Source of the DNA: Pseudonocardiaceae bacterium
GTDB lineage: Bacteria > Actinomycetota > Actinomycetes > Mycobacteriales > Pseudonocardiaceae
Assembly: GCA_036279295.1 (NCBI GenBank)
Contig: DASUJK010000129.1
Span: forward strand, 40,165-64,164
Length of the DNA: 24,000 bases
Reading direction: 5' to 3'
Made by a program: the position numbers and the translations under genes
Part shown: in pieces, positions 1-24,000 of the stretch
Position numbering within the stretch: the first letter of the stretch is position 1
How the letters are laid out: every line of letters starts with the position of its first letter
The notes under the pieces: model-generated
Told to the model about the DNA's origin: nothing
The model's input: only the letters and a program-made list of their open reading frames with translations
Databases searched by the model: none

Positions 1-1
1 C

Positions 2-862
2 GGCCCGCCCGGGCTCGGCAAGACCAGTCTCGCCATGATCATCGGCGCGGAACTGGGCGCCGCTGTCCGCGTGACATCGGGGCCGGCGTTGGAGCGGGCG
101 GGCGACCTGGCCGCGATGCTGTCCAACCTGGTCGAGGGCGATGTGCTGTTCATCGACGAGATCCACCGCACCGCCCGGCCTGCCGAGGAGATGCTGTACC
201 TGGCCATGGAGGACTTCCGGGTGGACATCGTGGTGGGCAAGGGGCCGGGCGCGACCAGCATCCCGCTGGAGATCGCGCCGTTCACGCTGGTCGGCGCCAC
301 CACCCGGTCCGGTTCACTGACCGGTCCACTGCGCGACCGGTTCGGCTTCACCGCGCACATGGAGTTCTACAGCTCGGCCGACCTGGAACTGGTGCTGCAC
401 CGCTCGGCCCGGATTCTCGGAATCGACCTGCGCGGCGACGGCGCCACCGAGATCGCCCGCCGGTCACGGGGCACACCACGGATCGCCAACCGGCTGCTGC
501 GCCGGGTCCGCGACTTCGCCGAGGTGCGTGCCGACGGCGCCGTCGACCTGGGGGTGGCCCAGGCCGCCTTGCGGGTCTACGACGTGGATGAGCTGGGCCT
601 GGACCGACTGGACCGGGCCGTGTTGTCCGCGTTGGTCAGGTCCTTCGGCGGCGGGCCGGTCGGCGTCGCAACGTTGGCCGTTGCGGTGGGCGAGGAATCG
701 ACTACCGTGGAAGAGGTCTGCGAGCCCTATCTGGTGCGGGCCGGCATGCTCGCGCGGACGTCTCGCGGCCGGATCGCGACGGCTGCCGCGTGGACCCATC
801 TCGGCCTGACACCACCGCAGGACGCGGTGGGTGAGGCAGTGTCGCCGCTGGTGGGCGAGTAG
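2..862 (+). CDS. ruvB: Holliday junction branch-migration ATPase RuvB (5' end cut by window edge)
   Basis: The frame is open from nt 2 and reads [15 protein letters not shown] (Walker A). It continues with LFIDEIHR (Walker B/sensor) and [18 protein letters not shown], all typical RuvB motifs. Stop TAG at 860-862. Confidence 0.95.
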
Positions 863-949
863 TCTCTCGGCGACCTGGCACACTCGGTACAGATGTCGCG
901 ACCGCATACTTGATGACAGGCGGATGACCGGCGTCACACCGATCGGAGA

Positions 950-1408
950 ATGATGAACTTTTCGTCCCTTTTGCTCCCGCTGATCATCGTGCTGTTCGCG
1001 GTGCCCCTGTTCATGGGTTCCCGCAAGCAGAAGCGCGCTGCGGCGGCGCAGCAGGAACTGCAGAACTCGCTGTCCTACGGTGACCGTGTGATGACCACGT
1101 CCGGTCTTTACGGCACGGTCGTCACCACGTCGGACGAAAGCATCGACATCGAGATCGCCCCGGGTGTGGTGACCAGCTGGCTGCGTGCCGCGGTTCGGGA
1201 GAAGGTCGCCGACTCCACCGTGGGCGCGCCGGAGGACACCTTCGACGACGATGCCGACGACGAGACTTACACGGCCGACGACGCCGCCGAGACCACCACC
1301 AACGGTGCGACGGTCGAGTCCCGATCGACCGTCGAGGACGCGAAGCCGACCGAGTCGGGCGCGCAGGTTGCCCCGCCGCTCGAAGAGAGCAGCAAGAAGG
1401 CTCGCTGA
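950..1408 (+). CDS. yajC: Preprotein translocase subunit YajC with an acidic/low-complexity C-terminal tail
   Basis: N-terminal TM helix LLLPLIIVLFAVPLFM followed by RKQKR. YajC core LSYGDRVMTTSGLYGTVV...IDIEIAPGV. Sits directly upstream of secDF as in most bacteria. Confidence 0.9.
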   Translation: MMNFSSLLLPLIIVLFAVPLFMGSRKQKRAAAAQQELQNSLSYGDRVMTTSGLYGTVVTTSDESIDIEIAPGVVTSWLRAAVREKVADSTVGAPEDTFDDDADDETYTADDAAETTTNGATVESRSTVEDAKPTESGAQVAPPLEESSKKAR

Positions 1409-1425
1409 ACCGGACCACTCCGGTT
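1408..1425 (+). terminator. Small hairpin immediately after the yajC stop (aaccgga-ccac-tccggtt)
   Basis: 7-bp perfect inverted repeat with a 4-nt loop, starting at the last base of the TGA stop. No U-tract follows, so function is uncertain. Confidence 0.25.
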
Positions 1426-1496
1426 GGCCGCACAGTGTGCCCGAACAACTGCCTCGACAGGTGACGCGTGTCTCACAGGGCGCGCGGTAGGCTCCC

Positions 1497-1533
1497 CGTA
1501 CGCCCCACCCGACACCAGCGGGTGGGGCGTACG
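1497..1533 (+). terminator. Strong GC-rich hairpin in the yajC-secD spacer (possible I-shaped terminator, attenuator or processing site)
   Basis: Perfect 14-bp stem cgtacgccccaccc / gggtggggcgtacg with the 9-nt loop gacaccagc, read directly from the sequence. No downstream T-tract. Confidence 0.4.
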
Positions 1534-1654
1534 AACGTGGCCACATGTCATAACGGCAGGGTCACAGCTTGATCCAGCGTCGCCGACTGCGGCGCTGACC
1601 GCAACAGCAAGCGGCCGCACCACGGACGCCTGACTTCGAGGAGACGGAAGCACC

Positions 1655-3544
1655 GTGCCACCACAGGCTGGGCACATCCGCCCAGGACGCTACCTCTGGG
1701 TGTTTGCCGTAATCGTGGTCTTGTTGTACGCCTTGGTCTTTCTGACCGGCGACCACAAGCCGACCCCGAAGTTGGGCATCGACCTCAAGGGCGGGACGAC
1801 GGTCACCCTGACCGCCCGCACCCTCAACGGCCAGCCACCCACCAACCAGCAGTTGGACGAGGCGCAGCAGGACATCGAGACCCGCGTCAACGGGCTCGGC
1901 GTCGCGGGCGCGCAGGTCGTCCGCAACGGCTCCAACATCGTCATCACGGTGCCGGGCAGCCAGGGCCAGGAGGCCAAGGACCTCGGGCAGACCGCGAAGC
2001 TGGTGTTCCGGCCGGTGCTCCAGCAGGTGGCCGCCGGCAGCACGGTGCCGACCACCACGCCGAACCCGAGTGGCTCGGCCACCCCGTCCGGCGCGGTCGC
2101 CCCGACCTCCGGCGCGAACCCGAGCGGTTCGGCGACCGTGAAGCCGAGCGCCCCGGCCACCCAGCCGGCCACGCCGACCAACGAGGGCCTGCCGGCCGCC
2201 GGCAGTCACTCCGACGCCAGCCCGGTCGCCTACCACGTCCAGGTGCACCAGGCCGCCGTCGTGGCCACCACGACGGCAGCCGCACCGCCCGCCACGCCGC
2301 CCGCCACCCCGGCCGGGTCCGCGTCGACCAGCGGCGTCACGACCGTCCCCGGCGTCAACGTCAACGACTGCTGGGGGGTCACCAAGGCCCAGCAGGCCAA
2401 GGAACCGACGCTGACCCGGGAGCAGCAGTCCGGGCTGATCAACGCGTGCCGGCAGCTGCGGCAGAGCACCGATGCCACCGCGCAACAGACCGCGCTGTCC
2501 AAGCTCAACTGCGGCTCCAACTTCACCGACCCGCTGCTGGGCAACGACGACACCACCAAGCCCCTGGTCGCGTGCGACCAGCTGGGCCAGGCCAAGTACG
2601 TCCTCGGCCCGTCGTTCCTGGACGGCACGCAGATCAGTGACGCCACGTCCGGCCTGGACCCCAACGGCGCGGGCTACGTCGTCAACCTGACCTTCAAGAG
2701 CGCGGGCTCCAACACCTGGGCGAAGTACACCGCGGCCCACGTGGGCAAGCAGGCCGCGTTCGTGCTGGACACCCAGGTGGTCTCGGCGCCGACCATCCAG
2801 CAGGCGATCCTGGGCGGCAACACCCAGATCTCCGGGCAGTTCACCCAGAACGACGCGGCCAACCTGGCCAACGTGCTGAAGTACGGCTCGCTGCCGCTGG
2901 CGTTCGACGCGTCCAACGCGGAGACCGTGTCCGCGACGCTGGGCCTGGCATCACTGCAGGCCGGCCTGATCGCCGGTGGCATCGGCCTCGCGCTGGTCGT
3001 CGTCTACTGCCTGTTCTACTACCGGGCGCTCGGTGTGCTCACGGTGCTGTCGCTGGCCCTGTCCGGCGTGACCATCTACGCGCTGCTGGTGCTGCTGGGC
3101 CGCTGGATCGGCTACAGCCTGGACCTGGCCGGTGTGGCCGGCTTCATCATCGCCATCGGTATCACCGCTGACTCGTTCGTGGTGTTCTTCGAACGCCTGA
3201 AGGACGAAGTGCGGGAGGGCCGAACATTCCGGTCCGCGGTGCCCAGGGCCTGGGTCCGGGCGCGGCGCACCATCCTGGCCTCGGACGCGGTGAGCTTCCT
3301 GGCCGCGGTGGTGCTGTACGTGTTCGCCGTGCAGGACGTGCAGGGCTTCGCGTTCACACTCGGCCTGTCCACCGTGCTCGACCTGCTCATCGTGTTCCTG
3401 GTGACGCACCCGTTGGTAGCGCTGGCCTCCAGGTCCAAGTTCCTGTCCAAGCCGAACGTGTCCGGGCTGGGTGCCGTACAACGCGCCGGTGCCGCCGCGA
3501 GGGCGGCCAACAAGGCCGCCGGCCCCACCGTGAAGGAGGCCTGA
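1655..3544 (+). CDS. secD: Protein translocase subunit SecD
   Basis: 629 aa. N-terminal TM, LGIDLKGGT motif, large periplasmic domain with a Pro/Thr/Ala-rich insert. C-terminal six-TM bundle (GIGLALVVVYCLFYYR...ITADSFVVFFERLKDE). GAGGAG lies upstream of the GTG start. Confidence 0.95.
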   Translation: MPPQAGHIRPGRYLWVFAVIVVLLYALVFLTGDHKPTPKLGIDLKGGTTVTLTARTLNGQPPTNQQLDEAQQDIETRVNGLGVAGAQVVRNGSNIVITVPGSQGQEAKDLGQTAKLVFRPVLQQVAAGSTVPTTTPNPSGSATPSGAVAPTSGANPSGSATVKPSAPATQPATPTNEGLPAAGSHSDASPVAYHVQVHQAAVVATTTAAAPPATPPATPAGSASTSGVTTVPGVNVNDCWGVTKAQQAKEPTLTREQQSGLINACRQLRQSTDATAQQTALSKLNCGSNFTDPLLGNDDTTKPLVACDQLGQAKYVLGPSFLDGTQISDATSGLDPNGAGYVVNLTFKSAGSNTWAKYTAAHVGKQAAFVLDTQVVSAPTIQQAILGGNTQISGQFTQNDAANLANVLKYGSLPLAFDASNAETVSATLGLASLQAGLIAGGIGLALVVVYCLFYYRALGVLTVLSLALSGVTIYALLVLLGRWIGYSLDLAGVAGFIIAIGITADSFVVFFERLKDEVREGRTFRSAVPRAWVRARRTILASDAVSFLAAVVLYVFAVQDVQGFAFTLGLSTVLDLLIVFLVTHPLVALASRSKFLSKPNVSGLGAVQRAGAAARAANKAAGPTVKEA

Positions 3545-3545
3545 G

Positions 3546-4775
3546 ATGCCCGCCGCACAGCAGCAGGGCCTGTTCCACCGCCTGTACACCGGCACAGGTG
3601 CCTTCGACATCGTCGGCAAGCGGAAGCGCTTCTACGTCTTCTTCGGCGCGATCGTCCTCATCTGCCTGGTGTCCATCATCGTGCGGGGCTTCAGCTTCAG
3701 CATCGAGTTCGAGGGCGGCACGCAGATCCAGCTGCCGGCCAACGGTGCTCACGGTGTGATCACCACGCAGCAGGCCACCACCGCGTACACGGACGCGCTG
3801 GGCAAGGAACCGTCGTCGGTGCAGTCGGTGGGCACCGGCCGCAACGCCAGCATTCAGATCCGGTCGGAAGCGCTGAACAACGACCAGGTCAGCAAGCTGG
3901 AAGAGACGATGTTCAACCAGCTCCAGCCGCTGGACTCGACCGGCAGGCCGAGCCAGACGGCGATCAGCGACTCGGCCGTCAGCGGTTCGTGGGGCTCGCA
4001 GATCTCCCGGCAGGCGCTGATCGGCCTGATCGTGTTCCTGATCCTTGTGTCGGTCTTCCTGAGCATCTACTTCGAGCGCTGGATGGCGCTGGCCGCGCTG
4101 ATCGCGCTGGCCAACGACCTGATCGTGACGGCGGGCGTGTATTCGATCGTCGGCTTCGAGGTCAGCCCGGCGACCGTGATCGGCCTGCTCACCATCCTCG
4201 GTTTCTCGCTGTACGACGCGGTGGTGGTGTTCGACAAGGTCCGCGAGAACACCAGAGGCATCCTGAGTCTGACCAGGCGGACGTTCGCCGAGGAGGCCAA
4301 CCTCGCGCTGAACCAGACGCTGATGCGGTCGATCAACACGTCGCTGATCGCCTTGCTGCCGGTGCTGGGCCTGTTGATCGTCGGCGTCGGCCTGCTCGGT
4401 GTCGGCACGCTGACCGACCTGGCGCTGGTCCAGCTGGTCGGCATGCTGATCGGTGCGCTGTCCTCGCTGTGCCTGGCCACTCCGCTGTTGGTGGACTTCA
4501 AGATGCGGCAGGCGCCGTACATCCAGCAGGCCAGGCGCGTTCGGCAGCGTCGGGAGACGCTGGCCGCCCGCCAGGCCACCGCTGAGGCGACCGCGGTCAA
4601 CGACGAGGTGCCCTCCGACGATGACCCCGACGGCCGGCAGGACTTCGTCAACGTGGCCAGCTCGCCGGTCAACATGACCAAGCTGGGCGGGGTGCCGGCC
4701 CGGACGCCGAAGGCGGCCCCGCGCGGTCGGCCGTCCGGCAAGGGCGGTCGTCCCTCCGGCAAGCGAAAGCGCTGA
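3546..4775 (+). CDS. secF: Protein translocase subunit SecF (with basic Pro/Gly/Arg/Lys C-terminal tail)
   Basis: Starts 1 nt after the secD stop. FSIEFEGGT motif and SecF TM bundle (LTILGFSLYDAVVVFDKVREN). Confidence 0.95.
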   Translation: MPAAQQQGLFHRLYTGTGAFDIVGKRKRFYVFFGAIVLICLVSIIVRGFSFSIEFEGGTQIQLPANGAHGVITTQQATTAYTDALGKEPSSVQSVGTGRNASIQIRSEALNNDQVSKLEETMFNQLQPLDSTGRPSQTAISDSAVSGSWGSQISRQALIGLIVFLILVSVFLSIYFERWMALAALIALANDLIVTAGVYSIVGFEVSPATVIGLLTILGFSLYDAVVVFDKVRENTRGILSLTRRTFAEEANLALNQTLMRSINTSLIALLPVLGLLIVGVGLLGVGTLTDLALVQLVGMLIGALSSLCLATPLLVDFKMRQAPYIQQARRVRQRRETLAARQATAEATAVNDEVPSDDDPDGRQDFVNVASSPVNMTKLGGVPARTPKAAPRGRPSGKGGRPSGKRKR

Positions 4776-4779
4776 CCAG

Positions 4780-5313
4780 GTGGGGGTGGCACCCGATTCC
4801 GTGACCGACGCGCTGGCGCTGATCAGGGAGATCCAGGACTTTCCCGAACCGGGCGTGCTGTTCCGCGATCTCGGCCCGGTGTTCGCCGACCGGTCGGCGT
4901 TCCGCACCATGGTGGACGCCATGGCCGGCGCGCTCGACCCGGCGGCGGACGTGCTGGTCGCCGTGGAGGCCCGGGGTTTCCTGCTCGGCGCCGCGCTCGG
5001 CTACGCCGTCGGGCTCGGTGTCGTGCCGGTGCGCAAGCCGGGCAAGTCCCCGCTGGTCGACCACCGCGTGGAGTACCAGTTGGAGTACGGCTCGGCAGGC
5101 CTCGAACTGCCGGGTGGCCTGCTGGTCGCCGGGCAGCGGGTGGTGATCGTGGACGACGTGCTCGCCACCGGTGGCACGGTTCGGGCGGCCGGTCAGCTCG
5201 TCGAGGCGGCAGGCGCTACGGTGTCCGGTGTGTCCGTGGTGATCGAACTGGCCGCATTGGCCGGCCGGGCGGCGCTGCCCGGTTACCCGGTCCACACCCT
5301 GCTCACGGTGTGA
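4780..5313 (+). CDS. apt: Adenine phosphoribosyltransferase
   Basis: LIREIQDFPEPGVLFRDL N-terminal motif and PRPP-binding loop VVIVDDVLATGGT. 177 aa, GTG start 4 nt after the secF stop. Confidence 0.9.
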   Translation: MGVAPDSVTDALALIREIQDFPEPGVLFRDLGPVFADRSAFRTMVDAMAGALDPAADVLVAVEARGFLLGAALGYAVGLGVVPVRKPGKSPLVDHRVEYQLEYGSAGLELPGGLLVAGQRVVIVDDVLATGGTVRAAGQLVEAAGATVSGVSVVIELAALAGRAALPGYPVHTLLTV

Positions 5314-5353
5314 CCTCAACCGTCTCCAGCTCATCGTCTGACGAGGAATTGTC

Positions 5354-5971
5354 ATGGCCGAACCCACGCCGTCGCCCGAGCAGTCCCTTGAGCAGCGCAC
5401 CGCGGAGCTGCAACAACAGGCCGGCGACGCGATGGCCCACCTGAAGGCCCGGATCGCGGGCGTGCGGCAGGCCCAGCAGCAGGCCATGCAGGCCAACGGC
5501 GAGGCGACATCGCGCGACGGAGTGGTCCGGGTCGTGGTGGACGGCACCGGTGTCGTGACGTCGCTGACGTTGGCACCCAGTGCGTTCGACCGCAGCACGC
5601 CCGACCGCCTGGCACAGACCATCACCGCCACCATCCAGTCCGCCGCCGCACAGGCCAGGGGGCGGACGTCGGCAGCGATGGCCGCGATCCGGGGTGACGA
5701 CAAGGGCCTGCTCAGCTCGGCGGCCAAGGGCGCCGCCGGGCTCGGTGTACCGCCACTGCCGGTGCCCGAGGTGCCCAGGACCGCCGTGGACCCGACCGGC
5801 CAGCAGGACGGCTGGGCCGTCCCGCCGCCAGCACCTGTGGAACCTCCCGCGCCCGTCGTGGAACCGATGCCGGGTCATGTCGCGTCCAACCGCTCGCGTC
5901 GCACGGATGACGTGGATGACAGTGCTGACGACGGGTCCGGCGGGTGGGTGTCGGACGAAAGGCCTTGGTGA
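5354..5971 (+). CDS. YbaB/EbfC-like protein with Pro-rich acidic C-terminal extension (first gene of toxin cassette)
   Basis: The N-terminal ~110 aa show the pattern coiled-coil (QQQA...LKARIAGVRQAQQQ), then GVVRVVVDGTGVVTSLTLAPSAF, then a helix. This is the YbaB-like fold pattern recurrently found beside ESX/WXG loci in actinobacteria. GAGGAA SD lies 6 nt upstream of the ATG. Confidence 0.65.
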   Translation: MAEPTPSPEQSLEQRTAELQQQAGDAMAHLKARIAGVRQAQQQAMQANGEATSRDGVVRVVVDGTGVVTSLTLAPSAFDRSTPDRLAQTITATIQSAAAQARGRTSAAMAAIRGDDKGLLSSAAKGAAGLGVPPLPVPEVPRTAVDPTGQQDGWAVPPPAPVEPPAPVVEPMPGHVASNRSRRTDDVDDSADDGSGGWVSDERPW

Positions 5972-5977
5972 TCGATC

Positions 5978-6742
5978 GTGGGCTTGGTCCTGCCCGGTGC
6001 CCTGACATGGGTGCTGGACATCGTGGGCATCGATTGGCCGAACATCGACGAGGACCAGTTGCGCCAGGCCGCTGACGAGCTTCGCCAGCTGGCCGACGAG
6101 CTGACCGGCAACACCGGCGACGCGAAGTCCGACATCGAGCAGATGTTGCAGAACAACACGGCGGATTCGCTGGAGCTGTTCGAAGCGCTGTGGAACAAGC
6201 TGGCCGGTTCGCATCTGCCGCAGCTCGCCGACGGCATGAAGGTGGTCGGCGCCGGCCTGGACATCGCCGCCGTCGTCGTGGTCGGCATGAAGGCCGCCGC
6301 CATCGCGCAACTGGCGATCCTGGCCGCGGAGATCATCTCCGACCAGGCCGAGGCCGCGTTCACGTTCGGTGCGTCCGAGGCGTTGATCCCGGTCCAGACC
6401 ATGGCCACCCGGGAGATCATGAAGGAAGTGATCGACCAGGCGGTCAAACAGGTTGAGCAGCAGCTGCTCTCCGCCGTCGAGGGACCGATCTTCGAGGCGC
6501 TGACCAGTGCCGGCGAGGAGCTGGCCGGCCAGCTCGTCGGTGACGCGCTGGGTACCAGCAGCGGCATCGACCTGGGCAAGGTGGCGTCGGCCGGTGGTTC
6601 CGGCTTCGAGCAGGGCGTGCAGAGCGTCACGTCCGACCCGCTGGGCGCGGTCGGCCTGACGAGCGGCTCGTCGGATGAATCGTCGGACGAGGGGTTCCAG
6701 TCCAAGACCGGCGTCCTGGTGCCCGACGAGCAGGAAGTCTGA
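5978..6742 (+). CDS. WXG100-like / CpnT-N-terminal-like helper protein with a central hydrophobic segment
   Basis: N-terminus IVGIDWPNIDEDQLRQAADELRQLADEL resembles, from memory, the W-P-x-x-D/E + coiled-coil motif of the N-terminal domain of mycobacterial CpnT-type proteins. Hydrophobic stretch GLDIAAVVVVGMKAAAIAQLAILAAEII. Acidic Ser-rich tail. Starts 6 nt after the previous gene. Confidence 0.55.
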   Translation: MGLVLPGALTWVLDIVGIDWPNIDEDQLRQAADELRQLADELTGNTGDAKSDIEQMLQNNTADSLELFEALWNKLAGSHLPQLADGMKVVGAGLDIAAVVVVGMKAAAIAQLAILAAEIISDQAEAAFTFGASEALIPVQTMATREIMKEVIDQAVKQVEQQLLSAVEGPIFEALTSAGEELAGQLVGDALGTSSGIDLGKVASAGGSGFEQGVQSVTSDPLGAVGLTSGSSDESSDEGFQSKTGVLVPDEQEV

Positions 6743-6746
6743 GGCC

Positions 6747-8060
6747 ATGAGCGGCGGGGGCTTCAACATCAACCCGGACGAACTGCACCACGGTGCCGCG
6801 CAGCTGGGCACGTTCAGCGACAGCATCACCAAGACGCTCGGCAAGCTGAAGACCACCCACCAGAACCTGTCCGCGCACGCCAGCAGTGACAAGTCCGGTG
6901 TCGGGCAGGTGGTCGTCAAGGCGGCCACCAAGTCCGAAGAGGTGATGGGGAACGTCGCCGGCGAGGGCGCCAGGGTGGTGAAGGGCGCCGAGCAGCGACT
7001 GCACGCCGGGGCGACGGCGCACTCGACCAACGAGGAGACGCGCACCAAGGCGTTCCAGGACCTCAAGCCGGGCGAGAGCGGCAAGAAGACCACGCCGTCG
7101 TCCTCCGGTGGCGGTGGCCCGTCGAAGGGCGGCGGGCCCGGTGGTTCCGGGCCGGGCAAGGGTCCTGGCAAAGGTGGCGGCGGTCCCGGCAAGGGGCCGG
7201 GCAAGGGCGGCGGCGGTGGCAAGCCGCCGAAGAAGCCCAAGGCCAGCAACGAACCGCCGGAACCCGCGCTGACCCCGGGCAAGAAGCCGCCGACCGCCAA
7301 CGACACCCCGTCCAAGGTGTTCAACAACCAGCCGAAGCTGCCCAAGCCGGAGAAGTACAAGGACGACCTGCCCAAGGTCGACTCGGCCGGCGCCGTGCCA
7401 CCGAAACCGGCCCGGGGCGCCCAGGTCGAGCAGATCGACGAGAAGCGGGTGAAGCGCGGCGGCGACGGCCTGATCAAGACGGTGGACGGCAAGCCGGTCA
7501 AGCAGTACGTCGGCGAGCTGTCCAGCGGTCGGGCGCAGGCACTCAGCGCCAACGGCCCGGACGAGAAGCCGCTGGAGTCGCGCTGCTCGGCGGTGGCCAT
7601 CGACCTGAAGACCGGCCTGGTCACCACCGGCGTCAACGGCAACGGCGGCGACGTGATCCCGCCGAAGAACCTGCACCCGCTGTTGCAGCAGAACTACCAG
7701 GACCTGCGGGCCTGGCAGCACCCCGTGCAGGGCACCACGCAGACGCTGGACGGCAAGGCGCACTACTCCACACCGGCCGGCCACGCCGAGGTCAAGGCCA
7801 CCAACGAGCTGCTGTGGGCGCGGGAGGCCCAGCTCAAGCCGGGGGAGACCCTGCCGCCGTCCACGCTGGGCGAGCTGCGGTTCGATCCGAGGTGGACGGC
7901 GCAGACCGGCGCCGACGGCGCGATCGGCGGCGCGGCGCCCGCGTGTGCCAACTGCAACTCGCTGCTGGACGGCGTGCCCAGCTACACCGGCCGCTGTACG
8001 TACACTCCGCGCGACGACCGGTATGCGAATCCATCCGTTGCCCCGTATGAGGATCAATGA
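6747..8060 (+). CDS. Polymorphic toxin: helical WXG100-like N-terminal domain + G/P/K-rich linker + C-terminal YwqJ-like nucleic-acid deaminase domain
   Basis: ATG at 6747, 4 nt after the upstream stop. The track's 6675 start overlaps the previous gene and reads as Arg/Ser junk. N-terminus FNINPDELHHGAAQLGTFSDSI... is an ~100-aa helical hairpin. The deaminase zinc/catalytic motif HAE is at 7782-7790 and PACANC (PxCxxC) at 7938-7955. Confidence 0.75.
   Translation: MSGGGFNINPDELHHGAAQLGTFSDSITKTLGKLKTTHQNLSAHASSDKSGVGQVVVKAATKSEEVMGNVAGEGARVVKGAEQRLHAGATAHSTNEETRTKAFQDLKPGESGKKTTPSSSGGGGPSKGGGPGGSGPGKGPGKGGGGPGKGPGKGGGGGKPPKKPKASNEPPEPALTPGKKPPTANDTPSKVFNNQPKLPKPEKYKDDLPKVDSAGAVPPKPARGAQVEQIDEKRVKRGGDGLIKTVDGKPVKQYVGELSSGRAQALSANGPDEKPLESRCSAVAIDLKTGLVTTGVNGNGGDVIPPKNLHPLLQQNYQDLRAWQHPVQGTTQTLDGKAHYSTPAGHAEVKATNELLWAREAQLKPGETLPPSTLGELRFDPRWTAQTGADGAIGGAAPACANCNSLLDGVPSYTGRCTYTPRDDRYANPSVAPYEDQ
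7149..7214 (+). repeat. Tandem 33-nt (11-aa GPGKGPGKGGG) duplication inside the toxin linker
   Basis: Copy 1 at 7149-7181 and copy 2 at 7182-7214 encode identical peptides. They differ at 6 third-codon (synonymous) positions. Both are embedded in a wider Gly/Pro/Lys low-complexity region, 7107-7241. Confidence 0.8.
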
Positions 8061-8434
8061 ACGAGTTGCGCGTCGACATCGAGGACACCACCCTGAGCGA
8101 GGGACAGGAGGTCCTGTACCAGGGCGTGCCGCTGACCGGTGAAGTGATCCGCACCACCGCAGGCGGCGTCGTGGTCACGGCCAAGCAGTACCGCGACGGC
8201 CTGGAGGAGGGCACGCAGCGGGAGTGGTACGGCGACGGCACCCGCCAGTCCGAGTACACGGTCGTGGACACGAACGTGACCGGCGAGACGCTGGACTGGC
8301 ACCGCAACGGCCAACTGGCCCGTCGGCAGGAGTTCGACGAGTACGGTGAGCTGCGCAAACGCGAGGTGTGGGACGAGGACGGCGTGCCGCAGCCGGACGA
8401 GGCCGTGGACGACCGGGCTGACGACGCCGAGTAA
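8057..8434 (+). CDS. Putative immunity protein, MORN-variant/YwqK-like repeats with acidic tail
   Basis: The ATG overlaps the toxin stop (ATGA at 8057-8060). Repeated G-x-x-x-x-W/Y-x-x-x-G motifs ([51 protein letters not shown]) match the MORN-variant repeats of YwqK-family antitoxins. 125 aa. Confidence 0.7.
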
Positions 8435-8565
8435 CCCTCTGTAGTCGACCGACGCCGGCCGACCAGCGCACTCACCCGACCGGCTGGCGAGCGAAACGGG
8501 CCGGTGGGCGGCGTGCCGCGTGGCCACACGACGCCCGAGCTACCATTCGATATCGGGTCGCGTCC

Positions 8566-10938
8566 GTGATCCGATCACTGGGCGCCGCCGTCGGGAGACG
8601 GGTGGCGCCAGGGGTGTCGGGAGCGTGGGTGAGCCAGGACGTCGAATCTGCGGCCGCTGCCGGAGCTGAGCAGTTGGCCGCCGCGCGGCCGCCGTCGGCC
8701 ACCCGCAGGGTGCGCGCCCGGTTGGCGAGGCGCATCACGGCCCAGCGGCCGTCCTCGGTCAAGCAGGTGCTCGAACCGCTCGCCGCCGTCCACCGTGACC
8801 TGCACCCCAACGCCGATCTCGGCCTGTTGCAGCGTGCCTACGACGTGGCCGAGGAGAAGCACCGCGAGCAGCGGCGCAAGTCGGGCGATCCGTACATCAC
8901 ACACCCGCTCGCCGTCGCGACCATCCTGGCCGAACTGGGCATGGACACCACGACCCTGGTCGCCGCCCTGCTGCATGACACCGTCGAGGACACCGACTAC
9001 TCACTGGAGCGCCTGCGGGCCGACTTCGGCGAGGTCGTCGAGCACCTGGTGGACGGCGTCACCAAGCTGGACAAGGTCAAACTCGGCTCGGCGGCCGAGG
9101 CCGAGACCATCCGCAAGATGGTCATCGCGATGGCCCGTGACCCGCGCGTACTGGTCATCAAGCTGGCCGACCGGCTGCACAACATGCGCACGATGCGGTT
9201 CCTGCCGCCGGAGAAGCAGGCCCGCAAGGCCCGCGAGACACTGGAAGTACTGGCCCCGCTGGCACACCGGCTCGGCATGGCGACGGTGAAGTGGGAACTG
9301 GAGGATCTCGCGTTCGCGATCCTGCAACCCAAGAAGTACGACGAGATCGTCCGGCTGGTGGCCAACCGGGCGCCGTCGCGGGACACCTACCTGCGCACGG
9401 TCAAGGAGGAACTGGCCGGACACCTCGCCGAGGCCAGGCTGGAGGCCGAGGTCCAGGGCAGGCCCAAGCACTACTACTCGATCCACCAGAAGATGATCGT
9501 CCGCGGCCGGGACTTCGACGACATCCACGACCTCGTCGGCGTGCGGATCATGGTGGACGACGTCCGCGACTGCTACGCCGCAATGGGCGTCGTGCACGCG
9601 ATCTGGCAGCCGATGCCCGGCCGGTTCAAGGACTACATCGCGCAGCCCCGGTTCGGCGTCTACAAGTCCTTGCACACCACCGTGATCGGGCCGGACGGCA
9701 AGCCGCTCGAAGTGCAGATCCGGACCAGGGACATGCACCACACGGCCGAGTACGGCATCGCGGCGCACTGGCGGTACAAGGAAACCAAGGGTTCGCACAA
9801 CGGCAAGTCCGTCGAGATCGACGAGATGGCCTGGATGCGGCAACTCCTGGACTGGCAGCGGGAAGCGGCCGACCCGGGCGAGTTCCTCGAATCGCTGCGC
9901 TACGACCTGGCCACCCGCGAGATCTTCGTGTTCACGCCCAAGGGCGACGTGGAGACGCTGCCGGCCGGCTCGACACCGGTGGACTTCGCGTACTCGGTGC
10001 ACACCGAGATCGGCCACAAGTGCATCGGCGCCCGGGTCAACGGCAGGCTCGTCGCGCTGGAACGCAAGCTGGAGAACGGTGAAGTAGTCGAGATCTTCAC
10101 CTCGAAGGCCGACGGCGCCGGGCCGAGCCGCGACTGGCTGTCGTTCGTCGCGTCACCGCGTGCCAAGACGAAGATCAAGCAGTGGTTCGCGAAGGAGCGC
10201 CGCGAGGAGGCCATCGAGGCCGGCAAGGACACCATCAGCAAGGAGGTCCGCAGGGTCGGACTGCCCCTGCAACGGCTGGTGTCCGCCGATTCGATGTCCG
10301 CGCTGTCCCGGGAACTGCGCTACCCGGACGTGACAGCGCTGTACGCGGCCATCGGCGAAGGCCAACTGTCCGGCCGGCACGTCGTGCAGCGTCTCGTCGC
10401 CCTGCTCGGTGGCGTCGAGCACGCCGAGGACGAGCTGGCCGAGCGCTCCACACCGTCCACAGTGACCAGACGCCGCGGTTCCGGCGACGCCGGCGTGGTG
10501 GTGGTCGGCGCGTCGGACGTGTGGGTCAAACTGGCGCGCTGCTGCACCCCGGTACCCGGCGACGAGATCCTCGGCTTCGTCACCCGTGGCGGCGGGGTCA
10601 GCGTGCACCGCAAGGACTGCACCAACGCCGGCGACCTGTACGACTCGCCGGAACGGCTGGTCGAGGTGTCCTGGGCCCCGTCGGCGTCGTCGGTGTTCCT
10701 GGTCGCCATCCAGGTCGAGGCGCTGGACCGGCACCGCCTGCTGTCCGACGTGACCAAGGTGCTTGCCGATGAGAAGGTCAACATCCTGTCCGCGTCGGTG
10801 GCCACGTCCCGGGACCGGGTCGCGGTCAGCCGCTTCTCCTTCGAAATGGGCGACCCGACGCACCTGGGCCACGTGCTCAAGGCCGTGCGCAGCGTGGAAG
10901 GCGTCTACGACGTGTACCGGATGACGTCAGCCAACTAG
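8566..10938 (+). CDS. relA: Bifunctional (p)ppGpp synthetase/hydrolase RelA/SpoT (Rel)
   Basis: Near-colinear with mycobacterial Rel as I recall it. HD domain ([13 protein letters not shown]...LLHDTVEDT), synthetase domain ([12 protein letters not shown]...DLVGVRIM), TGS ([10 protein letters not shown]), CCTPVPGD zinc-finger region and C-terminal ACT. The exact start is uncertain (GTG 8566 or a later GTG). Confidence 0.95.
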
Positions 10939-11274
10939 CTTCAGGATTTCGTCCAGCGCGGCCTGACCATCGGGTGCTCGTTTCGGCAGCCGGTCAACGA
11001 GATCGGCCAGGTGGACCCCGTCGACCTCGCTGACGATCGAGGCGATCTCCGCGAACGTAGTCCGTGGCCTGGCGCCGAGCTGTACGTAGGAGCTGATGTC
11101 GCCGCCCATCTGGTACGTGACAACAGCGGCGGCGAGAAAATGTGCCCATATCTGCCCTATGTCGCCAGCCGCTCCCCGCAAATGGTTGGCCAGGTTGTGA
11201 TGGCTGAGGGCTACCTGCTGCGGATCGAACGCCACGTACGCCAGCCGCAGCGCGTCTGCCTCCAGGAAAAAGCT
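10927..11274 (-). pseudogene. Out-of-frame C-terminal continuation of the CHAT-STAND-TPR protein (open frame downstream of the A5/T5 frameshift site)
   Basis: The minus-strand frame opens after a TAG at 11275-11277. It reads SFFLEADALRLAYVAFDPQQVALSHHNLANHLRG..., a TPR-like, protein-like sequence. The annotated frame of the large ORF instead ends in Arg/Trp-rich SWRQTRCGWRTWRSIRSR*. Confidence 0.6.
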
Positions 11275-14200
11275 CTATCCTGATGCGACAGCGTGCGCTC
11301 AATGTTGGCCTGTGCGGACAAGGTCTTGCTGAGTAGGTCGATTTTGTTGTTCTGTTCGAAAACGGATCGACACCATCGCAGCAGCTCAATGGCCTCGTCC
11401 ATTCGATCCAGGCGGCACAGTGCTTCGCAGTCGTTGAAGAGAGTTGTCGCCTGTTCGACCGCGGAAGCGCCGCGGGCGCGTTGGGACGCGTTGTGTTCCG
11501 CGTTGATCTCCAGGGCCAGCTCCCATAGGCCCAGTTCTCCAGCGGAAATGGAACCGAGATTGAGGATGGGCTCGCGACTAATCCACGCGGAACCAGTTTC
11601 GTCTACGCCTTGGATATCCAGCAGTGTCGCCATCGCGATGCGGTGCTGTTCGACCGAATCCAGCACTTCTTGATGACGGCCTTGGTGCCAGAGGATCTGA
11701 AGACGTTGAGCATCGTCCCCGATCCGGGTCCACGGCCCGAGGCCAGCCCGGGCGCTGTATTCAATCTTGTCGTCCGCGAGTTGGAGGGCTTCGTCGAGGC
11801 GGCCGGCCCGACGAAGCAGGTTGATCAGGCTGGGTGCGATGATCGAAGCGGCGCGAAAATCACCCTGCGCCACAGCGAGATCCAGTAACTCACGGAATCG
11901 AGTTGTCGCATGGTCCGGGTGCAGTACAGCTAGCGCCTGAGCATGGACGCGTCCGGCCATCAGTGCGTGCTCGGTGCTGATGGTGGCATCCATGGCACTT
12001 GCAAGTAGTGGCAGAAGTGCCGATGCGGTGATTGCCGAGGCGTCATATTGGACTAGCGCGTCGGCAGCGACACTGAATTCCAACCAGCGGTGTTGGTGGA
12101 ACAGATACGGAGCCGATGATCGGGCCGAATGAAGGATCATAGGTCCAAGTTGGTCGGTCTGTTCCCGTTGCAGCGCGGCGTGAAGTACCGCCAGCCATAG
12201 GTCGCCGAGCACGGTGTCCACCGCATTGGCGAACTCGGAACGCGCGCGGTCGCGTACTGTTTCGGCGATGCCTGGATGGACGCGATAGGTACTGGCCGCT
12301 ACCAAGGCCGCGTCGAGCAATGGTGGCATCGACTTGGCCGGATCTGGTGGATCGCCCGGACGTCCTAACCGCTCCCACACCGCAGTCCAGGCGCCCTCGG
12401 CGATCCTGGCGTTGCGGTCGCTCTCCTCCAGGCAGCACAGGAACTGGAAGAACACGGCGGCGTCCGATGGCAAGCCGGCCACCGTGGCTAGGGTCCAGGT
12501 CCGCAGGACAGCCAGGTAGTTCGCATCGGTCGCCTCGGACTCGCCGTCCAGGAACGGTGCCAGCCGGGTGCCTCCGCGCTGCCACGTCTCGTCCGCCTCG
12601 GCCAACCGGGTCGCGAGCCGCTCGGGATCAGCGGCATGGCCGTCGGCCAGCTCGATCAGCTTGGGGTGGCCTTGGACCACGGTGATCGTGCGCCTGGCCA
12701 GTTCAGGGTCGCTGTCGATGAGCGCCCTGAGGTGCGGCAACTCCCGAGCGAGCAACACAGCTTCCCGCAGCGACAGAGCGTGCACCGGCTCGACCAGCAC
12801 CGAATCGGGCAGTCCAACCGGCCGACGACGCGAGGTCAGCACCAGCCGGGACAGGCCATGATGCGCCGTCATCGCGTCGATCAGCAGCGCCCACCGCTCG
12901 TCCCGCCACTCGCCGCCGTCCGTGAGCAGCGACTCGACGTTGTCCAGGACGACCAGTACTCGCTCCTGCTCCAACACCTCGGTGAACGACGGCAGCCACG
13001 CCCGCCACGCGTCGATGTCGCCGACGAGGTGCGCGAGCTTGAGCCCCGGCAGTTGCCGCTCCAACGCGAACGCGAAGTCCGACAGGGCCGTCGTGATGTC
13101 GTGGCCTTCAGGCGGTGCCGCATGCCAGGCCATCGCCGGGAACGACTCCTGGTGCGTGTACGCCAGTTCCAGCGCACACGCGGTCTTGCCGGCTCCCGCC
13201 ATGCCGTGCAACAGGATGCCGCTGCGGCCGCTGTGCGGGGCCAACGCTGTGGTCGCCCGCGTCATCGGCTCGACCCGGCCGACGAATCGCTCCGGCTGCG
13301 CGGGAAAGTCGGCCAGCTTCTGCCGTTCCGCGTCGAACACCAGCGGCGCACCCGGCGGTGGCACCAGTTTCAGGTCGCCCGCACGCGGCCCGAACAACGT
13401 TGGCGTCGCCACGGACATCGCAGGTGCGGCAGCCGTCGGCGGCTGCACGGCGGCCTGGGGCAACGACAACGCCAAGGCACGCGCGACCGACTGCCCTTTG
13501 CCCAGTACCAAGCCGTAGAACGATTCCGCCAACGCGATTGCGAAGTCGTCGACCACCGGATAGCGCATCGCCAGGACCGCGCAGTCCAATGTGCCGGCCA
13601 CCTCGGTCGCGATGGCAGGCAGTGCTCCGCTGTCAGCGTCGGTGTCGACATCGCGCACGGCCGGTGCCAGCCCGAGCAGGTGCAGCTGCTCACCGGCCGC
13701 CACCGCCGCCGACTCGCACGCGGACAACGTGACCAGCTTGATCTGGTCGGCAGCCAGGTCGAGCAGATCAACGAGATCGGTGCTGCTGATCAGGTCCAGC
13801 CGGCCAGTGTCGTCCTCCAGCACCAGCCCTGCCGGCAGGCCGTGGCCGGACAGGTGCACCACGTCCCAGCCGGCGTCCTCCAACAACGCTTCACGCAGCC
13901 GTTCCCTGGTCGCGCCGTACTGGAGCACGCGCAGCTCGATGGGCTTGTTGTTGACAGCGGCGATCTCGTGGACGAGCCGGGCCAGCGCGAACCGCTCCTT
14001 GCGCAGGTTCAGCGCTCCCGCGTCCTCGGGCAGGCTGAACACGGCCAGCATCCGCAGCCGTTCGCCGACATCGGACTTGGCGAGCGGGCGGTGTGGCTGC
14101 TGGTCGATGATGAAGCCGACGCGGTGCCCGGCCAGCGTGCGCCCGTCCACCCGGGCCAACTCCCACGGCAGACAAGCCAGCACACCGGCTTCGGCGGGCA

Positions 14201-14510
14201 CCTCGATCCGCACCGGCCGCCGATGGCGCGCCAACACCGCCGCCAGGCCGCCGAAGACGCGCTCGGTGATCCACTCGCCGAGCTGGTCGACCAGCTCGGC
14301 CTCGTGGCGCAGCCGCCGGTCGGGTGCCGCGTTGTGCCGCAGATAACCGTGCAGGTCATGGAACGCGGTGTACTGCCATTCCTGGCCGCGCAGGTCGACG
14401 ACGTGGTCACCCAGGAACGTGCCGGCGTCGGTCAGCCGCCATCGCCACTTCGTCGGACCGGCGTGGTCGAGCACCTCAAGGCGCAGTTCCACGTCACTGT
14501 GTCGCGACAT
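11211..14510 (-). CDS. NLR-like STAND protein: N-terminal CHAT (caspase-like) protease + NB-ARC/AAA P-loop NTPase + C-terminal helical/TPR sensor (apparently frameshifted near 3' end)
   Basis: CHAT dyad context VVHLSGHG (13839-13856) and LVTLSACESA (Cys codon 13716-13718). Walker A GMAGAGKT (13182-13205). Walker B VLVVLDNVE (12933-12959). Long alpha-helical repeat C-terminus. Confidence 0.8.
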   Translation of the reverse strand: MSRHSDVELRLEVLDHAGPTKWRWRLTDAGTFLGDHVVDLRGQEWQYTAFHDLHGYLRHNAAPDRRLRHEAELVDQLGEWITERVFGGLAAVLARHRRPVRIEVPAEAGVLACLPWELARVDGRTLAGHRVGFIIDQQPHRPLAKSDVGERLRMLAVFSLPEDAGALNLRKERFALARLVHEIAAVNNKPIELRVLQYGATRERLREALLEDAGWDVVHLSGHGLPAGLVLEDDTGRLDLISSTDLVDLLDLAADQIKLVTLSACESAAVAAGEQLHLLGLAPAVRDVDTDADSGALPAIATEVAGTLDCAVLAMRYPVVDDFAIALAESFYGLVLGKGQSVARALALSLPQAAVQPPTAAAPAMSVATPTLFGPRAGDLKLVPPPGAPLVFDAERQKLADFPAQPERFVGRVEPMTRATTALAPHSGRSGILLHGMAGAGKTACALELAYTHQESFPAMAWHAAPPEGHDITTALSDFAFALERQLPGLKLAHLVGDIDAWRAWLPSFTEVLEQERVLVVLDNVESLLTDGGEWRDERWALLIDAMTAHHGLSRLVLTSRRRPVGLPDSVLVEPVHALSLREAVLLARELPHLRALIDSDPELARRTITVVQGHPKLIELADGHAADPERLATRLAEADETWQRGGTRLAPFLDGESEATDANYLAVLRTWTLATVAGLPSDAAVFFQFLCCLEESDRNARIAEGAWTAVWERLGRPGDPPDPAKSMPPLLDAALVAASTYRVHPGIAETVRDRARSEFANAVDTVLGDLWLAVLHAALQREQTDQLGPMILHSARSSAPYLFHQHRWLEFSVAADALVQYDASAITASALLPLLASAMDATISTEHALMAGRVHAQALAVLHPDHATTRFRELLDLAVAQGDFRAASIIAPSLINLLRRAGRLDEALQLADDKIEYSARAGLGPWTRIGDDAQRLQILWHQGRHQEVLDSVEQHRIAMATLLDIQGVDETGSAWISREPILNLGSISAGELGLWELALEINAEHNASQRARGASAVEQATTLFNDCEALCRLDRMDEAIELLRWCRSVFEQNNKIDLLSKTLSAQANIERTLSHQDRAFSWRQTRCGWRTWRSIRSR

Positions 14511-14511
14511 G

Positions 14512-15804
14512 TCAGCACCGTATTACCGGACCGGTCACCCCGCGATAGGTCACCCCACCGTCCGACGAGAGCTGGACGATCGGGATCGCCCTGTCGAGCG
14601 GGTTGCCCGCCTTGTCGAAGCACAGGTAGCCGCTCGCGCCGTGCACCGGCCGCTCGGGACTGATCGCGGTCAGCACCTCGTCGTGCGACACGATGGCCTG
14701 ATCGTCGTCGAGTGCGGTGGCGGGCTCGGCCGGGAACATGTGGCTGAACCCGTGTGGTGCCTTGGTGAACCACGCCGTGGTGGCCGGGTCGGCCAGTGCC
14801 GGACCGCGCCACATGCCGGGGCTGGCCAGCGCCGTGAAGTACACGGTCATGTTCGCCGACGCCGACCACAGGTCGGGTTGGCCGGCGATCTGTGCCGCGT
14901 CACTGCTGGTCAACACCGTCAACGGCTGGGTCCTGGCACACGATCGGTGGCCCAGTTCCGTGAGAGTGCGGCGCAGATCCGGGCCGGTGCCGGCGAAGTA
15001 GAGGACGTTCACGTGCGCCCGGCACACGCCGTCGCCACCGCCCGCGGCACTGGCCGTCAACACCGTTGCCGCCGCCGGCACGCCGGAGTCGTACTCCGAG
15101 CCCGGGCCGACGATCTGGTAGCGGTTCCGCACTGCGGGCGCATACGCGTCGCCCAACGCGATCGCGTGCGCGTCCGCCGGATTCTCGTCCTGCATCAGCC
15201 ACATCCGTGGCCGAGCGGGCAACCGATCGGGACGGGTGTCCAGGAAGCGGATCGCGGCCGACACCTCGTCCGGATACGTCGGAGTCACTCGGACCAGCCC
15301 ATGGATCCCGGCCAGGTCACCGGTGCCGACCATCGCGATGTGCCGGCCTGCCAAGGCATGGGCCAGGTCGGCATCCCCACTGCCCAGGCCGATCACCGCC
15401 ATCGGGTGCTGTCCGTGGAGCGCGGTCACTGCCGGCTGCCACGCCCGGTCGTCGGCCAGCACGAGGCGGACCAGCGGTGAGCCGGTGGTGCTGTCGGTCG
15501 GATGATTGGCCTCGTACTGCGCCAGATATGCGCCCTCAACGGCATGCCTGGTGTCCGCCGAGCCATTCGGCACCACCAGCACCACGATGGTCACAAAGTG
15601 CTTTCCGGTGCCGGCCACCCATTTGTTCTGTTGGTGGATCAGATTCTCCACCTGCCGTAGGTTCGCGTTGAACACATGTCCGCCGTCGGTCACGTACACC
15701 GGGGCAGGCGGAATCGGTCGTAGTGCGTAGGCAACGCCCCCAGCGGCTGCCAACACGATGACAAAAAGTGGAACGATCAGTCTTCGGCGTCGCCACCAGG
15801 GCAT
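14512..15804 (-). CDS. Membrane-anchored/secreted type-I periplasmic-binding-protein-like (LivK/Peripla_BP_6-like) protein, no cognate ABC permease nearby
   Basis: ATG at 15804 preceded by GGGGGAGG with a 7-nt spacing. N-terminus MPWWRRRRLIVPLFVIVLAAAGGVAYAL (signal/anchor). Body pattern AVEGAYLAQYEAN...LVRLVLADD...AVIGLGSGD...VRVTPTYPDE typical of type-I PBPs. The TGA stop is 1 nt from the ATG of the CHAT-STAND gene. Confidence 0.65.
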   Translation of the reverse strand: MPWWRRRRLIVPLFVIVLAAAGGVAYALRPIPPAPVYVTDGGHVFNANLRQVENLIHQQNKWVAGTGKHFVTIVVLVVPNGSADTRHAVEGAYLAQYEANHPTDSTTGSPLVRLVLADDRAWQPAVTALHGQHPMAVIGLGSGDADLAHALAGRHIAMVGTGDLAGIHGLVRVTPTYPDEVSAAIRFLDTRPDRLPARPRMWLMQDENPADAHAIALGDAYAPAVRNRYQIVGPGSEYDSGVPAAATVLTASAAGGGDGVCRAHVNVLYFAGTGPDLRRTLTELGHRSCARTQPLTVLTSSDAAQIAGQPDLWSASANMTVYFTALASPGMWRGPALADPATTAWFTKAPHGFSHMFPAEPATALDDDQAIVSHDEVLTAISPERPVHGASGYLCFDKAGNPLDRAIPIVQLSSDGGVTYRGVTGPVIRC

Positions 15805-15840
15805 ACGTCGGCCTCCCCCTCGCGCACCGCAACCAGTCCC

Positions 15841-15867
15841 ACGCATTTCGACCCCCGCGAAATGCGT
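15841..15867. promoter_or_regulatory. Perfect 10-bp inverted repeat ACGCATTTCG-N7-CGAAATGCGT upstream of the PBP-like/CHAT-STAND operon
   Basis: Read directly from the sequence. Lies 37-63 nt upstream of the 15804 start and 116 nt downstream of the cyclophilin stop. It could be an operator or the terminator of the upstream gene. Confidence 0.35.
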
Positions 15868-15982
15868 TCATGGACATTTCCTGGACACCGCGACCGGGCA
15901 TTTACCCGGGCGCGGCCGGACTGATTGTGGTGTGCCGAGGCGGCCGAATGCAGCCGCTGTTCGGGTAACGGAGCGGGTGAAC

Positions 15983-16777
15983 TCAGCCCGCGGCGACGGT
16001 GGCCGACGTGATGGTCACCTTGGTCGCCGGTGGGCCGTCCGTCGGGTCGCTGCCCTGTGCCACGCCCGCCTTCGAGATCTTGTCCAGCACCGTGAGACCG
16101 GCCGGCGACACCTGACCGAACACCGCGTAGTTGGGCGGCAGATCGGAGTCCGCGTACACGAGGAAGAACTGGCTGCCGCCGCTGTGCGGCTGACCGGTGT
16201 TGGCCATCGCCAGGGTGCCCCGCGCGTACAGCGAGGCGCCCGGGGCACCCGGCGCCGGCGGCAGGTCCGTCGGGTTCTCGTCCGGGATGGTGTAGCCGGG
16301 ACCGCCCATGCCGGTGCCCGTCGGGTCACCGCACTGCAGGACGCTCAGTGACGGCGACGTGGTCAGCCGGTGGCACGGCGTCTGGTTGAAGTACCCCTTG
16401 GTCGCCAGGAACGCGAAGCTGGCCACCGTGCACGGAGCCTTGGACCTCGGCATCGTCATCGGGATGTCGCCCTGCGACGTGTGCAGCGTGACGCTCACCG
16501 TGCCGGCCCGGGGTGCCGAATTGGGCGGCAGGCCCTCGTTGTGCCCGGACGGTGCCGGCTGGTCCGGCGTCGCCGTGAAGTCGCACGTGCTGGTCCCGGT
16601 GGCGGGCGGCGCGCTGGCCGCTGCCGTCGTCGTGGCCGGTGCGACCGCTGGTGCGCTGGACGCACCACCGGCCGCGGTCGGGGTACCGGAGCCGGACTGT
16701 GCGCAACCGGCCACCAGCCCGAGCAGGGCGGTGACCGCGGCGCAGGTGATCATGGCGCGCCGATGACTGGCGGTCAT
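15983..16777 (-). CDS. Cyclophilin-type peptidyl-prolyl cis-trans isomerase, lipoprotein form
   Basis: Lipobox LLGLVAGC. Cyclophilin core CHRLTTSPSLSVLQCGDPTGTGMGGPGY...GTLAMANTGQPHSGGSQFFLVY...YAVFGQV. Confidence 0.9.
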   Translation of the reverse strand: MTASHRRAMITCAAVTALLGLVAGCAQSGSGTPTAAGGASSAPAVAPATTTAAASAPPATGTSTCDFTATPDQPAPSGHNEGLPPNSAPRAGTVSVTLHTSQGDIPMTMPRSKAPCTVASFAFLATKGYFNQTPCHRLTTSPSLSVLQCGDPTGTGMGGPGYTIPDENPTDLPPAPGAPGASLYARGTLAMANTGQPHSGGSQFFLVYADSDLPPNYAVFGQVSPAGLTVLDKISKAGVAQGSDPTDGPPATKVTITSATVAAG

Positions 16778-16815
16778 GCCGCCCCTTTCGTGCTGGTGGA
16801 CCGGTTGGTATGGGT

Positions 16816-17751
16816 TCAGCTGGCGGTGACGACGGCCTGGGTGATCGTGACCGGCTTCTTCGGCTTGCCGTCGTTGGGCGTGGTCTGGCCGCTGCTCGGG
16901 TCGGTGCCCGGCGTGATGCCCGCTTGCGCGATCTTGTGCAGCACGTCCAGGCCCGCGGCCGAGACGGAGCCGAACACGGTGTAGTCCGGCGGCAGGTGCG
17001 AGTCCTGGTAGACGATGAAGAACTGGCTGCCACCCGAGTGCGGCTGGCCGCTGTTGGCCATGGCCAGCGTGCCGGCCGGATAGACGACCGGAGCCTTCTG
17101 GCCGGCCGGCACCGGCGTGGTGCTCGGCACCGCCTTGAGCGTCTTCGGCTTCTCGTCCGGGATGGAATAGCCGGGACCACCGCTGCCGGTGCCCGTCGGG
17201 TCACCGCACTGCAGCACGAACAGCGGGTTGGGGATCGGGTAGTCGGTGATGCGGTGGCACGGGGTGTTGTCGAAGAACTTGGCGGTGACCAGGTGCAGCA
17301 TGCTCTGCACGGTGCACGGCGCCTCGGCCTTGTCGAACGTCAACGGGATGTCGCCGGCCGTGGTCTTCAACGTCACCTGGGTGGTGCCGGTCTTCGGTGT
17401 CGACGCGGGGTCGTCGGGCACGCCGACGTCCTTGCCGGCCGGTGCCGGGGCGGTCGGGGTGGTCGTGTACTTGCACGCGCCCTTGGTGGTCACAGCGGGC
17501 GGGCTGGACGTGGTCGGGCTCGCGCTGCCCGACGGCGACGCGGCGGCTGTGCCACCGTGACCCGCCGTCGCGACGAGATAAACACCACCCACGACGACGA
17601 CCACAGCGACAACGGTCACGATGACCGCGGTCAGCCTGCGCCGTTTTGCCCGCTCGACGCGCCGCGCCAGCTGACGTTCCAGCTTCCGCTTAGCTGCCTG
17701 GCGGCGCTGTTCGTTGCTCGGCACCTGCCCCTCCCCGGGGTTGACTCTCAT
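16816..17751 (-). CDS. ppiB: Cyclophilin-type peptidyl-prolyl isomerase with basic N-terminus and TM anchor (PpiB orthologue)
   Basis: N-terminus NEQRRQAAKRKLERQLARRVERAKRRR + TM closely parallels mycobacterial PpiB (Rv2582) as I recall it. Cyclophilin core CHRITDYP...LQCGDPTGTGSGGPGY...GTLAMANSGQPHSGGSQFFIVY. Confidence 0.9.
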   Translation of the reverse strand: MRVNPGEGQVPSNEQRRQAAKRKLERQLARRVERAKRRRLTAVIVTVVAVVVVVGGVYLVATAGHGGTAAASPSGSASPTTSSPPAVTTKGACKYTTTPTAPAPAGKDVGVPDDPASTPKTGTTQVTLKTTAGDIPLTFDKAEAPCTVQSMLHLVTAKFFDNTPCHRITDYPIPNPLFVLQCGDPTGTGSGGPGYSIPDEKPKTLKAVPSTTPVPAGQKAPVVYPAGTLAMANSGQPHSGGSQFFIVYQDSHLPPDYTVFGSVSAAGLDVLHKIAQAGITPGTDPSSGQTTPNDGKPKKPVTITQAVVTAS

Positions 17752-17900
17752 CCGACCGTGTGACAGCGCAGTCTAGGGCGAGGTGATGTGAGGACCGTGT
17801 GGTGGGCCGGTCCCGGTAGGCTGTCAACCGCCTGGCAACGGCCTTGACCGTTGGCCACACTGTGTGGACTGGCAAGTTTCTGCTAACCGGAGGTCGTGTC

Positions 17901-18614
17901 GTGCTGGTCGTCGGGTTCCCTACCGGGGCGCTACAGGCGAACTGCTACCTGTTGGCCGCCGATGCCGGGGAGCCCTGTGTCATCGTCGATCCCGGCCAGG
18001 ACGCGGTCGAGCCGATCATGGACTCGATCCGCCAGCACCGGCTGTCGCCGGTCGCGGTCCTGCTCACCCACGGGCACTTCGACCACACGTTCGCCGTGAC
18101 CCCGGTGTGCGACGGCCAGGACATTCCGGCTTGGATCCACCCGGACGACAGGGACATGCTGTCCGACCCGATGCGCGGCCTGAGCAGCGACGCCACCGAG
18201 TTCTTCGGCGGCCGGATCGAGATGCGGGAGCCCGCGCAGGTGCGCGAACTCGCCGACGGCGTGGTGTTGGACCTGGCCGGTCTGAAACTGGTCGTCGACC
18301 ACACTCCGGGCCATACGGGCGGGTCGGTGACGTTCCGGACCGGCCCCGAGGGACCCGACGGGCCCAGCACGCTGCTGCTGGCCGGGGACACCCTGTTCGC
18401 TGGTTCGATCGGACGTTCCGACCTGCCCGGCGGCGATCCGCGTCGGCTGCTGGAGTCCTTGCGGGACAAGGTACTCACGCTGGCCGACGAGACGGTCGTA
18501 CTGCCGGGCCACGGCCCGACGACCACCATTGGCCGGGAGCGCGCGAGCAATCCGTTCCTCGTGGGTATCAACGGCGACGACGCCACCCCGGCCGCACCGC
18601 ACCGAGGACTGTGA
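17901..18614 (+). CDS. MBL-fold metallo-hydrolase (glyoxalase II-like)
   Basis: GTG at 17901 with GGAGG 7 nt upstream. [19 protein letters not shown]-terminus and HxHxDH motif (LLTHGHFDH). The track's TTG 17844 start adds an unsupported leader. Confidence 0.85.
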
Positions 18615-18624
18615 CACCAACATC

Positions 18625-19896
18625 ATGTCGACCTTTTCCGCCCCCAAGGGCATTCCTGAATACTTCCCGCCGTCCAGCGCCGCATTCAGCACCGTACGGG
18701 ACACGTTGTTGCGGTCGGCCGCGTTGGCCGGTTACGGCTACATCGAGCTGCCGGTGTTCGAGGAGACAGCGCTGTACGCACGCGGCGTCGGCGAGTCGAC
18801 CGACGTGGTCAGCAAGGAGATGTACACCTTCCAGGACAAGGGTGGCCGGTCGGTCACCCTGCGCCCGGAGGGCACCGCAGGCGTGGTCCGGTCGGTCATC
18901 GAGCACGGCCTGGACCGAGGCCAGCTGCCGCTGAAACTGTGCTACGCCGGGCCGTTCTTCCGCTACGAGCGCCCGCAGGCCGGCCGCTACCGCCAGTTGC
19001 AGCAGGTCGGCGTCGAGGCGATCGGCAGTGACGACCCGGCGCTGGACGCCGAGGTGGTTGCGATCGGCGACGCCGGCTACCGGGCCATCGGGCTGACCGG
19101 TTTCCGGCTGGAGATCACGTCGCTCGGCGACACGAACTGCCGGCCCGCCTACCGGGAACTGCTACAGGAGTTCCTCGGCAGGCTGCCGCTGGACGAGGAC
19201 ACGCGGCGCCGGGCCGAGGTGAACCCGTTGCGGGTACTGGACGACAAACGTCCGGAGATGCAGGCGCTGCTGGCCGACGCGCCGCTGATGGTGGACCACC
19301 TGTGCGACGCGTGCCGGGAGCACTTCGACCGGGTCAAGGGCTACCTCGTGGACCTCGGCGTGAAGTTCACCGAGAACCCCAGGATGGTGCGTGGCCTGGA
19401 CTACTACACCCGCACCACGTTCGAGTTCGTGCACGACGGTCTCGGTGCCCAGTCCGGCATCGGCGGCGGTGGCCGCTACGACGGGCTGATGGCCGAGCTG
19501 GGCGGCCAGCCGCTGTCCGGCATCGGGTACGGGCTGGGCGTGGACCGCACGGTGCTGGCCGCCGAGGCCGAAGGGCTGACCGTCGGCGACCAGGCCCGGT
19601 GCGACGTGTTCTGCGTGCCGCTGGGTGACGCGGCCAAGGATCGGCTGGTGGCCGTGGCCGGTGCGTTGCGGGCTGCGGGTGTCCGGGTGGACCTGGCGTA
19701 CGGCGGCAAGGGCCTGAAGGGCGCGATGAAGGCGGCCGACCGGTCCGGCGCCCGCTATGCGGTGGTGGTCGGCGAACGCGATCTGGCGGAGGGCGCGGCG
19801 CAGCTGAAGGAGCTGTCGTCCGGTGACCAGCGGCCGGTGCCGCTGGTGGACCTGGTCGGCGCGGTGCACGAGGCGCTCGCCCTGCCGACCCCGTGA
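18625..19896 (+). CDS. hisS: Histidine--tRNA ligase
   Basis: ATG at 18625. [10 protein letters not shown], class II motifs ([48 protein letters not shown]). 423 aa. The upstream part of the track ORF overlaps the MBL gene. Confidence 0.95.
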
Positions 19897-20540
19897 CCGA
19901 ACCCGGCGGTGCCGATCAGCGCACCCCACTGGACCTGCTGCCCGGCGCCGTGTTGCGGCGCCGGGCCACGGTCGTCTCCGCGGTGGCCGTGGTGATGGGT
20001 GGCGTGTTCGGTGTGGTGTTCGGCCTGGTCGCCGACTGGCTGGTCGGGCTGCTCGCCGCGATCATCGTGTGCGTGCCGCTGGTCATGGTGGCCGTTGCCG
20101 AGGCGCGTCGGCACTGCTGGCTGGTGGGTGGCACGGTGTTCGTGCGGGCGATCGGTACCCGGTCGGTGGACCTGCGGCAGACCACCGGCATGGAACTGCT
20201 GATCACCCGTGTGCGCGGCTCCACCGTGGTCGGTGTGCTGGCCACCGGGCCGCCGAAGGGCAAGACGATCAACGTCGCCGTCGCCACGTATACCGGTGGT
20301 GGCGGTCGGGAGCTGGACATTCTGGCGCTGCGCAGACTGGCGGACGCGCTGGCCGCGGGCTCGGACACCAACGGACTGGTGTTCGCCGAACTGCTGGTTG
20401 CGCAACTGCGCGCCGAGGCGAGAGGTGAGGCGCCCGGGGGCCGGCCGCTCTATCGGGTGGCCGCGATGGCTCCCGGCGGGCGGCTCACGTACCGCATCCC
20501 GTCCGACGCGGTGGGCACGTTCGTGTCGTCGCTGGACTGA
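19893..20540 (+). CDS. Hypothetical membrane protein (two TM helices + beta-rich C-terminal domain)
   Basis: The GTG overlaps the hisS stop (GTGA). Two hydrophobic helices ([40 protein letters not shown]). Codon usage is consistent with coding. No family recognised with confidence. Confidence 0.5.
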
Positions 20541-20541
20541 G

Positions 20542-21156
20542 CTACTCGGCCGTGGACCGGCCCAGGTAGGTGAGCAGGTCGTCGCCCATGTCGATCTCGT
20601 GGCAGCCGAGCCGGTCGTAGAACGCCCTGGCCTGCGTGTTCGTCGTGAGCATGGCGAGGTGCACCGCGGGCACGCCGGCCGTGTGCAGGGCGGTGAGCAG
20701 GGTGGCCATCATGCGCCTGCCGTGGCCCGAGCGCTGGTAACCGGGCAGCAGGTCGATGTGCAGATGGGCCGGGTAGTCGGCCAGTTTCGCGTGCACCATC
20801 AGTTCCGGGTGGTGCAGGAGGTAGGCCATCTCCTCGTCCCGGTCGGCAGGCGGCCCGGCGGGTTCGGGATGCTTGGCGCCGACCAGCGGTAGCCACTTCT
20901 CCCGCATCGCCTCGGCGAACCGTGTGCTGTCCGGGGCGCCGAGCACGTAGCCGGTGACCTGGCCGCCGTCGTCCAGCACGAACGCGAAGTCCGGCTCCAG
21001 GTAGGCGTAGGGCCCGGCGAAGATGTCGCCGACCAGTTCCGGGTCGCGGTAGAGCGCCGTGGCGTCCTGGCCGCCGTCGGCGGTGCGCAGGCAGACGTCG
21101 TAGATGCCGTCCCGGTCGGCTGGTCGGAACGGACGAATCACCACATCGGCCATCAC
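20542..21156 (-). CDS. GNAT-family N-acetyltransferase
   Basis: IRPFRPADRDGIYDV N-terminus and acetyl-CoA motif LLPGYQRSGHGRRMMATLL...ARAFYDRLG. The start is either GTG at 21156 or ATG at 21153. Confidence 0.8.
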   Translation of the reverse strand: MMADVVIRPFRPADRDGIYDVCLRTADGGQDATALYRDPELVGDIFAGPYAYLEPDFAFVLDDGGQVTGYVLGAPDSTRFAEAMREKWLPLVGAKHPEPAGPPADRDEEMAYLLHHPELMVHAKLADYPAHLHIDLLPGYQRSGHGRRMMATLLTALHTAGVPAVHLAMLTTNTQARAFYDRLGCHEIDMGDDLLTYLGRSTAE

Positions 21157-21194
21157 CCGATCGTAGTGCGCGGCGAAATCGGTTTGACGGTTGT

Positions 21195-21210
21195 TCGAAC
21201 ATGTGTTCGA
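21195..21210. promoter_or_regulatory. LexA SOS box, perfect match to the actinobacterial consensus TCGAAC-N4-GTTCGA
   Basis: The sequence is TCGAAC ATGT GTTCGA. It sits in the 62-bp divergent spacer between the GNAT gene and the radical SAM gene, 9 nt upstream of the latter's GTG. It is the only such site I found in the window. Confidence 0.7.
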
Positions 21211-21218
21211 ATCGGTAG

Positions 21219-23276
21219 GTGCGATGGGACGGACAGCGGGTTCAGGGGGACGGGCAGGCGCAGGGCGCCTTGCCCGGGATCAGTGGGCTGGTGCGCAGCG
21301 TGCGTACGCCCGAGTTCAACGGCCTCGTGTTCCACGAGGTGATGGCCCGATCGGTGCTGAACAAGGTGCCGGGCGCGTCGTCCATGCCGTTCGGCTGGAC
21401 GGTGAACCCGTACCGCGGCTGTTCACACGGTTGTACGTATTGCCTGGCCGGGGACACCCCGGTGCTGATGGCCGACGGCCGCACCAAGCCGATCGCCGAT
21501 CTCGTCGTCGGCGACCGGATCTACGGCACGCGGCTGACCGGCCGATATCGCCGCTACGAGGCGACGACGGTGCTGGCGCACTGGGCCACGGACAAGCCCG
21601 CCTATCGGATCAAACTGGTCGACGGCACCGAGTTGGTGACCAGTGCCGACCACCGGTTCCTGACCGAGCGGGGCTGGAAACACGTCACCGGCACCACGAC
21701 CGGTGCGGCCCGGCGCCCCCACCTGACCACCGGCAACAAGCTGATGGGCACCGGTTCGTTCGGTGCGCAACCGGTGGTGGACGCGGACTATCGGCGCGGC
21801 TACCTGTGTGGGCTGGTGCCGGGTGGCGGTGGTGCCGGCTACCGCGACCGGGTGGCCAGGTTCCGGCTGGCCGCCGCACCGGACGGCGTGGCCGATCGGG
21901 CGGCACGGTTCCTCGCCGAATTCGGTGTGGACGCCGAACACGCCGGTGTGGTGCCCGGGTTGCTGGCGTGGCCGAGCGAGCCGAACGACCACTGGCACAA
22001 GGGTTTCCTGGCCGGAGTGTTCGACGCGCGGGGCGGCCGGTCCAGTCGGGTGCTGCGGATTCGCAATGCTGATCCCGAGGTGGTGCGGGCAGTGCTCGTC
22101 GGGTTCACCAGGTTCGGTTTCGCGCACACCGTGGAGGAGGCGGCCAAGGGCGTCGGGCCGCAGGTGGTCCGGCTCAACGGTGGACTGACCGAACACCTGC
22201 GGTTCTTCCATACGGTGGACCCGGCCGACACGAGCAAACGCACCATCGACGGGCTGGCCATCAAGTCGGGCGCGGCGCTGGGTGTGGTGTCGATCGAGGC
22301 ACTGAACAAGACGATGCCGATGTACGACATCACCACCGGCACAGGTGACTTCGTCGCCAATGGTGTGGTGTCGCACAACTGTTTCGCCAGAAATTCGCAT
22401 ACGTACCTGGATCTGGACTCGGGGCACGACTTCGACACCCAGGTCGTGGTGAAGGTCAACGCGGTCGAGGTGCTGACGGCCCAGTTACGGGCCAAGAAGT
22501 GGCAGCGAGAGCACGTCGCGATGGGTACGAACACCGATCCGTACCAACGGGCCGAGGGCCGGTACGAGTTGATGCCGGGCATCATCGGCGCGCTGGCCCG
22601 GTCCGGCACGCCGATGTCGATCCTGACCAAGGGCACGGTGCTGTCCAGGGACATCCAGTTGCTGGCCGCCGCGGCCAAGGACGTGCCGGTCGGGCTGGGC
22701 GTGTCGATCGCGTTGGTCGACCGGGACATCCAGCGTGATCTCGAACCAGGCACGCCCAGCCCGCAGGCCAGGTTGGAACTGGTCCGGCGGGTGCGCGAGG
22801 CAGGGCTGCCGTGTGGCGTGTTCGTGGCACCGGTGTTGCCGATGCTGACCGACTCGGCGGACCGGTTGGACCGGCTGTTCGCCGCGATCGCCGATGCTGG
22901 CGCGACGGGCGTGACGGTGTTGCCGCTGCACCTGAGGCCGGGCGCGCGGGAGTGGTTCGCCGCGTGGTTACGCAGGGAGCATCCGGAATTGGTGGAGTCG
23001 TACCGGCAGATCTACGGGAAGGGGAGTTACGCGGATCGTGGTTACCGGAAGCTGTTGGCAGCCCGGGTCGGTCCACTGTTACGCAGGCACGGCCTGAGCA
23101 CGGGCACCGACCGGTCCACGACGGACACGGCCACCGATGGCGCCGATGGCACTGGGCCGGTGGGCGGCGGCGCGGGGGAGTCGGACCCGGACCGCGCGGT
23201 GTGGCCTGCGGGCAGCCTGCCAGCCGGAGCACCACGGTCAGCCACGGTGGACCAGGGCCAACTCAGCCTTCTGTGA
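21219..23276 (+). CDS. SplB-like (COG1533, Rv2578c-family) radical SAM protein, intein-containing precursor
   Basis: Exteins read RSVRTPEFNGLVFHEV...PYRGCSHGCTY|CFARNSHTYLDLD...GTNTDPYQRAEGRYELMPGII...SILTKG, typical of the Rv2578c-type radical SAM family. 685-aa precursor, about 372 aa after splicing. Confidence 0.9.
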   Translation: MRWDGQRVQGDGQAQGALPGISGLVRSVRTPEFNGLVFHEVMARSVLNKVPGASSMPFGWTVNPYRGCSHGCTYCLAGDTPVLMADGRTKPIADLVVGDRIYGTRLTGRYRRYEATTVLAHWATDKPAYRIKLVDGTELVTSADHRFLTERGWKHVTGTTTGAARRPHLTTGNKLMGTGSFGAQPVVDADYRRGYLCGLVPGGGGAGYRDRVARFRLAAAPDGVADRAARFLAEFGVDAEHAGVVPGLLAWPSEPNDHWHKGFLAGVFDARGGRSSRVLRIRNADPEVVRAVLVGFTRFGFAHTVEEAAKGVGPQVVRLNGGLTEHLRFFHTVDPADTSKRTIDGLAIKSGAALGVVSIEALNKTMPMYDITTGTGDFVANGVVSHNCFARNSHTYLDLDSGHDFDTQVVVKVNAVEVLTAQLRAKKWQREHVAMGTNTDPYQRAEGRYELMPGIIGALARSGTPMSILTKGTVLSRDIQLLAAAAKDVPVGLGVSIALVDRDIQRDLEPGTPSPQARLELVRRVREAGLPCGVFVAPVLPMLTDSADRLDRLFAAIADAGATGVTVLPLHLRPGAREWFAAWLRREHPELVESYRQIYGKGSYADRGYRKLLAARVGPLLRRHGLSTGTDRSTTDTATDGADGTGPVGGGAGESDPDRAVWPAGSLPAGAPRSATVDQGQLSLL
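21441..22379 (+). mobile_element. Class-1 intein (313 aa) with degenerate LAGLIDADG homing-endonuclease insert
   Basis: Block A CLAGDTPVLMADG. Block B ELVTSADHRFLT. Blocks F/G MYDITTGTGDFVANGVVSHN followed by +1 Cys. LAGLIDADG-like motifs GYLCGLVPGGGG (21798-21833) and KGFLAGVFDARGG (21999-22037). Confidence 0.88.
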
Positions 23277-23694
23277 TGGTCGACGTCGCCTGCGGCACGG
23301 CCGGCCACGCAGCCGCAGGGCGATCGAAACGGCTGGACTGCTTGGGTCGGTCGGTCGGACAGGCTGGGCCGACGCACGGACGCGGTGGGTTCGGCTCGGC
23401 GTGCGGCGGGTTTGGCCGTGGGCGTGGCGGGCCGCGCCGTGGGCGCAACGGGCGTGGTGCGCTGGCTGTTGCGGCGGCATGGCTCGCGAGCGTGCCGGTG
23501 GGTGTGGGGTGTGGTTCGCGGGTATAGCCAGTCGCCGGGTCTGGTTAGCAAGCGTGCCGGGCACGGCTCGTGAGCGCATCGTGCATGGCTTGCCGCGCGG
23601 CCGATCGCCGATGCGGTGTGCTCGAGCCACTTGGTGGCCGCATGTGTTGGGTGCGGCCGCTGTGCGCAGGCCTCGCTGATCAGGCCTTGGTGGG

Positions 23695-24000
23695 TCAGCC
23701 GGTGGTGGTCAGTACCTCGGTGAGCAGCGCCACCATGGTGAACCAGGCTTCGCCGTCCGGGGAGTCGTTCCACAGCTCGTTGAGCTCCGAGTCGTCGGCG
23801 AGCACCCGCGTCAGTGCCTGCACCGCCACCGGTCGCAGTTCGTCGGGCAACTCCGGGATTGCCTGCTTGGGGCCGTAGGCCGAGTCCACCGGGTCGCCGT
23901 CCGGGTGCTGCGCGGCCACCAGCGCCGCCGCGGCGACGGCTGCTCCGCCTGCGTCCCGCTCCAGGTAGTCGGTCTCCTCGGCCGCCTCGGCGAGTGCCTC
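23695..24000 (-). CDS. Hypothetical protein, C-terminal part (possibly DUF4259-like); N-terminus beyond window
   Basis: The minus-strand frame is open to nt 24000: ...EALAEAAEETDYLERDAGGAAVAAAALVAAQHPDGDPVDSAYGPKQAIPELPDELR...WNDSPDGEAWFTMVALLTEVL*. The family resemblance is from memory only. Confidence 0.45.
   Translation of the reverse strand, partial: EALAEAAEETDYLERDAGGAAVAAAALVAAQHPDGDPVDSAYGPKQAIPELPDELRPVAVQALTRVLADDSELNELWNDSPDGEAWFTMVALLTEVLTTTG

Follow-up and report, generated by a model that had tools for sequence, protein, structure and literature searches.

The window, the whole 24,000-nt stretch of DNA analysed here, from a soil actinomycete (Pseudonocardiaceae), carries four co-directional open reading frames (P1 to P4) on the + strand between the host genes apt and relA, at 5354-5971, 5978-6742, 6747-8060 and 8057-8434 according to the ORF listing. 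The features of the locus are as follows.

4780-5313, + strand: apt (adenine phosphoribosyltransferase), upstream host gene, Pfam Pribosyltran 6e-12
5314-5353, + strand: left junction, 40-nt spacer with the P1 Shine-Dalgarno GAGGAA
5354-5971, + strand: P1, 205 aa, YbaB fold, domain at aa 35-113
5978-6742, + strand: P2, 254 aa, GTG start, WXG100_2 (CpnT-N-terminal-like) helical protein
6747-8060, + strand: P3, 437 aa from the ATG at 6747
6747-7076, + strand: P3 N-terminal trafficking domain (aa 1-110), two long helices, WXG100-like hairpin
7077-7391, + strand: P3 linker (about aa 111-215), Gly/Pro/Lys-rich, predicted disordered
7392-8060, + strand: P3 C-terminal YwqJ-family deaminase domain (about aa 216-437), Pfam PF14431
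8057-8434, + strand: P4, 125 aa, YwqK-like MORN_2-repeat protein
8435-8628, + strand: right junction, from the alignment of the window with L001 and L002
8566-10938, + strand: relA ((p)ppGpp synthetase/hydrolase), downstream host gene, Pfam HD_4, RelA_SpoT, TGS and ACT

The genes are as tightly packed as the preliminary description had stated, with 6 nt between P1 and P2 (5972-5977), 4 nt between P2 and P3 (6743-6746), and an ATGA overlap shared by the P3 stop and the P4 start, through which P4 is translationally coupled to P3. The cassette starts 40 nt past the apt stop codon, and the GAGGAA Shine-Dalgarno of P1 lies 5 nt before its ATG. In a sister MAG (L001) the left spacer is about 28 nt long and has the same ending, GAGGAATTGTCATG. 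A scan for promoters and terminators detected none for the cassette, including the left junction; given the lack of a promoter-like site in this junction, we infer that the cassette is co-transcribed with apt. From about position 8470, the three-way alignment shows homology to the apt–relA intergenic region of L002, namely to the hairpin-like segment that follows apt and to the block CCCGAGCTACCATTCGATATCGGGTCG conserved upstream of relA. Neither flanking direct repeats nor a mobility gene were found at the insertion. Apt is 92% identical to its L001 and 78% to its L002 counterpart, and RelA is 87-97% identical across L001-L005 (97% in L001). Conservation across these relatives suggests that relA likely starts at the GTG at 8629, not at 8566, the conserved start region in the alignment being GTGAGCCAGGAC. 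On the other side of relA, a CHAT-STAND protein represents a second conflict-type insertion, a slight indication that the region is a hotspot for defence genes.

In a Pseudonocardiaceae MAG (L002), an Umezawaea (L003) and two Actinokineospora (L004 and L005), the cassette is absent and relA follows apt after only about 60-300 bp. The two genes are direct neighbours in 4/4 relatives, as expected from the claim that they normally adjoin. The sister MAG L001 carries counterparts of P1 to P4 in the same position. Thus, of the proposed strain-specific insertion, the absence from L002-L005 holds, but the cassette is lineage-specific rather than strain-specific. It is common to at least two species-level lineages, and other MAGs carry the four-gene cassette in another genomic location.

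P1 matches Pfam YbaB_DNA_bd above the cut-off (E 2e-13) and ends in a Pro-rich, acidic tail with W as its last residue. Its score against the NCBIfam YbaB equivalog is far below the cut-off (22 versus 49 bits), and a PDB search gave a weak match to Rv3716c. For P1, the ESX-1 chaperones EspD, EspH and EspL are a better comparison than a nucleoid protein. These YbaB-like proteins have been proposed as chaperones of ESX-1 substrates (PMC6107294), and ESX-4/SigM substrate operons of M. abscessus contain YbaB/EspL-like genes (PMC13491425). By analogy, P1 is predicted to be a dedicated chaperone.

P2 matches Pfam WXG100_2 (PF25547; E 4e-15) and has more than 142 homologues at 55-87% identity, named 'CpnT-like N-terminal domain' in UniRef. 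Its core (aa 1-215) is highly conserved, including a hydrophobic helix at aa 86-120, and is 96% identical to that of L001, whereas the acidic, Ser/Gly tail is variable. Invariant residues include W20-P21, D24-E25-D26, W72, H79, K105, Q111 and E118; the hydropathy maximum over 19 residues is 2.15. Neither P2 nor the P3 leader contains a canonical WXG turn or YxxxD/E motif, which counts against export by a type VII secretion system (T7SS); P2 has W72-N-K at the expected position of the turn, and both P1 and P2 are devoid of tyrosine. P2 is predicted to be the partner of the P3 N-terminal hairpin. Profile–profile comparison of P2 with the P3 leader yielded an equivocal probability of 35%.

The P3 reading frame is open from 6675, and 20/20 homologues start at the position of MSGxGFNI. 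An AF2 model of the leader contains helices at residues 10-45 and 52-104, with low-confidence pLDDT of 50-60. Its best-ranked Foldseek matches are without exception WXG100 proteins of the EsxA/EsxB type (E 0.06-1, TM by target 0.75-0.85), the E-values being weak (at least 0.06) for a helical hairpin, a shape that matches easily. Furthermore, the Kutzneria toxins encoded after WXG100_2 genes, a TNT toxin among them, have N-termini with 31-36% identity to this leader. The linker contains a 33-nt tandem repeat (D1, 7154-7220); in the AF2 model, pLDDT is below 50 for aa 107-169, and the alignment of the linker is rich in indels. At the C-terminus, Pfam YwqJ-deaminase (PF14431) covers aa 282-408 (E 1.2e-6; 29.2 bits versus a cut-off of 25.9). 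That this score lies just 3 bits over the cut-off was counted against our main reading. Sequence alignment revealed the catalytic and zinc-binding motifs H346-A347-E348 and C400-x-x-C403, invariant in 21 homologues, a HAE/CxxC pattern that agrees with the description of the YwqJ clade (PMC3239186). The AF2 model of this domain, with pLDDT mostly above 85, displays the order alpha1-beta1-beta2-alpha2(HAE)-beta3-alpha3(CxxC), and NCBI names the domain 'YwqJ-related putative deaminase'. Judged by its sequence, the toxin is specifically a YwqJ-type deaminase, which refines the earlier call of a modular toxin.

P4 matches Pfam MORN_2 below the cut-off (E 1e-4), and 12/13 members of its family match this model, at best with 4e-11. 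Close homologues are named 'antitoxin component YwqK of YwqJK' by JGI. Its AF2 model is an all-beta hairpin array of mediocre confidence (pLDDT 62) with weak matches to the MORN region of SET7/9. P4 has no signal peptide, and a hydrophobic N-terminus of the Sec type is found on neither P3 nor P4. Throughout the loci compared, a P4-type gene lies directly downstream of the YwqJ-like toxin, and P4 is predicted to be a cytoplasmic immunity protein. Profile searches thus agree with the YbaB-like, WXG/CpnT-NTD-like, toxin and immunity-like identities given beforehand, for P4 by way of its family.

All four genes are under purifying selection, with dN/dS of 0.23 (P1), 0.15 (P2), 0.27 (P3) and 0.29 (P4) at dS 0.29-0.63. 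Four intact frames in two diverged genomes, the invariant catalytic residues, the maintained gene spacing and Shine-Dalgarno, and a GC3 of 0.85-0.92, in line with that of the host, make it very improbable that this is an orphan or a remnant in decay, which after a single acquisition has lost export or expression and survives as a hitch-hiker flanked by two essential genes. Such a remnant would fit the lack of a detected promoter or terminator of its own and of canonical T7SS motifs, a secretion system that is presumed in the host, and the orphan toxins without helpers in L081 and L093.

At 50% identity, the proteins that begin with the domain formed by the first ~105 residues of P3 fall into 55 clusters, with lengths of 63-1574 aa. 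Pfam scans on 52/55 of these clusters identified as C-terminal payloads the YwqJ deaminase (9), TNT NADase (4), GH-E HNH nuclease (2), diphtheria-toxin C domain (2) and SsdA_C (1), the ADP-ribosyltransferases ADPrib_exo_Tox (2), Tox-ART-HYD1, Scabin-like, ART and Pertussis_S1 (1 each), and DUF6531 (10), RHS_repeat (9) and RHS core (6), the last three mostly co-occurring in single large proteins of the RHS type. One leader thus precedes RHS and no fewer than 10 different toxin families, and a shared leader with variable C-termini is a polymorphic-toxin signature. The helpers recur as well. The order YbaB/WXG100_2/toxin/immunity, with P1 homologues upstream of the WXG100_2 genes, is found in L083, L085, L087 and L094; L088 has the same order, its first gene having no Pfam match and resembling P1 only by BLAST (47% identity). 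In Kutzneria L089, no annotated YbaB-like gene lies directly upstream of the WXG100_2 gene. Kutzneria, Saccharothrix and an RHS locus from a metagenome show the YbaB-fold and WXG100_2 pair ahead of other toxins, including TNT, RHS and types without an assigned family. Across the cassettes, the P2 stop and the toxin start usually overlap, and the K. albida cassette adjoins EspG, PPE and DUF3558 genes. We found no description of the YbaB + WXG100_2 helper architecture in the literature.

The shared leader, the deaminase, the YwqK-like gene, the recurrent helpers and the site insertion bear out, at the level that sequence can address, the polymorphic-toxin logic first proposed for this locus. We consider it quite likely that the cassette is a polymorphic toxin–immunity module, in which a deaminase exported by a T7SS (ESX-type, T7SSa) is neutralised by P4. 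An intracellular toxin–antitoxin or abortive-infection module, for instance one that deaminates phage DNA, with P1 and P2 as regulators or passengers and no secretion, appears distinctly unlikely. Its appeal lies in the COG/JGI naming of YwqK as 'antitoxin of the YwqJK toxin-antitoxin module', in the classical DNA binding of YbaB proteins, in the hint of a defence hotspot from the CHAT-STAND insertion beyond relA, and in the absence of secretion-machine genes, as no T7SS core gene (eccB-E, mycP) lies within the 24-kb window. However, PADLOC defence models match 0/4 cassette proteins, P2 belongs to the CpnT-N-terminus/WXG100 family, and the prototype YwqJ requires T7SSb for antagonism. Moreover, the P3 leader is common to RHS-encapsulated, TNT and diphtheria-/pertussis-like ADP-ribosyltransferase toxins, which are typically exported, and the ~215 residues of leader and linker would be useless to an intracellular pair.

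The same leader-sharing diphtheria-, pertussis- and scabin-like ADP-ribosyltransferases often act on eukaryotes, which would fit a eukaryotic target. CpnT, whose architecture is closest to that of P2, delivers an NADase that acts on the host, and it comes with the cytoplasmic immunity factor IFT; insecticidal Tc toxins also carry YwqJ-clade deaminases, and one search gave a weak match to YenC2. A secreted toxin aimed at fungi, amoebae or nematodes, or one that diffuses instead of being delivered by a contact-dependent T7SS, is nevertheless unlikely. The only characterised YwqJ works between bacteria, as do, so far, the Actinomycetota T7SS toxins with shown immunity partners. The presence/absence polymorphism, the tightly linked immunity gene and the expansion of YwqK-like paralogues (three in L081) are typical of kin-level bacterial competition.

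For the T7SS-exported deaminase, we infer the export route, a P1/P2/P3 complex, the substrate, toxicity and immunity in the following putative model. One transcript would cover all four genes, probably by read-through from apt. P1, a YbaB-fold dimer, would act as a dedicated cytoplasmic chaperone, as proposed for EspD, EspH and EspL with ESX-1 substrate pairs. P2 and the ~105-aa hairpin of P3 might pair to form a helical-bundle export signal that an EccC-type ATPase, with its gene in another part of the genome, would recognise, with the flexible Gly/Pro/Lys linker tethering the C-terminal YwqJ-family zinc deaminase. Inside a competitor, P3 would deaminate nucleic-acid bases; by analogy with B. 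subtilis YwqJ, the most likely substrate would be cytosine in single-stranded DNA, an extrapolation from a very distant homologue in a single preprint. The target would suffer uracil load, mutagenesis and growth arrest, while cytoplasmic P4 would bind and block P3 in the producer and its kin. A preprint (PMC13648612) reports that YwqJ of B. subtilis is an ssDNA cytidine deaminase, depends on the T7SSb and is neutralised by YwqK. T7SS toxins preceded by helper genes are found widely among Actinomycetota (PMC13444075).

Among known systems, the ESX-1 clusters espA-espC-espD and espE-espF-espH (and EspL) likewise combine a YbaB-fold protein with a helical substrate pair, one long and one of ~100 aa. 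The stability of EspE and EspF depends on EspH, a binding partner of EspE, and the YbaB-like proteins are proposed to be dedicated chaperones (PMC6107294). YbaB and EspC/WXG100 gene pairs also lie 3-4 kb from YwqJ-like toxins in Lentzea and Saccharopolyspora. Unlike the present cassette, the Esp substrates have no enzymatic toxin domain and no immunity gene, and P2 has no Pfam match to the EspA/EspE family. The T6SS effectors SsdA (ssDNA) and DddA (dsDNA) are zinc-dependent deaminase-fold interbacterial toxins with immunity proteins, as proposed for P3 and P4, and one protein with a P3-type leader carries an SsdA_C domain. However, they belong to other deaminase clades and to another secretion system, that of Gram-negatives, and no sequence or structure match between P3 and SsdA or DddA was found in the PDB.

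Compared by description, M. abscessus tapA1-tapA2-eatA-eatI (PMC13444075) is also an actinobacterial T7SSa-type (ESX-4) toxin locus with a helical N-terminal domain. There, one or two upstream accessory genes provide proteins that complex with the toxin N-terminus, an immunity gene follows downstream, and such loci with diverse payloads are reported across Actinomycetota (PMC13444075). It differs from P1, P2 and the P3 leader in its small Tap proteins (8.6 and 12.7 kDa) and the ~180-aa, LXG-like EatA leader, and its payload is an arabinanase that acts in the periplasm and whose inhibitor is a lipoprotein, unlike the deaminase and P4. In the M. tuberculosis esxF-esxE-cpnT-ift locus (ESX-4-dependent TNT), the CpnT N-terminal domain defines the Pfam/UniRef family of P2, and immunity is cytoplasmic, as predicted for P4. 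The N-terminal domain and toxin of CpnT form one polypeptide but are split here into P2 and P3; in Kutzneria L089, a P2 homologue is directly followed by a leader–TNT fusion. The small partners are an EsxE/EsxF WXG100 pair there and a YbaB-fold protein here, and the payload is an NADase there and a deaminase here. Pseudonocardiaceae are not known to have a mycolate outer membrane, and thus the outer-membrane channel role of CpnT is not transferable.

The B. subtilis ywqH-ywqI-ywqJ-ywqK(-ywqL) LXG locus (T7SSb) shares with the present cassette the PF14431 YwqJ deaminase with HxE/CxxC, the YwqK immunity family with MORN_2 repeats, and the order of two helper genes, toxin and immunity. Its YwqJ is reported to require T7SSb and the catalytic Glu (preprint PMC13648612). 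Given the actinomycete host, the machine here would be T7SSa, unlike the T7SSb of B. subtilis. Pfam detected no LXG domain or PT-TG module here; where B. subtilis has an LXG domain of ~200 aa as leader and two small helical hairpins as helpers, this cassette has a hairpin of ~105 aa and, as helpers, a YbaB-fold protein plus the WXG100_2 protein of 254 aa. In contrast to the ywq(-ywqL) locus, the window lacks an endonuclease V gene behind P4; relatives in Kutzneria and Saccharopolyspora have one in that place. In summary, the locus is a genuine cassette for predicted bacterial warfare; its general kind is known, but its pair of helpers is unusual.

Four tightly packed genes, P1 to P4, are situated between apt and relA within a conserved actinobacterial block, which in the window runs ruvB-yajC-secD-secF-apt-...-relA-...-cyclophilin-...-hisS. 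The ORF table bore out the preliminary description of this packing: P1 and P2 are 6 nt apart, P2 and P3 are 4 nt apart, and the P3 stop overlaps the P4 start as ATGA.

Genes of the cassette and neighboring features (window coordinates, strand)
4780-5313, +, apt, upstream flank
5354-5971, +, P1, YbaB-fold protein, 205 aa (ORF table)
5978-6742, +, P2, WXG100_2 protein, 254 aa (ORF table)
6747-8060, +, P3, predicted YwqJ-type deaminase toxin, 437 aa (ORF table and homologue starts)
8057-8434, +, P4, YwqK-like predicted immunity protein, 125 aa (ORF table)
8566/8629-10938, +, relA, downstream flank
10927-15846, -, second insertion on the other side of relA, lineage-specific

The P3 frame is open already from 6675, and alignment places the start at MSGxGFNI in all homologues. 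The GC3 of P1 to P4 is 0.85-0.92 versus 0.86-0.94 in the flanks, and their GC is likewise flank-like. Scanning of positions 4700-8700 found no promoters or terminators, which together with the 40-nt gap between apt and P1 suggests that the cassette may be transcribed by read-through from apt. An ECF/SigM-like motif picked out by eye 5' of P1 was dropped, given its wrong spacing and its lack of conservation in the sister metagenome-assembled genome (MAG) L001. Neither Rfam nor tRNA scanning yielded any match in the window. The longest relA ORF opens at GTG 8566, and conservation across the apt/relA loci of five relatives (L001-L005) sets in at GTGAGCCAGGAC (8629); thus the true relA start is probably located there. 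The block CCCGAGCTACCATTCGATATCGGGTCG (about 8534-8560), 5' of relA, is common to the window, L001 and L002, a Pseudonocardiaceae MAG, and may represent the site of the relA promoter.

The five relatives came from an Apt scan with one genome per species, in which most of the 80 loci were from distant phyla; the five informative Pseudonocardiaceae loci were checked by tblastn and direct reading. In L002 (Apt 78%, RelA 94%), Umezawaea (L003) and two Actinokineospora (L004 and L005), apt is directly followed by relA. The absence of the cassette from these four loci indicates an insertion rather than core genes of all relatives, as had been anticipated. L001 (MAG SMAG_U4832; Apt 92%, RelA 97%) harbors the complete cassette in this position, the amino-acid identity of the four genes being 75-84%. 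Thus, the cassette, first supposed to be strain-specific, is instead specific to a small lineage that includes at least two genomes distinct at species level. The insertion starts directly after the apt stop codon and ends about 35-70 nt past the P4 stop, beyond which the window aligns with the L002 apt-relA spacer including CCCGAGCTACCATTCGATATCGGGTCG. The cassette borders show no integrase or transposase, and direct or inverted repeats around them do not exceed chance expectation. Between the window and L001, the dN/dS values are 0.23 for P1, 0.15 for P2, 0.27 for P3 and 0.29 for P4, and all four genes are under purifying selection. This argues against the cassette being a decaying remnant, which we consider very improbable. 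The dS of P1 to P4 (0.29-0.63) is somewhat above that of the flanks (0.22-0.28).

The second insertion encodes a 102-aa ORF, a 1099-aa CHAT protease fused to a STAND NTPase (AAA_16/NB-ARC) and a 444-aa ORF for which Pfam gave no match. The 1099-aa protein has a long C-terminal region and a weak PADLOC match to SAVED_CHAT (1e-6). The insertion is also present in L001 (52-70% amino-acid identity) and absent from L002, in which relA is directly followed by the cyclophilin gene. Its GC3 of 0.74-0.82 lies below the flank value of about 0.9, which suggests that it arrived more recently or from a foreign source; the dS of the CHAT gene against L001 is 0.84, versus 0.22-0.28 in the flanking genes. It may be a defense or conflict system, in which case relA in the conserved secDF-apt-relA-ppiase block would be flanked by the cassette on one side and a CHAT-STAND conflict system on the other. 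Elsewhere in the window, residues 83-153 of a 685-aa radical SAM protein (21219-23276, + strand) weakly resemble Intein_splicing (Hint-like), scoring below the Pfam cut-off; the protein is kept in L002 with 80% identity.

P3 consists of an N-terminal leader, a linker and a C-terminal toxin domain. The toxin domain matches YwqJ-deaminase (PF14431) at aa 282-408 with an E value of 1.2e-6 and a score of 29.2 bits (cut-off 25.9), and P3 homologues match this family down to E 1e-9. An NCBI record 100% identical to P3 is named 'YwqJ-related putative deaminase'. Alignment of 21 P3 homologues revealed that H346-A347-E348, C400-x-x-C403, H310 and H325 are invariant. In the YwqJ clade, the zinc ligands and the catalytic Glu are provided by a [CH]xE motif in helix 2 and a CxxC motif in helix 3 (Iyer et al. 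2011, PMC3239186). The G of the 'Gx[CH]xE' in the clade table is not conserved in the P3 family, and P343 is invariant instead. The AlphaFold2 model of this domain is confident (pLDDT mostly >85), with its elements in the deaminase order. A Foldseek search of P3 against PDB structures gave hairpin matches only, none for the deaminase domain; PDB sequence and profile searches with the latter gave nothing significant, the best being a weak match to the YenC2 C-terminus (E 0.26). A 2026 preprint, the first biochemistry of the clade, reports that B. subtilis YwqJ is an ssDNA cytidine deaminase (C-to-U), that its antagonism requires T7SSb and the catalytic Glu, and that YwqK confers immunity (PMC13648612). 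P3 is an intact-motif member of the YwqJ clade, with deaminase activity predicted from this distant homologue. Divergent members of the clade are of interest as base-editing enzymes.

The P3 leader was modeled by AlphaFold2 as a two-helix hairpin (helices 10-45 and 52-104) at a low pLDDT of 50-60. The top 17 Foldseek matches of this low-pLDDT model are all EsxA-type proteins, with TM scores by target of 0.68-0.85 at E values of at least 0.06. There is no WxG motif in the leader, P2 having W72-N-K, and the canonical YxxxD/E export motif was not found in P2 or the leader. At the end of the leader, alignment revealed a nearly invariant H92-x-x-x-E96, which we take to resemble the HxxxD/E pattern of the WXG100 superfamily. 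The following segment (aa 107-169) is disordered in the AlphaFold2 model and rich in Gly, Pro and Lys. A Sec-type hydrophobic N-terminus is absent from both P3 and P4.

P2 matches WXG100_2 (PF25547; Pfam) above the cut-off with an E value of 4e-15, and some of its homologues also match PF06013. More than 142 homologues of 55-87% identity, far more than for P3, are found in Kutzneria, Saccharothrix and Amycolatopsis, under the UniRef name 'Outer membrane channel protein CpnT-like N-terminal domain-containing'. Domain-wise identities revealed the P2 core as the most conserved element of the cassette (96% with L001 and 63-75% with the remaining loci); divergence is faster in the leader, linker, toxin and immunity parts. 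P2 contains a hydrophobic, highly conserved helix GMKVVGAGLDIAAVVVVGMKAAAIAQLAILAAEII at aa 86-120 (window 6233-6337), the Kyte-Doolittle 19-residue maximum of which is 2.15, above the usual transmembrane threshold. Given that K105, Q111 and E118 are invariant within this helix and that it lies inside a conserved helical domain, we do not claim a classical membrane anchor. The helix may be the core of a bundle or a membrane-active element; in the latter case it might act in membrane insertion or target-cell entry instead of merely forming a signal. Profile-profile comparison of P2 with the P3 leader, as candidate homologous hairpins, gave a probability of 35% over 37 columns.

P1 matches YbaB_DNA_bd above the cut-off (Pfam; E 2e-13, 50.6 bits), scores 22 bits against a cut-off of 49 for the NCBIfam housekeeping equivalog TIGR00103, and carries an extra 90-aa tail that is Pro-rich and acidic. 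A separate housekeeping YbaB of 115 aa, adjoining recR, was seen in Kutzneria sp. 744 (L089). We thus rejected an assignment to the nucleoid-associated protein YbaB/EbfC and consider P1 a paralogue. Neither P1 nor P2 contains any tyrosine. The YbaB-like EspH binds EspE and is needed for EspE/EspF, and EspD, EspH and EspL have been proposed as substrate-specific chaperones (PMC6107294). In M. abscessus, YbaB/EspL-like genes are also part of SigM/ESX-4 substrate operons (PMC13491425). By analogy with EspD, EspH and EspL, P1 could act as a dedicated chaperone.

P4, the start of which overlaps the P3 stop codon, matches MORN_2 below the Pfam cut-off (E 1e-4, 22.4 bits against 29.6), and 12 of the 13 members of its family match MORN_2, the best at 4e-11. 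Homologues 64-88% identical to P4 bear the JGI label 'antitoxin component YwqK of YwqJK toxin-antitoxin module'. Its AlphaFold2 model is an all-beta hairpin array with a weak likeness to the MORN region of SET7/9. A MORN_2/YwqK-like gene lies 3' of every YwqJ-type toxin examined, whereas payloads other than YwqJ are followed by UCP033725-type genes instead. P4 would neutralize P3 in the cytoplasm. In K. viridogrisea (L081:9308-10866), three tandem YwqK-like paralogues, the third being the C-terminal portion of a protein of 278 aa, lie 3' of a toxin that has no YbaB/WXG100_2 pair upstream; this locus is thus an immunity expansion beside a helper-less toxin. An endonuclease V gene directly follows the YwqJ-like toxin and MORN_2 gene(s) at L081:10916-11584, L090:8459-9064 and L091:7662-8333. 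Kutzneria viridogrisea and K. kofuensis have it at one and the same site, whereas in Saccharopolyspora rhizosphaerae its orientation is convergent; the window contains none. This adjacency mirrors the B. subtilis ywqJ-ywqK-ywqL(endoV) operon, in which the uracil lesions made by the toxin are reportedly repaired by EndoV, in a survey limited to B. subtilis (preprint PMC13648612). If true, linkage of endonuclease V to YwqJ/YwqK in actinomycetes and Bacillus would extend repair as a second immunity layer across phyla.

Polymorphic toxin systems are defined by one leader that heads many payloads, each with its own small 3' gene (Zhang et al. 2012). The preliminary description had ascribed this logic to the cassette, and it was upheld by a leader common to varied payloads, an immunity-family gene directly 3' and presence/absence among relatives. 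BLAST of the first ~110 aa of P3 gave 31-36% identity to the toxin N-termini L087_g3 (K. albida), L089_g3 and L089_g8, including 36% to the TNT toxin of L089, and a weak match to L088_g3 of Saccharothrix (25%, E 5e-4). Exhaustive HMMER searching with the leader (P3 aa 1-108) retrieved 55 clusters at 50% identity, in proteins of 63-1574 aa, with the match always N-terminal.

C-terminal families identified by Pfam on 52 of the 55 leader clusters (number of clusters)
YwqJ deaminase: 9
DUF6531/RHS_repeat/RHS core: 10/9/6, overlapping in the same large proteins
TNT: 4
GH-E nuclease: 2
Diphtheria_C: 2
ADPrib_exo_Tox: 2
Tox-ART-HYD1, Scabin-like, ART, Pertussis_S1 and SsdA_C: 1 each

The identical order of YbaB, WXG100_2, YwqJ-deaminase and MORN_2 genes occurs at another chromosomal location, between RibD_C and GH16 genes, in two other Pseudonocardiaceae MAGs (L083 and L085). 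P2 homologues precede a TNT NADase toxin in L089, a 1425-aa RHS toxin in a metagenome locus (L094), and toxins without a Pfam match in L087 and L088, followed by one UCP033725 gene in L087 and several in L088. The L087 cassette adjoins EspG, PPE and DUF3558 genes, which is indirect evidence for a tie to a type VII secretion machine. The stretch L089:5001-10063 comprises WXG100_2, the leader-TNT toxin, small ORFs, UCP033725 and a second leader-bearing toxin, of 401 aa, which is accompanied by a further UCP033725 gene; it resembles the tandem arrays of toxin and immunity genes that typify polymorphic toxin loci. L087_g3, L088_g3, L088_g5 and L089_g8 have in common a C-terminal domain of no Pfam family. 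In Saccharopolyspora and Lentzea (L091:890-1776 and L092:960-1833), YwqJ-like toxins with different, non-hairpin N-termini are preceded, at a distance of 3-4 kb, by a YbaB-like gene paired with a small gene for a WXG100 (109 aa) or EspC-like (101 aa) protein.

An intracellular toxin-antitoxin or defense module is a quite unlikely reading of the cassette, given that P1 to P4 have no PADLOC matches and that the P3 leader is common to RHS and exotoxin-type payloads. A toxin that is directed at eukaryotes or diffusible also appears unlikely, at slightly better odds. The cassette most likely encodes an exported polymorphic toxin of the type VII (ESX-type) pathway together with its immunity protein, which enables us to propose a putative model. 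P2 and the P3 hairpin would pair to form a composite export signal, as known for WXG100 pairs, PE/PPE, LXG/Lap and EatA/Tap (PMC13444075). In most loci P2 is translationally coupled to the toxin, which fits a stoichiometric complex. The 24-kb window contains no T7SS core genes or EccC/EssC-type machine, and export would proceed via an ESX-type T7SS encoded elsewhere in the genome. Finally, the toxin would deaminate nucleic acid in the target cell, by analogy with B. subtilis YwqJ at ssDNA cytidine. Tentatively, the YbaB-fold protein and the 250-aa WXG100_2 protein could constitute an undescribed 'split CpnT' T7SS targeting and translocation module of monoderm Pseudonocardiaceae, exporting many payloads behind a ~105-aa leader. 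If so, a single leader would export deaminases, NADases, ADP-ribosyltransferases, nucleases and RHS cages.

In summary, a YbaB-like protein, WXG100_2, a short-leader toxin and an immunity protein form a recurrent Pseudonocardiaceae architecture, compact in this window. It would supply a defined, testable helper set for the recognition and delivery of actinobacterial T7SS toxins, and the leader sequence could be used for mining many new payloads. By family assignment, the toxin/immunity pair belongs to YwqJ/YwqK, and the overall logic is the well-established one of T7SS polymorphic toxins. Actinobacterial YwqJ-clade deaminases with N-terminal WXG-type leaders were tabulated already in 2011 (Iyer et al., PMC3239186), and actinobacterial T7SSa interbacterial toxins with helper genes were demonstrated experimentally only in 2026, in M. 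abscessus (PMC13444075). Full-text searches combining YbaB, type VII secretion and toxin turned up no description of the YbaB/WXG100_2 helper architecture. We therefore rate the helper set and leader as the new part, a variant of known T7SS toxin logic. P1 to P3 match no LXG or Lap (DUF3130/DUF3958 type) families in Pfam or NCBIfam; the cassette would work like the LXG/Lap systems of T7SSb but is not a member of them. Compared with LXG/Lap, Eat/Tap and CpnT/EsxEF, it is distinguished by the YbaB-fold helper, the 250-aa WXG100_2 helper with its conserved hydrophobic helix, and the very short leader. Relative to CpnT, the N-terminal part is in effect encoded separately from the toxin.

Follow-up and report, generated by a model that had tools for sequence, protein, structure and literature searches.

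A YwqJ-family deaminase domain in a putative type VII-exported toxin cassette of a Pseudonocardiaceae bacterium

The stretch of Pseudonocardiaceae DNA analysed here (24,000 nucleotides, below called the window) encodes a protein whose C-terminal part contains an HAE and a PxCxxC motif, the hallmarks of nucleic-acid deaminases. We asked whether these motifs form the active site of a toxin, to which deaminase clade it belongs, and on what it is likely to act. Read from its sequence, the C-terminal domain is an ordinary, already annotated YwqJ-family deaminase. The explanation that we favour, and hold to be reasonably probable, is that positions 5354-8434 form a polymorphic-toxin cassette encoding a T7SS-exported YwqJ ssDNA cytosine deaminase and its YwqK/MORN-type immunity protein.

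Both motifs lie inside one 437-aa open reading frame (6747-8060, plus strand, as are all features given below). Indexing the translation by codon placed H346 at 7782-7784, A347 at 7785-7787 and E348 at 7788-7790, and P398 at 7938-7940, C400 at 7944-7946 and C403 at 7953-7955, in exact agreement with the preliminary description, which had located HAE at 7782-7790 and the CxxC at 7938-7955. The spacing given there, about 48 residues, needs a slight correction, as there are 49 residues between E348 and P398, and 54 from H346 to C400. Translated in six frames, the window contains a single instance of the strict pattern (H[AE]E, 35-70 residues, PxCxxC), where 200 shuffles predict 0.005, and we rejected a chance motif. 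For the loose pattern HxE...CxxC there are two instances and a shuffled expectation of 0.375, so that this pattern by itself carries little weight. H346, A347, E348, C400, N402 and C403 were invariant in an alignment of 26 full-length homologues, and the residues V349, K350, N353 and E354 that follow HAE (HAEVKA.NE) are all invariant as well. In a set of 40 diverse representatives the His and Glu did not vary, and each Cys was kept in at least 90%. Such conservation settles the predicted motif as real.

The toxin gene (6747..8060; 437 aa and a TGA stop) starts at ATG 6747, with an AGGAAG ribosome-binding site 9 nt upstream. We rejected the longest-ORF start at 6675, since homologues all open with MSG.GF.I.P and the AGGAAG site fits ATG 6747. 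The possibility that the toxin and the WXG100_2 open reading frame upstream are one frameshifted gene was also rejected, as homologues keep two genes and share the MSG.GF start. Three parts can be distinguished in the protein. The N-terminal domain of about 110 aa (6747..7076) is probably a helical hairpin of the WXG100/EsxAB type, according to weak but concordant matches. It is followed by a basic low-complexity Gly/Pro/Lys/Ser linker (7077..7412; pI 10.1, 72% G+P+K+S), part of which is a 33-bp tandem repeat (7140-7217) encoding GPGKG units; the length and sequence of the linker differ among homologues. The remainder is a conserved toxin module of 215 aa (R223-Q437; 7413..8057), delimited by the AF2 model, by PF14431 and by profile recurrence. 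It comprises a three-strand N-terminal extension and a long helix, and then the YwqJ-type deaminase core. The toxin domain had earlier been taken to start at 7584; the conserved module begins about 57 residues before that, at about 7413 (R223), adding the three short strands and the long helix. Indeed, the whole-module profile recurs as one unit in 343 cluster representatives.

The module scored 31.4-32.2 bits against the Pfam profile PF14431 (YwqJ-deaminase) when searched as the domain alone and 29.2 bits within the whole protein, above the curated gathering cut-off of 25.9 bits. The match spans profile positions 19-134 of 138 and module residues 60-186, and the same profile is matched by 18/18 close relatives and 34/40 distant ones. 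This profile HMM search bears out the proposed assignment to the YwqJ-like deaminase clade, and the name of an NCBI nr entry 100% identical to the toxin, 'YwqJ-related putative deaminase [Pseudonocardiaceae bacterium]' (P0001), agrees with it. The low Pfam score, in turn, suggests a divergent branch of the YwqJ family.

The AF2 model of the toxin module (pLDDT 93.7, pTM 0.91) has the order strand1-strand2-insert-helix(HAE)-strand3-insert-helix(CxxC). H346-A347-E348 (7782..7790), the predicted zinc ligand and catalytic glutamate, stands at the start of helix 2 (model helix 125-139, module numbering), and P398-A-C400-A-N402-C403 (7938..7955), in which both cysteines are predicted to bind zinc, stands where helix 3 begins (179-184, begun by C400-A-N-C403). 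Both inserts of the YwqJ clade are present. Insert 1, about 50 residues from model strand 69-74 to helix 125-139, contains helix 89-100, a hairpin, the invariant H310-P311 and the near-invariant H339; insert 2 has 16 residues from model strand 155-161 to module C178. The single codon at 7674..7676, at the start of model helix 89-100, encodes a residue that is invariant in three alignments and corresponds to a feature given for the YwqJ clade by Iyer et al. 2011. The clade feature Gx[CH]xE was not found; the toxin has P-A-G-H-A-E, with Gly at -1 and A or L at -2, and the -1 position varies (G/S/N/R/Q) among relatives. This motif is called variable by its own source (Iyer et al. 2011), and the missing Gly at -2 appears to be a minor deviation. 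An AlphaFold/Foldseek comparison had been suggested as a check, and its outcome was mixed: the order of elements is of the deaminase type, and 18 of the top 20 matches in the PDB are CDA-superfamily deaminases, SsdA included, but every E-value was non-significant (at least 0.38). Profile searches of the PDB, made with alignments of the full-length protein and of the C-terminal domain, gave YenC2 (E 0.86) as the sole deaminase. For the active site, the evidence thus consists of motif conservation, Pfam membership and the order of the fold.

We then considered the genes around the toxin. The cassette sits between apt and relA and contains four genes in the order YbaB/EspL-like, WXG100_2 protein, toxin and acidic YwqK/MORN-type immunity gene; ruvB, yajC, secDF, apt and relA are among its housekeeping neighbours. 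The first gene (5354..5971) matches PF02575 (YbaB_DNA_bd) at E 2.2e-13, and a YbaB-like gene also lies 5' of the toxin in five related loci (L003, L006, L007, L008 and L010). In M. abscessus, YbaB/EspL-like genes occur within putative ESX-4 substrate operons (PMC13491425). The second gene (5978..6742; PF25547 WXG100_2, E 3.9e-15) encodes an acidic protein of 254 aa (pI 4.05), in which residues 9-145 form a WXG100-like domain, the region around 86-120 is hydrophobic and the tail is rich in Gly and Ser. Its counterparts in L003, L006, L007 and L010 share 70-82% identity with it, and in several Streptomyces loci a WXG100_2 domain lies upstream of the deaminase domain at a distance of about 5 kb, perhaps within one protein. 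A promoter and terminator scan of 5200-8700 returned no sites, as is expected at 70% GC.

The immunity gene (8057..8434) encodes a YwqK-type protein of 125 aa, which matches Pfam MORN_2 at E 1.1e-4, below the cut-off. Its ATG overlaps the TGA of the toxin gene (caATGA), implying translational coupling. The protein is strongly acidic (pI 4.2, charge -18) and is predicted to consist of all-beta MORN-type hairpin repeats; its AF2 model is all-beta with moderate confidence (pLDDT 61.6). Foldseek gave high-probability matches to the SET7/9 MORN domain and to single-layer beta-sheets, which were not significant, and a PDB sequence search with the immunity protein found nothing. Its homologues carry the JGI name 'antitoxin component YwqK of YwqJK toxin-antitoxin module'; by this naming the immunity type is that of the prototype, unlike SUKH3 or Imm6, the immunity types given for the YwqJ clade in Iyer et al. 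2011. The pairing of toxin and immunity genes is conserved, with a YwqK/MORN-type homologue directly downstream of the deaminase domain in ~70/79 related loci.

This pairing is one of three observations by which the earlier reading of the protein as a toxin stands. Another is that the deaminase module occupies the C-terminus of proteins that range from 140 to 7595 aa. The third is rapid divergence: between the window and L010 the cassette is 44-58% identical (79% for the WXG100_2 gene) and the flanks are 83-90% identical, so that the cassette diverges far faster than its surroundings. In L003 and L008 the same cassette lies in a different neighbourhood. A search of a plasmid collection gave one partial match only, and the family is therefore taken to be mainly chromosomal.

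The route of export is suggested by the N-terminal domain. Among 13 N-terminal domains searched against Pfam, three matched WXG100 (best E 5.8e-4), three T7SS_ESX_EspC (1.8e-3), two PE (2.4e-3) and six DUF6507, and EspC-type N-termini are found in two other family members. Matches to proteins of known structure were weak, both for the N-terminal domain with the WXG100 proteins 3gvm, 3o9o and 3zbh (E 0.056-0.58) and for the toxin with the ESAT-6-like 12fa_A (E 0.13). The turn of the domain reads SG[VLFI]G in place of WXG, and there are no ecc genes within the 24-kb window. The toxin N-terminal domain is probably a type VII secretion signal, and we propose that the WXG100_2 protein is the secretion partner of the toxin.

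What does the toxin act on? The preliminary description stated that the substrate could not be told from sequence, which formally still holds, and called the protein uncharacterised, which is now less accurate. For the prototype, B. subtilis YwqJ, delivery by the T7SS and cytidine deaminase activity on ssDNA have been shown, with minimal activity on dsDNA and none detected on one RNA substrate, in an assay without a positive-control RNA deaminase (September 2026 bioRxiv preprint, PMC13648612); the activity of the protein described here is predicted by homology. A second line of evidence comes from endonuclease V (EndoV). Its gene is found within 0.03-4 kb of the toxin-immunity pair in 8/79 actinobacterial loci, in at least four arrangements, compared with an estimate of about 0.2 loci expected by chance. 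In L059, L075 and Kutzneria loci it directly follows the immunity gene on the same strand, with gaps of 27-50 bp or an overlap. Kutzneria viridogrisea DSM 43850 and Saccharopolyspora rhizosphaerae are culturable relatives in which toxin, immunity and EndoV genes stand together. The 24-kb window contains no EndoV gene. This linkage in relatives favours DNA as the substrate. Whether triads of toxin, immunity and EndoV are a cross-phylum feature of YwqJ-type loci, rather than peculiar to B. subtilis, seems to us an even question.

Taken together, the cassette might work as follows. The WXG100-like N-terminal domain would direct export through a type VII (ESX) system, with the WXG100_2 protein probably pairing with the toxin and the YbaB/EspL-like protein helping export, and the basic Gly/Pro/Lys linker would connect the N-terminal domain to the 215-aa deaminase module. 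In the active centre of this module, H346, C400 and C403 would be the zinc ligands and E348 the proton shuttle. In the target cell, conversion of cytosine to uracil is most likely, in ssDNA exposed by replication or transcription; we infer this step from the analogy to B. subtilis YwqJ and from the EndoV linkage in relatives. Such deamination could lead to lethal repair intermediates or mutations. The translationally coupled acidic YwqK/MORN-type protein would bind and block the toxin domain, shielding the producer. We propose that the toxin is antibacterial.

A different substrate is the alternative that deserves most attention: the same fold and toxin-immunity logic could serve the deamination of dsDNA, RNA or tRNA, DNA adenine or free nucleotides. 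HxE/CxxC motifs do not reveal the substrate, the low Pfam score places the protein on a divergent branch, and distant YwqJ-family members were negative for ssDNA and dsDNA activity in earlier screens (PMC13648612). Against this, the sole YwqJ enzyme tested biochemically acts on ssDNA cytosine (PMC13648612), and DNA cytosine is also the target of every member tested from three further toxin deaminase clades (BaDTF1-3). A point in favour of the alternative is that the invariant K350 (HAEVK) matches [HD]xEx[KQ] of the SCP1.201 clade, which includes DddA; a search that admitted E-values up to 1, however, gave no match of the toxin with the SCP1.201 Pfam model. Strand 3 ends in FDPRW, without the Asn of that clade, leaving HxExK alone in common, and [HD]xEx[KQ] is a feature that SCP1.201 has in common with the BURPS668_1122 clade too (Iyer et al. 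2011). The EndoV linkage speaks for a DNA lesion rather than for an RNA or nucleotide target, although it would also suit adenine deamination, as canonical EndoV prefers deoxyinosine (PMC13648612). Overall, we regard another substrate as possible but rather unlikely, and the narrower proposal that the actinobacterial YwqJ branch is a DNA adenine deaminase toxin as improbable.

Two further alternatives would deny the domain its activity or its role as a toxin. It might be decayed or non-catalytic, either toxic by binding or part of a dead cassette. Past helix 179-184 the model has isolated bridge residues only, with no regular strands 4 and 5, the window holds no repair gene, and the organism is known from a metagenome only. 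Yet C-terminal truncation was described for YwqJ-clade members that keep the active site (Iyer et al. 2011), the four catalytic and zinc residues and about 20 more positions show little or no change in relatives whose identity ranges from 30 to 87%, the reading frames are intact with the immunity gene coupled, and killing by B. subtilis YwqJ needs the catalytic Glu (PMC13648612). We thus consider decay very unlikely. Hardly credible is a housekeeping nucleotide or tRNA deaminase beside apt and relA. The housekeeping neighbours named above would suit one, and in Kutzneria a homologue has cdd and a nucleoside transporter operon in its vicinity, but similarity to such enzymes is slight: PF00383 was matched in a few relatives only (E 0.012-0.15), and an uninformative hhalign comparison of the family profile with a genuine cdd (from L001) and E. 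coli TadA aligned PCxxC or HAE only (E 0.037-0.44, probability <2%). Moreover, the N-terminus of the toxin is probably of a secretion type, its linker is disordered, the gene is not fixed in its genomic position, the deaminase domain is also fused to giant multi-domain proteins, and the gene is patchily distributed among genomes and paired with an immunity gene.

In itself the finding is routine: the family dates from 2011, the protein carries an NCBI name already, and the chemistry of the prototype was reported in 2026. What the locus documents is a compact, putatively ESX-type delivery architecture for a YwqJ deaminase in Pseudonocardiaceae, with YbaB-like, WXG100_2, short WXG-like toxin and YwqK-like immunity genes. 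EndoV genes accompany YwqJ/YwqK pairs in several actinobacterial lineages as well as in Bacillus, which supports both a DNA target and the notion that toxin loci may carry a repair layer of their own. Small, divergent YwqJ-type domains that lack a 5'-context preference might serve as starting material for base editors. Were the adenine reading true, the branch would contain a natural DNA adenine deaminase toxin.

The closest known system is the YwqJ-YwqK(-YwqL/EndoV) system of B. subtilis, which has in common with the present one PF14431 and an active-site pattern of HxE followed by a Cys pair. For B. subtilis YwqJ a lengthened N-terminal helix and two additional helices in the centre have been described (PMC13648612), and these correspond to model helices 29-45, 89-100 and 149-154. 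In both systems a C-terminal toxin domain stands behind a helical domain, of the type VII kind in B. subtilis and probably so here, genes for small helical proteins lie upstream, and a YwqK-named MORN-type immunity gene lies directly downstream, with EndoV beside the pair in some actinobacterial relatives. The EndoV gene itself belongs to the ywqJKL operon in B. subtilis and is absent from the window here. Identity to B. subtilis YwqJtox is probably low, given a Pfam score barely above the cut-off. B. subtilis YwqJ has LXG plus PT-TG, is a type VIIb protein and has YwqH and YwqI as accessories, whereas the N-terminus here is short and WXG100-like, the accessories are YbaB-like and WXG100_2, and the T7SS would be of the ESX type, in an actinobacterial host, rather than the T7SSb of a firmicute.

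DddA (Burkholderia cenocepacia; SCP1.201, BaDTF1) and SsdA (Pseudomonas syringae; DYW-like, BaDTF2) are interbacterial deaminase toxins comparable to the one proposed here, each with a C-terminal CDA-fold domain and a cognate immunity protein. The SsdA structures 7jtu and 9c63 are among the best structural neighbours of the module, though weak ones (TM 0.29-0.40, E about 1), and the DddA clade signature HxEx[KQ] appears here as HAEVK. Both belong to other Pfam families, which the toxin does not match, and are delivered by type VI secretion, and DddA acts on dsDNA with a 5'-TC preference. The operon of M. tuberculosis CpnT/TNT, EsxE-EsxF and IFT is ESX-dependent and similarly laid out, with WXG100-type partners upstream, a C-terminal toxin and immunity downstream. 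CpnT has a WXG100-like N-terminal region, and its toxin domain has NAD+ glycohydrolase instead of deaminase activity. In the cassette described here the WXG100_2 domain is a separate protein, unlike in CpnT, where it is part of the toxin polypeptide. Finally, YenC2, the C subunit of the Yersinia entomophaga Tc toxin (9c4k chain Q), which ends in a YwqJ-like deaminase domain, is the only solved structure that aligned with the active-site region (E 0.86); YwqJ has been mentioned in Tc toxin papers (PMC7861908, PMC10847046). Its aligned motif, HAEVQALN ... PACYNC, and that of the toxin have the pattern HAEV..N / PAC.NC in common, although YenC2, unlike the toxin described here, is delivered into insect cells by the Tc injectosome.

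The toxin gene lies within an open reading frame at 6675–8060 (plus strand). Its start codon, common to all homologues, is ATG 6747 (MSGGGFNINPDEL...), with AGGAAG upstream, giving a product of 437 aa. The preliminary description had placed a deaminase signature here, and codon indexing located both halves as claimed: H346-A347-E348 at 7782–7790 and P398-A-C400-A-N-C403 at 7938–7955, with a gap of 49 residues between E348 and P398. Across all six reading frames of the window, the strict pattern (H[AE]E, 35–70 residues, PxCxxC) occurred once, against 0.005 expected from shuffles; for the loose pattern, HxE...CxxC, which is not rare, two were observed and 0.375 expected. The motif carries weight because its residues are conserved: 26 full-length homologues (34–84% identical) show no variation at H346, A347, E348, V349, K350, N353, E354, C400, N402 or C403, and among 40 representatives down to 28% identity the His and Glu are invariant and each Cys is at least 90% conserved.

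K350 (7794–7796), two residues past the catalytic Glu (HAEVK), gives the signature [HD]xEx[KQ]. Iyer et al. (2011) give this signature for the SCP1.201 clade, of which DddA is a member, and call it common to that clade and the BURPS668_1122 clade; it is not among the features they give for YwqJ. The equivalent residue of YenC2 is Gln. K350 may have a bearing on substrate handling.

The Pfam YwqJ-like deaminase model (PF14431, gathering score 25.9) matched the whole toxin at 29.2 bits and the domain alone at 32.2 bits, over model positions 19–134 of 138. It also matched every one of 18 close relatives and, among 40 distant representatives, 34. Since the score is marginal, the toxin belongs to a divergent YwqJ branch. 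The general dCMP/cytidine deaminase model gave weak matches in three relatives, and NCBIfam has no model for the toxin. An identical sequence in NCBI nr, on a 64-kb contig, is named 'MAG TPA: YwqJ-related putative deaminase [Pseudonocardiaceae bacterium]'.

An AlphaFold2 model of the toxin module (residues 223–437), built from 36 sequences, had a mean pLDDT of 93.7 and a pTM of 0.91. In the numbering of the 215-aa module, three short strands lead into a long helix (29–45) and strands 58–64 and 69–74, followed by an insert of ~50 residues comprising helix 89–100, which starts at the invariant His of LHPLL, and a hairpin. HAE stands at the start of helix 125–139; a short helix, strand 155–161 and a 16-residue insert then precede helix 179–184, which begins at CANC, and the C-terminal tail has no regular strands. 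The model agrees feature by feature with the YwqJ clade as described by Iyer et al., except that the Gly of 'Gx[CH]xE' is at −1 in the toxin, not −2. It likewise fits the extended N-terminal helix and the pair of extra central helices reported for a model of B. subtilis YwqJ. The Pfam match and this order of elements bear out the proposed YwqJ-like assignment. It is very likely that the toxin belongs to the YwqJ-clade deaminases and that it is paired with a YwqK-type immunity gene.

The window covers a run of housekeeping genes that is conserved in actinobacteria: ruvB (35–862), yajC (950–1408), secD (1655–3544), secF (3546–4775), apt (4780–5313) and relA (8566–10938), then a minus-strand CHAT/NB-ARC gene, cyclophilin, hisS and a radical SAM gene. 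Between apt and relA sits the cassette (5354–8434), four tightly spaced co-directional genes encoding a YbaB/EbfC-like protein (PF02575, E 2e-13), a WXG100_2 protein (5978–6742; PF25547, E 4e-15), the toxin and a 125-aa immunity protein whose ATG overlaps the toxin TGA. The immunity protein is very acidic (pI 4.2) and weakly matches the MORN_2 repeat model. Its predicted structure consists of β-hairpins, with high-probability Foldseek matches to the MORN domain of SET7/9, at a model confidence of only 61.6. In ~70 of 79 related actinobacterial loci the gene immediately after the deaminase domain encodes a homologue of this protein; such proteins carry the JGI name 'antitoxin component YwqK of YwqJK toxin-antitoxin module'.

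Other features of the window were also noted. The WXG100_2 protein, otherwise very acidic (pI 4.05), has within its WXG100_2 domain (residues ~86–120) a strongly hydrophobic Ala/Val/Ile-rich stretch (mean Kyte–Doolittle up to 2.15 over 19 residues) that might form a helix for membrane insertion or partner binding. The CHAT gene (11211–14510, minus strand) encodes a protein of 1099 aa that combines a CHAT protease domain at its N-terminus with an NTPase region of AAA_16/NB-ARC type; the gene may be of the STAND/CHAT kind, with a role in defence or signalling. With a co-directional 444-aa ORF (14512–15846, minus strand; no Pfam match), it lies between relA and the cyclophilin/hisS genes and looks like a second inserted island. 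The 685-aa radical SAM ORF (21219–23276, plus strand) matches an intein splicing domain at residues 83–153 (29 bits against a cut-off of 35.8; E 1.1e-6), upstream of its radical SAM core (residues 419–546), and may be an intein-containing radical SAM enzyme.

Residues 1 to ~110 of the toxin gave weak but mutually consistent matches to the type VII secretion substrate families WXG100, EspC and PE, and weak matches to the WXG100 crystal structures 3gvm, 3o9o and 3zbh. A basic Gly/Pro/Lys linker (pI 10.1), whose length varies widely among homologues, joins this domain to the toxin module. It contains a 33-bp tandem repeat (7140–7217; 2.1–2.3 copies, 79–83% matches) encoding GPGKGPGKGGGG units. 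The cassette is ESX-style, and the toxin would probably be delivered by type VII secretion.

When 1.84 billion cluster representatives were searched exhaustively with a profile, the module had 343 relatives at E ≤1e-3 and 225 at E ≤1e-10. The module is almost always C-terminal, in proteins of ~140 to 7595 aa, a hallmark of polymorphic toxin domains. Some giant proteins (P0051, 5239 aa; P0063, 5476 aa; P0122, 7595 aa) have two to four separate stretches matching the module, or contain it well away from the C-terminal end (residues 1342–1570 of P0051), and may be multi-toxin 'polytoxins'.

The cassette also occupies the apt–relA site in two other Pseudonocardiaceae MAGs, L006 (2055–8211) and L010 (1157–6470; 5314–8565 in the window), and the same four genes occur in an unrelated neighbourhood in a fourth MAG, L003 (4760–7661), and in L008. 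The flanks of L010 are 83–90% identical to those of the window, and its cassette 58% (YbaB), 44% (toxin N-terminus), 50% (deaminase domain) and 52% (immunity protein), a pattern typical of diversifying exchange where the integration site is fixed. Different N-terminal regions are joined to the deaminase domain in other genera. Several Streptomyces loci have a WXG100_2 domain ~5 kb upstream of the deaminase domain, possibly inside the same giant protein. Such changes of site, divergence and N-terminal swapping are standard polymorphic-toxin behaviour.

Endonuclease V (EndoV) genes (PF04493) adjoin the toxin–immunity pair in 8 of the 79 loci, 0.03–4 kb away and in at least four arrangements; by our estimate, with one nfi gene per ~8-Mb genome, chance would place nfi within 10 kb in ~0.2 of 79. 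EndoV follows the MORN-type gene by 27–50 bp on the same strand in three Kutzneria loci and is convergent in three Saccharopolyspora loci. Toxin, immunity and EndoV genes are collinear in L059 (Pseudonocardiaceae MAG) and L075 (Mycobacteriales MAG); in L075 the EndoV start overlaps the immunity gene end. EndoV coordinates are 12265–12930 (L012), 14187–14819 (L015), 12647–13282 (L016), 8938–9582 (L059) and 10042–10704 (L075); further entries are L013, L014 and L020, and also L001 (8916–9584) and L005 (8662–9333). The window has no EndoV gene.

The toxin is a new addition to a family that is already known and annotated, and the prototype of that family was characterised only recently. According to a preprint of 30 September 2026 (PMC13648612), B. 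subtilis YwqJ, the founding member, kills in a manner requiring its catalytic Glu and deaminates cytosine in ssDNA with no 5′-context preference. Its activity on dsDNA was minimal, and a single RNA substrate, assayed without an RNA deaminase as positive control, gave no detectable activity (PMC13648612). Tested representatives of three other toxin deaminase clades (BaDTF1–3) act on DNA cytosine; no DNA deamination was detected when distant YwqJ-family members were screened earlier. We lean towards cytosine in ssDNA as the substrate, and the most likely mechanism would be type VII secretion followed by zinc-dependent deamination of C to U in ssDNA. There is a small chance that the actinobacterial branch differs in base or strand specificity. 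In B. subtilis, YwqK neutralises YwqJ, and the co-operonic EndoV YwqL cuts at uracil as a second layer of protection; the preprint's survey of this operon was confined to B. subtilis genomes (PMC13648612). The toxin/immunity/EndoV grouping of the actinobacterial loci mirrors this ywqJ-ywqK-ywqL operon. EndoV linkage to YwqJ/YwqK-type pairs thus appears to extend across phyla, which argues that the lesion made by the actinobacterial branch is a deaminated base in DNA.

Follow-up and report, generated by a model that had tools for sequence, protein, structure and literature searches.

A CHAT protease-STAND NTPase gene with a TPR-like solenoid, broken by a frameshift, in the ppiB-relA interval of a soil actinobacterium

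The window, the whole 24,000-nt stretch of DNA analysed here, contains a MAG copy of a CHAT-STAND-TPR gene from a soil actinobacterium. The gene lies on the minus strand between a relA/spoT-family gene and two cyclophilin genes, and a co-oriented gene lies directly upstream of it. The features of the locus are as follows.

8566..10938, plus strand: relA/spoT-family gene, convergent with the CHAT gene, the 3' ends overlapping by 12 nt
10927..14510, minus strand: whole CHAT-STAND-TPR gene, broken by a frameshift; repaired product 1194 aa
11211..14510, minus strand: ORF as it stands, 1099 aa; the final 18 residues are R/W-rich, out-of-frame junk
11235->10927, minus strand: second ORF, 102 aa, bearing the conserved C-terminus
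11267..11271, minus strand: frameshift site, a T5 run one base short compared with relatives (by tblastn and the relatives)
10927..11266, minus strand: displaced C-terminal 113 residues, with the last helical repeats and the conserved tail GVHLADL...DGQAALDE
14512..15846, minus strand: membrane-anchored, divergent type-1 periplasmic-binding-protein (LIVBP-like), 444 aa
16777->15983 and 17751->16816, minus strand: two tandem cyclophilin PPIase genes, ppiB-like

The first-pass annotation treated 10927-14510 as one gene and missed the frameshift at the T5 run. The interval is 3584 nt, which is no multiple of 3, and splits into ORFs of 1099 and 102 aa, the longer being identical to the NCBI entry 'MAG TPA: CHAT domain-containing protein [Pseudonocardiaceae bacterium]' (P0001). 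The tblastn segments covering residues 1-1081 and 1080-1194 join at 11268-11274, and in the alignment at this site the relatives read R-A-V-I-L-E-T-D and the window gene R-A-F-F-L-E-A-D. Adding one T to the run yields a 1194-aa protein over 99% of which the relatives align, and all relatives inspected are uninterrupted, with a single frame through the site. Since the 1-nt frameshift removes the conserved last 113 residues, including the invariant H1104 and G1165, the window copy has probably lost all or part of its function, provided that the missing base is no assembly error. A programmed -1 frameshift at the T5 run was rejected as the main reading; the zero-frame GCT-TTT-TCC is not an X-XXY-YYZ heptamer, and the single-frame read-through in every relative inspected also opposes it. 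Low-level P-site slippage on TTT may restore the same 1194-aa protein. A promoter/terminator scan of 10700-16100 gave none above shuffled expectation.

Pfam and two AlphaFold2/Foldseek searches uphold the earlier assignment of a CHAT domain, a STAND module and a helical solenoid, and the motifs cited for it (HLSGHG, LSACES, GMAGAGKT and VLVVLDNVE) are all present on the minus strand. The parts of the protein were mapped to the window as follows.

13470..14276, minus strand: CHAT caspase-like protease domain, aa 79-347 (Pfam PF12770), the fold covering about aa 1-380
13842..13844, minus strand: predicted catalytic His223 (in GHG), in the loop after strand 217-221
13716..13718, minus strand: predicted catalytic Cys265 (in LSAC), in the loop after strand 259-263
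12246..13289, minus strand: STAND NTPase module, aa 408-755, with P-loop, helical ARC-like and winged-helix parts
13182..13205, minus strand: Walker A GMAGAGKT, aa 436-443
12933..12959, minus strand: Walker B VLVVLDNVE, aa 518-526
12400..12420, minus strand: mosaic breakpoint at about aa 700, placed by the drop in identity to the nearest relative and in GC3
11272..12239, minus strand: TPR-like alpha-solenoid sensor, aa 758-1081 (AF2 model), which resumes past the frameshift

The CHAT domain is matched by Pfam PF12770 above the cutoff (46.2 bits against 24, E 5.5e-12, aa 79-347) and was detected in 26/30 relatives. A PDB sequence-profile search with the N-terminal 400 aa gave no caspase or CHAT match, and structure comparison was therefore needed. 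The AF2 model of the N-terminal part (pLDDT 80) matched SAVED-CHAT (8tl0, 5.8e-8), separase (5e-5) and caspase-6/7/11/3 in Foldseek. The predicted His-Cys dyad lies in HLSGHG (aa 219-224, window 13839-13856, minus strand) and LSACES (aa 262-267, window 13710-13727, minus strand); in the AF2 model it is placed after consecutive core strands, as expected for CHAT, and H223 and C265 are each kept in at least 90% of the 30 relatives.

The central module was confirmed as a STAND NTPase, and besides the Walker motifs it contains the sensor-1 Arg, a GxP motif and a conserved winged-helix His. Residues K442, D523, R561 (the sensor-1 Arg, in LTSRRR), G614-H615-P616 and H745 are invariant among 30 relatives. 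The full AF2 model (pLDDT 86.4) passes from the P-loop domain to a helical ARC-like domain, a winged helix and the repeats, and its Foldseek matches were PH0952 (E 5e-12), Avs3, RPP1, CED-4, NRC3 and Dark (PDB entries 6mfv, 8dgc, 7dfv, 4m9s, 9ria, 3j9k). The narrower label NB-ARC is less certain. The Pfam matches to AAA_16, AAA_22 and NB-ARC are all sub-threshold, NB-ARC (PF00931) scoring 19.9 bits for the window protein against a cutoff of 23.5; among the 30 relatives, 11 match NB-ARC at E<=1e-3 (best 3.4e-6), and single relatives match NACHT, nSTAND5 or nSTAND6 rather than NB-ARC. The long helical-repeat C-terminus also stands, because the AF2 model consists of helical hairpins throughout and matches the TPRs of LGN and OGT. 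PDB profile matches of the solenoid are designer PPR and kinesin light chain TPR proteins. In Pfam the window protein has no TPR match at E<=0.01 and a PPR match at 0.007-0.009, and TPR_12 is found in 11/30 relatives (3.5e-10).

Judged from its sequence, the window protein belongs to an already known kind, the caspase/CHAT-STAND-repeat proteins of multicellular bacteria, which have been described computationally. CHAT has been reported among the common N-terminal domains of bacterial NLR-like proteins (Dyrka et al. 2020, bioRxiv 10.1101/2020.01.06.895854), and fusions of caspase domains with STAND NTPases and repeats have been reported to be prevalent in actinobacteria (Kaur et al. 2020, eLife PMC7159879). 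The same authors describe a 'System 4', EACC1 + caspase-X, defined by a 5' EACC1 gene (PMC7159879). The comparison that had been drawn with the caspase-STAND conflict systems of multicellular actinobacteria holds for the architecture but not for the EACC1 gene of System 4, which is absent at the window and related loci; the gene upstream in the window is the 444-aa LIVBP-like gene.

In KrAvs12 of Ktedonobacter racemifer, an Avs (antiviral STAND) is fused to a caspase-like protease (PMC12642450; PMC13581612). The window protein resembles Avs and KrAvs12 in combining an N-terminal effector, a STAND NTPase and a TPR-like C-terminal sensor in one polypeptide, KrAvs12 in having a caspase-superfamily Cys protease as the effector, and Avs3 in its fold (Foldseek match 8dgc, E 1e-7). 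It differs in matching none of the Avs1-5 models of PADLOC v2, in lacking a defence-island context and in having no EACC1 substrate gene upstream. The proposed Avs/bNACHT type found no support in PADLOC v2 (PADLOC-DB v2.0.0; Avs1-5 and bNACHT models), which gave no Avs or bNACHT match; a weak match of the protease to PDLC02016 SAVED_CHAT (E 1.1e-6) was the only one.

The P-loop, ARC and winged-helix switch, the sensor-1 Arg, the GxP motif and the His at the MHD position are shared with the Apaf-1/CED-4/Dark apoptosomes and plant NLRs, and the fold of the window protein matches CED-4, Dark, RPP1 and NRC3. By analogy, the output logic would also be that of apoptosomes, i.e., caspase activation by induced proximity. 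Unlike in apoptosomes, the caspase-like domain is fused instead of CARD-recruited, and the sensor is TPR-like, not the WD40 or LRR sensor of apoptosomes and NLRs. The protein also differs from the NB-ARC clade in its sub-threshold NB-ARC score and in its Walker B, which reads hhhhDN..E instead of hhhhDD. The best structural match of the NTPase and TPR portion is PH0952 (6mfv), a MalT-like STAND with a TPR sensor (E 5.4e-12, TM 0.60 normalised to the target, 753 aligned columns, identity 13%), which, unlike the window protein, is without a protease effector. The closest solved fold of the N-terminal domain, SAVED-CHAT, is a CHAT protease that is switched on by filament assembly and is CRISPR-associated, as is TPR-CHAT/Csx29 of Craspase. 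In these CRISPR-associated CHAT proteases the regulator is a cyclic-oligoadenylate-binding SAVED or a CRISPR effector complex, whereas that of the window protein is a STAND NTPase, and no CRISPR genes were found near the window gene.

The CHAT-STAND-TPR family contains 723 clusters (50% identity) at E<=1e-30, and most of the top 150 clusters are colinear over residues 9-1081. Actinomycetota account for 49/76 genomic loci, and the family also occurs in other phyla, across which the architecture including the sensor is conserved (about 40% overall; sensor 35-50% identical). Members of the family usually stand alone, relatives have 2-3 paralogs in a genome and also tandem copies, and the MAG of the window carries a second CHAT-STAND paralog (P0035). 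The family is large, patchily distributed, paralog-rich and mostly solo-gene.

No recurrent partner genes were found around the 76 family loci, the top cluster (16/76) being mostly C-terminal extension or alternative-frame ORFs. The 121 neighbouring proteins at 21 isolate loci were ordinary metabolic or regulatory genes in Pfam and showed no defence enrichment, with a few generic PADLOC matches (oxidoreductase x3, TPR x2, PDC-S27 x2). No EACC1, Pepco or gasdermin gene adjoins the CHAT gene at the window locus or related loci. Similarly, EACC1 was not found among the small upstream ORFs of 10 related loci, gasdermin genes were found neither in the window nor among the relatives' neighbours, and the relatives' loci showed no conserved upstream gene family and no recurrent adjoining hydrolase-type gene. 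As there is no Avs/bNACHT match, no defence enrichment near relatives and neither an EACC1 nor a gasdermin partner, we infer the antiphage role suggested by the first-pass annotation from architecture alone.

Related contigs keep the ppiB-relA interval and lack the CHAT-STAND gene, so the gene is accessory and variably present in this interval, in agreement with the earlier reading as accessory DNA. The description of an insertion between relA and ppiB was correct for the position between relA and the cyclophilins, but the co-oriented 444-aa gene upstream had been overlooked, and relA and ppiB are no direct neighbours in close relatives, where the interval always holds other variable genes. 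Identity to the one syntenic genome is 90-97% in the flanking genes and 69% in the CHAT-STAND gene, the sensor half being 51% identical and of low GC3. The dS values against the same genome are 0.25-0.30 for the flanks, 0.54-0.77 for the N-terminal part and 1.3-1.6 for the sensor part (dN 0.39); the raised N-terminal dS could be partly due to weaker codon bias instead of older alleles. Past the breakpoint, identity is 0.05-0.5 instead of 0.75 and GC3 about 0.65 instead of 0.9. The GC3 drop is abrupt and begins at residue ~700, which is about 380 codons before the frameshift. An intact copy (L001) shows a milder GC3 drop. The sensor half is recombinant, and the nearest syntenic allele is unusually divergent. 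When 5.8 billion proteins were searched with the sensor half (aa 701-1194) for a closer donor, the best match was 48% identical, so no donor can be named. As for mobile-element scars, the locus has no tRNA and no Rfam family, direct and inverted repeats at its flanks are limited to short matches at chance level, and the window ORFs scanned with Pfam (most of the large ones) lack an integrase domain. Within core synteny, the locus behaves like a polymorphic immune locus whose alleles seem older than its flanks and whose sensor half has been exchanged.

The three folds, the intact predicted catalytic and NTPase motifs and the family membership are observed. By analogy, we consider it reasonably probable that the protein is a single-polypeptide NLR-like receptor-protease that kills or arrests the cell in abortive infection or another non-self response. 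Its modules would be a CHAT caspase-like cysteine protease with the predicted His223/Cys265 dyad, a STAND P-loop NTPase switch and a TPR-like solenoid sensor. As proposed from Avs, apoptosomes and KrAvs12, ligand binding by the solenoid would lift autoinhibition, NTP-dependent oligomerisation would gather and activate the CHAT domains, and these would cut cellular targets encoded elsewhere, leading to cell arrest or death. The evolution of the gene appears to be that of a conflict gene (paralogs, tandem copies, presence/absence at one locus and divergence above the flanks). The conservation of the sensor across phyla also fits a conserved endogenous ligand.

It is possible, if rather doubtful, that the copy is a decaying pseudogene without function in the window organism. 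The loss of the 113 conserved residues would be explained in this way, and the low GC3 of the 3' half is what AT-biased mutation predicts; however, the GC3 drop begins well before the frameshift and recurs, more mildly, in the intact L001 copy. In addition, there is a single lesion in 3.6 kb, both frame segments are otherwise stop-free and show no further indels compared with relatives, the predicted catalytic motifs are all intact, and the lesion may be a homopolymer miscall or reflect a strain mixture in the metagenome assembly.

We regard as unlikely a non-immune signalling STAND that senses an endogenous metabolite or developmental cue, like MalT, GutR, AfsR and PH0952, and whose CHAT domain processes a specific host regulator, for instance when hyphae differentiate or when cells of filamentous bacteria die during development. 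The MalT-like PH0952 is the best structural match, defence-island context is lacking, and the whole architecture with its sensor is about 40% identical across phyla, all of which suit such a role. On the other hand, presence/absence at one locus in close relatives, multiple and tandem paralogs per genome, an allele far more divergent than its flanks with a recombinant sensor half, and a frameshift tolerated in the window genome are atypical for a dedicated housekeeping regulator, which is therefore disfavoured in comparison with the NLR-like receptor-protease.

The LIVBP-like gene has no Pfam match, and on the strand shared by both genes 1 nt separates its stop codon from the CHAT ATG. A two-gene module, in which the LIVBP-like protein is the extracytoplasmic sensor or membrane target of the CHAT-STAND protein and the latter replaces the usual ~650-aa P-loop NTPase, would account for this spacing and for L001 and L080 sharing the pair in like order. 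In all other contexts examined with upstream DNA available and at least 30% identity (L077, L079, L081-L093, L111-L113, L115, L117-L119), the LIVBP-like gene comes immediately after a gene for a P-loop NTPase with weak AAA_16 and nSTAND5/6 matches, and the ~650-aa NTPase gene is absent wherever the CHAT-STAND gene is present. We nevertheless consider the module improbable. The LIVBP-like gene is missing at 75/76 CHAT-STAND family loci, so the family is independent of it, and the three loci with the pair belong to one closely related lineage and so represent one evolutionary event. With about 25 residues, the predicted cytoplasmic tail offers little for a cytosolic protein to contact, and BLASTP detected no homology between the CHAT-STAND NTPase and the ~650-aa NTPases. 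There is thus little likelihood of an undescribed module of a membrane-anchored LIVBP-like protein and a cytoplasmic STAND-type NTPase, the NTPase having been exchanged for a CHAT-STAND protease in the window lineage; if real, it would let a caspase-like death protease respond to a small molecule outside the cytoplasm or to an event close to the membrane.

Fusions of caspase-like proteases and STAND NTPases, such as the NLR-like receptor-protease favoured here, are bacterial counterparts of apoptosomes and inflammasomes, and to our knowledge few of them have been experimentally tested. The trigger and cleavage targets of this family would reveal whether a fused caspase-STAND protein kills by cutting host proteins directly and would tell immunity from development; such findings would be informative because the family is large and has no dedicated neighbouring substrate gene or defence-island signature. 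At this core-genome site the alleles are deeply divergent and the sensor half is mosaic, which suggests that sensors are exchanged by recombination, as in eukaryotic NLR loci. Since the window gene is damaged, it is a poor experimental starting point, and intact orthologues, e.g., from Saccharothrix or Streptomyces isolates, would be better material. A separate observation in the window concerns the MBL-fold gene at 17844-18614, which is a conserved housekeeping gene next to hisS and occurs whether the CHAT gene is there or not.

The CHAT-STAND gene, which the first-pass annotation had placed at 10927-14510, is a real locus, but its 3584-nt span is a frameshifted gene rather than one ORF:

14510 to 11211, minus strand: ORF of 1099 aa
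11235 to 10927, minus strand, in another frame: ORF of 102 aa

The last 18 residues of the 1099-aa ORF are R/W-rich and have an out-of-frame look, and the 102-aa ORF holds the C-terminal continuation that is present in the proteins of all relatives. When the T5 run at 11267-11271 is lengthened by one T, the two ORFs join into a 1194-aa protein; relatives cover 99% of its length, and the repaired junction aligns gap-free (R-A-F-F-L-E-A-D in the window, R-A-V-I-L-E-T-D in the nearest relative). The frameshift costs 113 residues, including the invariant H1104 and G1165. The 1099-aa version is deposited in NCBI (P0001, [quoted passage not shown]), so the lesion sits in the public assembly; it may be genuine or may be an artefact of the homopolymer or of mixed strains. 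The relA and CHAT-STAND genes are convergent and their 3' ends overlap by 12 nt (10927-10938), leaving no space for separate terminators.

Residue numbers refer to the repaired protein. Pfam placed a CHAT domain at residues 79-347 (46.2 bits, cutoff 24), and matches to AAA_16, AAA_22 and NB-ARC at residues 408-617 were each below cutoff. CHAT was matched in 26 of 30 relatives, AAA_22 in 25, AAA_16 in 24 and TPR_12 in 11 (best 3.5e-10). The NB-ARC label proposed earlier is borderline: the window protein scores 19.9 bits against a cutoff of 23.5, yet 11 of the 30 relatives match (best 3.4e-6). An AlphaFold2 model based on a 30-sequence alignment (mean pLDDT 86.4) contains the following parts:

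aa 1-380: alpha/beta N-terminal domain
aa 408-580: P-loop alpha/beta domain
aa 580-755: helical and winged-helix domains
aa 758-1135: continuous helical-hairpin solenoid
after the solenoid: small helical tail

The best PDB fold match to this model by Foldseek was the STAND-TPR protein PH0952 (6mfv, E 5.4e-12, TM 0.60 on target), followed by Avs3 (8dgc, 1.2e-7), RPP1, CED-4, NRC3, Dark and numerous TPR proteins. Structure comparison of a separate model of residues 1-400 gave matches to SAVED-CHAT (8tl0, 5.8e-8), separases and caspases 6, 7, 11 and 3. H223 (in GHG) and C265 (in SAC) each come right after a core strand, the two strands being consecutive. The invariant positions are K442 (Walker A), D523 (Walker B), R561 (sensor 1), G614-H615-P616 (GxP-like) and H745 (at the MHD-like position). 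The motifs cited in the first-pass annotation are present, intact and conserved among relatives; Pfam and the fold matches agree on a CHAT N-terminus, and the invariant motifs and fold matches place the centre among STAND NTPases. Its domain interpretation is correct.

A word-indexed search detected more than 1373 relatives, and an exhaustive comparison against 1.84 billion cluster representatives returned 3003 at E<=1e-3, of which 723 reached E<=1e-30, the top 150 being mostly colinear over residues 9-1081. Mean identity to the query was highest in the CHAT core and NTPase (0.6-0.78) and lowest in the solenoid (0.34-0.5). A scan over 185,579 species genomes confirmed 206 stretches; 76 loci were retained. 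Going by record titles, Actinomycetota account for 49 loci, with hosts including Saccharothrix, Streptomyces, Micromonospora, Actinoplanes, Dactylosporangium, Geodermatophilus and Frankia. The other 27 come from MAGs whose labels are Chloroflexota, Acidobacteriota, Alpha- or Deltaproteobacteria or, in a few cases, archaea; some of these 27 lie on megabase contigs. Several genomes hold 2-3 copies (three in Dactylosporangium aurantiacum, a tandem in Geodermatophilus). The CHAT/caspase-STAND-repeat architecture has long been known computationally (Dyrka et al. 2020, bioRxiv 10.1101/2020.01.06.895854; Kaur et al. 2020, PMC7159879); the gene joins an already described architecture and is of modest interest.

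Closely spaced or tandem paralogs occur in Geodermatophilus obscurus (L039/L063), G. siccatus (L045) and at one further locus (L042), each with a same-strand 1272-1551-aa ORF directly upstream of the matched gene. The window's own MAG carries a second, apparently intact paralog on another contig (P0035, VFX16_26270, 1311 aa, 53% identity). Many relatives (P0003, P0008 of Saccharothrix sp. ALI-22-I, P0055 of Streptomyces and others) are 1300-1500 aa long and run 100-300 aa past the C-terminal end of the window protein; this extension holds 1-2 copies of a ~70-aa helical module, W..L...LR.I..G.RD...L...LD..D..I.

The genes of the window are arranged in the following order:

ruvB, yajC, secD, secF and a phosphoribosyltransferase gene in the apt position
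5354-8434, plus strand: YbaB-like, WXG100-like and YwqJ-deaminase-like genes and a small ORF
relA
14510 to 10927, minus strand: CHAT-STAND gene
15846 to 14512, minus strand: gene of a 444-aa LIVBP-like protein
15983-16777 and 16816-17751, both minus strand: tandem cyclophilin PPIase genes
MBL-fold gene
hisS

This backbone corresponds to the Mycobacterium tuberculosis gene order hisS-Rv2581c-ppiB-relA-apt. Of the 76 family loci, a single one, in another Pseudonocardiaceae MAG (L001), is syntenic with the window. A short metagenome contig (L080) carries a PPIase gene, a 450-aa gene and a CHAT N-terminus at 84% identity. Two other related contigs (L077, L079) share the hisS-MBL-ppi-ppi...relA frame with the window and lack the CHAT gene; in its place are a 626-635-aa gene, one or two members of the 444-aa family and, in some cases, a glyoxalase gene. 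The interval is therefore variable, and so is the presence of the CHAT-STAND gene in it; this presence/absence between ppi and relA supports the accessory status proposed earlier; the simple adjacency of relA and ppiB does not hold in L077 and L079. Searches for marks of a mobile element at the locus gave no tRNA, no Rfam element, no flanking repeat and, among the ORFs scanned with Pfam (most of the large ones in the window), no integrase. Of the two cyclophilins, the one adjoining the interval shows the faster divergence between the window and L001 (82.5% vs 91% protein identity, dN 0.11 vs 0.05).

Flanking genes of the window and L001 share 89-97% protein identity with dS of 0.25-0.30 (relA dN 0.02), whereas the CHAT-STAND gene is 69% identical and diverges unevenly.

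Divergence of the CHAT-STAND gene between the window and L001
aa 1-400: dS 0.54, dN 0.10
aa 400-700: dS 0.77
aa 700-1194: dS 1.3-1.6, dN 0.39

At a breakpoint near residue 700 (window ~12410, winged-helix region), identity to the nearest relative falls from ~0.75 to 0.05-0.5 within 20 residues and GC3 from ~0.9 to ~0.65. No closer donor for the sensor half was found in the protein database (best 48%). Weak codon bias could account for part of the twofold N-terminal dS excess; it does not explain a signal as large and abrupt as that of the sensor half. We read the gene as a recombinant whose sensor half came from a lineage of this family that is unsampled and has atypical codon usage, and the alleles as predating the split of the two genomes. 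A recombinant sensor half at a variable spot of the core genome merits attention.

The 444-aa product has an Arg-rich N-terminal segment and one TM helix, followed by a LIVBP-like domain; the family profile matches branched-chain amino-acid binding proteins (3td9, 1.1e-6), LIVBP and the amino-terminal domains of glutamate receptors, and distant members match ANF_receptor and Peripla_BP_6. The first-pass observation, although real, was imprecise because it overlooked this operon partner as well as the frameshift. The 444-aa gene is found at 1 of the 76 CHAT-STAND loci and is therefore no general partner of that family. Its own family is a small one of membrane-anchored LIVBP-like proteins. In every context examined with upstream DNA present and at least 30% identity (L077, L079, L081-L093, L111-L113, L115, L117-L119), the gene lies directly downstream, on the same strand, of a ~620-720-aa P-loop NTPase gene (Walker A GPRGSGKT; weak AAA_16 and nSTAND5/6 matches). 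We found no description of this two-gene module, and the pair merits attention. The window lineage lacks this NTPase gene, and 1 nt separates the 444-aa gene from the CHAT-STAND gene downstream of it; this arrangement could reflect partner exchange or the coincidence of one insertion event. A functional link between the two proteins is possible.

The closest tested precedent is KrAvs12, an Avs STAND that likewise bears a fused caspase-like domain. A phage tail connector protein activates it, and it kills through cleavage of EACC1, encoded upstream, which thereby becomes a pore former (PMC12642450). A 2026 STAND survey also described bacterial Apaf-1 orthologues with N-terminal caspase-like proteases (PMC13581612). 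PADLOC v2 matched the CHAT-STAND protein only weakly, to SAVED_CHAT on the protease, and NCBIfam gave no match. The neighbourhoods of 21 isolate loci, taken to 5 kb, supplied 121 GC3-supported proteins; in these PADLOC gave only a handful of generic matches, and Pfam identified short-chain dehydrogenases, luciferase-like oxidoreductases, MFS transporters, penicillin-binding proteins and regulators. Another NB-ARC-type gene lies less than 6 kb away at some family loci. Clustering of all neighbouring ORFs at the 76 loci yielded no conserved partner gene, and the immediate upstream ORFs were heterogeneous, with no EACC1 among them. The family thus consists mostly of solo genes that lack both a defence-island signature and a dedicated substrate gene of their own. 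The antiphage Avs/bNACHT-type function proposed earlier thus finds no support in the PADLOC v2 models or genomic context; by analogy, an antiphage function is plausible. The solenoid would bind a ligand, NTP-dependent oligomerisation would activate the CHAT dyad through proximity, and cleavage of targets encoded elsewhere would lead to arrest or death.

Two other regions of the window were also noted. The plus-strand cassette at 5354-8434, between the apt-position gene and relA, encodes the YbaB-like, WXG100-like (PF25547) and YwqJ-like deaminase (PF14431, 461 aa) proteins and a 125-aa ORF with a weak MORN_2 match; it has the look of a polymorphic toxin exported by type VII secretion, possibly with its immunity gene, and recurs on one related contig. 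The 685-aa radical SAM protein at 21219-23276 (plus strand) has concordant sub-threshold matches to Intein_splicing, LAGLIDADG_3 and Hom_end_hint at residues 75-310, preceding the radical SAM core, and may carry an intein insertion.

What the first reader, a model, noticed from the sequence alone, without database searches (positions are those of the whole stretch)
14512..15804. Orphan extracytoplasmic solute-binding-protein-like gene translationally coupled to the cytosolic CHAT-STAND gene
The PBP-like gene's TGA (14512-14514) is 1 nt from the NLR-like ATG (14508-14510), which implies co-transcription and probably coupled translation. The PBP-like protein has a signal/anchor and a type-I PBP pattern. 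No ABC permease/ATPase, kinase or chemoreceptor partner is present in the window. I am not aware of a described pairing of an exported ligand-binding protein with an intracellular caspase-like NLR. It could be a decoy or guardee at the cell surface (for example a phage receptor mimic), a substrate of the protease, or a sensing accessory.
Basis: inference. Interest (0 to 1): 0.7.

Follow-up and report, generated by a model that had tools for sequence, protein, structure and literature searches.

The report
Membrane-anchored sensor gene beside caspase-like NLR
A membrane-anchored, outward-facing ligand-binding protein is encoded in one operon with a cytoplasmic caspase-like "NLR" protein; its family is not a transporter part but a cell-surface sensor that actinobacteria repeatedly wire to intracellular death or immunity modules.

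Summary
A 430-aa ORF (14512-15804, minus strand) ends 1 nt before the ATG of a CHAT-STAND ORF. Its predicted structure (pLDDT 89.7) is a type I periplasmic-binding / Venus-flytrap fold behind a single N-terminal membrane helix. No transporter, kinase or chemoreceptor gene was found in the window.

The protein is not a stray ABC solute-binding protein. It belongs to a large actinobacterial family (2,087 cluster representatives). Members are either fused through the membrane helix to cytoplasmic modules, or follow a ~700-aa STAND-like NTPase gene with overlapping stop and start. The fused modules are EACC1-type caspase, TIR-kinase, kinase, HTH and STAND-like NTPase. The NTPase arrangement occurs in 19 of 25 interpretable loci.

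The CHAT-STAND pairing occurs in only four closely related loci. All sit at one syntenic core-genome site, and the ancestral NTPase gene is missing there. The nearest CHAT-STAND relatives stand alone.

Most likely this is a split surface-sensor/caspase-like NLR formed by partner replacement, but coupling is inferred, not shown. Kaur et al. (2020) already noted caspase-TM-PBP fusions, so this is a new variant of a known kind. In this window the CHAT-STAND gene also has a frameshift in a T5 run.

The parts
15805..15982 (-). Intergenic leader/promoter region between the second cyclophilin gene and the PBP-like gene. It includes the Shine-Dalgarno GGGGGAGG (15820-15812).
   Evidence: 79-83% nucleotide identity with L006, L001 and L025, and a partial match in L023. 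The predicted RNA fold has z = -3.67 against shuffles. No Rfam match. No sigma-70 consensus.
14512..15804 (-). Gene for the membrane-anchored PBP-like (Venus-flytrap) sensor protein: 430 aa, stop TGA at 14514-14512.
   Evidence: ORF and translation. Homologues. AF2 model. Foldseek.
15724..15780 (-). Codons for the single N-terminal transmembrane helix (residues 9-27, LIVPLFVIVLAAAGGVAYA). It is preceded by the cytoplasmic tail MPWWRRRR.
   Evidence: Hydropathy 2.38. AF2 helix at residues 3-27. Conserved across the family. The homologous segment is the internal TM linker in fusion proteins.
14515..15699 (-). Extracytoplasmic type I PBP / ANF-receptor-like ectodomain (residues 36-430). Family motifs are VYVTDG (15679-15699) and RHAVEGAYLAQ (15517-15549). 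Conserved cysteines are C261, C289, C395 and C430.
   Evidence: Invariant columns in A1/A2. Foldseek hits to LivJ/LivK/ANF receptors. 32% identity (E 2e-38) to the ectodomain of the EACC1-type caspase P0271.
14490..14510 (-). Start region of the CHAT-STAND gene. The window-specific ATG is at 14510-14508, 1 nt after the PBP stop. The GTG at 14492-14490 is the start conserved in relatives, 19 nt after the stop.
   Evidence: Junction comparison of the window, L001, L006 and L025.
11211..14510 (-). CHAT-STAND ORF as it reads in the window (1099 codons).
- CHAT protease domain: residues 79-347, with the His motif at 13839-13856 and the Cys motif at 13710-13727.
- STAND NTPase: Walker A at 13182-13205, Walker B at 12933-12959, GHP at 12660-12674.
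- C-terminal helical/TPR-like region.
   Evidence: Pfam CHAT at 46.2 bits; AAA_16, AAA_22 and NB-ARC below their cutoffs. Motif positions. More than 1,396 homologues, mostly named 'CHAT domain-containing protein'. No TM-grade hydrophobic segment.
11267..11271 (-). T5 homopolymer (A5 on the plus strand) where the CHAT-STAND reading frame breaks.
   Evidence: tblastn with L006, P0027, P0028 and P0032 switches frame at ~11271-11274. Sequence shown.
10927..11274 (-). Out-of-frame continuation encoding the last ~112 residues of the CHAT-STAND protein. The repaired gene end overlaps the convergent relA stop at 10938.
   Evidence: 54% identity to the C-termini of L006 and P0027. Translation.

Best explanation
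The 14512-15804 gene encodes a single-pass, N-in/C-out membrane protein. Its Venus-flytrap (type I PBP) domain faces the cell exterior and acts as a ligand sensor, not as a transporter subunit.

The family is an actinobacterial sensor module whose default cytoplasmic partner is a ~700-aa STAND-like NTPase. That NTPase is encoded immediately upstream with overlapping stop and start, or is fused in one polypeptide. Other members are fused to caspases, TIR-kinases, kinases or HTH domains.

In the window's lineage the ancestral NTPase gene was lost. A gene from the abundant, normally self-contained CHAT-STAND family came to lie 1-19 nt downstream, and the two now form one operon. I infer that they work as a split receptor, in these steps:
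1. Ligand binding, or loss of it, at the ectodomain changes the state of the anchored protein. This probably happens through dimer rearrangement, as in other single-pass VFT receptors.
2. That change gates nucleotide-dependent oligomerisation of the STAND protein.
3. Oligomerisation activates its caspase-like CHAT protease, which leads to growth arrest or cell death.

Shown: the fold, the anchor, the family-wide wiring to cytoplasmic modules, the operon geometry, and conservation of the pair in four loci.
Inferred: the topology, the physical or functional coupling to the CHAT-STAND, the ligand, and the outcome.
For: Fold and anchor.

Not a transporter SBP. No permease or ATPase gene lies in the window or beside any of the ~25 family loci examined. 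There is no lipobox cysteine.

Family wiring.
- An NTPase gene lies immediately upstream in 19 loci from Streptomyces, Actinomadura, Solihabitans, Embleya, Streptantibioticus and MAGs. Stop and start overlap, for example 7815/7812 in L016 and 7843/7836 in L009.
- Flanking genes differ between these loci, so the pair is the conserved unit.
- Rosetta-stone fusions of the form NTPase-TM-PBP: P0203, P0212, P0217, P0221, P0340, P0355, P0363.
- Other fusions: EACC1-type caspase-TM-PBP (P0271, P0289, P0297 hit NF047832 at 169-234 bits against a cutoff of 140; P0357 hits only Pfam Peptidase_C14), TIR+kinase-TM-PBP (P0350) and kinase-TM-PBP (P0333).
- The window ectodomain is 32% identical (E 2e-38) to the ectodomain of caspase-fused P0271.
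- The partner NTPase has Walker A, Walker B and a GHP motif. Its AF2 model (pLDDT 88.8) best matches a STAND-TPR protein (6mfv), RdrA, RPP1, Avs3 and Cdc6.

Partner replacement.
- The syntenic locus is hisS-MBL-PPIase-PPIase-[NTPase]-PBP-relA in L002 and L004. It is PPIase-PBP-CHAT-STAND-relA in the window, L001, L006 and L025.
- The CHAT-linked clade nests inside NTPase-linked clades.
- The 19-nt gap leaves no room for a separate promoter outside coding sequence.
- Both genes are under purifying selection with similar divergence: dN/dS 0.19-0.34 for the PBP gene and 0.24 for CHAT-STAND.
- The sister clade, which lacks any partner (L022, L023), has lost a C-terminal segment that includes C395 and C430.

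The catalytic and NTPase motifs of the CHAT-STAND are intact.
Against: - The three closest CHAT-STANDs outside this locus have no PBP-like neighbour. The >1,396-member family looks like a self-sufficient single-gene system with its own C-terminal sensor repeats.
- All four paired loci descend from one event at one chromosomal site. Their conservation may be simple vertical inheritance.
- The partner lies downstream, the reverse of the ancestral order.
- It shares nothing specific with the ancestral NTPase beyond the P-loop.
- The cytoplasmic tail of the sensor is only ~8 residues, and it did not change when the partner changed. No interface is evident.
- Two relatives keep the sensor gene with no neighbouring NTPase at all.
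- In the window clade an A-x-A motif (AYA|L) follows the hydrophobic segment, so signal-peptidase cleavage cannot be excluded.
- The window's CHAT-STAND carries a frameshift. It may be decaying here, or the frameshift may be an assembly error.
Confidence: 0.5

Rival explanations
1. Co-transcribed but functionally independent. A self-contained CHAT-STAND (an Avs/NLR-like single-gene sensor-effector with its own TPR sensor) was inserted into the convergent gap between an already orphaned sensor gene and relA. It simply borrows that gene's transcription. The PBP-like protein either signals to something encoded elsewhere or is a decaying relic.
For: - The nearest CHAT-STAND homologues stand alone in variable contexts, one of them next to a ParE/Phd toxin-antitoxin pair.
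- The family is very large, and the same MAG carries paralogues.
- The sister clade shows that the sensor gene can persist at this site with no partner.
- All paired loci share a single origin.
- The partner has no specific similarity to the ancestral NTPase.
Against: - The sensor family is otherwise almost always wired to a cytoplasmic module by fusion or overlap.
- The replacement partner is again a STAND NTPase and carries a caspase-fold protease, the domain class fused to this ectodomain elsewhere.
- The 19-nt spacing is conserved across dS of about 0.5.
- The sensor in the paired clade keeps all family-invariant residues and both cysteine pairs, whereas the unpartnered sister clade has lost a segment.
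Confidence: 0.3
2. The exported protein is a guardee, a decoy (for example a phage-receptor mimic) or a substrate of the CHAT protease. The STAND would monitor its integrity or its export state rather than receive a ligand signal.
For: - Operon linkage.
- STAND/NLR systems in other organisms are known to guard host proteins (general knowledge).
- A precursor that fails to be exported would be accessible to the cytoplasmic TPR region (inference only).
Against: - Nothing specific supports this.
- Fusions place the ectodomain and the cytoplasmic module in one polypeptide across the membrane. That is receptor architecture, not guard and guardee.
- The mature domain and the protease would sit in different compartments.
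- CHAT-STAND relatives lack such a partner.
Confidence: 0.1
3. An ordinary solute-binding protein of an ABC importer (LivJ/LivK-like, as some database names say) whose permease and ATPase genes lie elsewhere in the genome.
For: - The fold matches LivJ/LivK best.
- Two distant homologues carry the names 'ABC transporter substrate-binding protein' and 'branched-chain amino acid ABC transporter substrate-binding protein'.
Against: - The window protein has no Pfam, NCBIfam or PADLOC hit.
- No transporter genes lie next to any family member examined.
- The N-terminus is a TM anchor without a lipobox.
- Family-wide operons and fusions are with signalling and death modules.
- The database names are automatic transfers from fold-level similarity.
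Confidence: 0.05

Closest known systems
EACC1-caspase two-gene membrane-associated conflict system ('System 4' of Kaur, Burroughs, Iyer & Aravind 2020, eLife, PMC7159879); caspase domain model NCBIfam NF047832
   Same: Some EACC1-type caspases carry, after the caspase, a TM helix and an extracellular PBP domain. That ectodomain belongs to the same family as the window protein: 32% identity and E 2e-38 to P0271, and profile E-values of 1e-83 to 1e-101. Both occur in Actinobacteria, and both combine a caspase-fold protease with an outward-facing PBP domain.
   Different: - Here the protease is a CHAT domain inside a STAND NTPase. It does not hit NF047832.
- It is a separate, downstream gene rather than fused.
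- No EACC1 gene is present: 178 nt of non-coding sequence precede the PBP-like gene.
- Kaur et al. treated the PBP as one of many variable 'effector-position' domains and did not describe a free-standing TM-PBP gene family.
TM-PBP + ~700-aa STAND-like NTPase operon or fusion (the window protein's own family context; I found no published description)
   Same: The sensor protein is the same, with the same anchor and motifs. The cytoplasmic partner is a P-loop NTPase with Walker A/B and GHP motifs and a helical C-terminal half. The coupling is tight.
   Different: - The partner lies upstream, with overlapping stop and start, or is fused N-terminally.
- It has no protease or other recognisable effector domain.
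- It is not specifically related to the window's CHAT-STAND.
Bacterial NLR-like/Avs-type STAND proteins with protease effectors (single-gene CHAT-NTPase-TPR proteins of Actinobacteria)
   Same: The downstream gene is a typical member: CHAT with a His/Cys dyad, a STAND NTPase and helical repeats.
   Different: Described members sense cytoplasmic (phage) proteins through their own C-terminal repeats and act alone. Here the gene is operonic with a membrane-anchored extracellular sensor. PADLOC gives only a weak SAVED_CHAT hit and no Avs model.
GlnH-GlnX-PknG pathway of Mycobacterium and Corynebacterium (PMC6069109, PMC9769921)
   Same: An actinobacterial extracytoplasmic binding protein with no transporter role controls a cytoplasmic TPR-containing signalling enzyme encoded in the same operon.
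   Different: - GlnH is a type II (not type I) binding protein and a lipoprotein.
- Its signal passes through a separate four-helix membrane protein, GlnX.
- The output is a Ser/Thr kinase, not a STAND protease.
Single-pass Venus-flytrap receptors such as natriuretic peptide receptor GC-A (ANF_receptor family)
   Same: The ectodomain fold is the same, joined by one TM helix to a cytoplasmic output. These receptors are among the Foldseek hits (1t34, 1dp4, 9dzh), and the fused family members have this layout.
   Different: These are eukaryotic proteins, with the ectodomain N-terminal to the TM helix and a cyclase or kinase-homology output. The window protein has almost no cytoplasmic part of its own.
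LivJ/LivK branched-chain amino-acid binding proteins of ABC importers
   Same: These are the best structural matches (4n0q, 3td9, 4q6b, 4gnr).
   Different: Sequence identity is 15-18%. The window protein has no Pfam hit, no lipoprotein signal, and no transporter genes nearby.

Membership tests
Type I periplasmic-binding-protein / ANF_receptor (Venus-flytrap) fold | Two alpha/beta lobes joined by a hinge; structural match to LivJ/ANF-receptor proteins | tested here: met
   The AF2 model has pLDDT 89.7 and pTM 0.86, with alternating beta-alpha elements. Foldseek against PDB gives 567 hits at E<=1e-3. The top hits are LivJ/LivK SBPs and mGluR, GABA-B, GluA ATD and ANP-receptor ectodomains.
Type I periplasmic-binding-protein / ANF_receptor (Venus-flytrap) fold | Sequence-profile membership (Pfam Peripla_BP_6 PF13458 or ANF_receptor PF01094 at or above the gathering score) | tested here: not met
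   The window protein has no Pfam hit even at E<=1. Family relatives do pass: P0289 scores 41.6 bits and P0292 34.8 bits against a cutoff of 31.7, and P0221 has a precomputed PF01094 hit. The family profile reaches 3td9 at E 1e-4.
Type I periplasmic-binding-protein / ANF_receptor (Venus-flytrap) fold | Binds a small ligand in the inter-lobe cleft | not testable with these tools
ABC-transporter solute-binding protein | Encoded with, or functionally tied to, ABC permease and ATPase genes | tested here: not met
   None is present in the window or beside the ~25 family loci examined.
ABC-transporter solute-binding protein | Gram-positive-type lipoprotein signal (lipobox cysteine) or a cleaved signal peptide | tested here: not met
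   There is no cysteine before residue 261. The hydrophobic segment is homologous to the internal TM linker of fusion proteins. Cleavage at AYA|L cannot be excluded without a signal-peptide predictor.
EACC1-caspase system (Kaur et al. 2020) | A 5' gene encoding the single-TM EACC1 protein | tested here: not met
   Upstream of the pair there are only 178 nt of non-coding sequence and then a cyclophilin gene. No EACC1-specific model was run on the window.
EACC1-caspase system (Kaur et al. 2020) | Caspase domain of the EACC1-associated type (NF047832) | tested here: not met
   The window CHAT-STAND has no such NCBIfam hit. P0271, P0289 and P0297 score 169-234 bits against a cutoff of 140.
EACC1-caspase system (Kaur et al. 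2020) | TM helix plus extracellular PBP domain in the variable position of the same polypeptide | tested here: not met
   The homologous ectodomain is present, but as a separate upstream gene.
STAND (NLR-like) NTPase with CHAT protease (downstream gene) | CHAT domain with catalytic His and Cys | tested here: met
   Pfam PF12770 scores 46.2 bits against a cutoff of 24. HLSGHG is at residues 219-224 and LSACES at 262-267.
STAND (NLR-like) NTPase with CHAT protease (downstream gene) | STAND-type NTPase module (Walker A, Walker B, GxP motif; NB-ARC/NACHT-class profile) | tested here: inconclusive
   The motifs are present (GMAGAGKT, VLVVLDNVE, QGHPK). The AAA_16 (27.1), AAA_22 (24.6) and NB-ARC (19.9) hits are all below their gathering scores. 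Homologues carry precomputed NB-ARC and AAA_16 hits.
STAND (NLR-like) NTPase with CHAT protease (downstream gene) | Intact full-length reading frame | tested here: not met
   There is a frameshift in the T5 run at 11267-11271, and the final ~112 residues are in another frame. A sequencing error cannot be excluded.
Known anti-phage defence systems (PADLOC models, Avs) | Match to a curated defence-system protein model | tested here: not met
   The PBP-like protein has no hit. The CHAT-STAND has only a partial SAVED_CHAT hit (25.9 bits, CHAT part only).

The most novel reading that the evidence does not exclude
Actinobacteria possess receptor-type NLRs. In these, an extracellular Venus-flytrap domain, anchored or fused through one TM helix, controls a cytoplasmic STAND NTPase. 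In the window's lineage the same sensor has been re-wired to a caspase-like CHAT-STAND. An extracellular or cell-wall-derived cue, rather than a cytoplasmic phage protein, would then license protease-mediated cell death or arrest. This would be a prokaryotic counterpart of surface-receptor-to-NLR signalling, possibly used for colony-level programmed cell death.
Probability: 0.35. Interest if true: 0.8.

Novelty: new variant of a known kind. Interest (0 to 1): 0.55.

Why it matters
Bacterial STAND/NLR-like proteins are understood as cytoplasmic sensors of invader proteins. A family in which such NTPases, and caspase-fold proteases, are driven by an outward-facing ligand-binding domain would extend that picture to extracellular cues. 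It would also give a handle on the long-standing question of what triggers caspase-like proteases in multicellular actinomycetes.

In practice the results do three things:
- They re-label a family of more than 2,000 cluster representatives, now annotated as hypothetical or 'ABC transporter substrate-binding' proteins, as sensor ectodomains.
- They define an apparently undescribed two-gene module (STAND-like NTPase + TM-PBP), with fusion proteins as proof of linkage.
- They provide a natural partner-swap case, which this window represents, for testing how the sensor talks to its partner.

Tried and rejected
- Pfam, NCBIfam and PADLOC scans of the PBP-like protein returned nothing.
- The first word-indexed homologue search found only 25 relatives and badly underestimated the family. 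The exhaustive profile search found 2,087.
- The genome scan with the full alignment failed for lack of a conserved stretch and had to be repeated with a narrower alignment.
- The metagenome scan added only two loci.
- My GC3-based gene caller missed several PBP-like genes in favour of antisense ORFs. I replaced it with tblastn-anchored frames.
- I tested whether the ~700-aa NTPase is a relative of the window's STAND module, which would imply descent rather than replacement. HMM and hhalign comparisons show only P-loop similarity, so I rejected that idea.
- A profile search of the NTPase against PDB sequences gave only generic P-loop hits. The AF2 model gave STAND/AAA+ matches with low TM-scores, so 'STAND-like' rests mainly on motifs.
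- The promoter/terminator scan was uninformative.
- Rfam found nothing in the window.
- Plasmid records holding homologues had no annotation in the region.
- One context look-up failed because P0044 is not on record.
- I considered that the upstream intergenic region might be unusually conserved. At 79-83% nucleotide identity it is only modestly so.
- dN/dS values come from NG86 on high-GC genes with partly saturated dS. I use them only to show that both genes are constrained.
Full report
**1. What is at the coordinates**

On the minus strand an ORF runs from ATG 15804 to TGA 14514-14512. After one base, an ATG at 14510-14508 opens a 1099-codon ORF ending at 11211.

The 15804 start is preceded by GGGGGAGG seven bases upstream. 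The N-terminus it encodes (MPWWRRRR, then LIVPLFVIVLAAAGGVAYA) is conserved in homologues. The shorter database start (P0001, 395 aa), which would delete the hydrophobic helix, is therefore unlikely.

The window is a core-genome stretch of a Pseudonocardiaceae MAG. The gene order is ruvB, yajC, secD, secF, apt, a WXG100/YwqJ-deaminase toxin cassette, relA (+), then CHAT-STAND, the PBP-like gene and two cyclophilins (all -), then a metallo-beta-lactamase-fold gene and hisS. No transporter, kinase or chemoreceptor domain was found.

**2. The two proteins**

The upstream protein has no hit in Pfam, NCBIfam or PADLOC.
- An AlphaFold2 model built on 24 homologues is confident (pLDDT 89.7, pTM 0.86). 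It shows one N-terminal helix (residues 3-27) followed by alternating beta-alpha units.
- Foldseek against the PDB returns LivJ/LivK-type binding proteins first (E 1e-14). These are followed by the ectodomains of mGluR, GABA-B, taste, AMPA/kainate and natriuretic-peptide receptors.
- A sequence profile reaches the same fold class only weakly.
- Four cysteines are conserved. C261 and C289 are invariant in all 24 sequences. C395 and C430 are present together, or lost together, in subclades.
- The arginine cluster lies before the helix. Together these features fit an N-in/C-out anchor with an oxidised extracytoplasmic domain. This topology is inferred.

The downstream protein has a CHAT domain above the Pfam threshold. 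It has intact His (HLSGHG) and Cys (LSACES) motifs, Walker A and B, a GHP motif and helical repeats, and no TM-grade hydrophobic segment. It belongs to a family of more than 1,396 actinobacterial proteins, mostly 1,200-1,500 aa.

**3. Two corrections to the observation**

- The ATG 1 nt after the stop exists only in this window. In L001, L006 and L025 that position reads CAGG or GAGG, and the reading frame starts at a GTG 19 nt after the stop. The same GTG is present in the window at 14492-14490. Either way the genes are too close for an independent promoter outside coding sequence.
- Homologues align with the window in one frame down to ~11271 and in another frame from 11274 to 10939. The break is a T5 run at 11267-11271. 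The gene is therefore either frameshifted or mis-assembled. Repaired, it would end at 10927 and overlap the convergent relA stop.

**4. Is the pairing conserved?**

Yes, but narrowly.
- The PBP-like gene is followed by a CHAT-STAND homologue in L001 (84% identity over the 196 residues on the contig), in L006 (70% over the full length) and in L025 (first 30 codons before the contig ends).
- All four loci share the same flanks (PPIase upstream, and relA downstream where visible). Their PBP-like proteins are 69-74% identical.
- The nearest CHAT-STAND homologues elsewhere (63-64% identity: L026 Saccharothrix, the P0030 place, L029) have no PBP-like neighbour and sit in unrelated contexts.

**5. 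What the PBP-like family normally does**

In more distant relatives the gene is immediately preceded by a ~630-760-aa P-loop NTPase gene. This holds for 19 loci:
- L002/L003, L004 and L024 (metagenomic);
- L005 (Solihabitans) and L007 (Actinomadura);
- L008-L014, L016 and L018 (Streptomyces);
- L015 and L019 (MAGs);
- L021;
- L027 (Streptantibioticus cattleyicolor pSCATT) and L028 (Embleya).

The stop and start codons overlap in several of these loci (for example L009, L011, L016 and L024), while L002 and L005 have short gaps. Genes flanking the pair differ from locus to locus (GH2, amino-acid permease, FAD synthetase, Usp), so the pair is the conserved unit.

The NTPase has GPRGSGKT, CLVLLDNVD and TRGHP motifs. 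Its AF2 model (pLDDT 88.8) best matches a STAND-TPR protein (6mfv), RADAR RdrA, the plant NLR RPP1, Avs3 and Cdc6, with low TM-scores. It shows no specific similarity to the window's STAND module.

Fusion proteins exist in which this NTPase, a basic stretch plus TM helix, and the PBP-like domain form one chain. These are P0203, P0212, P0217 and P0221, and P0340, P0355 and P0363.

**6. The wider family**

An exhaustive profile search finds 2,087 cluster representatives (706 at E<=1e-30). Seventeen of the best 150 have an N-terminal extension of about 100 residues or more, and in most of them a TM segment lies at the junction. The extensions are:
- caspase domains that NCBI's model NF047832 names 'caspase, EACC1-associated type' (P0271 Kitasatospora, P0289 Nocardia, P0297 Streptomyces), plus P0357, which hits only Pfam Peptidase_C14;
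- TIR + protein kinase (P0350, Frankia);
- protein kinase (P0333/P0371, Streptomyces);
- weak HTH_31 hits;
- the NTPase described above.

The window ectodomain aligns over residues 36-416 with the ectodomain of caspase-fused P0271 (32% identity, E 2e-38). The family is therefore an extracytoplasmic sensor module for cytoplasmic signalling and death-type domains, not a transporter component.

**7. History of the locus**

A neighbour-joining tree places the CHAT-linked clade as sister to a clade whose two members with readable context (L022, L023) have neither partner. Both clades nest inside NTPase-linked clades.

The syntenic site reads PPIase-NTPase-PBP-relA in L002 and L004, PPIase-PBP-relA in L022 and L023, and PPIase-PBP-CHAT-STAND-relA in the window clade. 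The ancestral partner was therefore lost and a different STAND gene was gained.

The unpartnered clade has lost a ~35-residue C-terminal segment including C395 and C430. The CHAT-linked clade keeps every family-invariant position.

Pairwise dN/dS is 0.19-0.34 for the sensor within the clade and 0.24 for the CHAT-STAND. These are rough values because dS is partly saturated.

**8. Interpretation**

The best reading is a split receptor created by partner replacement. A surface Venus-flytrap sensor controls, directly or through its TM helix and short tail, a cytoplasmic STAND whose output is a caspase-like protease.

The family-level evidence for 'sensor wired to cytoplasmic module' is strong. The specific link to the CHAT-STAND rests on three things: operon geometry, the coincidence that the lost STAND-like partner was replaced by another STAND, and the occurrence of caspase-fold proteases fused to the same ectodomain elsewhere.

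Several points count against it:
- CHAT-STANDs normally work alone.
- The gene order is reversed relative to the ancestral module.
- The tail is only ~8 residues and did not change with the partner.
- All paired loci stem from one event.
- The window copy is frameshifted.

I put the split-receptor model at 0.5, co-transcription without functional coupling at 0.3, guardee/decoy/substrate at 0.1 and an orphan ABC binding protein at 0.05.

**9. Relation to the literature**

- Kaur et al. 2020 (PMC7159879) defined the actinobacterial EACC1-caspase two-gene system. [quoted passage not shown]
- Asplund-Samuelsson et al. 2012 (PMC3501461) listed a metacaspase-ANF_receptor architecture in a cyanobacterium.
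- The GlnH-GlnX-PknG pathway is a functional analogue: a non-transport binding protein controls a cytoplasmic TPR-containing enzyme.
- A 2026 survey of defence STANDs (PMC13581612) does not mention PBP-coupled or CHAT forms.
- Searches found no description of the free-standing TM-PBP family, of its NTPase operon or fusions, or of the CHAT-STAND pairing.

The window system fails the defining tests for EACC1 membership: no EACC1 gene, no NF047832 caspase, and the proteins are not fused. I therefore rate it a new variant of a known kind.

**10. Verdict**

Functional coupling to the CHAT-STAND is plausible but unproven. Interest is moderate to high, mainly because of the family-level finding of receptor-type STAND and caspase architectures.

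Noticed in passing
window 11267-11271 and 10927-11274: The CHAT-STAND gene changes frame in a T5 homopolymer. The last ~112 conserved residues are out of frame, and the repaired gene would overlap the convergent relA stop codon (10938) by 12 nt. This is either a real pseudogenising mutation or a MAG assembly error.
   Followed up: partly
window 15805-15982: The non-coding stretch upstream of the PBP-like gene is 79-83% identical in L001, L006 and L025, and partly in L023. Its predicted fold is unusually stable (z = -3.67). It includes a GC-rich hairpin about 60 nt after the cyclophilin stop. There is no Rfam match. It could be a terminator plus promoter, or a leader element.
   Followed up: partly
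window 14512-15804 (database record P0001): The public annotation starts this protein 35 codons downstream (395 aa). That removes the conserved transmembrane helix and would wrongly make the protein look cytoplasmic.
   Followed up: yes
window 5978-8434: A WXG100-like gene, a YwqJ-like deaminase toxin gene and a small downstream ORF lie between apt and relA. The small ORF's syntenic counterparts in L002 and L004 have a faint MORN hit. Together they look like a polymorphic toxin-immunity cassette, and the arrangement is conserved in L002 and L004.
   Followed up: no
window 21219-23276: A 685-aa radical SAM protein has a sub-threshold intein-splicing hit near its N-terminus, so it may be an intein-containing radical SAM enzyme.
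   Followed up: no
L002 5884-7950: The partner NTPase in this locus has GPRGSGRT instead of GPRGSGKT, a Lys-to-Arg change in Walker A. It may be a catalytically altered member.
   Followed up: no
L004 1411-4205: Two tandem PBP-like paralogues (40% identical, with overlapping stop and start) follow a single NTPase gene. This suggests that the sensor arm has been duplicated.
   Followed up: no
L017 8064-8423 and L019 7854-9325: The PBP-like genes here are truncated or split across frames, so they appear to be decaying copies of the module.
   Followed up: partly
L029 9174-9751: A stand-alone CHAT-STAND paralogue lies next to a ParE/Phd toxin-antitoxin pair, which fits an accessory-genome, defence-island-like setting for the CHAT-STAND family.
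   Followed up: no
P0350 (Frankia sp. R82, 978 aa): This protein has the architecture TIR - Ser/Thr kinase - TM - PBP-like ectodomain. An immune-type TIR domain sits on a surface-receptor kinase that carries the same sensor family.
   Followed up: partly

What the first reader, a model, noticed from the sequence alone, without database searches (positions are those of the whole stretch)
21441..22379. Intein inserted exactly inside the radical SAM CxxxCxxC [4Fe-4S] motif
The N-extein ends GCSHGCTY. The intein starts with Cys1 (CLAGDT...) and ends ...VVSHN, and the C-extein starts CFARNSH. Splicing therefore yields CSHGCTYCFAR, the canonical Cx3Cx2C, with the +1 nucleophile Cys being the third cluster ligand. 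The unspliced precursor also displays an intact Cx3Cx2C, using the intein's own Cys1. Cluster loading or thiol oxidation could thus compete with, or gate, splicing. That would be a built-in redox/Fe-S conditional switch, analogous in spirit to conditional inteins reported for mycobacterial SufB and DnaB. I cannot tell without a database search whether this insertion site is already catalogued.
Basis: partly seen in the sequence, partly recalled or inferred. Interest (0 to 1): 0.75.

Follow-up and report, generated by a model that had tools for sequence, protein, structure and literature searches.

The report
Known intein inside radical-SAM cysteine motif
A self-splicing protein insert (intein) does sit just before the third iron-binding cysteine of a DNA-damage-induced radical SAM enzyme, but this arrangement is a widespread, already catalogued family, and its proposed role as a redox or iron-sulfur switch is untested.

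Summary
ORF 21219..23276 (+) encodes a 685-aa Rv2578c-family (COG1533, SplB-like) radical SAM precursor. A 313-aa intein (21441..22379) is inserted between Tyr74 and the third Cys of Cx3Cx2C. Splicing would restore GCSHGCTYCFAR.

All class-1 splicing residues are present. They are invariant in the window and 80 related genomic loci.

It is not new. The protein scores 871.7 bits (cutoff 700) on NCBIfam NF038136, "intein-containing Rv2578c family radical SAM protein". At least 593 loci in species-representative genomes carry it, and a 2015 intein survey lists 48 "SplB/COG1533" inteins.

The window copy has lost both LAGLIDADG catalytic acids. Intein presence follows host clades, so it is largely vertically inherited here.

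- A perfect LexA/SOS box lies 8 nt upstream of the start codon and is conserved across the intein-bearing loci.
- Homologous inteins occupy the same third-Cys site in PA0069, DUF5131 and B12-binding radical SAM proteins. In one protein the site is the second Cys.

The redox/Fe-S switch idea is chemically plausible. The closest published precedent I found is the Pyrococcus abyssi MoaA intein, which has a Cys-3/Cys1 disulfide. Nothing here tests the idea, and close relatives lack the intein.

The parts
21195..21210 (.). LexA/SOS box TCGAACATGTGTTCGA, ending 8 nt before the start codon
   Evidence: It is the only 0-mismatch match to TCGAACNNNNGTTCGA in the window. At the equivalent upstream position in the 80 related loci, 41 have a perfect box and 33 have one mismatch. 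No shuffled upstream segment (0 of 2000) reached one mismatch or fewer. The M. tuberculosis Rv2578c/Rv2579 intergenic region has a ChIP-seq LexA peak (PMC3381160).
21219..23276 (+). Precursor ORF (GTG start, 685 aa plus stop): intein-containing Rv2578c-family radical SAM protein
   Evidence: NF038136 scores 871.7 bits against a cutoff of 700. The closest genomic locus found (L001) is from a Pseudonocardiaceae MAG, with 92% identity in the best aligned segment.
21219..21440 (+). N-extein (74 aa), ending GC68SHGC72TY. It carries the first two cluster cysteines (codons 21420-21422 and 21432-21434).
   Evidence: Direct reading. C68 and C72 are invariant in 81 of 81 aligned precursors.
21441..22379 (+). 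Class-1 intein, 313 aa. Cys1 is at 21441-21443. Block B is SADH, with His71 at 21651-21653. Blocks F and G (MYDITTGTGDFVANGVVSHN) span 22320-22379.
   Evidence: Cys1, block-B His, block-F Asp, the penultimate His, the terminal Asn and Cys+1 are invariant in 81 of 81 precursors. The Hint fold is supported.
21759..22268 (+). Degenerate LAGLIDADG homing-endonuclease domain nested in the intein. Motif 1 is GYLCGLVPGGG (21798-21830) and motif 2 is GFLAGVFDARG (22002-22034).
   Evidence: The family consensus is GYLCGMIRGDG and GFLAGIFDAEG. The catalytic Asp is present in 84 of 90 homologues and the catalytic Glu in 83 of 90. In the window they are Gly and Arg. Mean identity of this domain to the window across the 80 loci is 44%, against 66% for the Hint parts, and it carries deletions. 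The Pfam LAGLIDADG_3 match is only weak. Residues 203-214 of the model have pLDDT below 50.
22380..23273 (+). C-extein (298 aa), starting with Cys+1 (22380-22382), the third cluster ligand. The radical SAM core follows, then a roughly 60-aa low-confidence tail.
   Evidence: Pfam Radical_SAM matches residues 419-546. NF038135 aligns through residue 626. pLDDT is below 35 for residues 630-685.

Best explanation
This is an ordinary class-1 intein with a dead LAGLIDADG homing endonuclease. It is resident at a well-populated insertion site immediately before the third cysteine of the Cx3Cx2C [4Fe-4S] motif. The host gene is an SOS (LexA)-regulated Rv2578c/COG1533 'SplB-like' radical SAM gene of a Pseudonocardiaceae bacterium.

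Inferred mechanism, from intact catalytic residues and standard intein chemistry:
1. Cys75 (intein Cys1) performs an N-S acyl shift on the Tyr74-Cys75 bond.
2. Cys388 (+1) takes over the N-extein by trans-thioesterification.
3. Asn387 cyclises to release the intein.
4. An S-N shift yields a 372-aa enzyme with the restored CSHGCTYCFAR cluster loop.

The third ligand lies 313 residues away from the other two until splicing occurs. The authentic three-Cys cluster/AdoMet site should therefore exist only after splicing.

The site is best explained by intein biology. Homing endonucleases target highly conserved DNA, and the site supplies an obligatory Cys at +1. In this lineage the element no longer homes and persists by vertical descent, because imprecise loss would destroy the cluster motif. 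Any redox or metal sensitivity arising from the C-7/C-3/C1/C+1 thiols is a plausible side property, not a demonstrated function.
For: - Coordinates and junctions were read directly.
- The family models score above their curated cutoffs, and the fold matches.
- Splicing residues are invariant in 81 of 81 precursors. Mean identity to the window is 66% for the Hint domain, close to the exteins (69-72%), and 44% for the endonuclease domain.
- Both endonuclease catalytic acids are replaced in the window.
- GC3 of the intein (0.86) equals that of the exteins (0.85-0.86), so it is compositionally ameliorated.
- At least 593 loci in species-representative genomes carry it.
- 78 of the 120 nearest extein relatives carry the intein at this site and 42 lack it.
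- Intein presence needs only 6 parsimony changes on a 121-taxon extein tree, against a mean of 34.8 for shuffled labels.
- No copies were found in phage, plasmid or viral-contig collections.
- The SOS box and its conservation are shown. Literature supports SOS control of this gene family.
Against: - Splicing has not been observed for any member that I could find.
- Pfam's Intein_splicing model scores below its gathering threshold (29-32 against 35.8).
- Block B has Ser or Gly where most inteins have Thr (SxxH).
- Long persistence of an intact Hint domain after endonuclease decay is also what a beneficial regulatory intein would look like. The data therefore do not discriminate neutral retention from selected retention.
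Confidence: 0.78

Rival explanations
1. This is the first reader's hypothesis: an adaptive conditional-splicing switch. In the precursor, Cys72 (-3) and Cys75 (intein Cys1) form a CxxC. Under oxidising conditions this closes into a disulfide. Alternatively, together with Cys68 and Cys388, it binds an Fe-S cluster or Zn2+. Either event blocks the first splicing step, so the oxygen-labile, SOS-induced radical SAM enzyme matures only when the cell is reducing or iron-replete.
For: - Cys-7, Cys-3, Cys1 and Cys+1 are invariant in 81 of 81 precursors.
- There is a direct precedent. The P. abyssi MoaA intein has a native Cys-3/Cys1 disulfide that controls splicing, and an engineered Cys-3 trap works in Ssp DnaE (PMC3922620 and PMC10663303; PDB 3nzm appears among the fold matches).
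- Redox- and zinc-responsive mycobacterial DnaB inteins are documented (papers listed).
- The intein persists after the endonuclease has decayed.
- The host gene is stress-regulated.
Against: - No experiment exists.
- Cys+1, Cys-3 and Cys-7 are fixed by the host enzyme's own needs. Cys1 is the commonest intein nucleophile. Their conservation is therefore expected without any gating.
- Close relatives, including species of the same genera (Prauserella, Amycolatopsis), function without the intein.
- A homologous intein at the same site in a DUF5131 protein has Ser1 (P0271).
- An intein cannot be lost except by precise deletion, so persistence is not evidence of benefit.
- Some in-vitro redox sensitivity is likely. 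An adaptive role is much less so.
Confidence: 0.17
2. The insert is a non-splicing relic, that is, a dead intein or a lineage-specific domain. The gene would then be inactivated, or the protein would work with the insert in place, using intein Cys1 as the third cluster ligand.
For: - The endonuclease part is clearly decaying.
- Relic loci exist in which the exteins are partly deleted but the intein ORF remains (P0040/L081 and P0045/L082).
- The precursor does present a Cx3Cx2C.
Against: - Every splicing residue is intact and invariant across 81 loci.
- Hint-domain conservation equals extein conservation.
- The exteins remain full length and score as an equivalog of the intein-less family.
- The SOS box is retained.
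- A 313-aa domain between the cluster ligands would displace the loop that must also bind AdoMet. This last point is inference from radical SAM structures.
Confidence: 0.04

Closest known systems
NCBIfam NF038136, 'intein-containing Rv2578c family radical SAM protein' (the 'SplB, COG1533' inteins of Novikova et al. 2016, PMC4760082)
   Same: Same host family, same insertion point (intein begins at model position 76 and at residue 75 here) and same intein lineage. The score is above the curated cutoff. Dozens of named members occur in Saccharothrix, Actinosynnema, Actinophytocola, Lentzea, Kutzneria and Amycolatopsis.
   Different: Nothing essential. The window copy is one of the shortened inteins (313 aa against about 345) and has lost both endonuclease catalytic acids.
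Pyrococcus abyssi MoaA intein (Callahan et al. 2011, as summarised in PMC3922620 and PMC10663303)
   Same: The host is a radical SAM enzyme. A native extein Cys at -3 and intein Cys1 give a CxxC that forms a disulfide and blocks splicing until reduced. A Cys-3/Cys1 spacing is what insertion before the third Cys of Cx3Cx2C would produce.
   Different: The host family (MoaA), the domain (Archaea) and the lifestyle (hyperthermophile) all differ. I could not read the primary paper or the sequence. That the MoaA insertion lies in the cluster motif is therefore my inference, not a checked fact. Whether the two inteins are homologous is unknown.
Conditional mycobacterial inteins (SufB; DnaB i1 with oxidative stress, zinc and reactive chlorine)
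   Same: These are actinobacterial inteins whose catalytic cysteines make splicing sensitive to oxidants or metals (papers listed).
   Different: In those cases the sensing cysteines are intein-internal or sit at other positions. The host motif is not itself a metal-cluster site, and conditionality has been shown experimentally. Here nothing has been tested.
Inteins clustered at conserved cofactor-binding motifs, such as P-loops of ATPases (Novikova et al. 2016)
   Same: The insertion is at the most conserved ligand-binding residues. Related inteins occupy the equivalent site in different families: PA0069, DUF5131 and B12-binding radical SAM.
   Different: The motif is a Cys triad for an Fe-S cluster rather than a nucleotide-binding loop. 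That paper's main text does not discuss this site.

Membership tests
Class-1 intein (Hint splicing domain) | Nucleophile (Cys/Ser) at intein position 1 | tested here: met
   Cys75 (TGC, 21441-21443). It is Cys in 90 of 90 homologous inteins and in 81 of 81 loci.
Class-1 intein (Hint splicing domain) | Block B TxxH with conserved His | tested here: met
   The window has S-A-D-H71. His is present in 90 of 90 homologues. The Thr position is Ser in 75 and Gly in 15 of 90, a conservative variant.
Class-1 intein (Hint splicing domain) | Block F Asp, penultimate His and C-terminal Asn, followed by a Cys/Ser/Thr at +1 | tested here: met
   The sequence is MYD296ITTGTGDFVANGVVSH312N313 | C. All of these residues are invariant.
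Class-1 intein (Hint splicing domain) | Curated profile matches | tested here: met
   TIGR01445 scores 32.4 (cutoff 24.5) and TIGR01443 scores 18.6 (cutoff 15.6). Pfam PF14890 scores 29-32, below its 35.8 cutoff.
Class-1 intein (Hint splicing domain) | Hint fold with N and C termini brought together | tested here: met
   The AF2 model has pLDDT 85-94 in the Hint strands. Foldseek gives probability 1.00 to TliVMA, PI-SceI, PI-PfuI and the DnaB and RecA inteins.
Class-1 intein (Hint splicing domain) | Autocatalytic excision with extein ligation | not testable with these tools
   This needs expression and SDS-PAGE or mass spectrometry. No published test of this allele was found.
Active LAGLIDADG homing endonuclease | Two LAGLIDADG motifs, each ending in a catalytic Asp/Glu | tested here: not met
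   The window has GYLCGLVPGGG and GFLAGVFDARG. The consensus acids (D in 84 of 90, E in 83 of 90) are Gly and Arg here. PF14528 reaches only 19.6-22.5 bits against a 22.5 cutoff.
NF038136 intein-containing Rv2578c family radical SAM protein | Whole-protein score above the curated cutoff, with the intein at model position 76 | tested here: met
   The score is 871.7 bits against 700. Residues 1-626 align to model positions 1-573 of 574. The intein alone aligns to model positions 76-334.
Radical SAM superfamily (Rv2578c / COG1533 SplB-like) | Cx3Cx2C cluster motif near the N terminus, plus the radical SAM core | tested here: met
   The motif is restored only after in-silico splicing, as CSHGCTYC. 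PF04055 scores 50.6 (cutoff 29.5). NF038135 scores 522.7 (cutoff 430). Fold matches include LipA and spore photoproduct lyase.
Radical SAM superfamily (Rv2578c / COG1533 SplB-like) | [4Fe-4S]-dependent reductive cleavage of AdoMet; substrate identity | not testable with these tools
   The function of Rv2578c and PA0069 proteins is not established. 'DNA repair photolyase' is an annotation label.
Redox-trap conditional intein (Pab MoaA type) | Extein Cys at -3 paired with intein Cys1 | tested here: met
   The sequence is C72-T-Y-C75, invariant in 81 of 81 loci.
Redox-trap conditional intein (Pab MoaA type) | Disulfide or metal occupancy that reversibly blocks splicing | not testable with these tools
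   This requires biochemistry. It is known only for MoaA and engineered DnaE.
Actinobacterial LexA (SOS) regulon | TCGAAC-N4-GTTCGA operator in the promoter region, conserved among orthologues | tested here: met
   A perfect box lies at 21195-21210. 74 of 80 loci have one mismatch or fewer, against 0 of 2000 shuffles. The M. tuberculosis orthologue has a ChIP-seq LexA peak. LexA binding in this organism was not tested.

The most novel reading that the evidence does not exclude
This intein lineage specialises on the cluster-ligand cysteine codons of radical SAM proteins. It occupies the third Cys in the Rv2578c, PA0069, DUF5131 and B12-binding families, and the second Cys in one B12-binding protein. 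It could be retained after endonuclease decay because the precursor's four clustered thiols (C-7, C-3, C1, C+1) form a disulfide or bind Fe-S or Zn. That would make maturation of an SOS-induced, oxygen-labile DNA-repair-type enzyme depend on redox or iron status. The result would be a post-translational checkpoint layered on LexA control.
Probability: 0.15. Interest if true: 0.7.

Novelty: already known. Interest (0 to 1): 0.3.

Why it matters
As it stands, this is a correctly spotted but catalogued feature. Annotation pipelines already name it, and a 2015 survey counted it among the commonest bacterial intein hosts.

Three things could still be worth a specialist's time.
1. In the papers I could search, nobody discusses that this abundant intein splits the Fe-S ligand triad. 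The MoaA-style redox-trap experiment on a bacterial, SOS-regulated host is open and easy.
2. The same intein lineage recurs at cluster cysteines of several radical SAM families, which defines a superfamily-wide insertion hotspot.
3. The system would let one ask whether Fe-S assembly and protein splicing compete on the same cysteines.

Tried and rejected
- Literature. I searched for this allele with 'intein' plus 'radical SAM', 'Rv2578c', 'MoaA intein', 'intein' plus 'DUF5131', and 'intein' plus SplB/COG1533. Only Novikova et al. list it, as 'SplB', without discussing the site. The primary MoaA redox-trap paper and two related papers are not held, so the MoaA insertion site could not be verified.
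- Mobile vectors. tblastn of the intein against phage and plasmid collections, and a viral-contig scan, found nothing.
- PDB sequence search. It found only weak DnaB-intein matches (E about 1e-3), so no close solved structure exists.
- Promoter and terminator consensus scan around the gene. It found nothing, which is uninformative in a 69% GC actinobacterium.
- 'Lineage-specific non-intein domain'. Rejected, because blocks A, B, F and G are intact and invariant.
- 'Recent horizontal arrival'. Rejected, because GC3 matches the host, the endonuclease is dead and presence is clade-structured.
- Frameshift at the C-junction as the explanation for truncated relatives. tblastn shows the C-extein is simply absent from those loci.
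- My strict regular-expression count of intact endonuclease motifs across the loci (17 of 80) undercounts motif variants. I do not rely on it.
Full report
**1. What is in the sequence**

The window (69% GC) has one long ORF at 21219..23276 on the + strand: GTG start, 685 aa. Residues 1-74 end ...NPYRGCSHGCTY. Residues 75-387 (nt 21441..22379, exactly 313 codons) read CLAGDTPVLMADG ... MYDITTGTGDFVANGVVSHN. Residue 388 onward reads CFARNSHTYLDLD....

Removing the 313 residues gives CSHGCTYCFAR, a Cx3Cx2C. The precursor itself reads C68-x3-C72-x2-C75, where C75 is the first residue of the insert.

**2. It is an intein in a radical SAM protein**

Curated models:
- NCBIfam NF038136, 'intein-containing Rv2578c family radical SAM protein', scores 871.7 bits (cutoff 700).
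- The intein-less equivalog NF038135 scores 522.7 bits (cutoff 430), with the exteins covering profile positions 1-316 of 317.
- The intein N- and C-terminal models TIGR01445 and TIGR01443 both pass their cutoffs.
- Pfam finds Radical_SAM (50.6 bits), and weaker matches to Intein_splicing (below cutoff), LAGLIDADG_3 and Hom_end_hint.

An alignment of 90 complete homologous inteins shows:
- Cys1 in 90 of 90.
- Block A as C-x-x-G-[DE]-T-P-[IV]-L-M-A-D-G.
- Block B as S/G-x-D-H-R-F-L-T, with His invariant.
- Block F as Y-D-I-T-T-G-T-G-D-F-I-A-N-G, with Asp invariant.
- Block G as V-V-S-H-N, invariant.

In the window and 80 genomic loci, eight residues are identical in 81 of 81: Cys-7, Cys-3, Cys1, the block-B His, the block-F Asp, His-Asn and Cys+1.

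An AlphaFold2 model of the precursor has mean pLDDT 72. The Hint strands score 85-94, and the junction loops (residues 68-71 and 389-405) score below 50. By Foldseek the model matches endonuclease-containing inteins (TliVMA 7qsu, PI-SceI 1vde, PI-PfuI 1dq3), mini-inteins (DnaB, RecA, DnaE) and radical SAM enzymes (LipA 5exj, spore photoproduct lyase 4rh0). No close solved relative exists by sequence.

**3. State of this copy**

The nested LAGLIDADG endonuclease is degenerate. The family consensus is GYLCGMIRGDG and GFLAGIFDAEG. The window has GYLCGLVPGGG and GFLAGVFDARG, so both catalytic acids are lost. The intein is also about 30 residues shorter than the roughly 345-aa norm.

Across the 80 loci, mean identity to the window is 66% in the Hint parts, 69-72% in the exteins and only 44% in the endonuclease part, which also carries deletions.

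Third-position GC of the intein (0.86) equals that of the exteins. The element is therefore old, ameliorated and no longer mobile here, while the splicing machinery is kept under constraint. That is expected, because the host enzyme needs splicing.

**4. How common and how known**

Searching with the intein alone returned 2026 proteins. Among the 120 best, wherever a junction is visible and the reading frame is intact, it reads YRGC.H.C.YC | x.G[DE]T... and ...NGVVSHN | C[FY]AR.

The best is 92% identical (best aligned segment) and comes from a Pseudonocardiaceae MAG. Full-length copies occur in Lentzea, Actinokineospora, Amycolatopsis, Kutzneria, Pseudonocardia, Micromonospora, Geodermatophilus, Blastococcus, Isoptericola, Cryobacterium and others.

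Searching with the spliced extein showed 78 of the 120 nearest relatives with the intein at this site and 42 without it (plain CxxxCxYCFAR). Many NCBI and UniRef records are already named 'intein-containing Rv2578c family radical SAM protein'.

On a neighbour-joining tree of the exteins, intein presence needs only 6 parsimony changes, against a mean of 34.8 for shuffled labels. This indicates mostly vertical inheritance, with intein-free sister clades.

Novikova et al. (Mol Biol Evol 2016, PMC4760082) list 'SplB, COG1533' with 48 inteins in Actinobacteria in their table of bacterial intein-containing proteins. Their main text does not mention the Fe-S motif. The feature is therefore catalogued. 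What I did not find in print is a discussion of its position inside the cluster triad.

**5. Context**

The window carries rel (8566-10938), a cyclophilin (15983-16777, minus strand), hisS (18529-19896) and a GNAT acetyltransferase (20542-21156, minus strand) before the radical SAM gene. From my recollection of the M. tuberculosis gene order, not checked here, this resembles the neighbourhood of Rv2578c.

A perfect actinobacterial LexA operator, TCGAACATGTGTTCGA, lies at 21195-21210 and ends 8 nt before the GTG start. It is the only perfect match in the window. At the same relative position in the 80 loci, 41 have a perfect box and 33 have one mismatch. No shuffled control (0 of 2000) reached that level.

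The M. tuberculosis Rv2578c/Rv2579 region has a LexA ChIP-seq peak with RecA-dependent induction (PMC3381160). SplB-like radical SAM genes are reported SOS members in other phyla (PMC3323433 and PMC3765255). The host gene is thus a DNA-damage-inducible radical SAM enzyme of unproven substrate.

**6. The site is a hotspot across the superfamily**

The exhaustive representative search gave 1903 representatives at E<=1e-3 and 218 at E<=1e-30. It shows specifically related inteins, 37-47% identical including the endonuclease domain, in other hosts:
- PA0069-family proteins of Proteobacteria, Acidobacteriota and a Halobacteriales MAG.
- DUF5131 proteins, some with a ParB domain and related to 'radical SAM mobile pair protein A'. 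The junction reads WNPVTGC.H.CPYC | ... HN | CYARD (P0264, P0276, P0301).
- B12-binding radical SAM proteins. The junction reads SRGCP..C.FC | ... HN | CF.. (P0266, P0356).
- Several unclassified Cx3Cx2C contexts.

Two variants are informative. P0289 (B12-binding radical SAM) has the intein before the second Cys: RGCPYR | C...SHN | CNFC. P0271 (DUF5131) has Ser1 instead of Cys1, so its precursor lacks the surrogate triad. Each rests on a single metagenomic representative.

**7. Mechanism and the switch hypothesis**

The standard class-1 pathway is inferred from intact residues. Activity of the host must depend on splicing, because the third ligand is supplied by Cys+1.

It has a close precedent in the P. 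abyssi MoaA intein, where a native Cys-3/Cys1 disulfide blocks splicing until reduction, and in the engineered DnaE redox trap (PMC3922620 and PMC10663303). MoaA is a radical SAM enzyme, and a Cys-3/Cys1 spacing is what the third-Cys site would give. I could not read the primary paper, so that equivalence is my inference.

The hypothesis cannot be tested here. The conservation of these cysteines carries no weight for it, because the host motif and ordinary intein chemistry already demand them. Intein-free orthologues in sister clades and congeners show that the intein is dispensable.

I put the selfish-relic reading at about 0.78. I put an adaptive redox or Fe-S switch at about 0.15-0.17. I consider some in-vitro redox sensitivity more likely than not.

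**8. Verdict**

Novelty: already known. Interest is modest at 0.3, mainly for the easy experiment and for the cross-family hotspot.

Noticed in passing
window 21195-21210; L001-L080, immediately upstream of the start codons: A perfect LexA/SOS operator lies 8 nt upstream of the radical SAM start codon. It is conserved (one mismatch or fewer) in 74 of 80 intein-bearing loci. The intein therefore sits in a DNA-damage-induced gene.
   Followed up: yes
P0264, P0271, P0276, P0301 (DUF5131); P0266, P0356, P0289 (B12-binding radical SAM); P0059, P0088, P0115 (PA0069 family): Inteins 37-47% identical to the window's occupy the same third-Cys position of Cx3Cx2C in other protein families. P0289 has the intein before the second Cys instead. 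P0271 has Ser1 rather than Cys1. Each of these two variants is seen in a single metagenomic representative.
   Followed up: partly
L081 4001-5221 (Amycolatopsis anabasis, P0040); L082 4001-5083 (Actinokineospora sp., P0045); also P0002, P0006, P0015, P0049, P0074, P0110: These are relic loci. The SOS box, the N-extein (partly) and an open intein ORF remain, but similarity stops about 5 residues into the C-extein. The rest of the radical SAM gene is absent from the locus. L082 shares neighbouring gene families with the window (cyclophilin upstream). Why the intein ORF outlives its host gene is unexplained.
   Followed up: partly
window 21798-21830 and 22002-22034; L001-L043: The endonuclease is decaying across Pseudonocardiaceae. 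Inteins there are shortened to 283-313 aa with lost catalytic acids. Copies of about 340-350 aa with GDG...DAEG intact occur in Micromonospora, Geodermatophilaceae and Isoptericola.
   Followed up: yes
P0007, P0008, P0010, P0040 and others: Many intein-bearing fragments are named 'LAGLIDADG family homing endonuclease' or 'hypothetical protein' by their sources. This includes copies whose exteins match the PA0069 family better, such as P0059 and P0088. Among the matches listed, the only intein-containing radical SAM model is the Rv2578c one.
   Followed up: partly
intein positions 2-3 (window 21444-21449): The residues right after Cys1 are unusually variable in this lineage. Position 2 is L in 33, A in 13 and M in 11 of 90, plus S, Q, C, G, E and T. 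The following G-[DE]-T-P-[IV]-L is nearly fixed. The significance for the first splicing step is unknown.
   Followed up: no
window 11211-14510 (-) and 14512-15846 (-): A 1099-aa protein has a CHAT protease domain plus AAA/NB-ARC-like NTPase signatures and a weak PADLOC SAVED_CHAT match (E about 1e-6). Next to it is a 444-aa ORF with no family match. This may be a STAND or defence-type module.
   Followed up: partly
window 8566-21156: The gene order is rel, cyclophilin, hisS, a GNAT acetyltransferase and then the radical SAM gene. As I recall the M. tuberculosis map, this resembles the Rv2583c-Rv2578c region, with the GNAT gene where dhaA lies. The Mtb order was not checked here.
   Followed up: partly
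window 23100-23273 (protein residues ~627-685): The host protein ends in a tail of about 60 residues rich in Gly, Thr, Asp, Ala and Pro. The tail is not covered by the family model and has pLDDT below 35, so it is probably disordered or lineage-specific.
   Followed up: no
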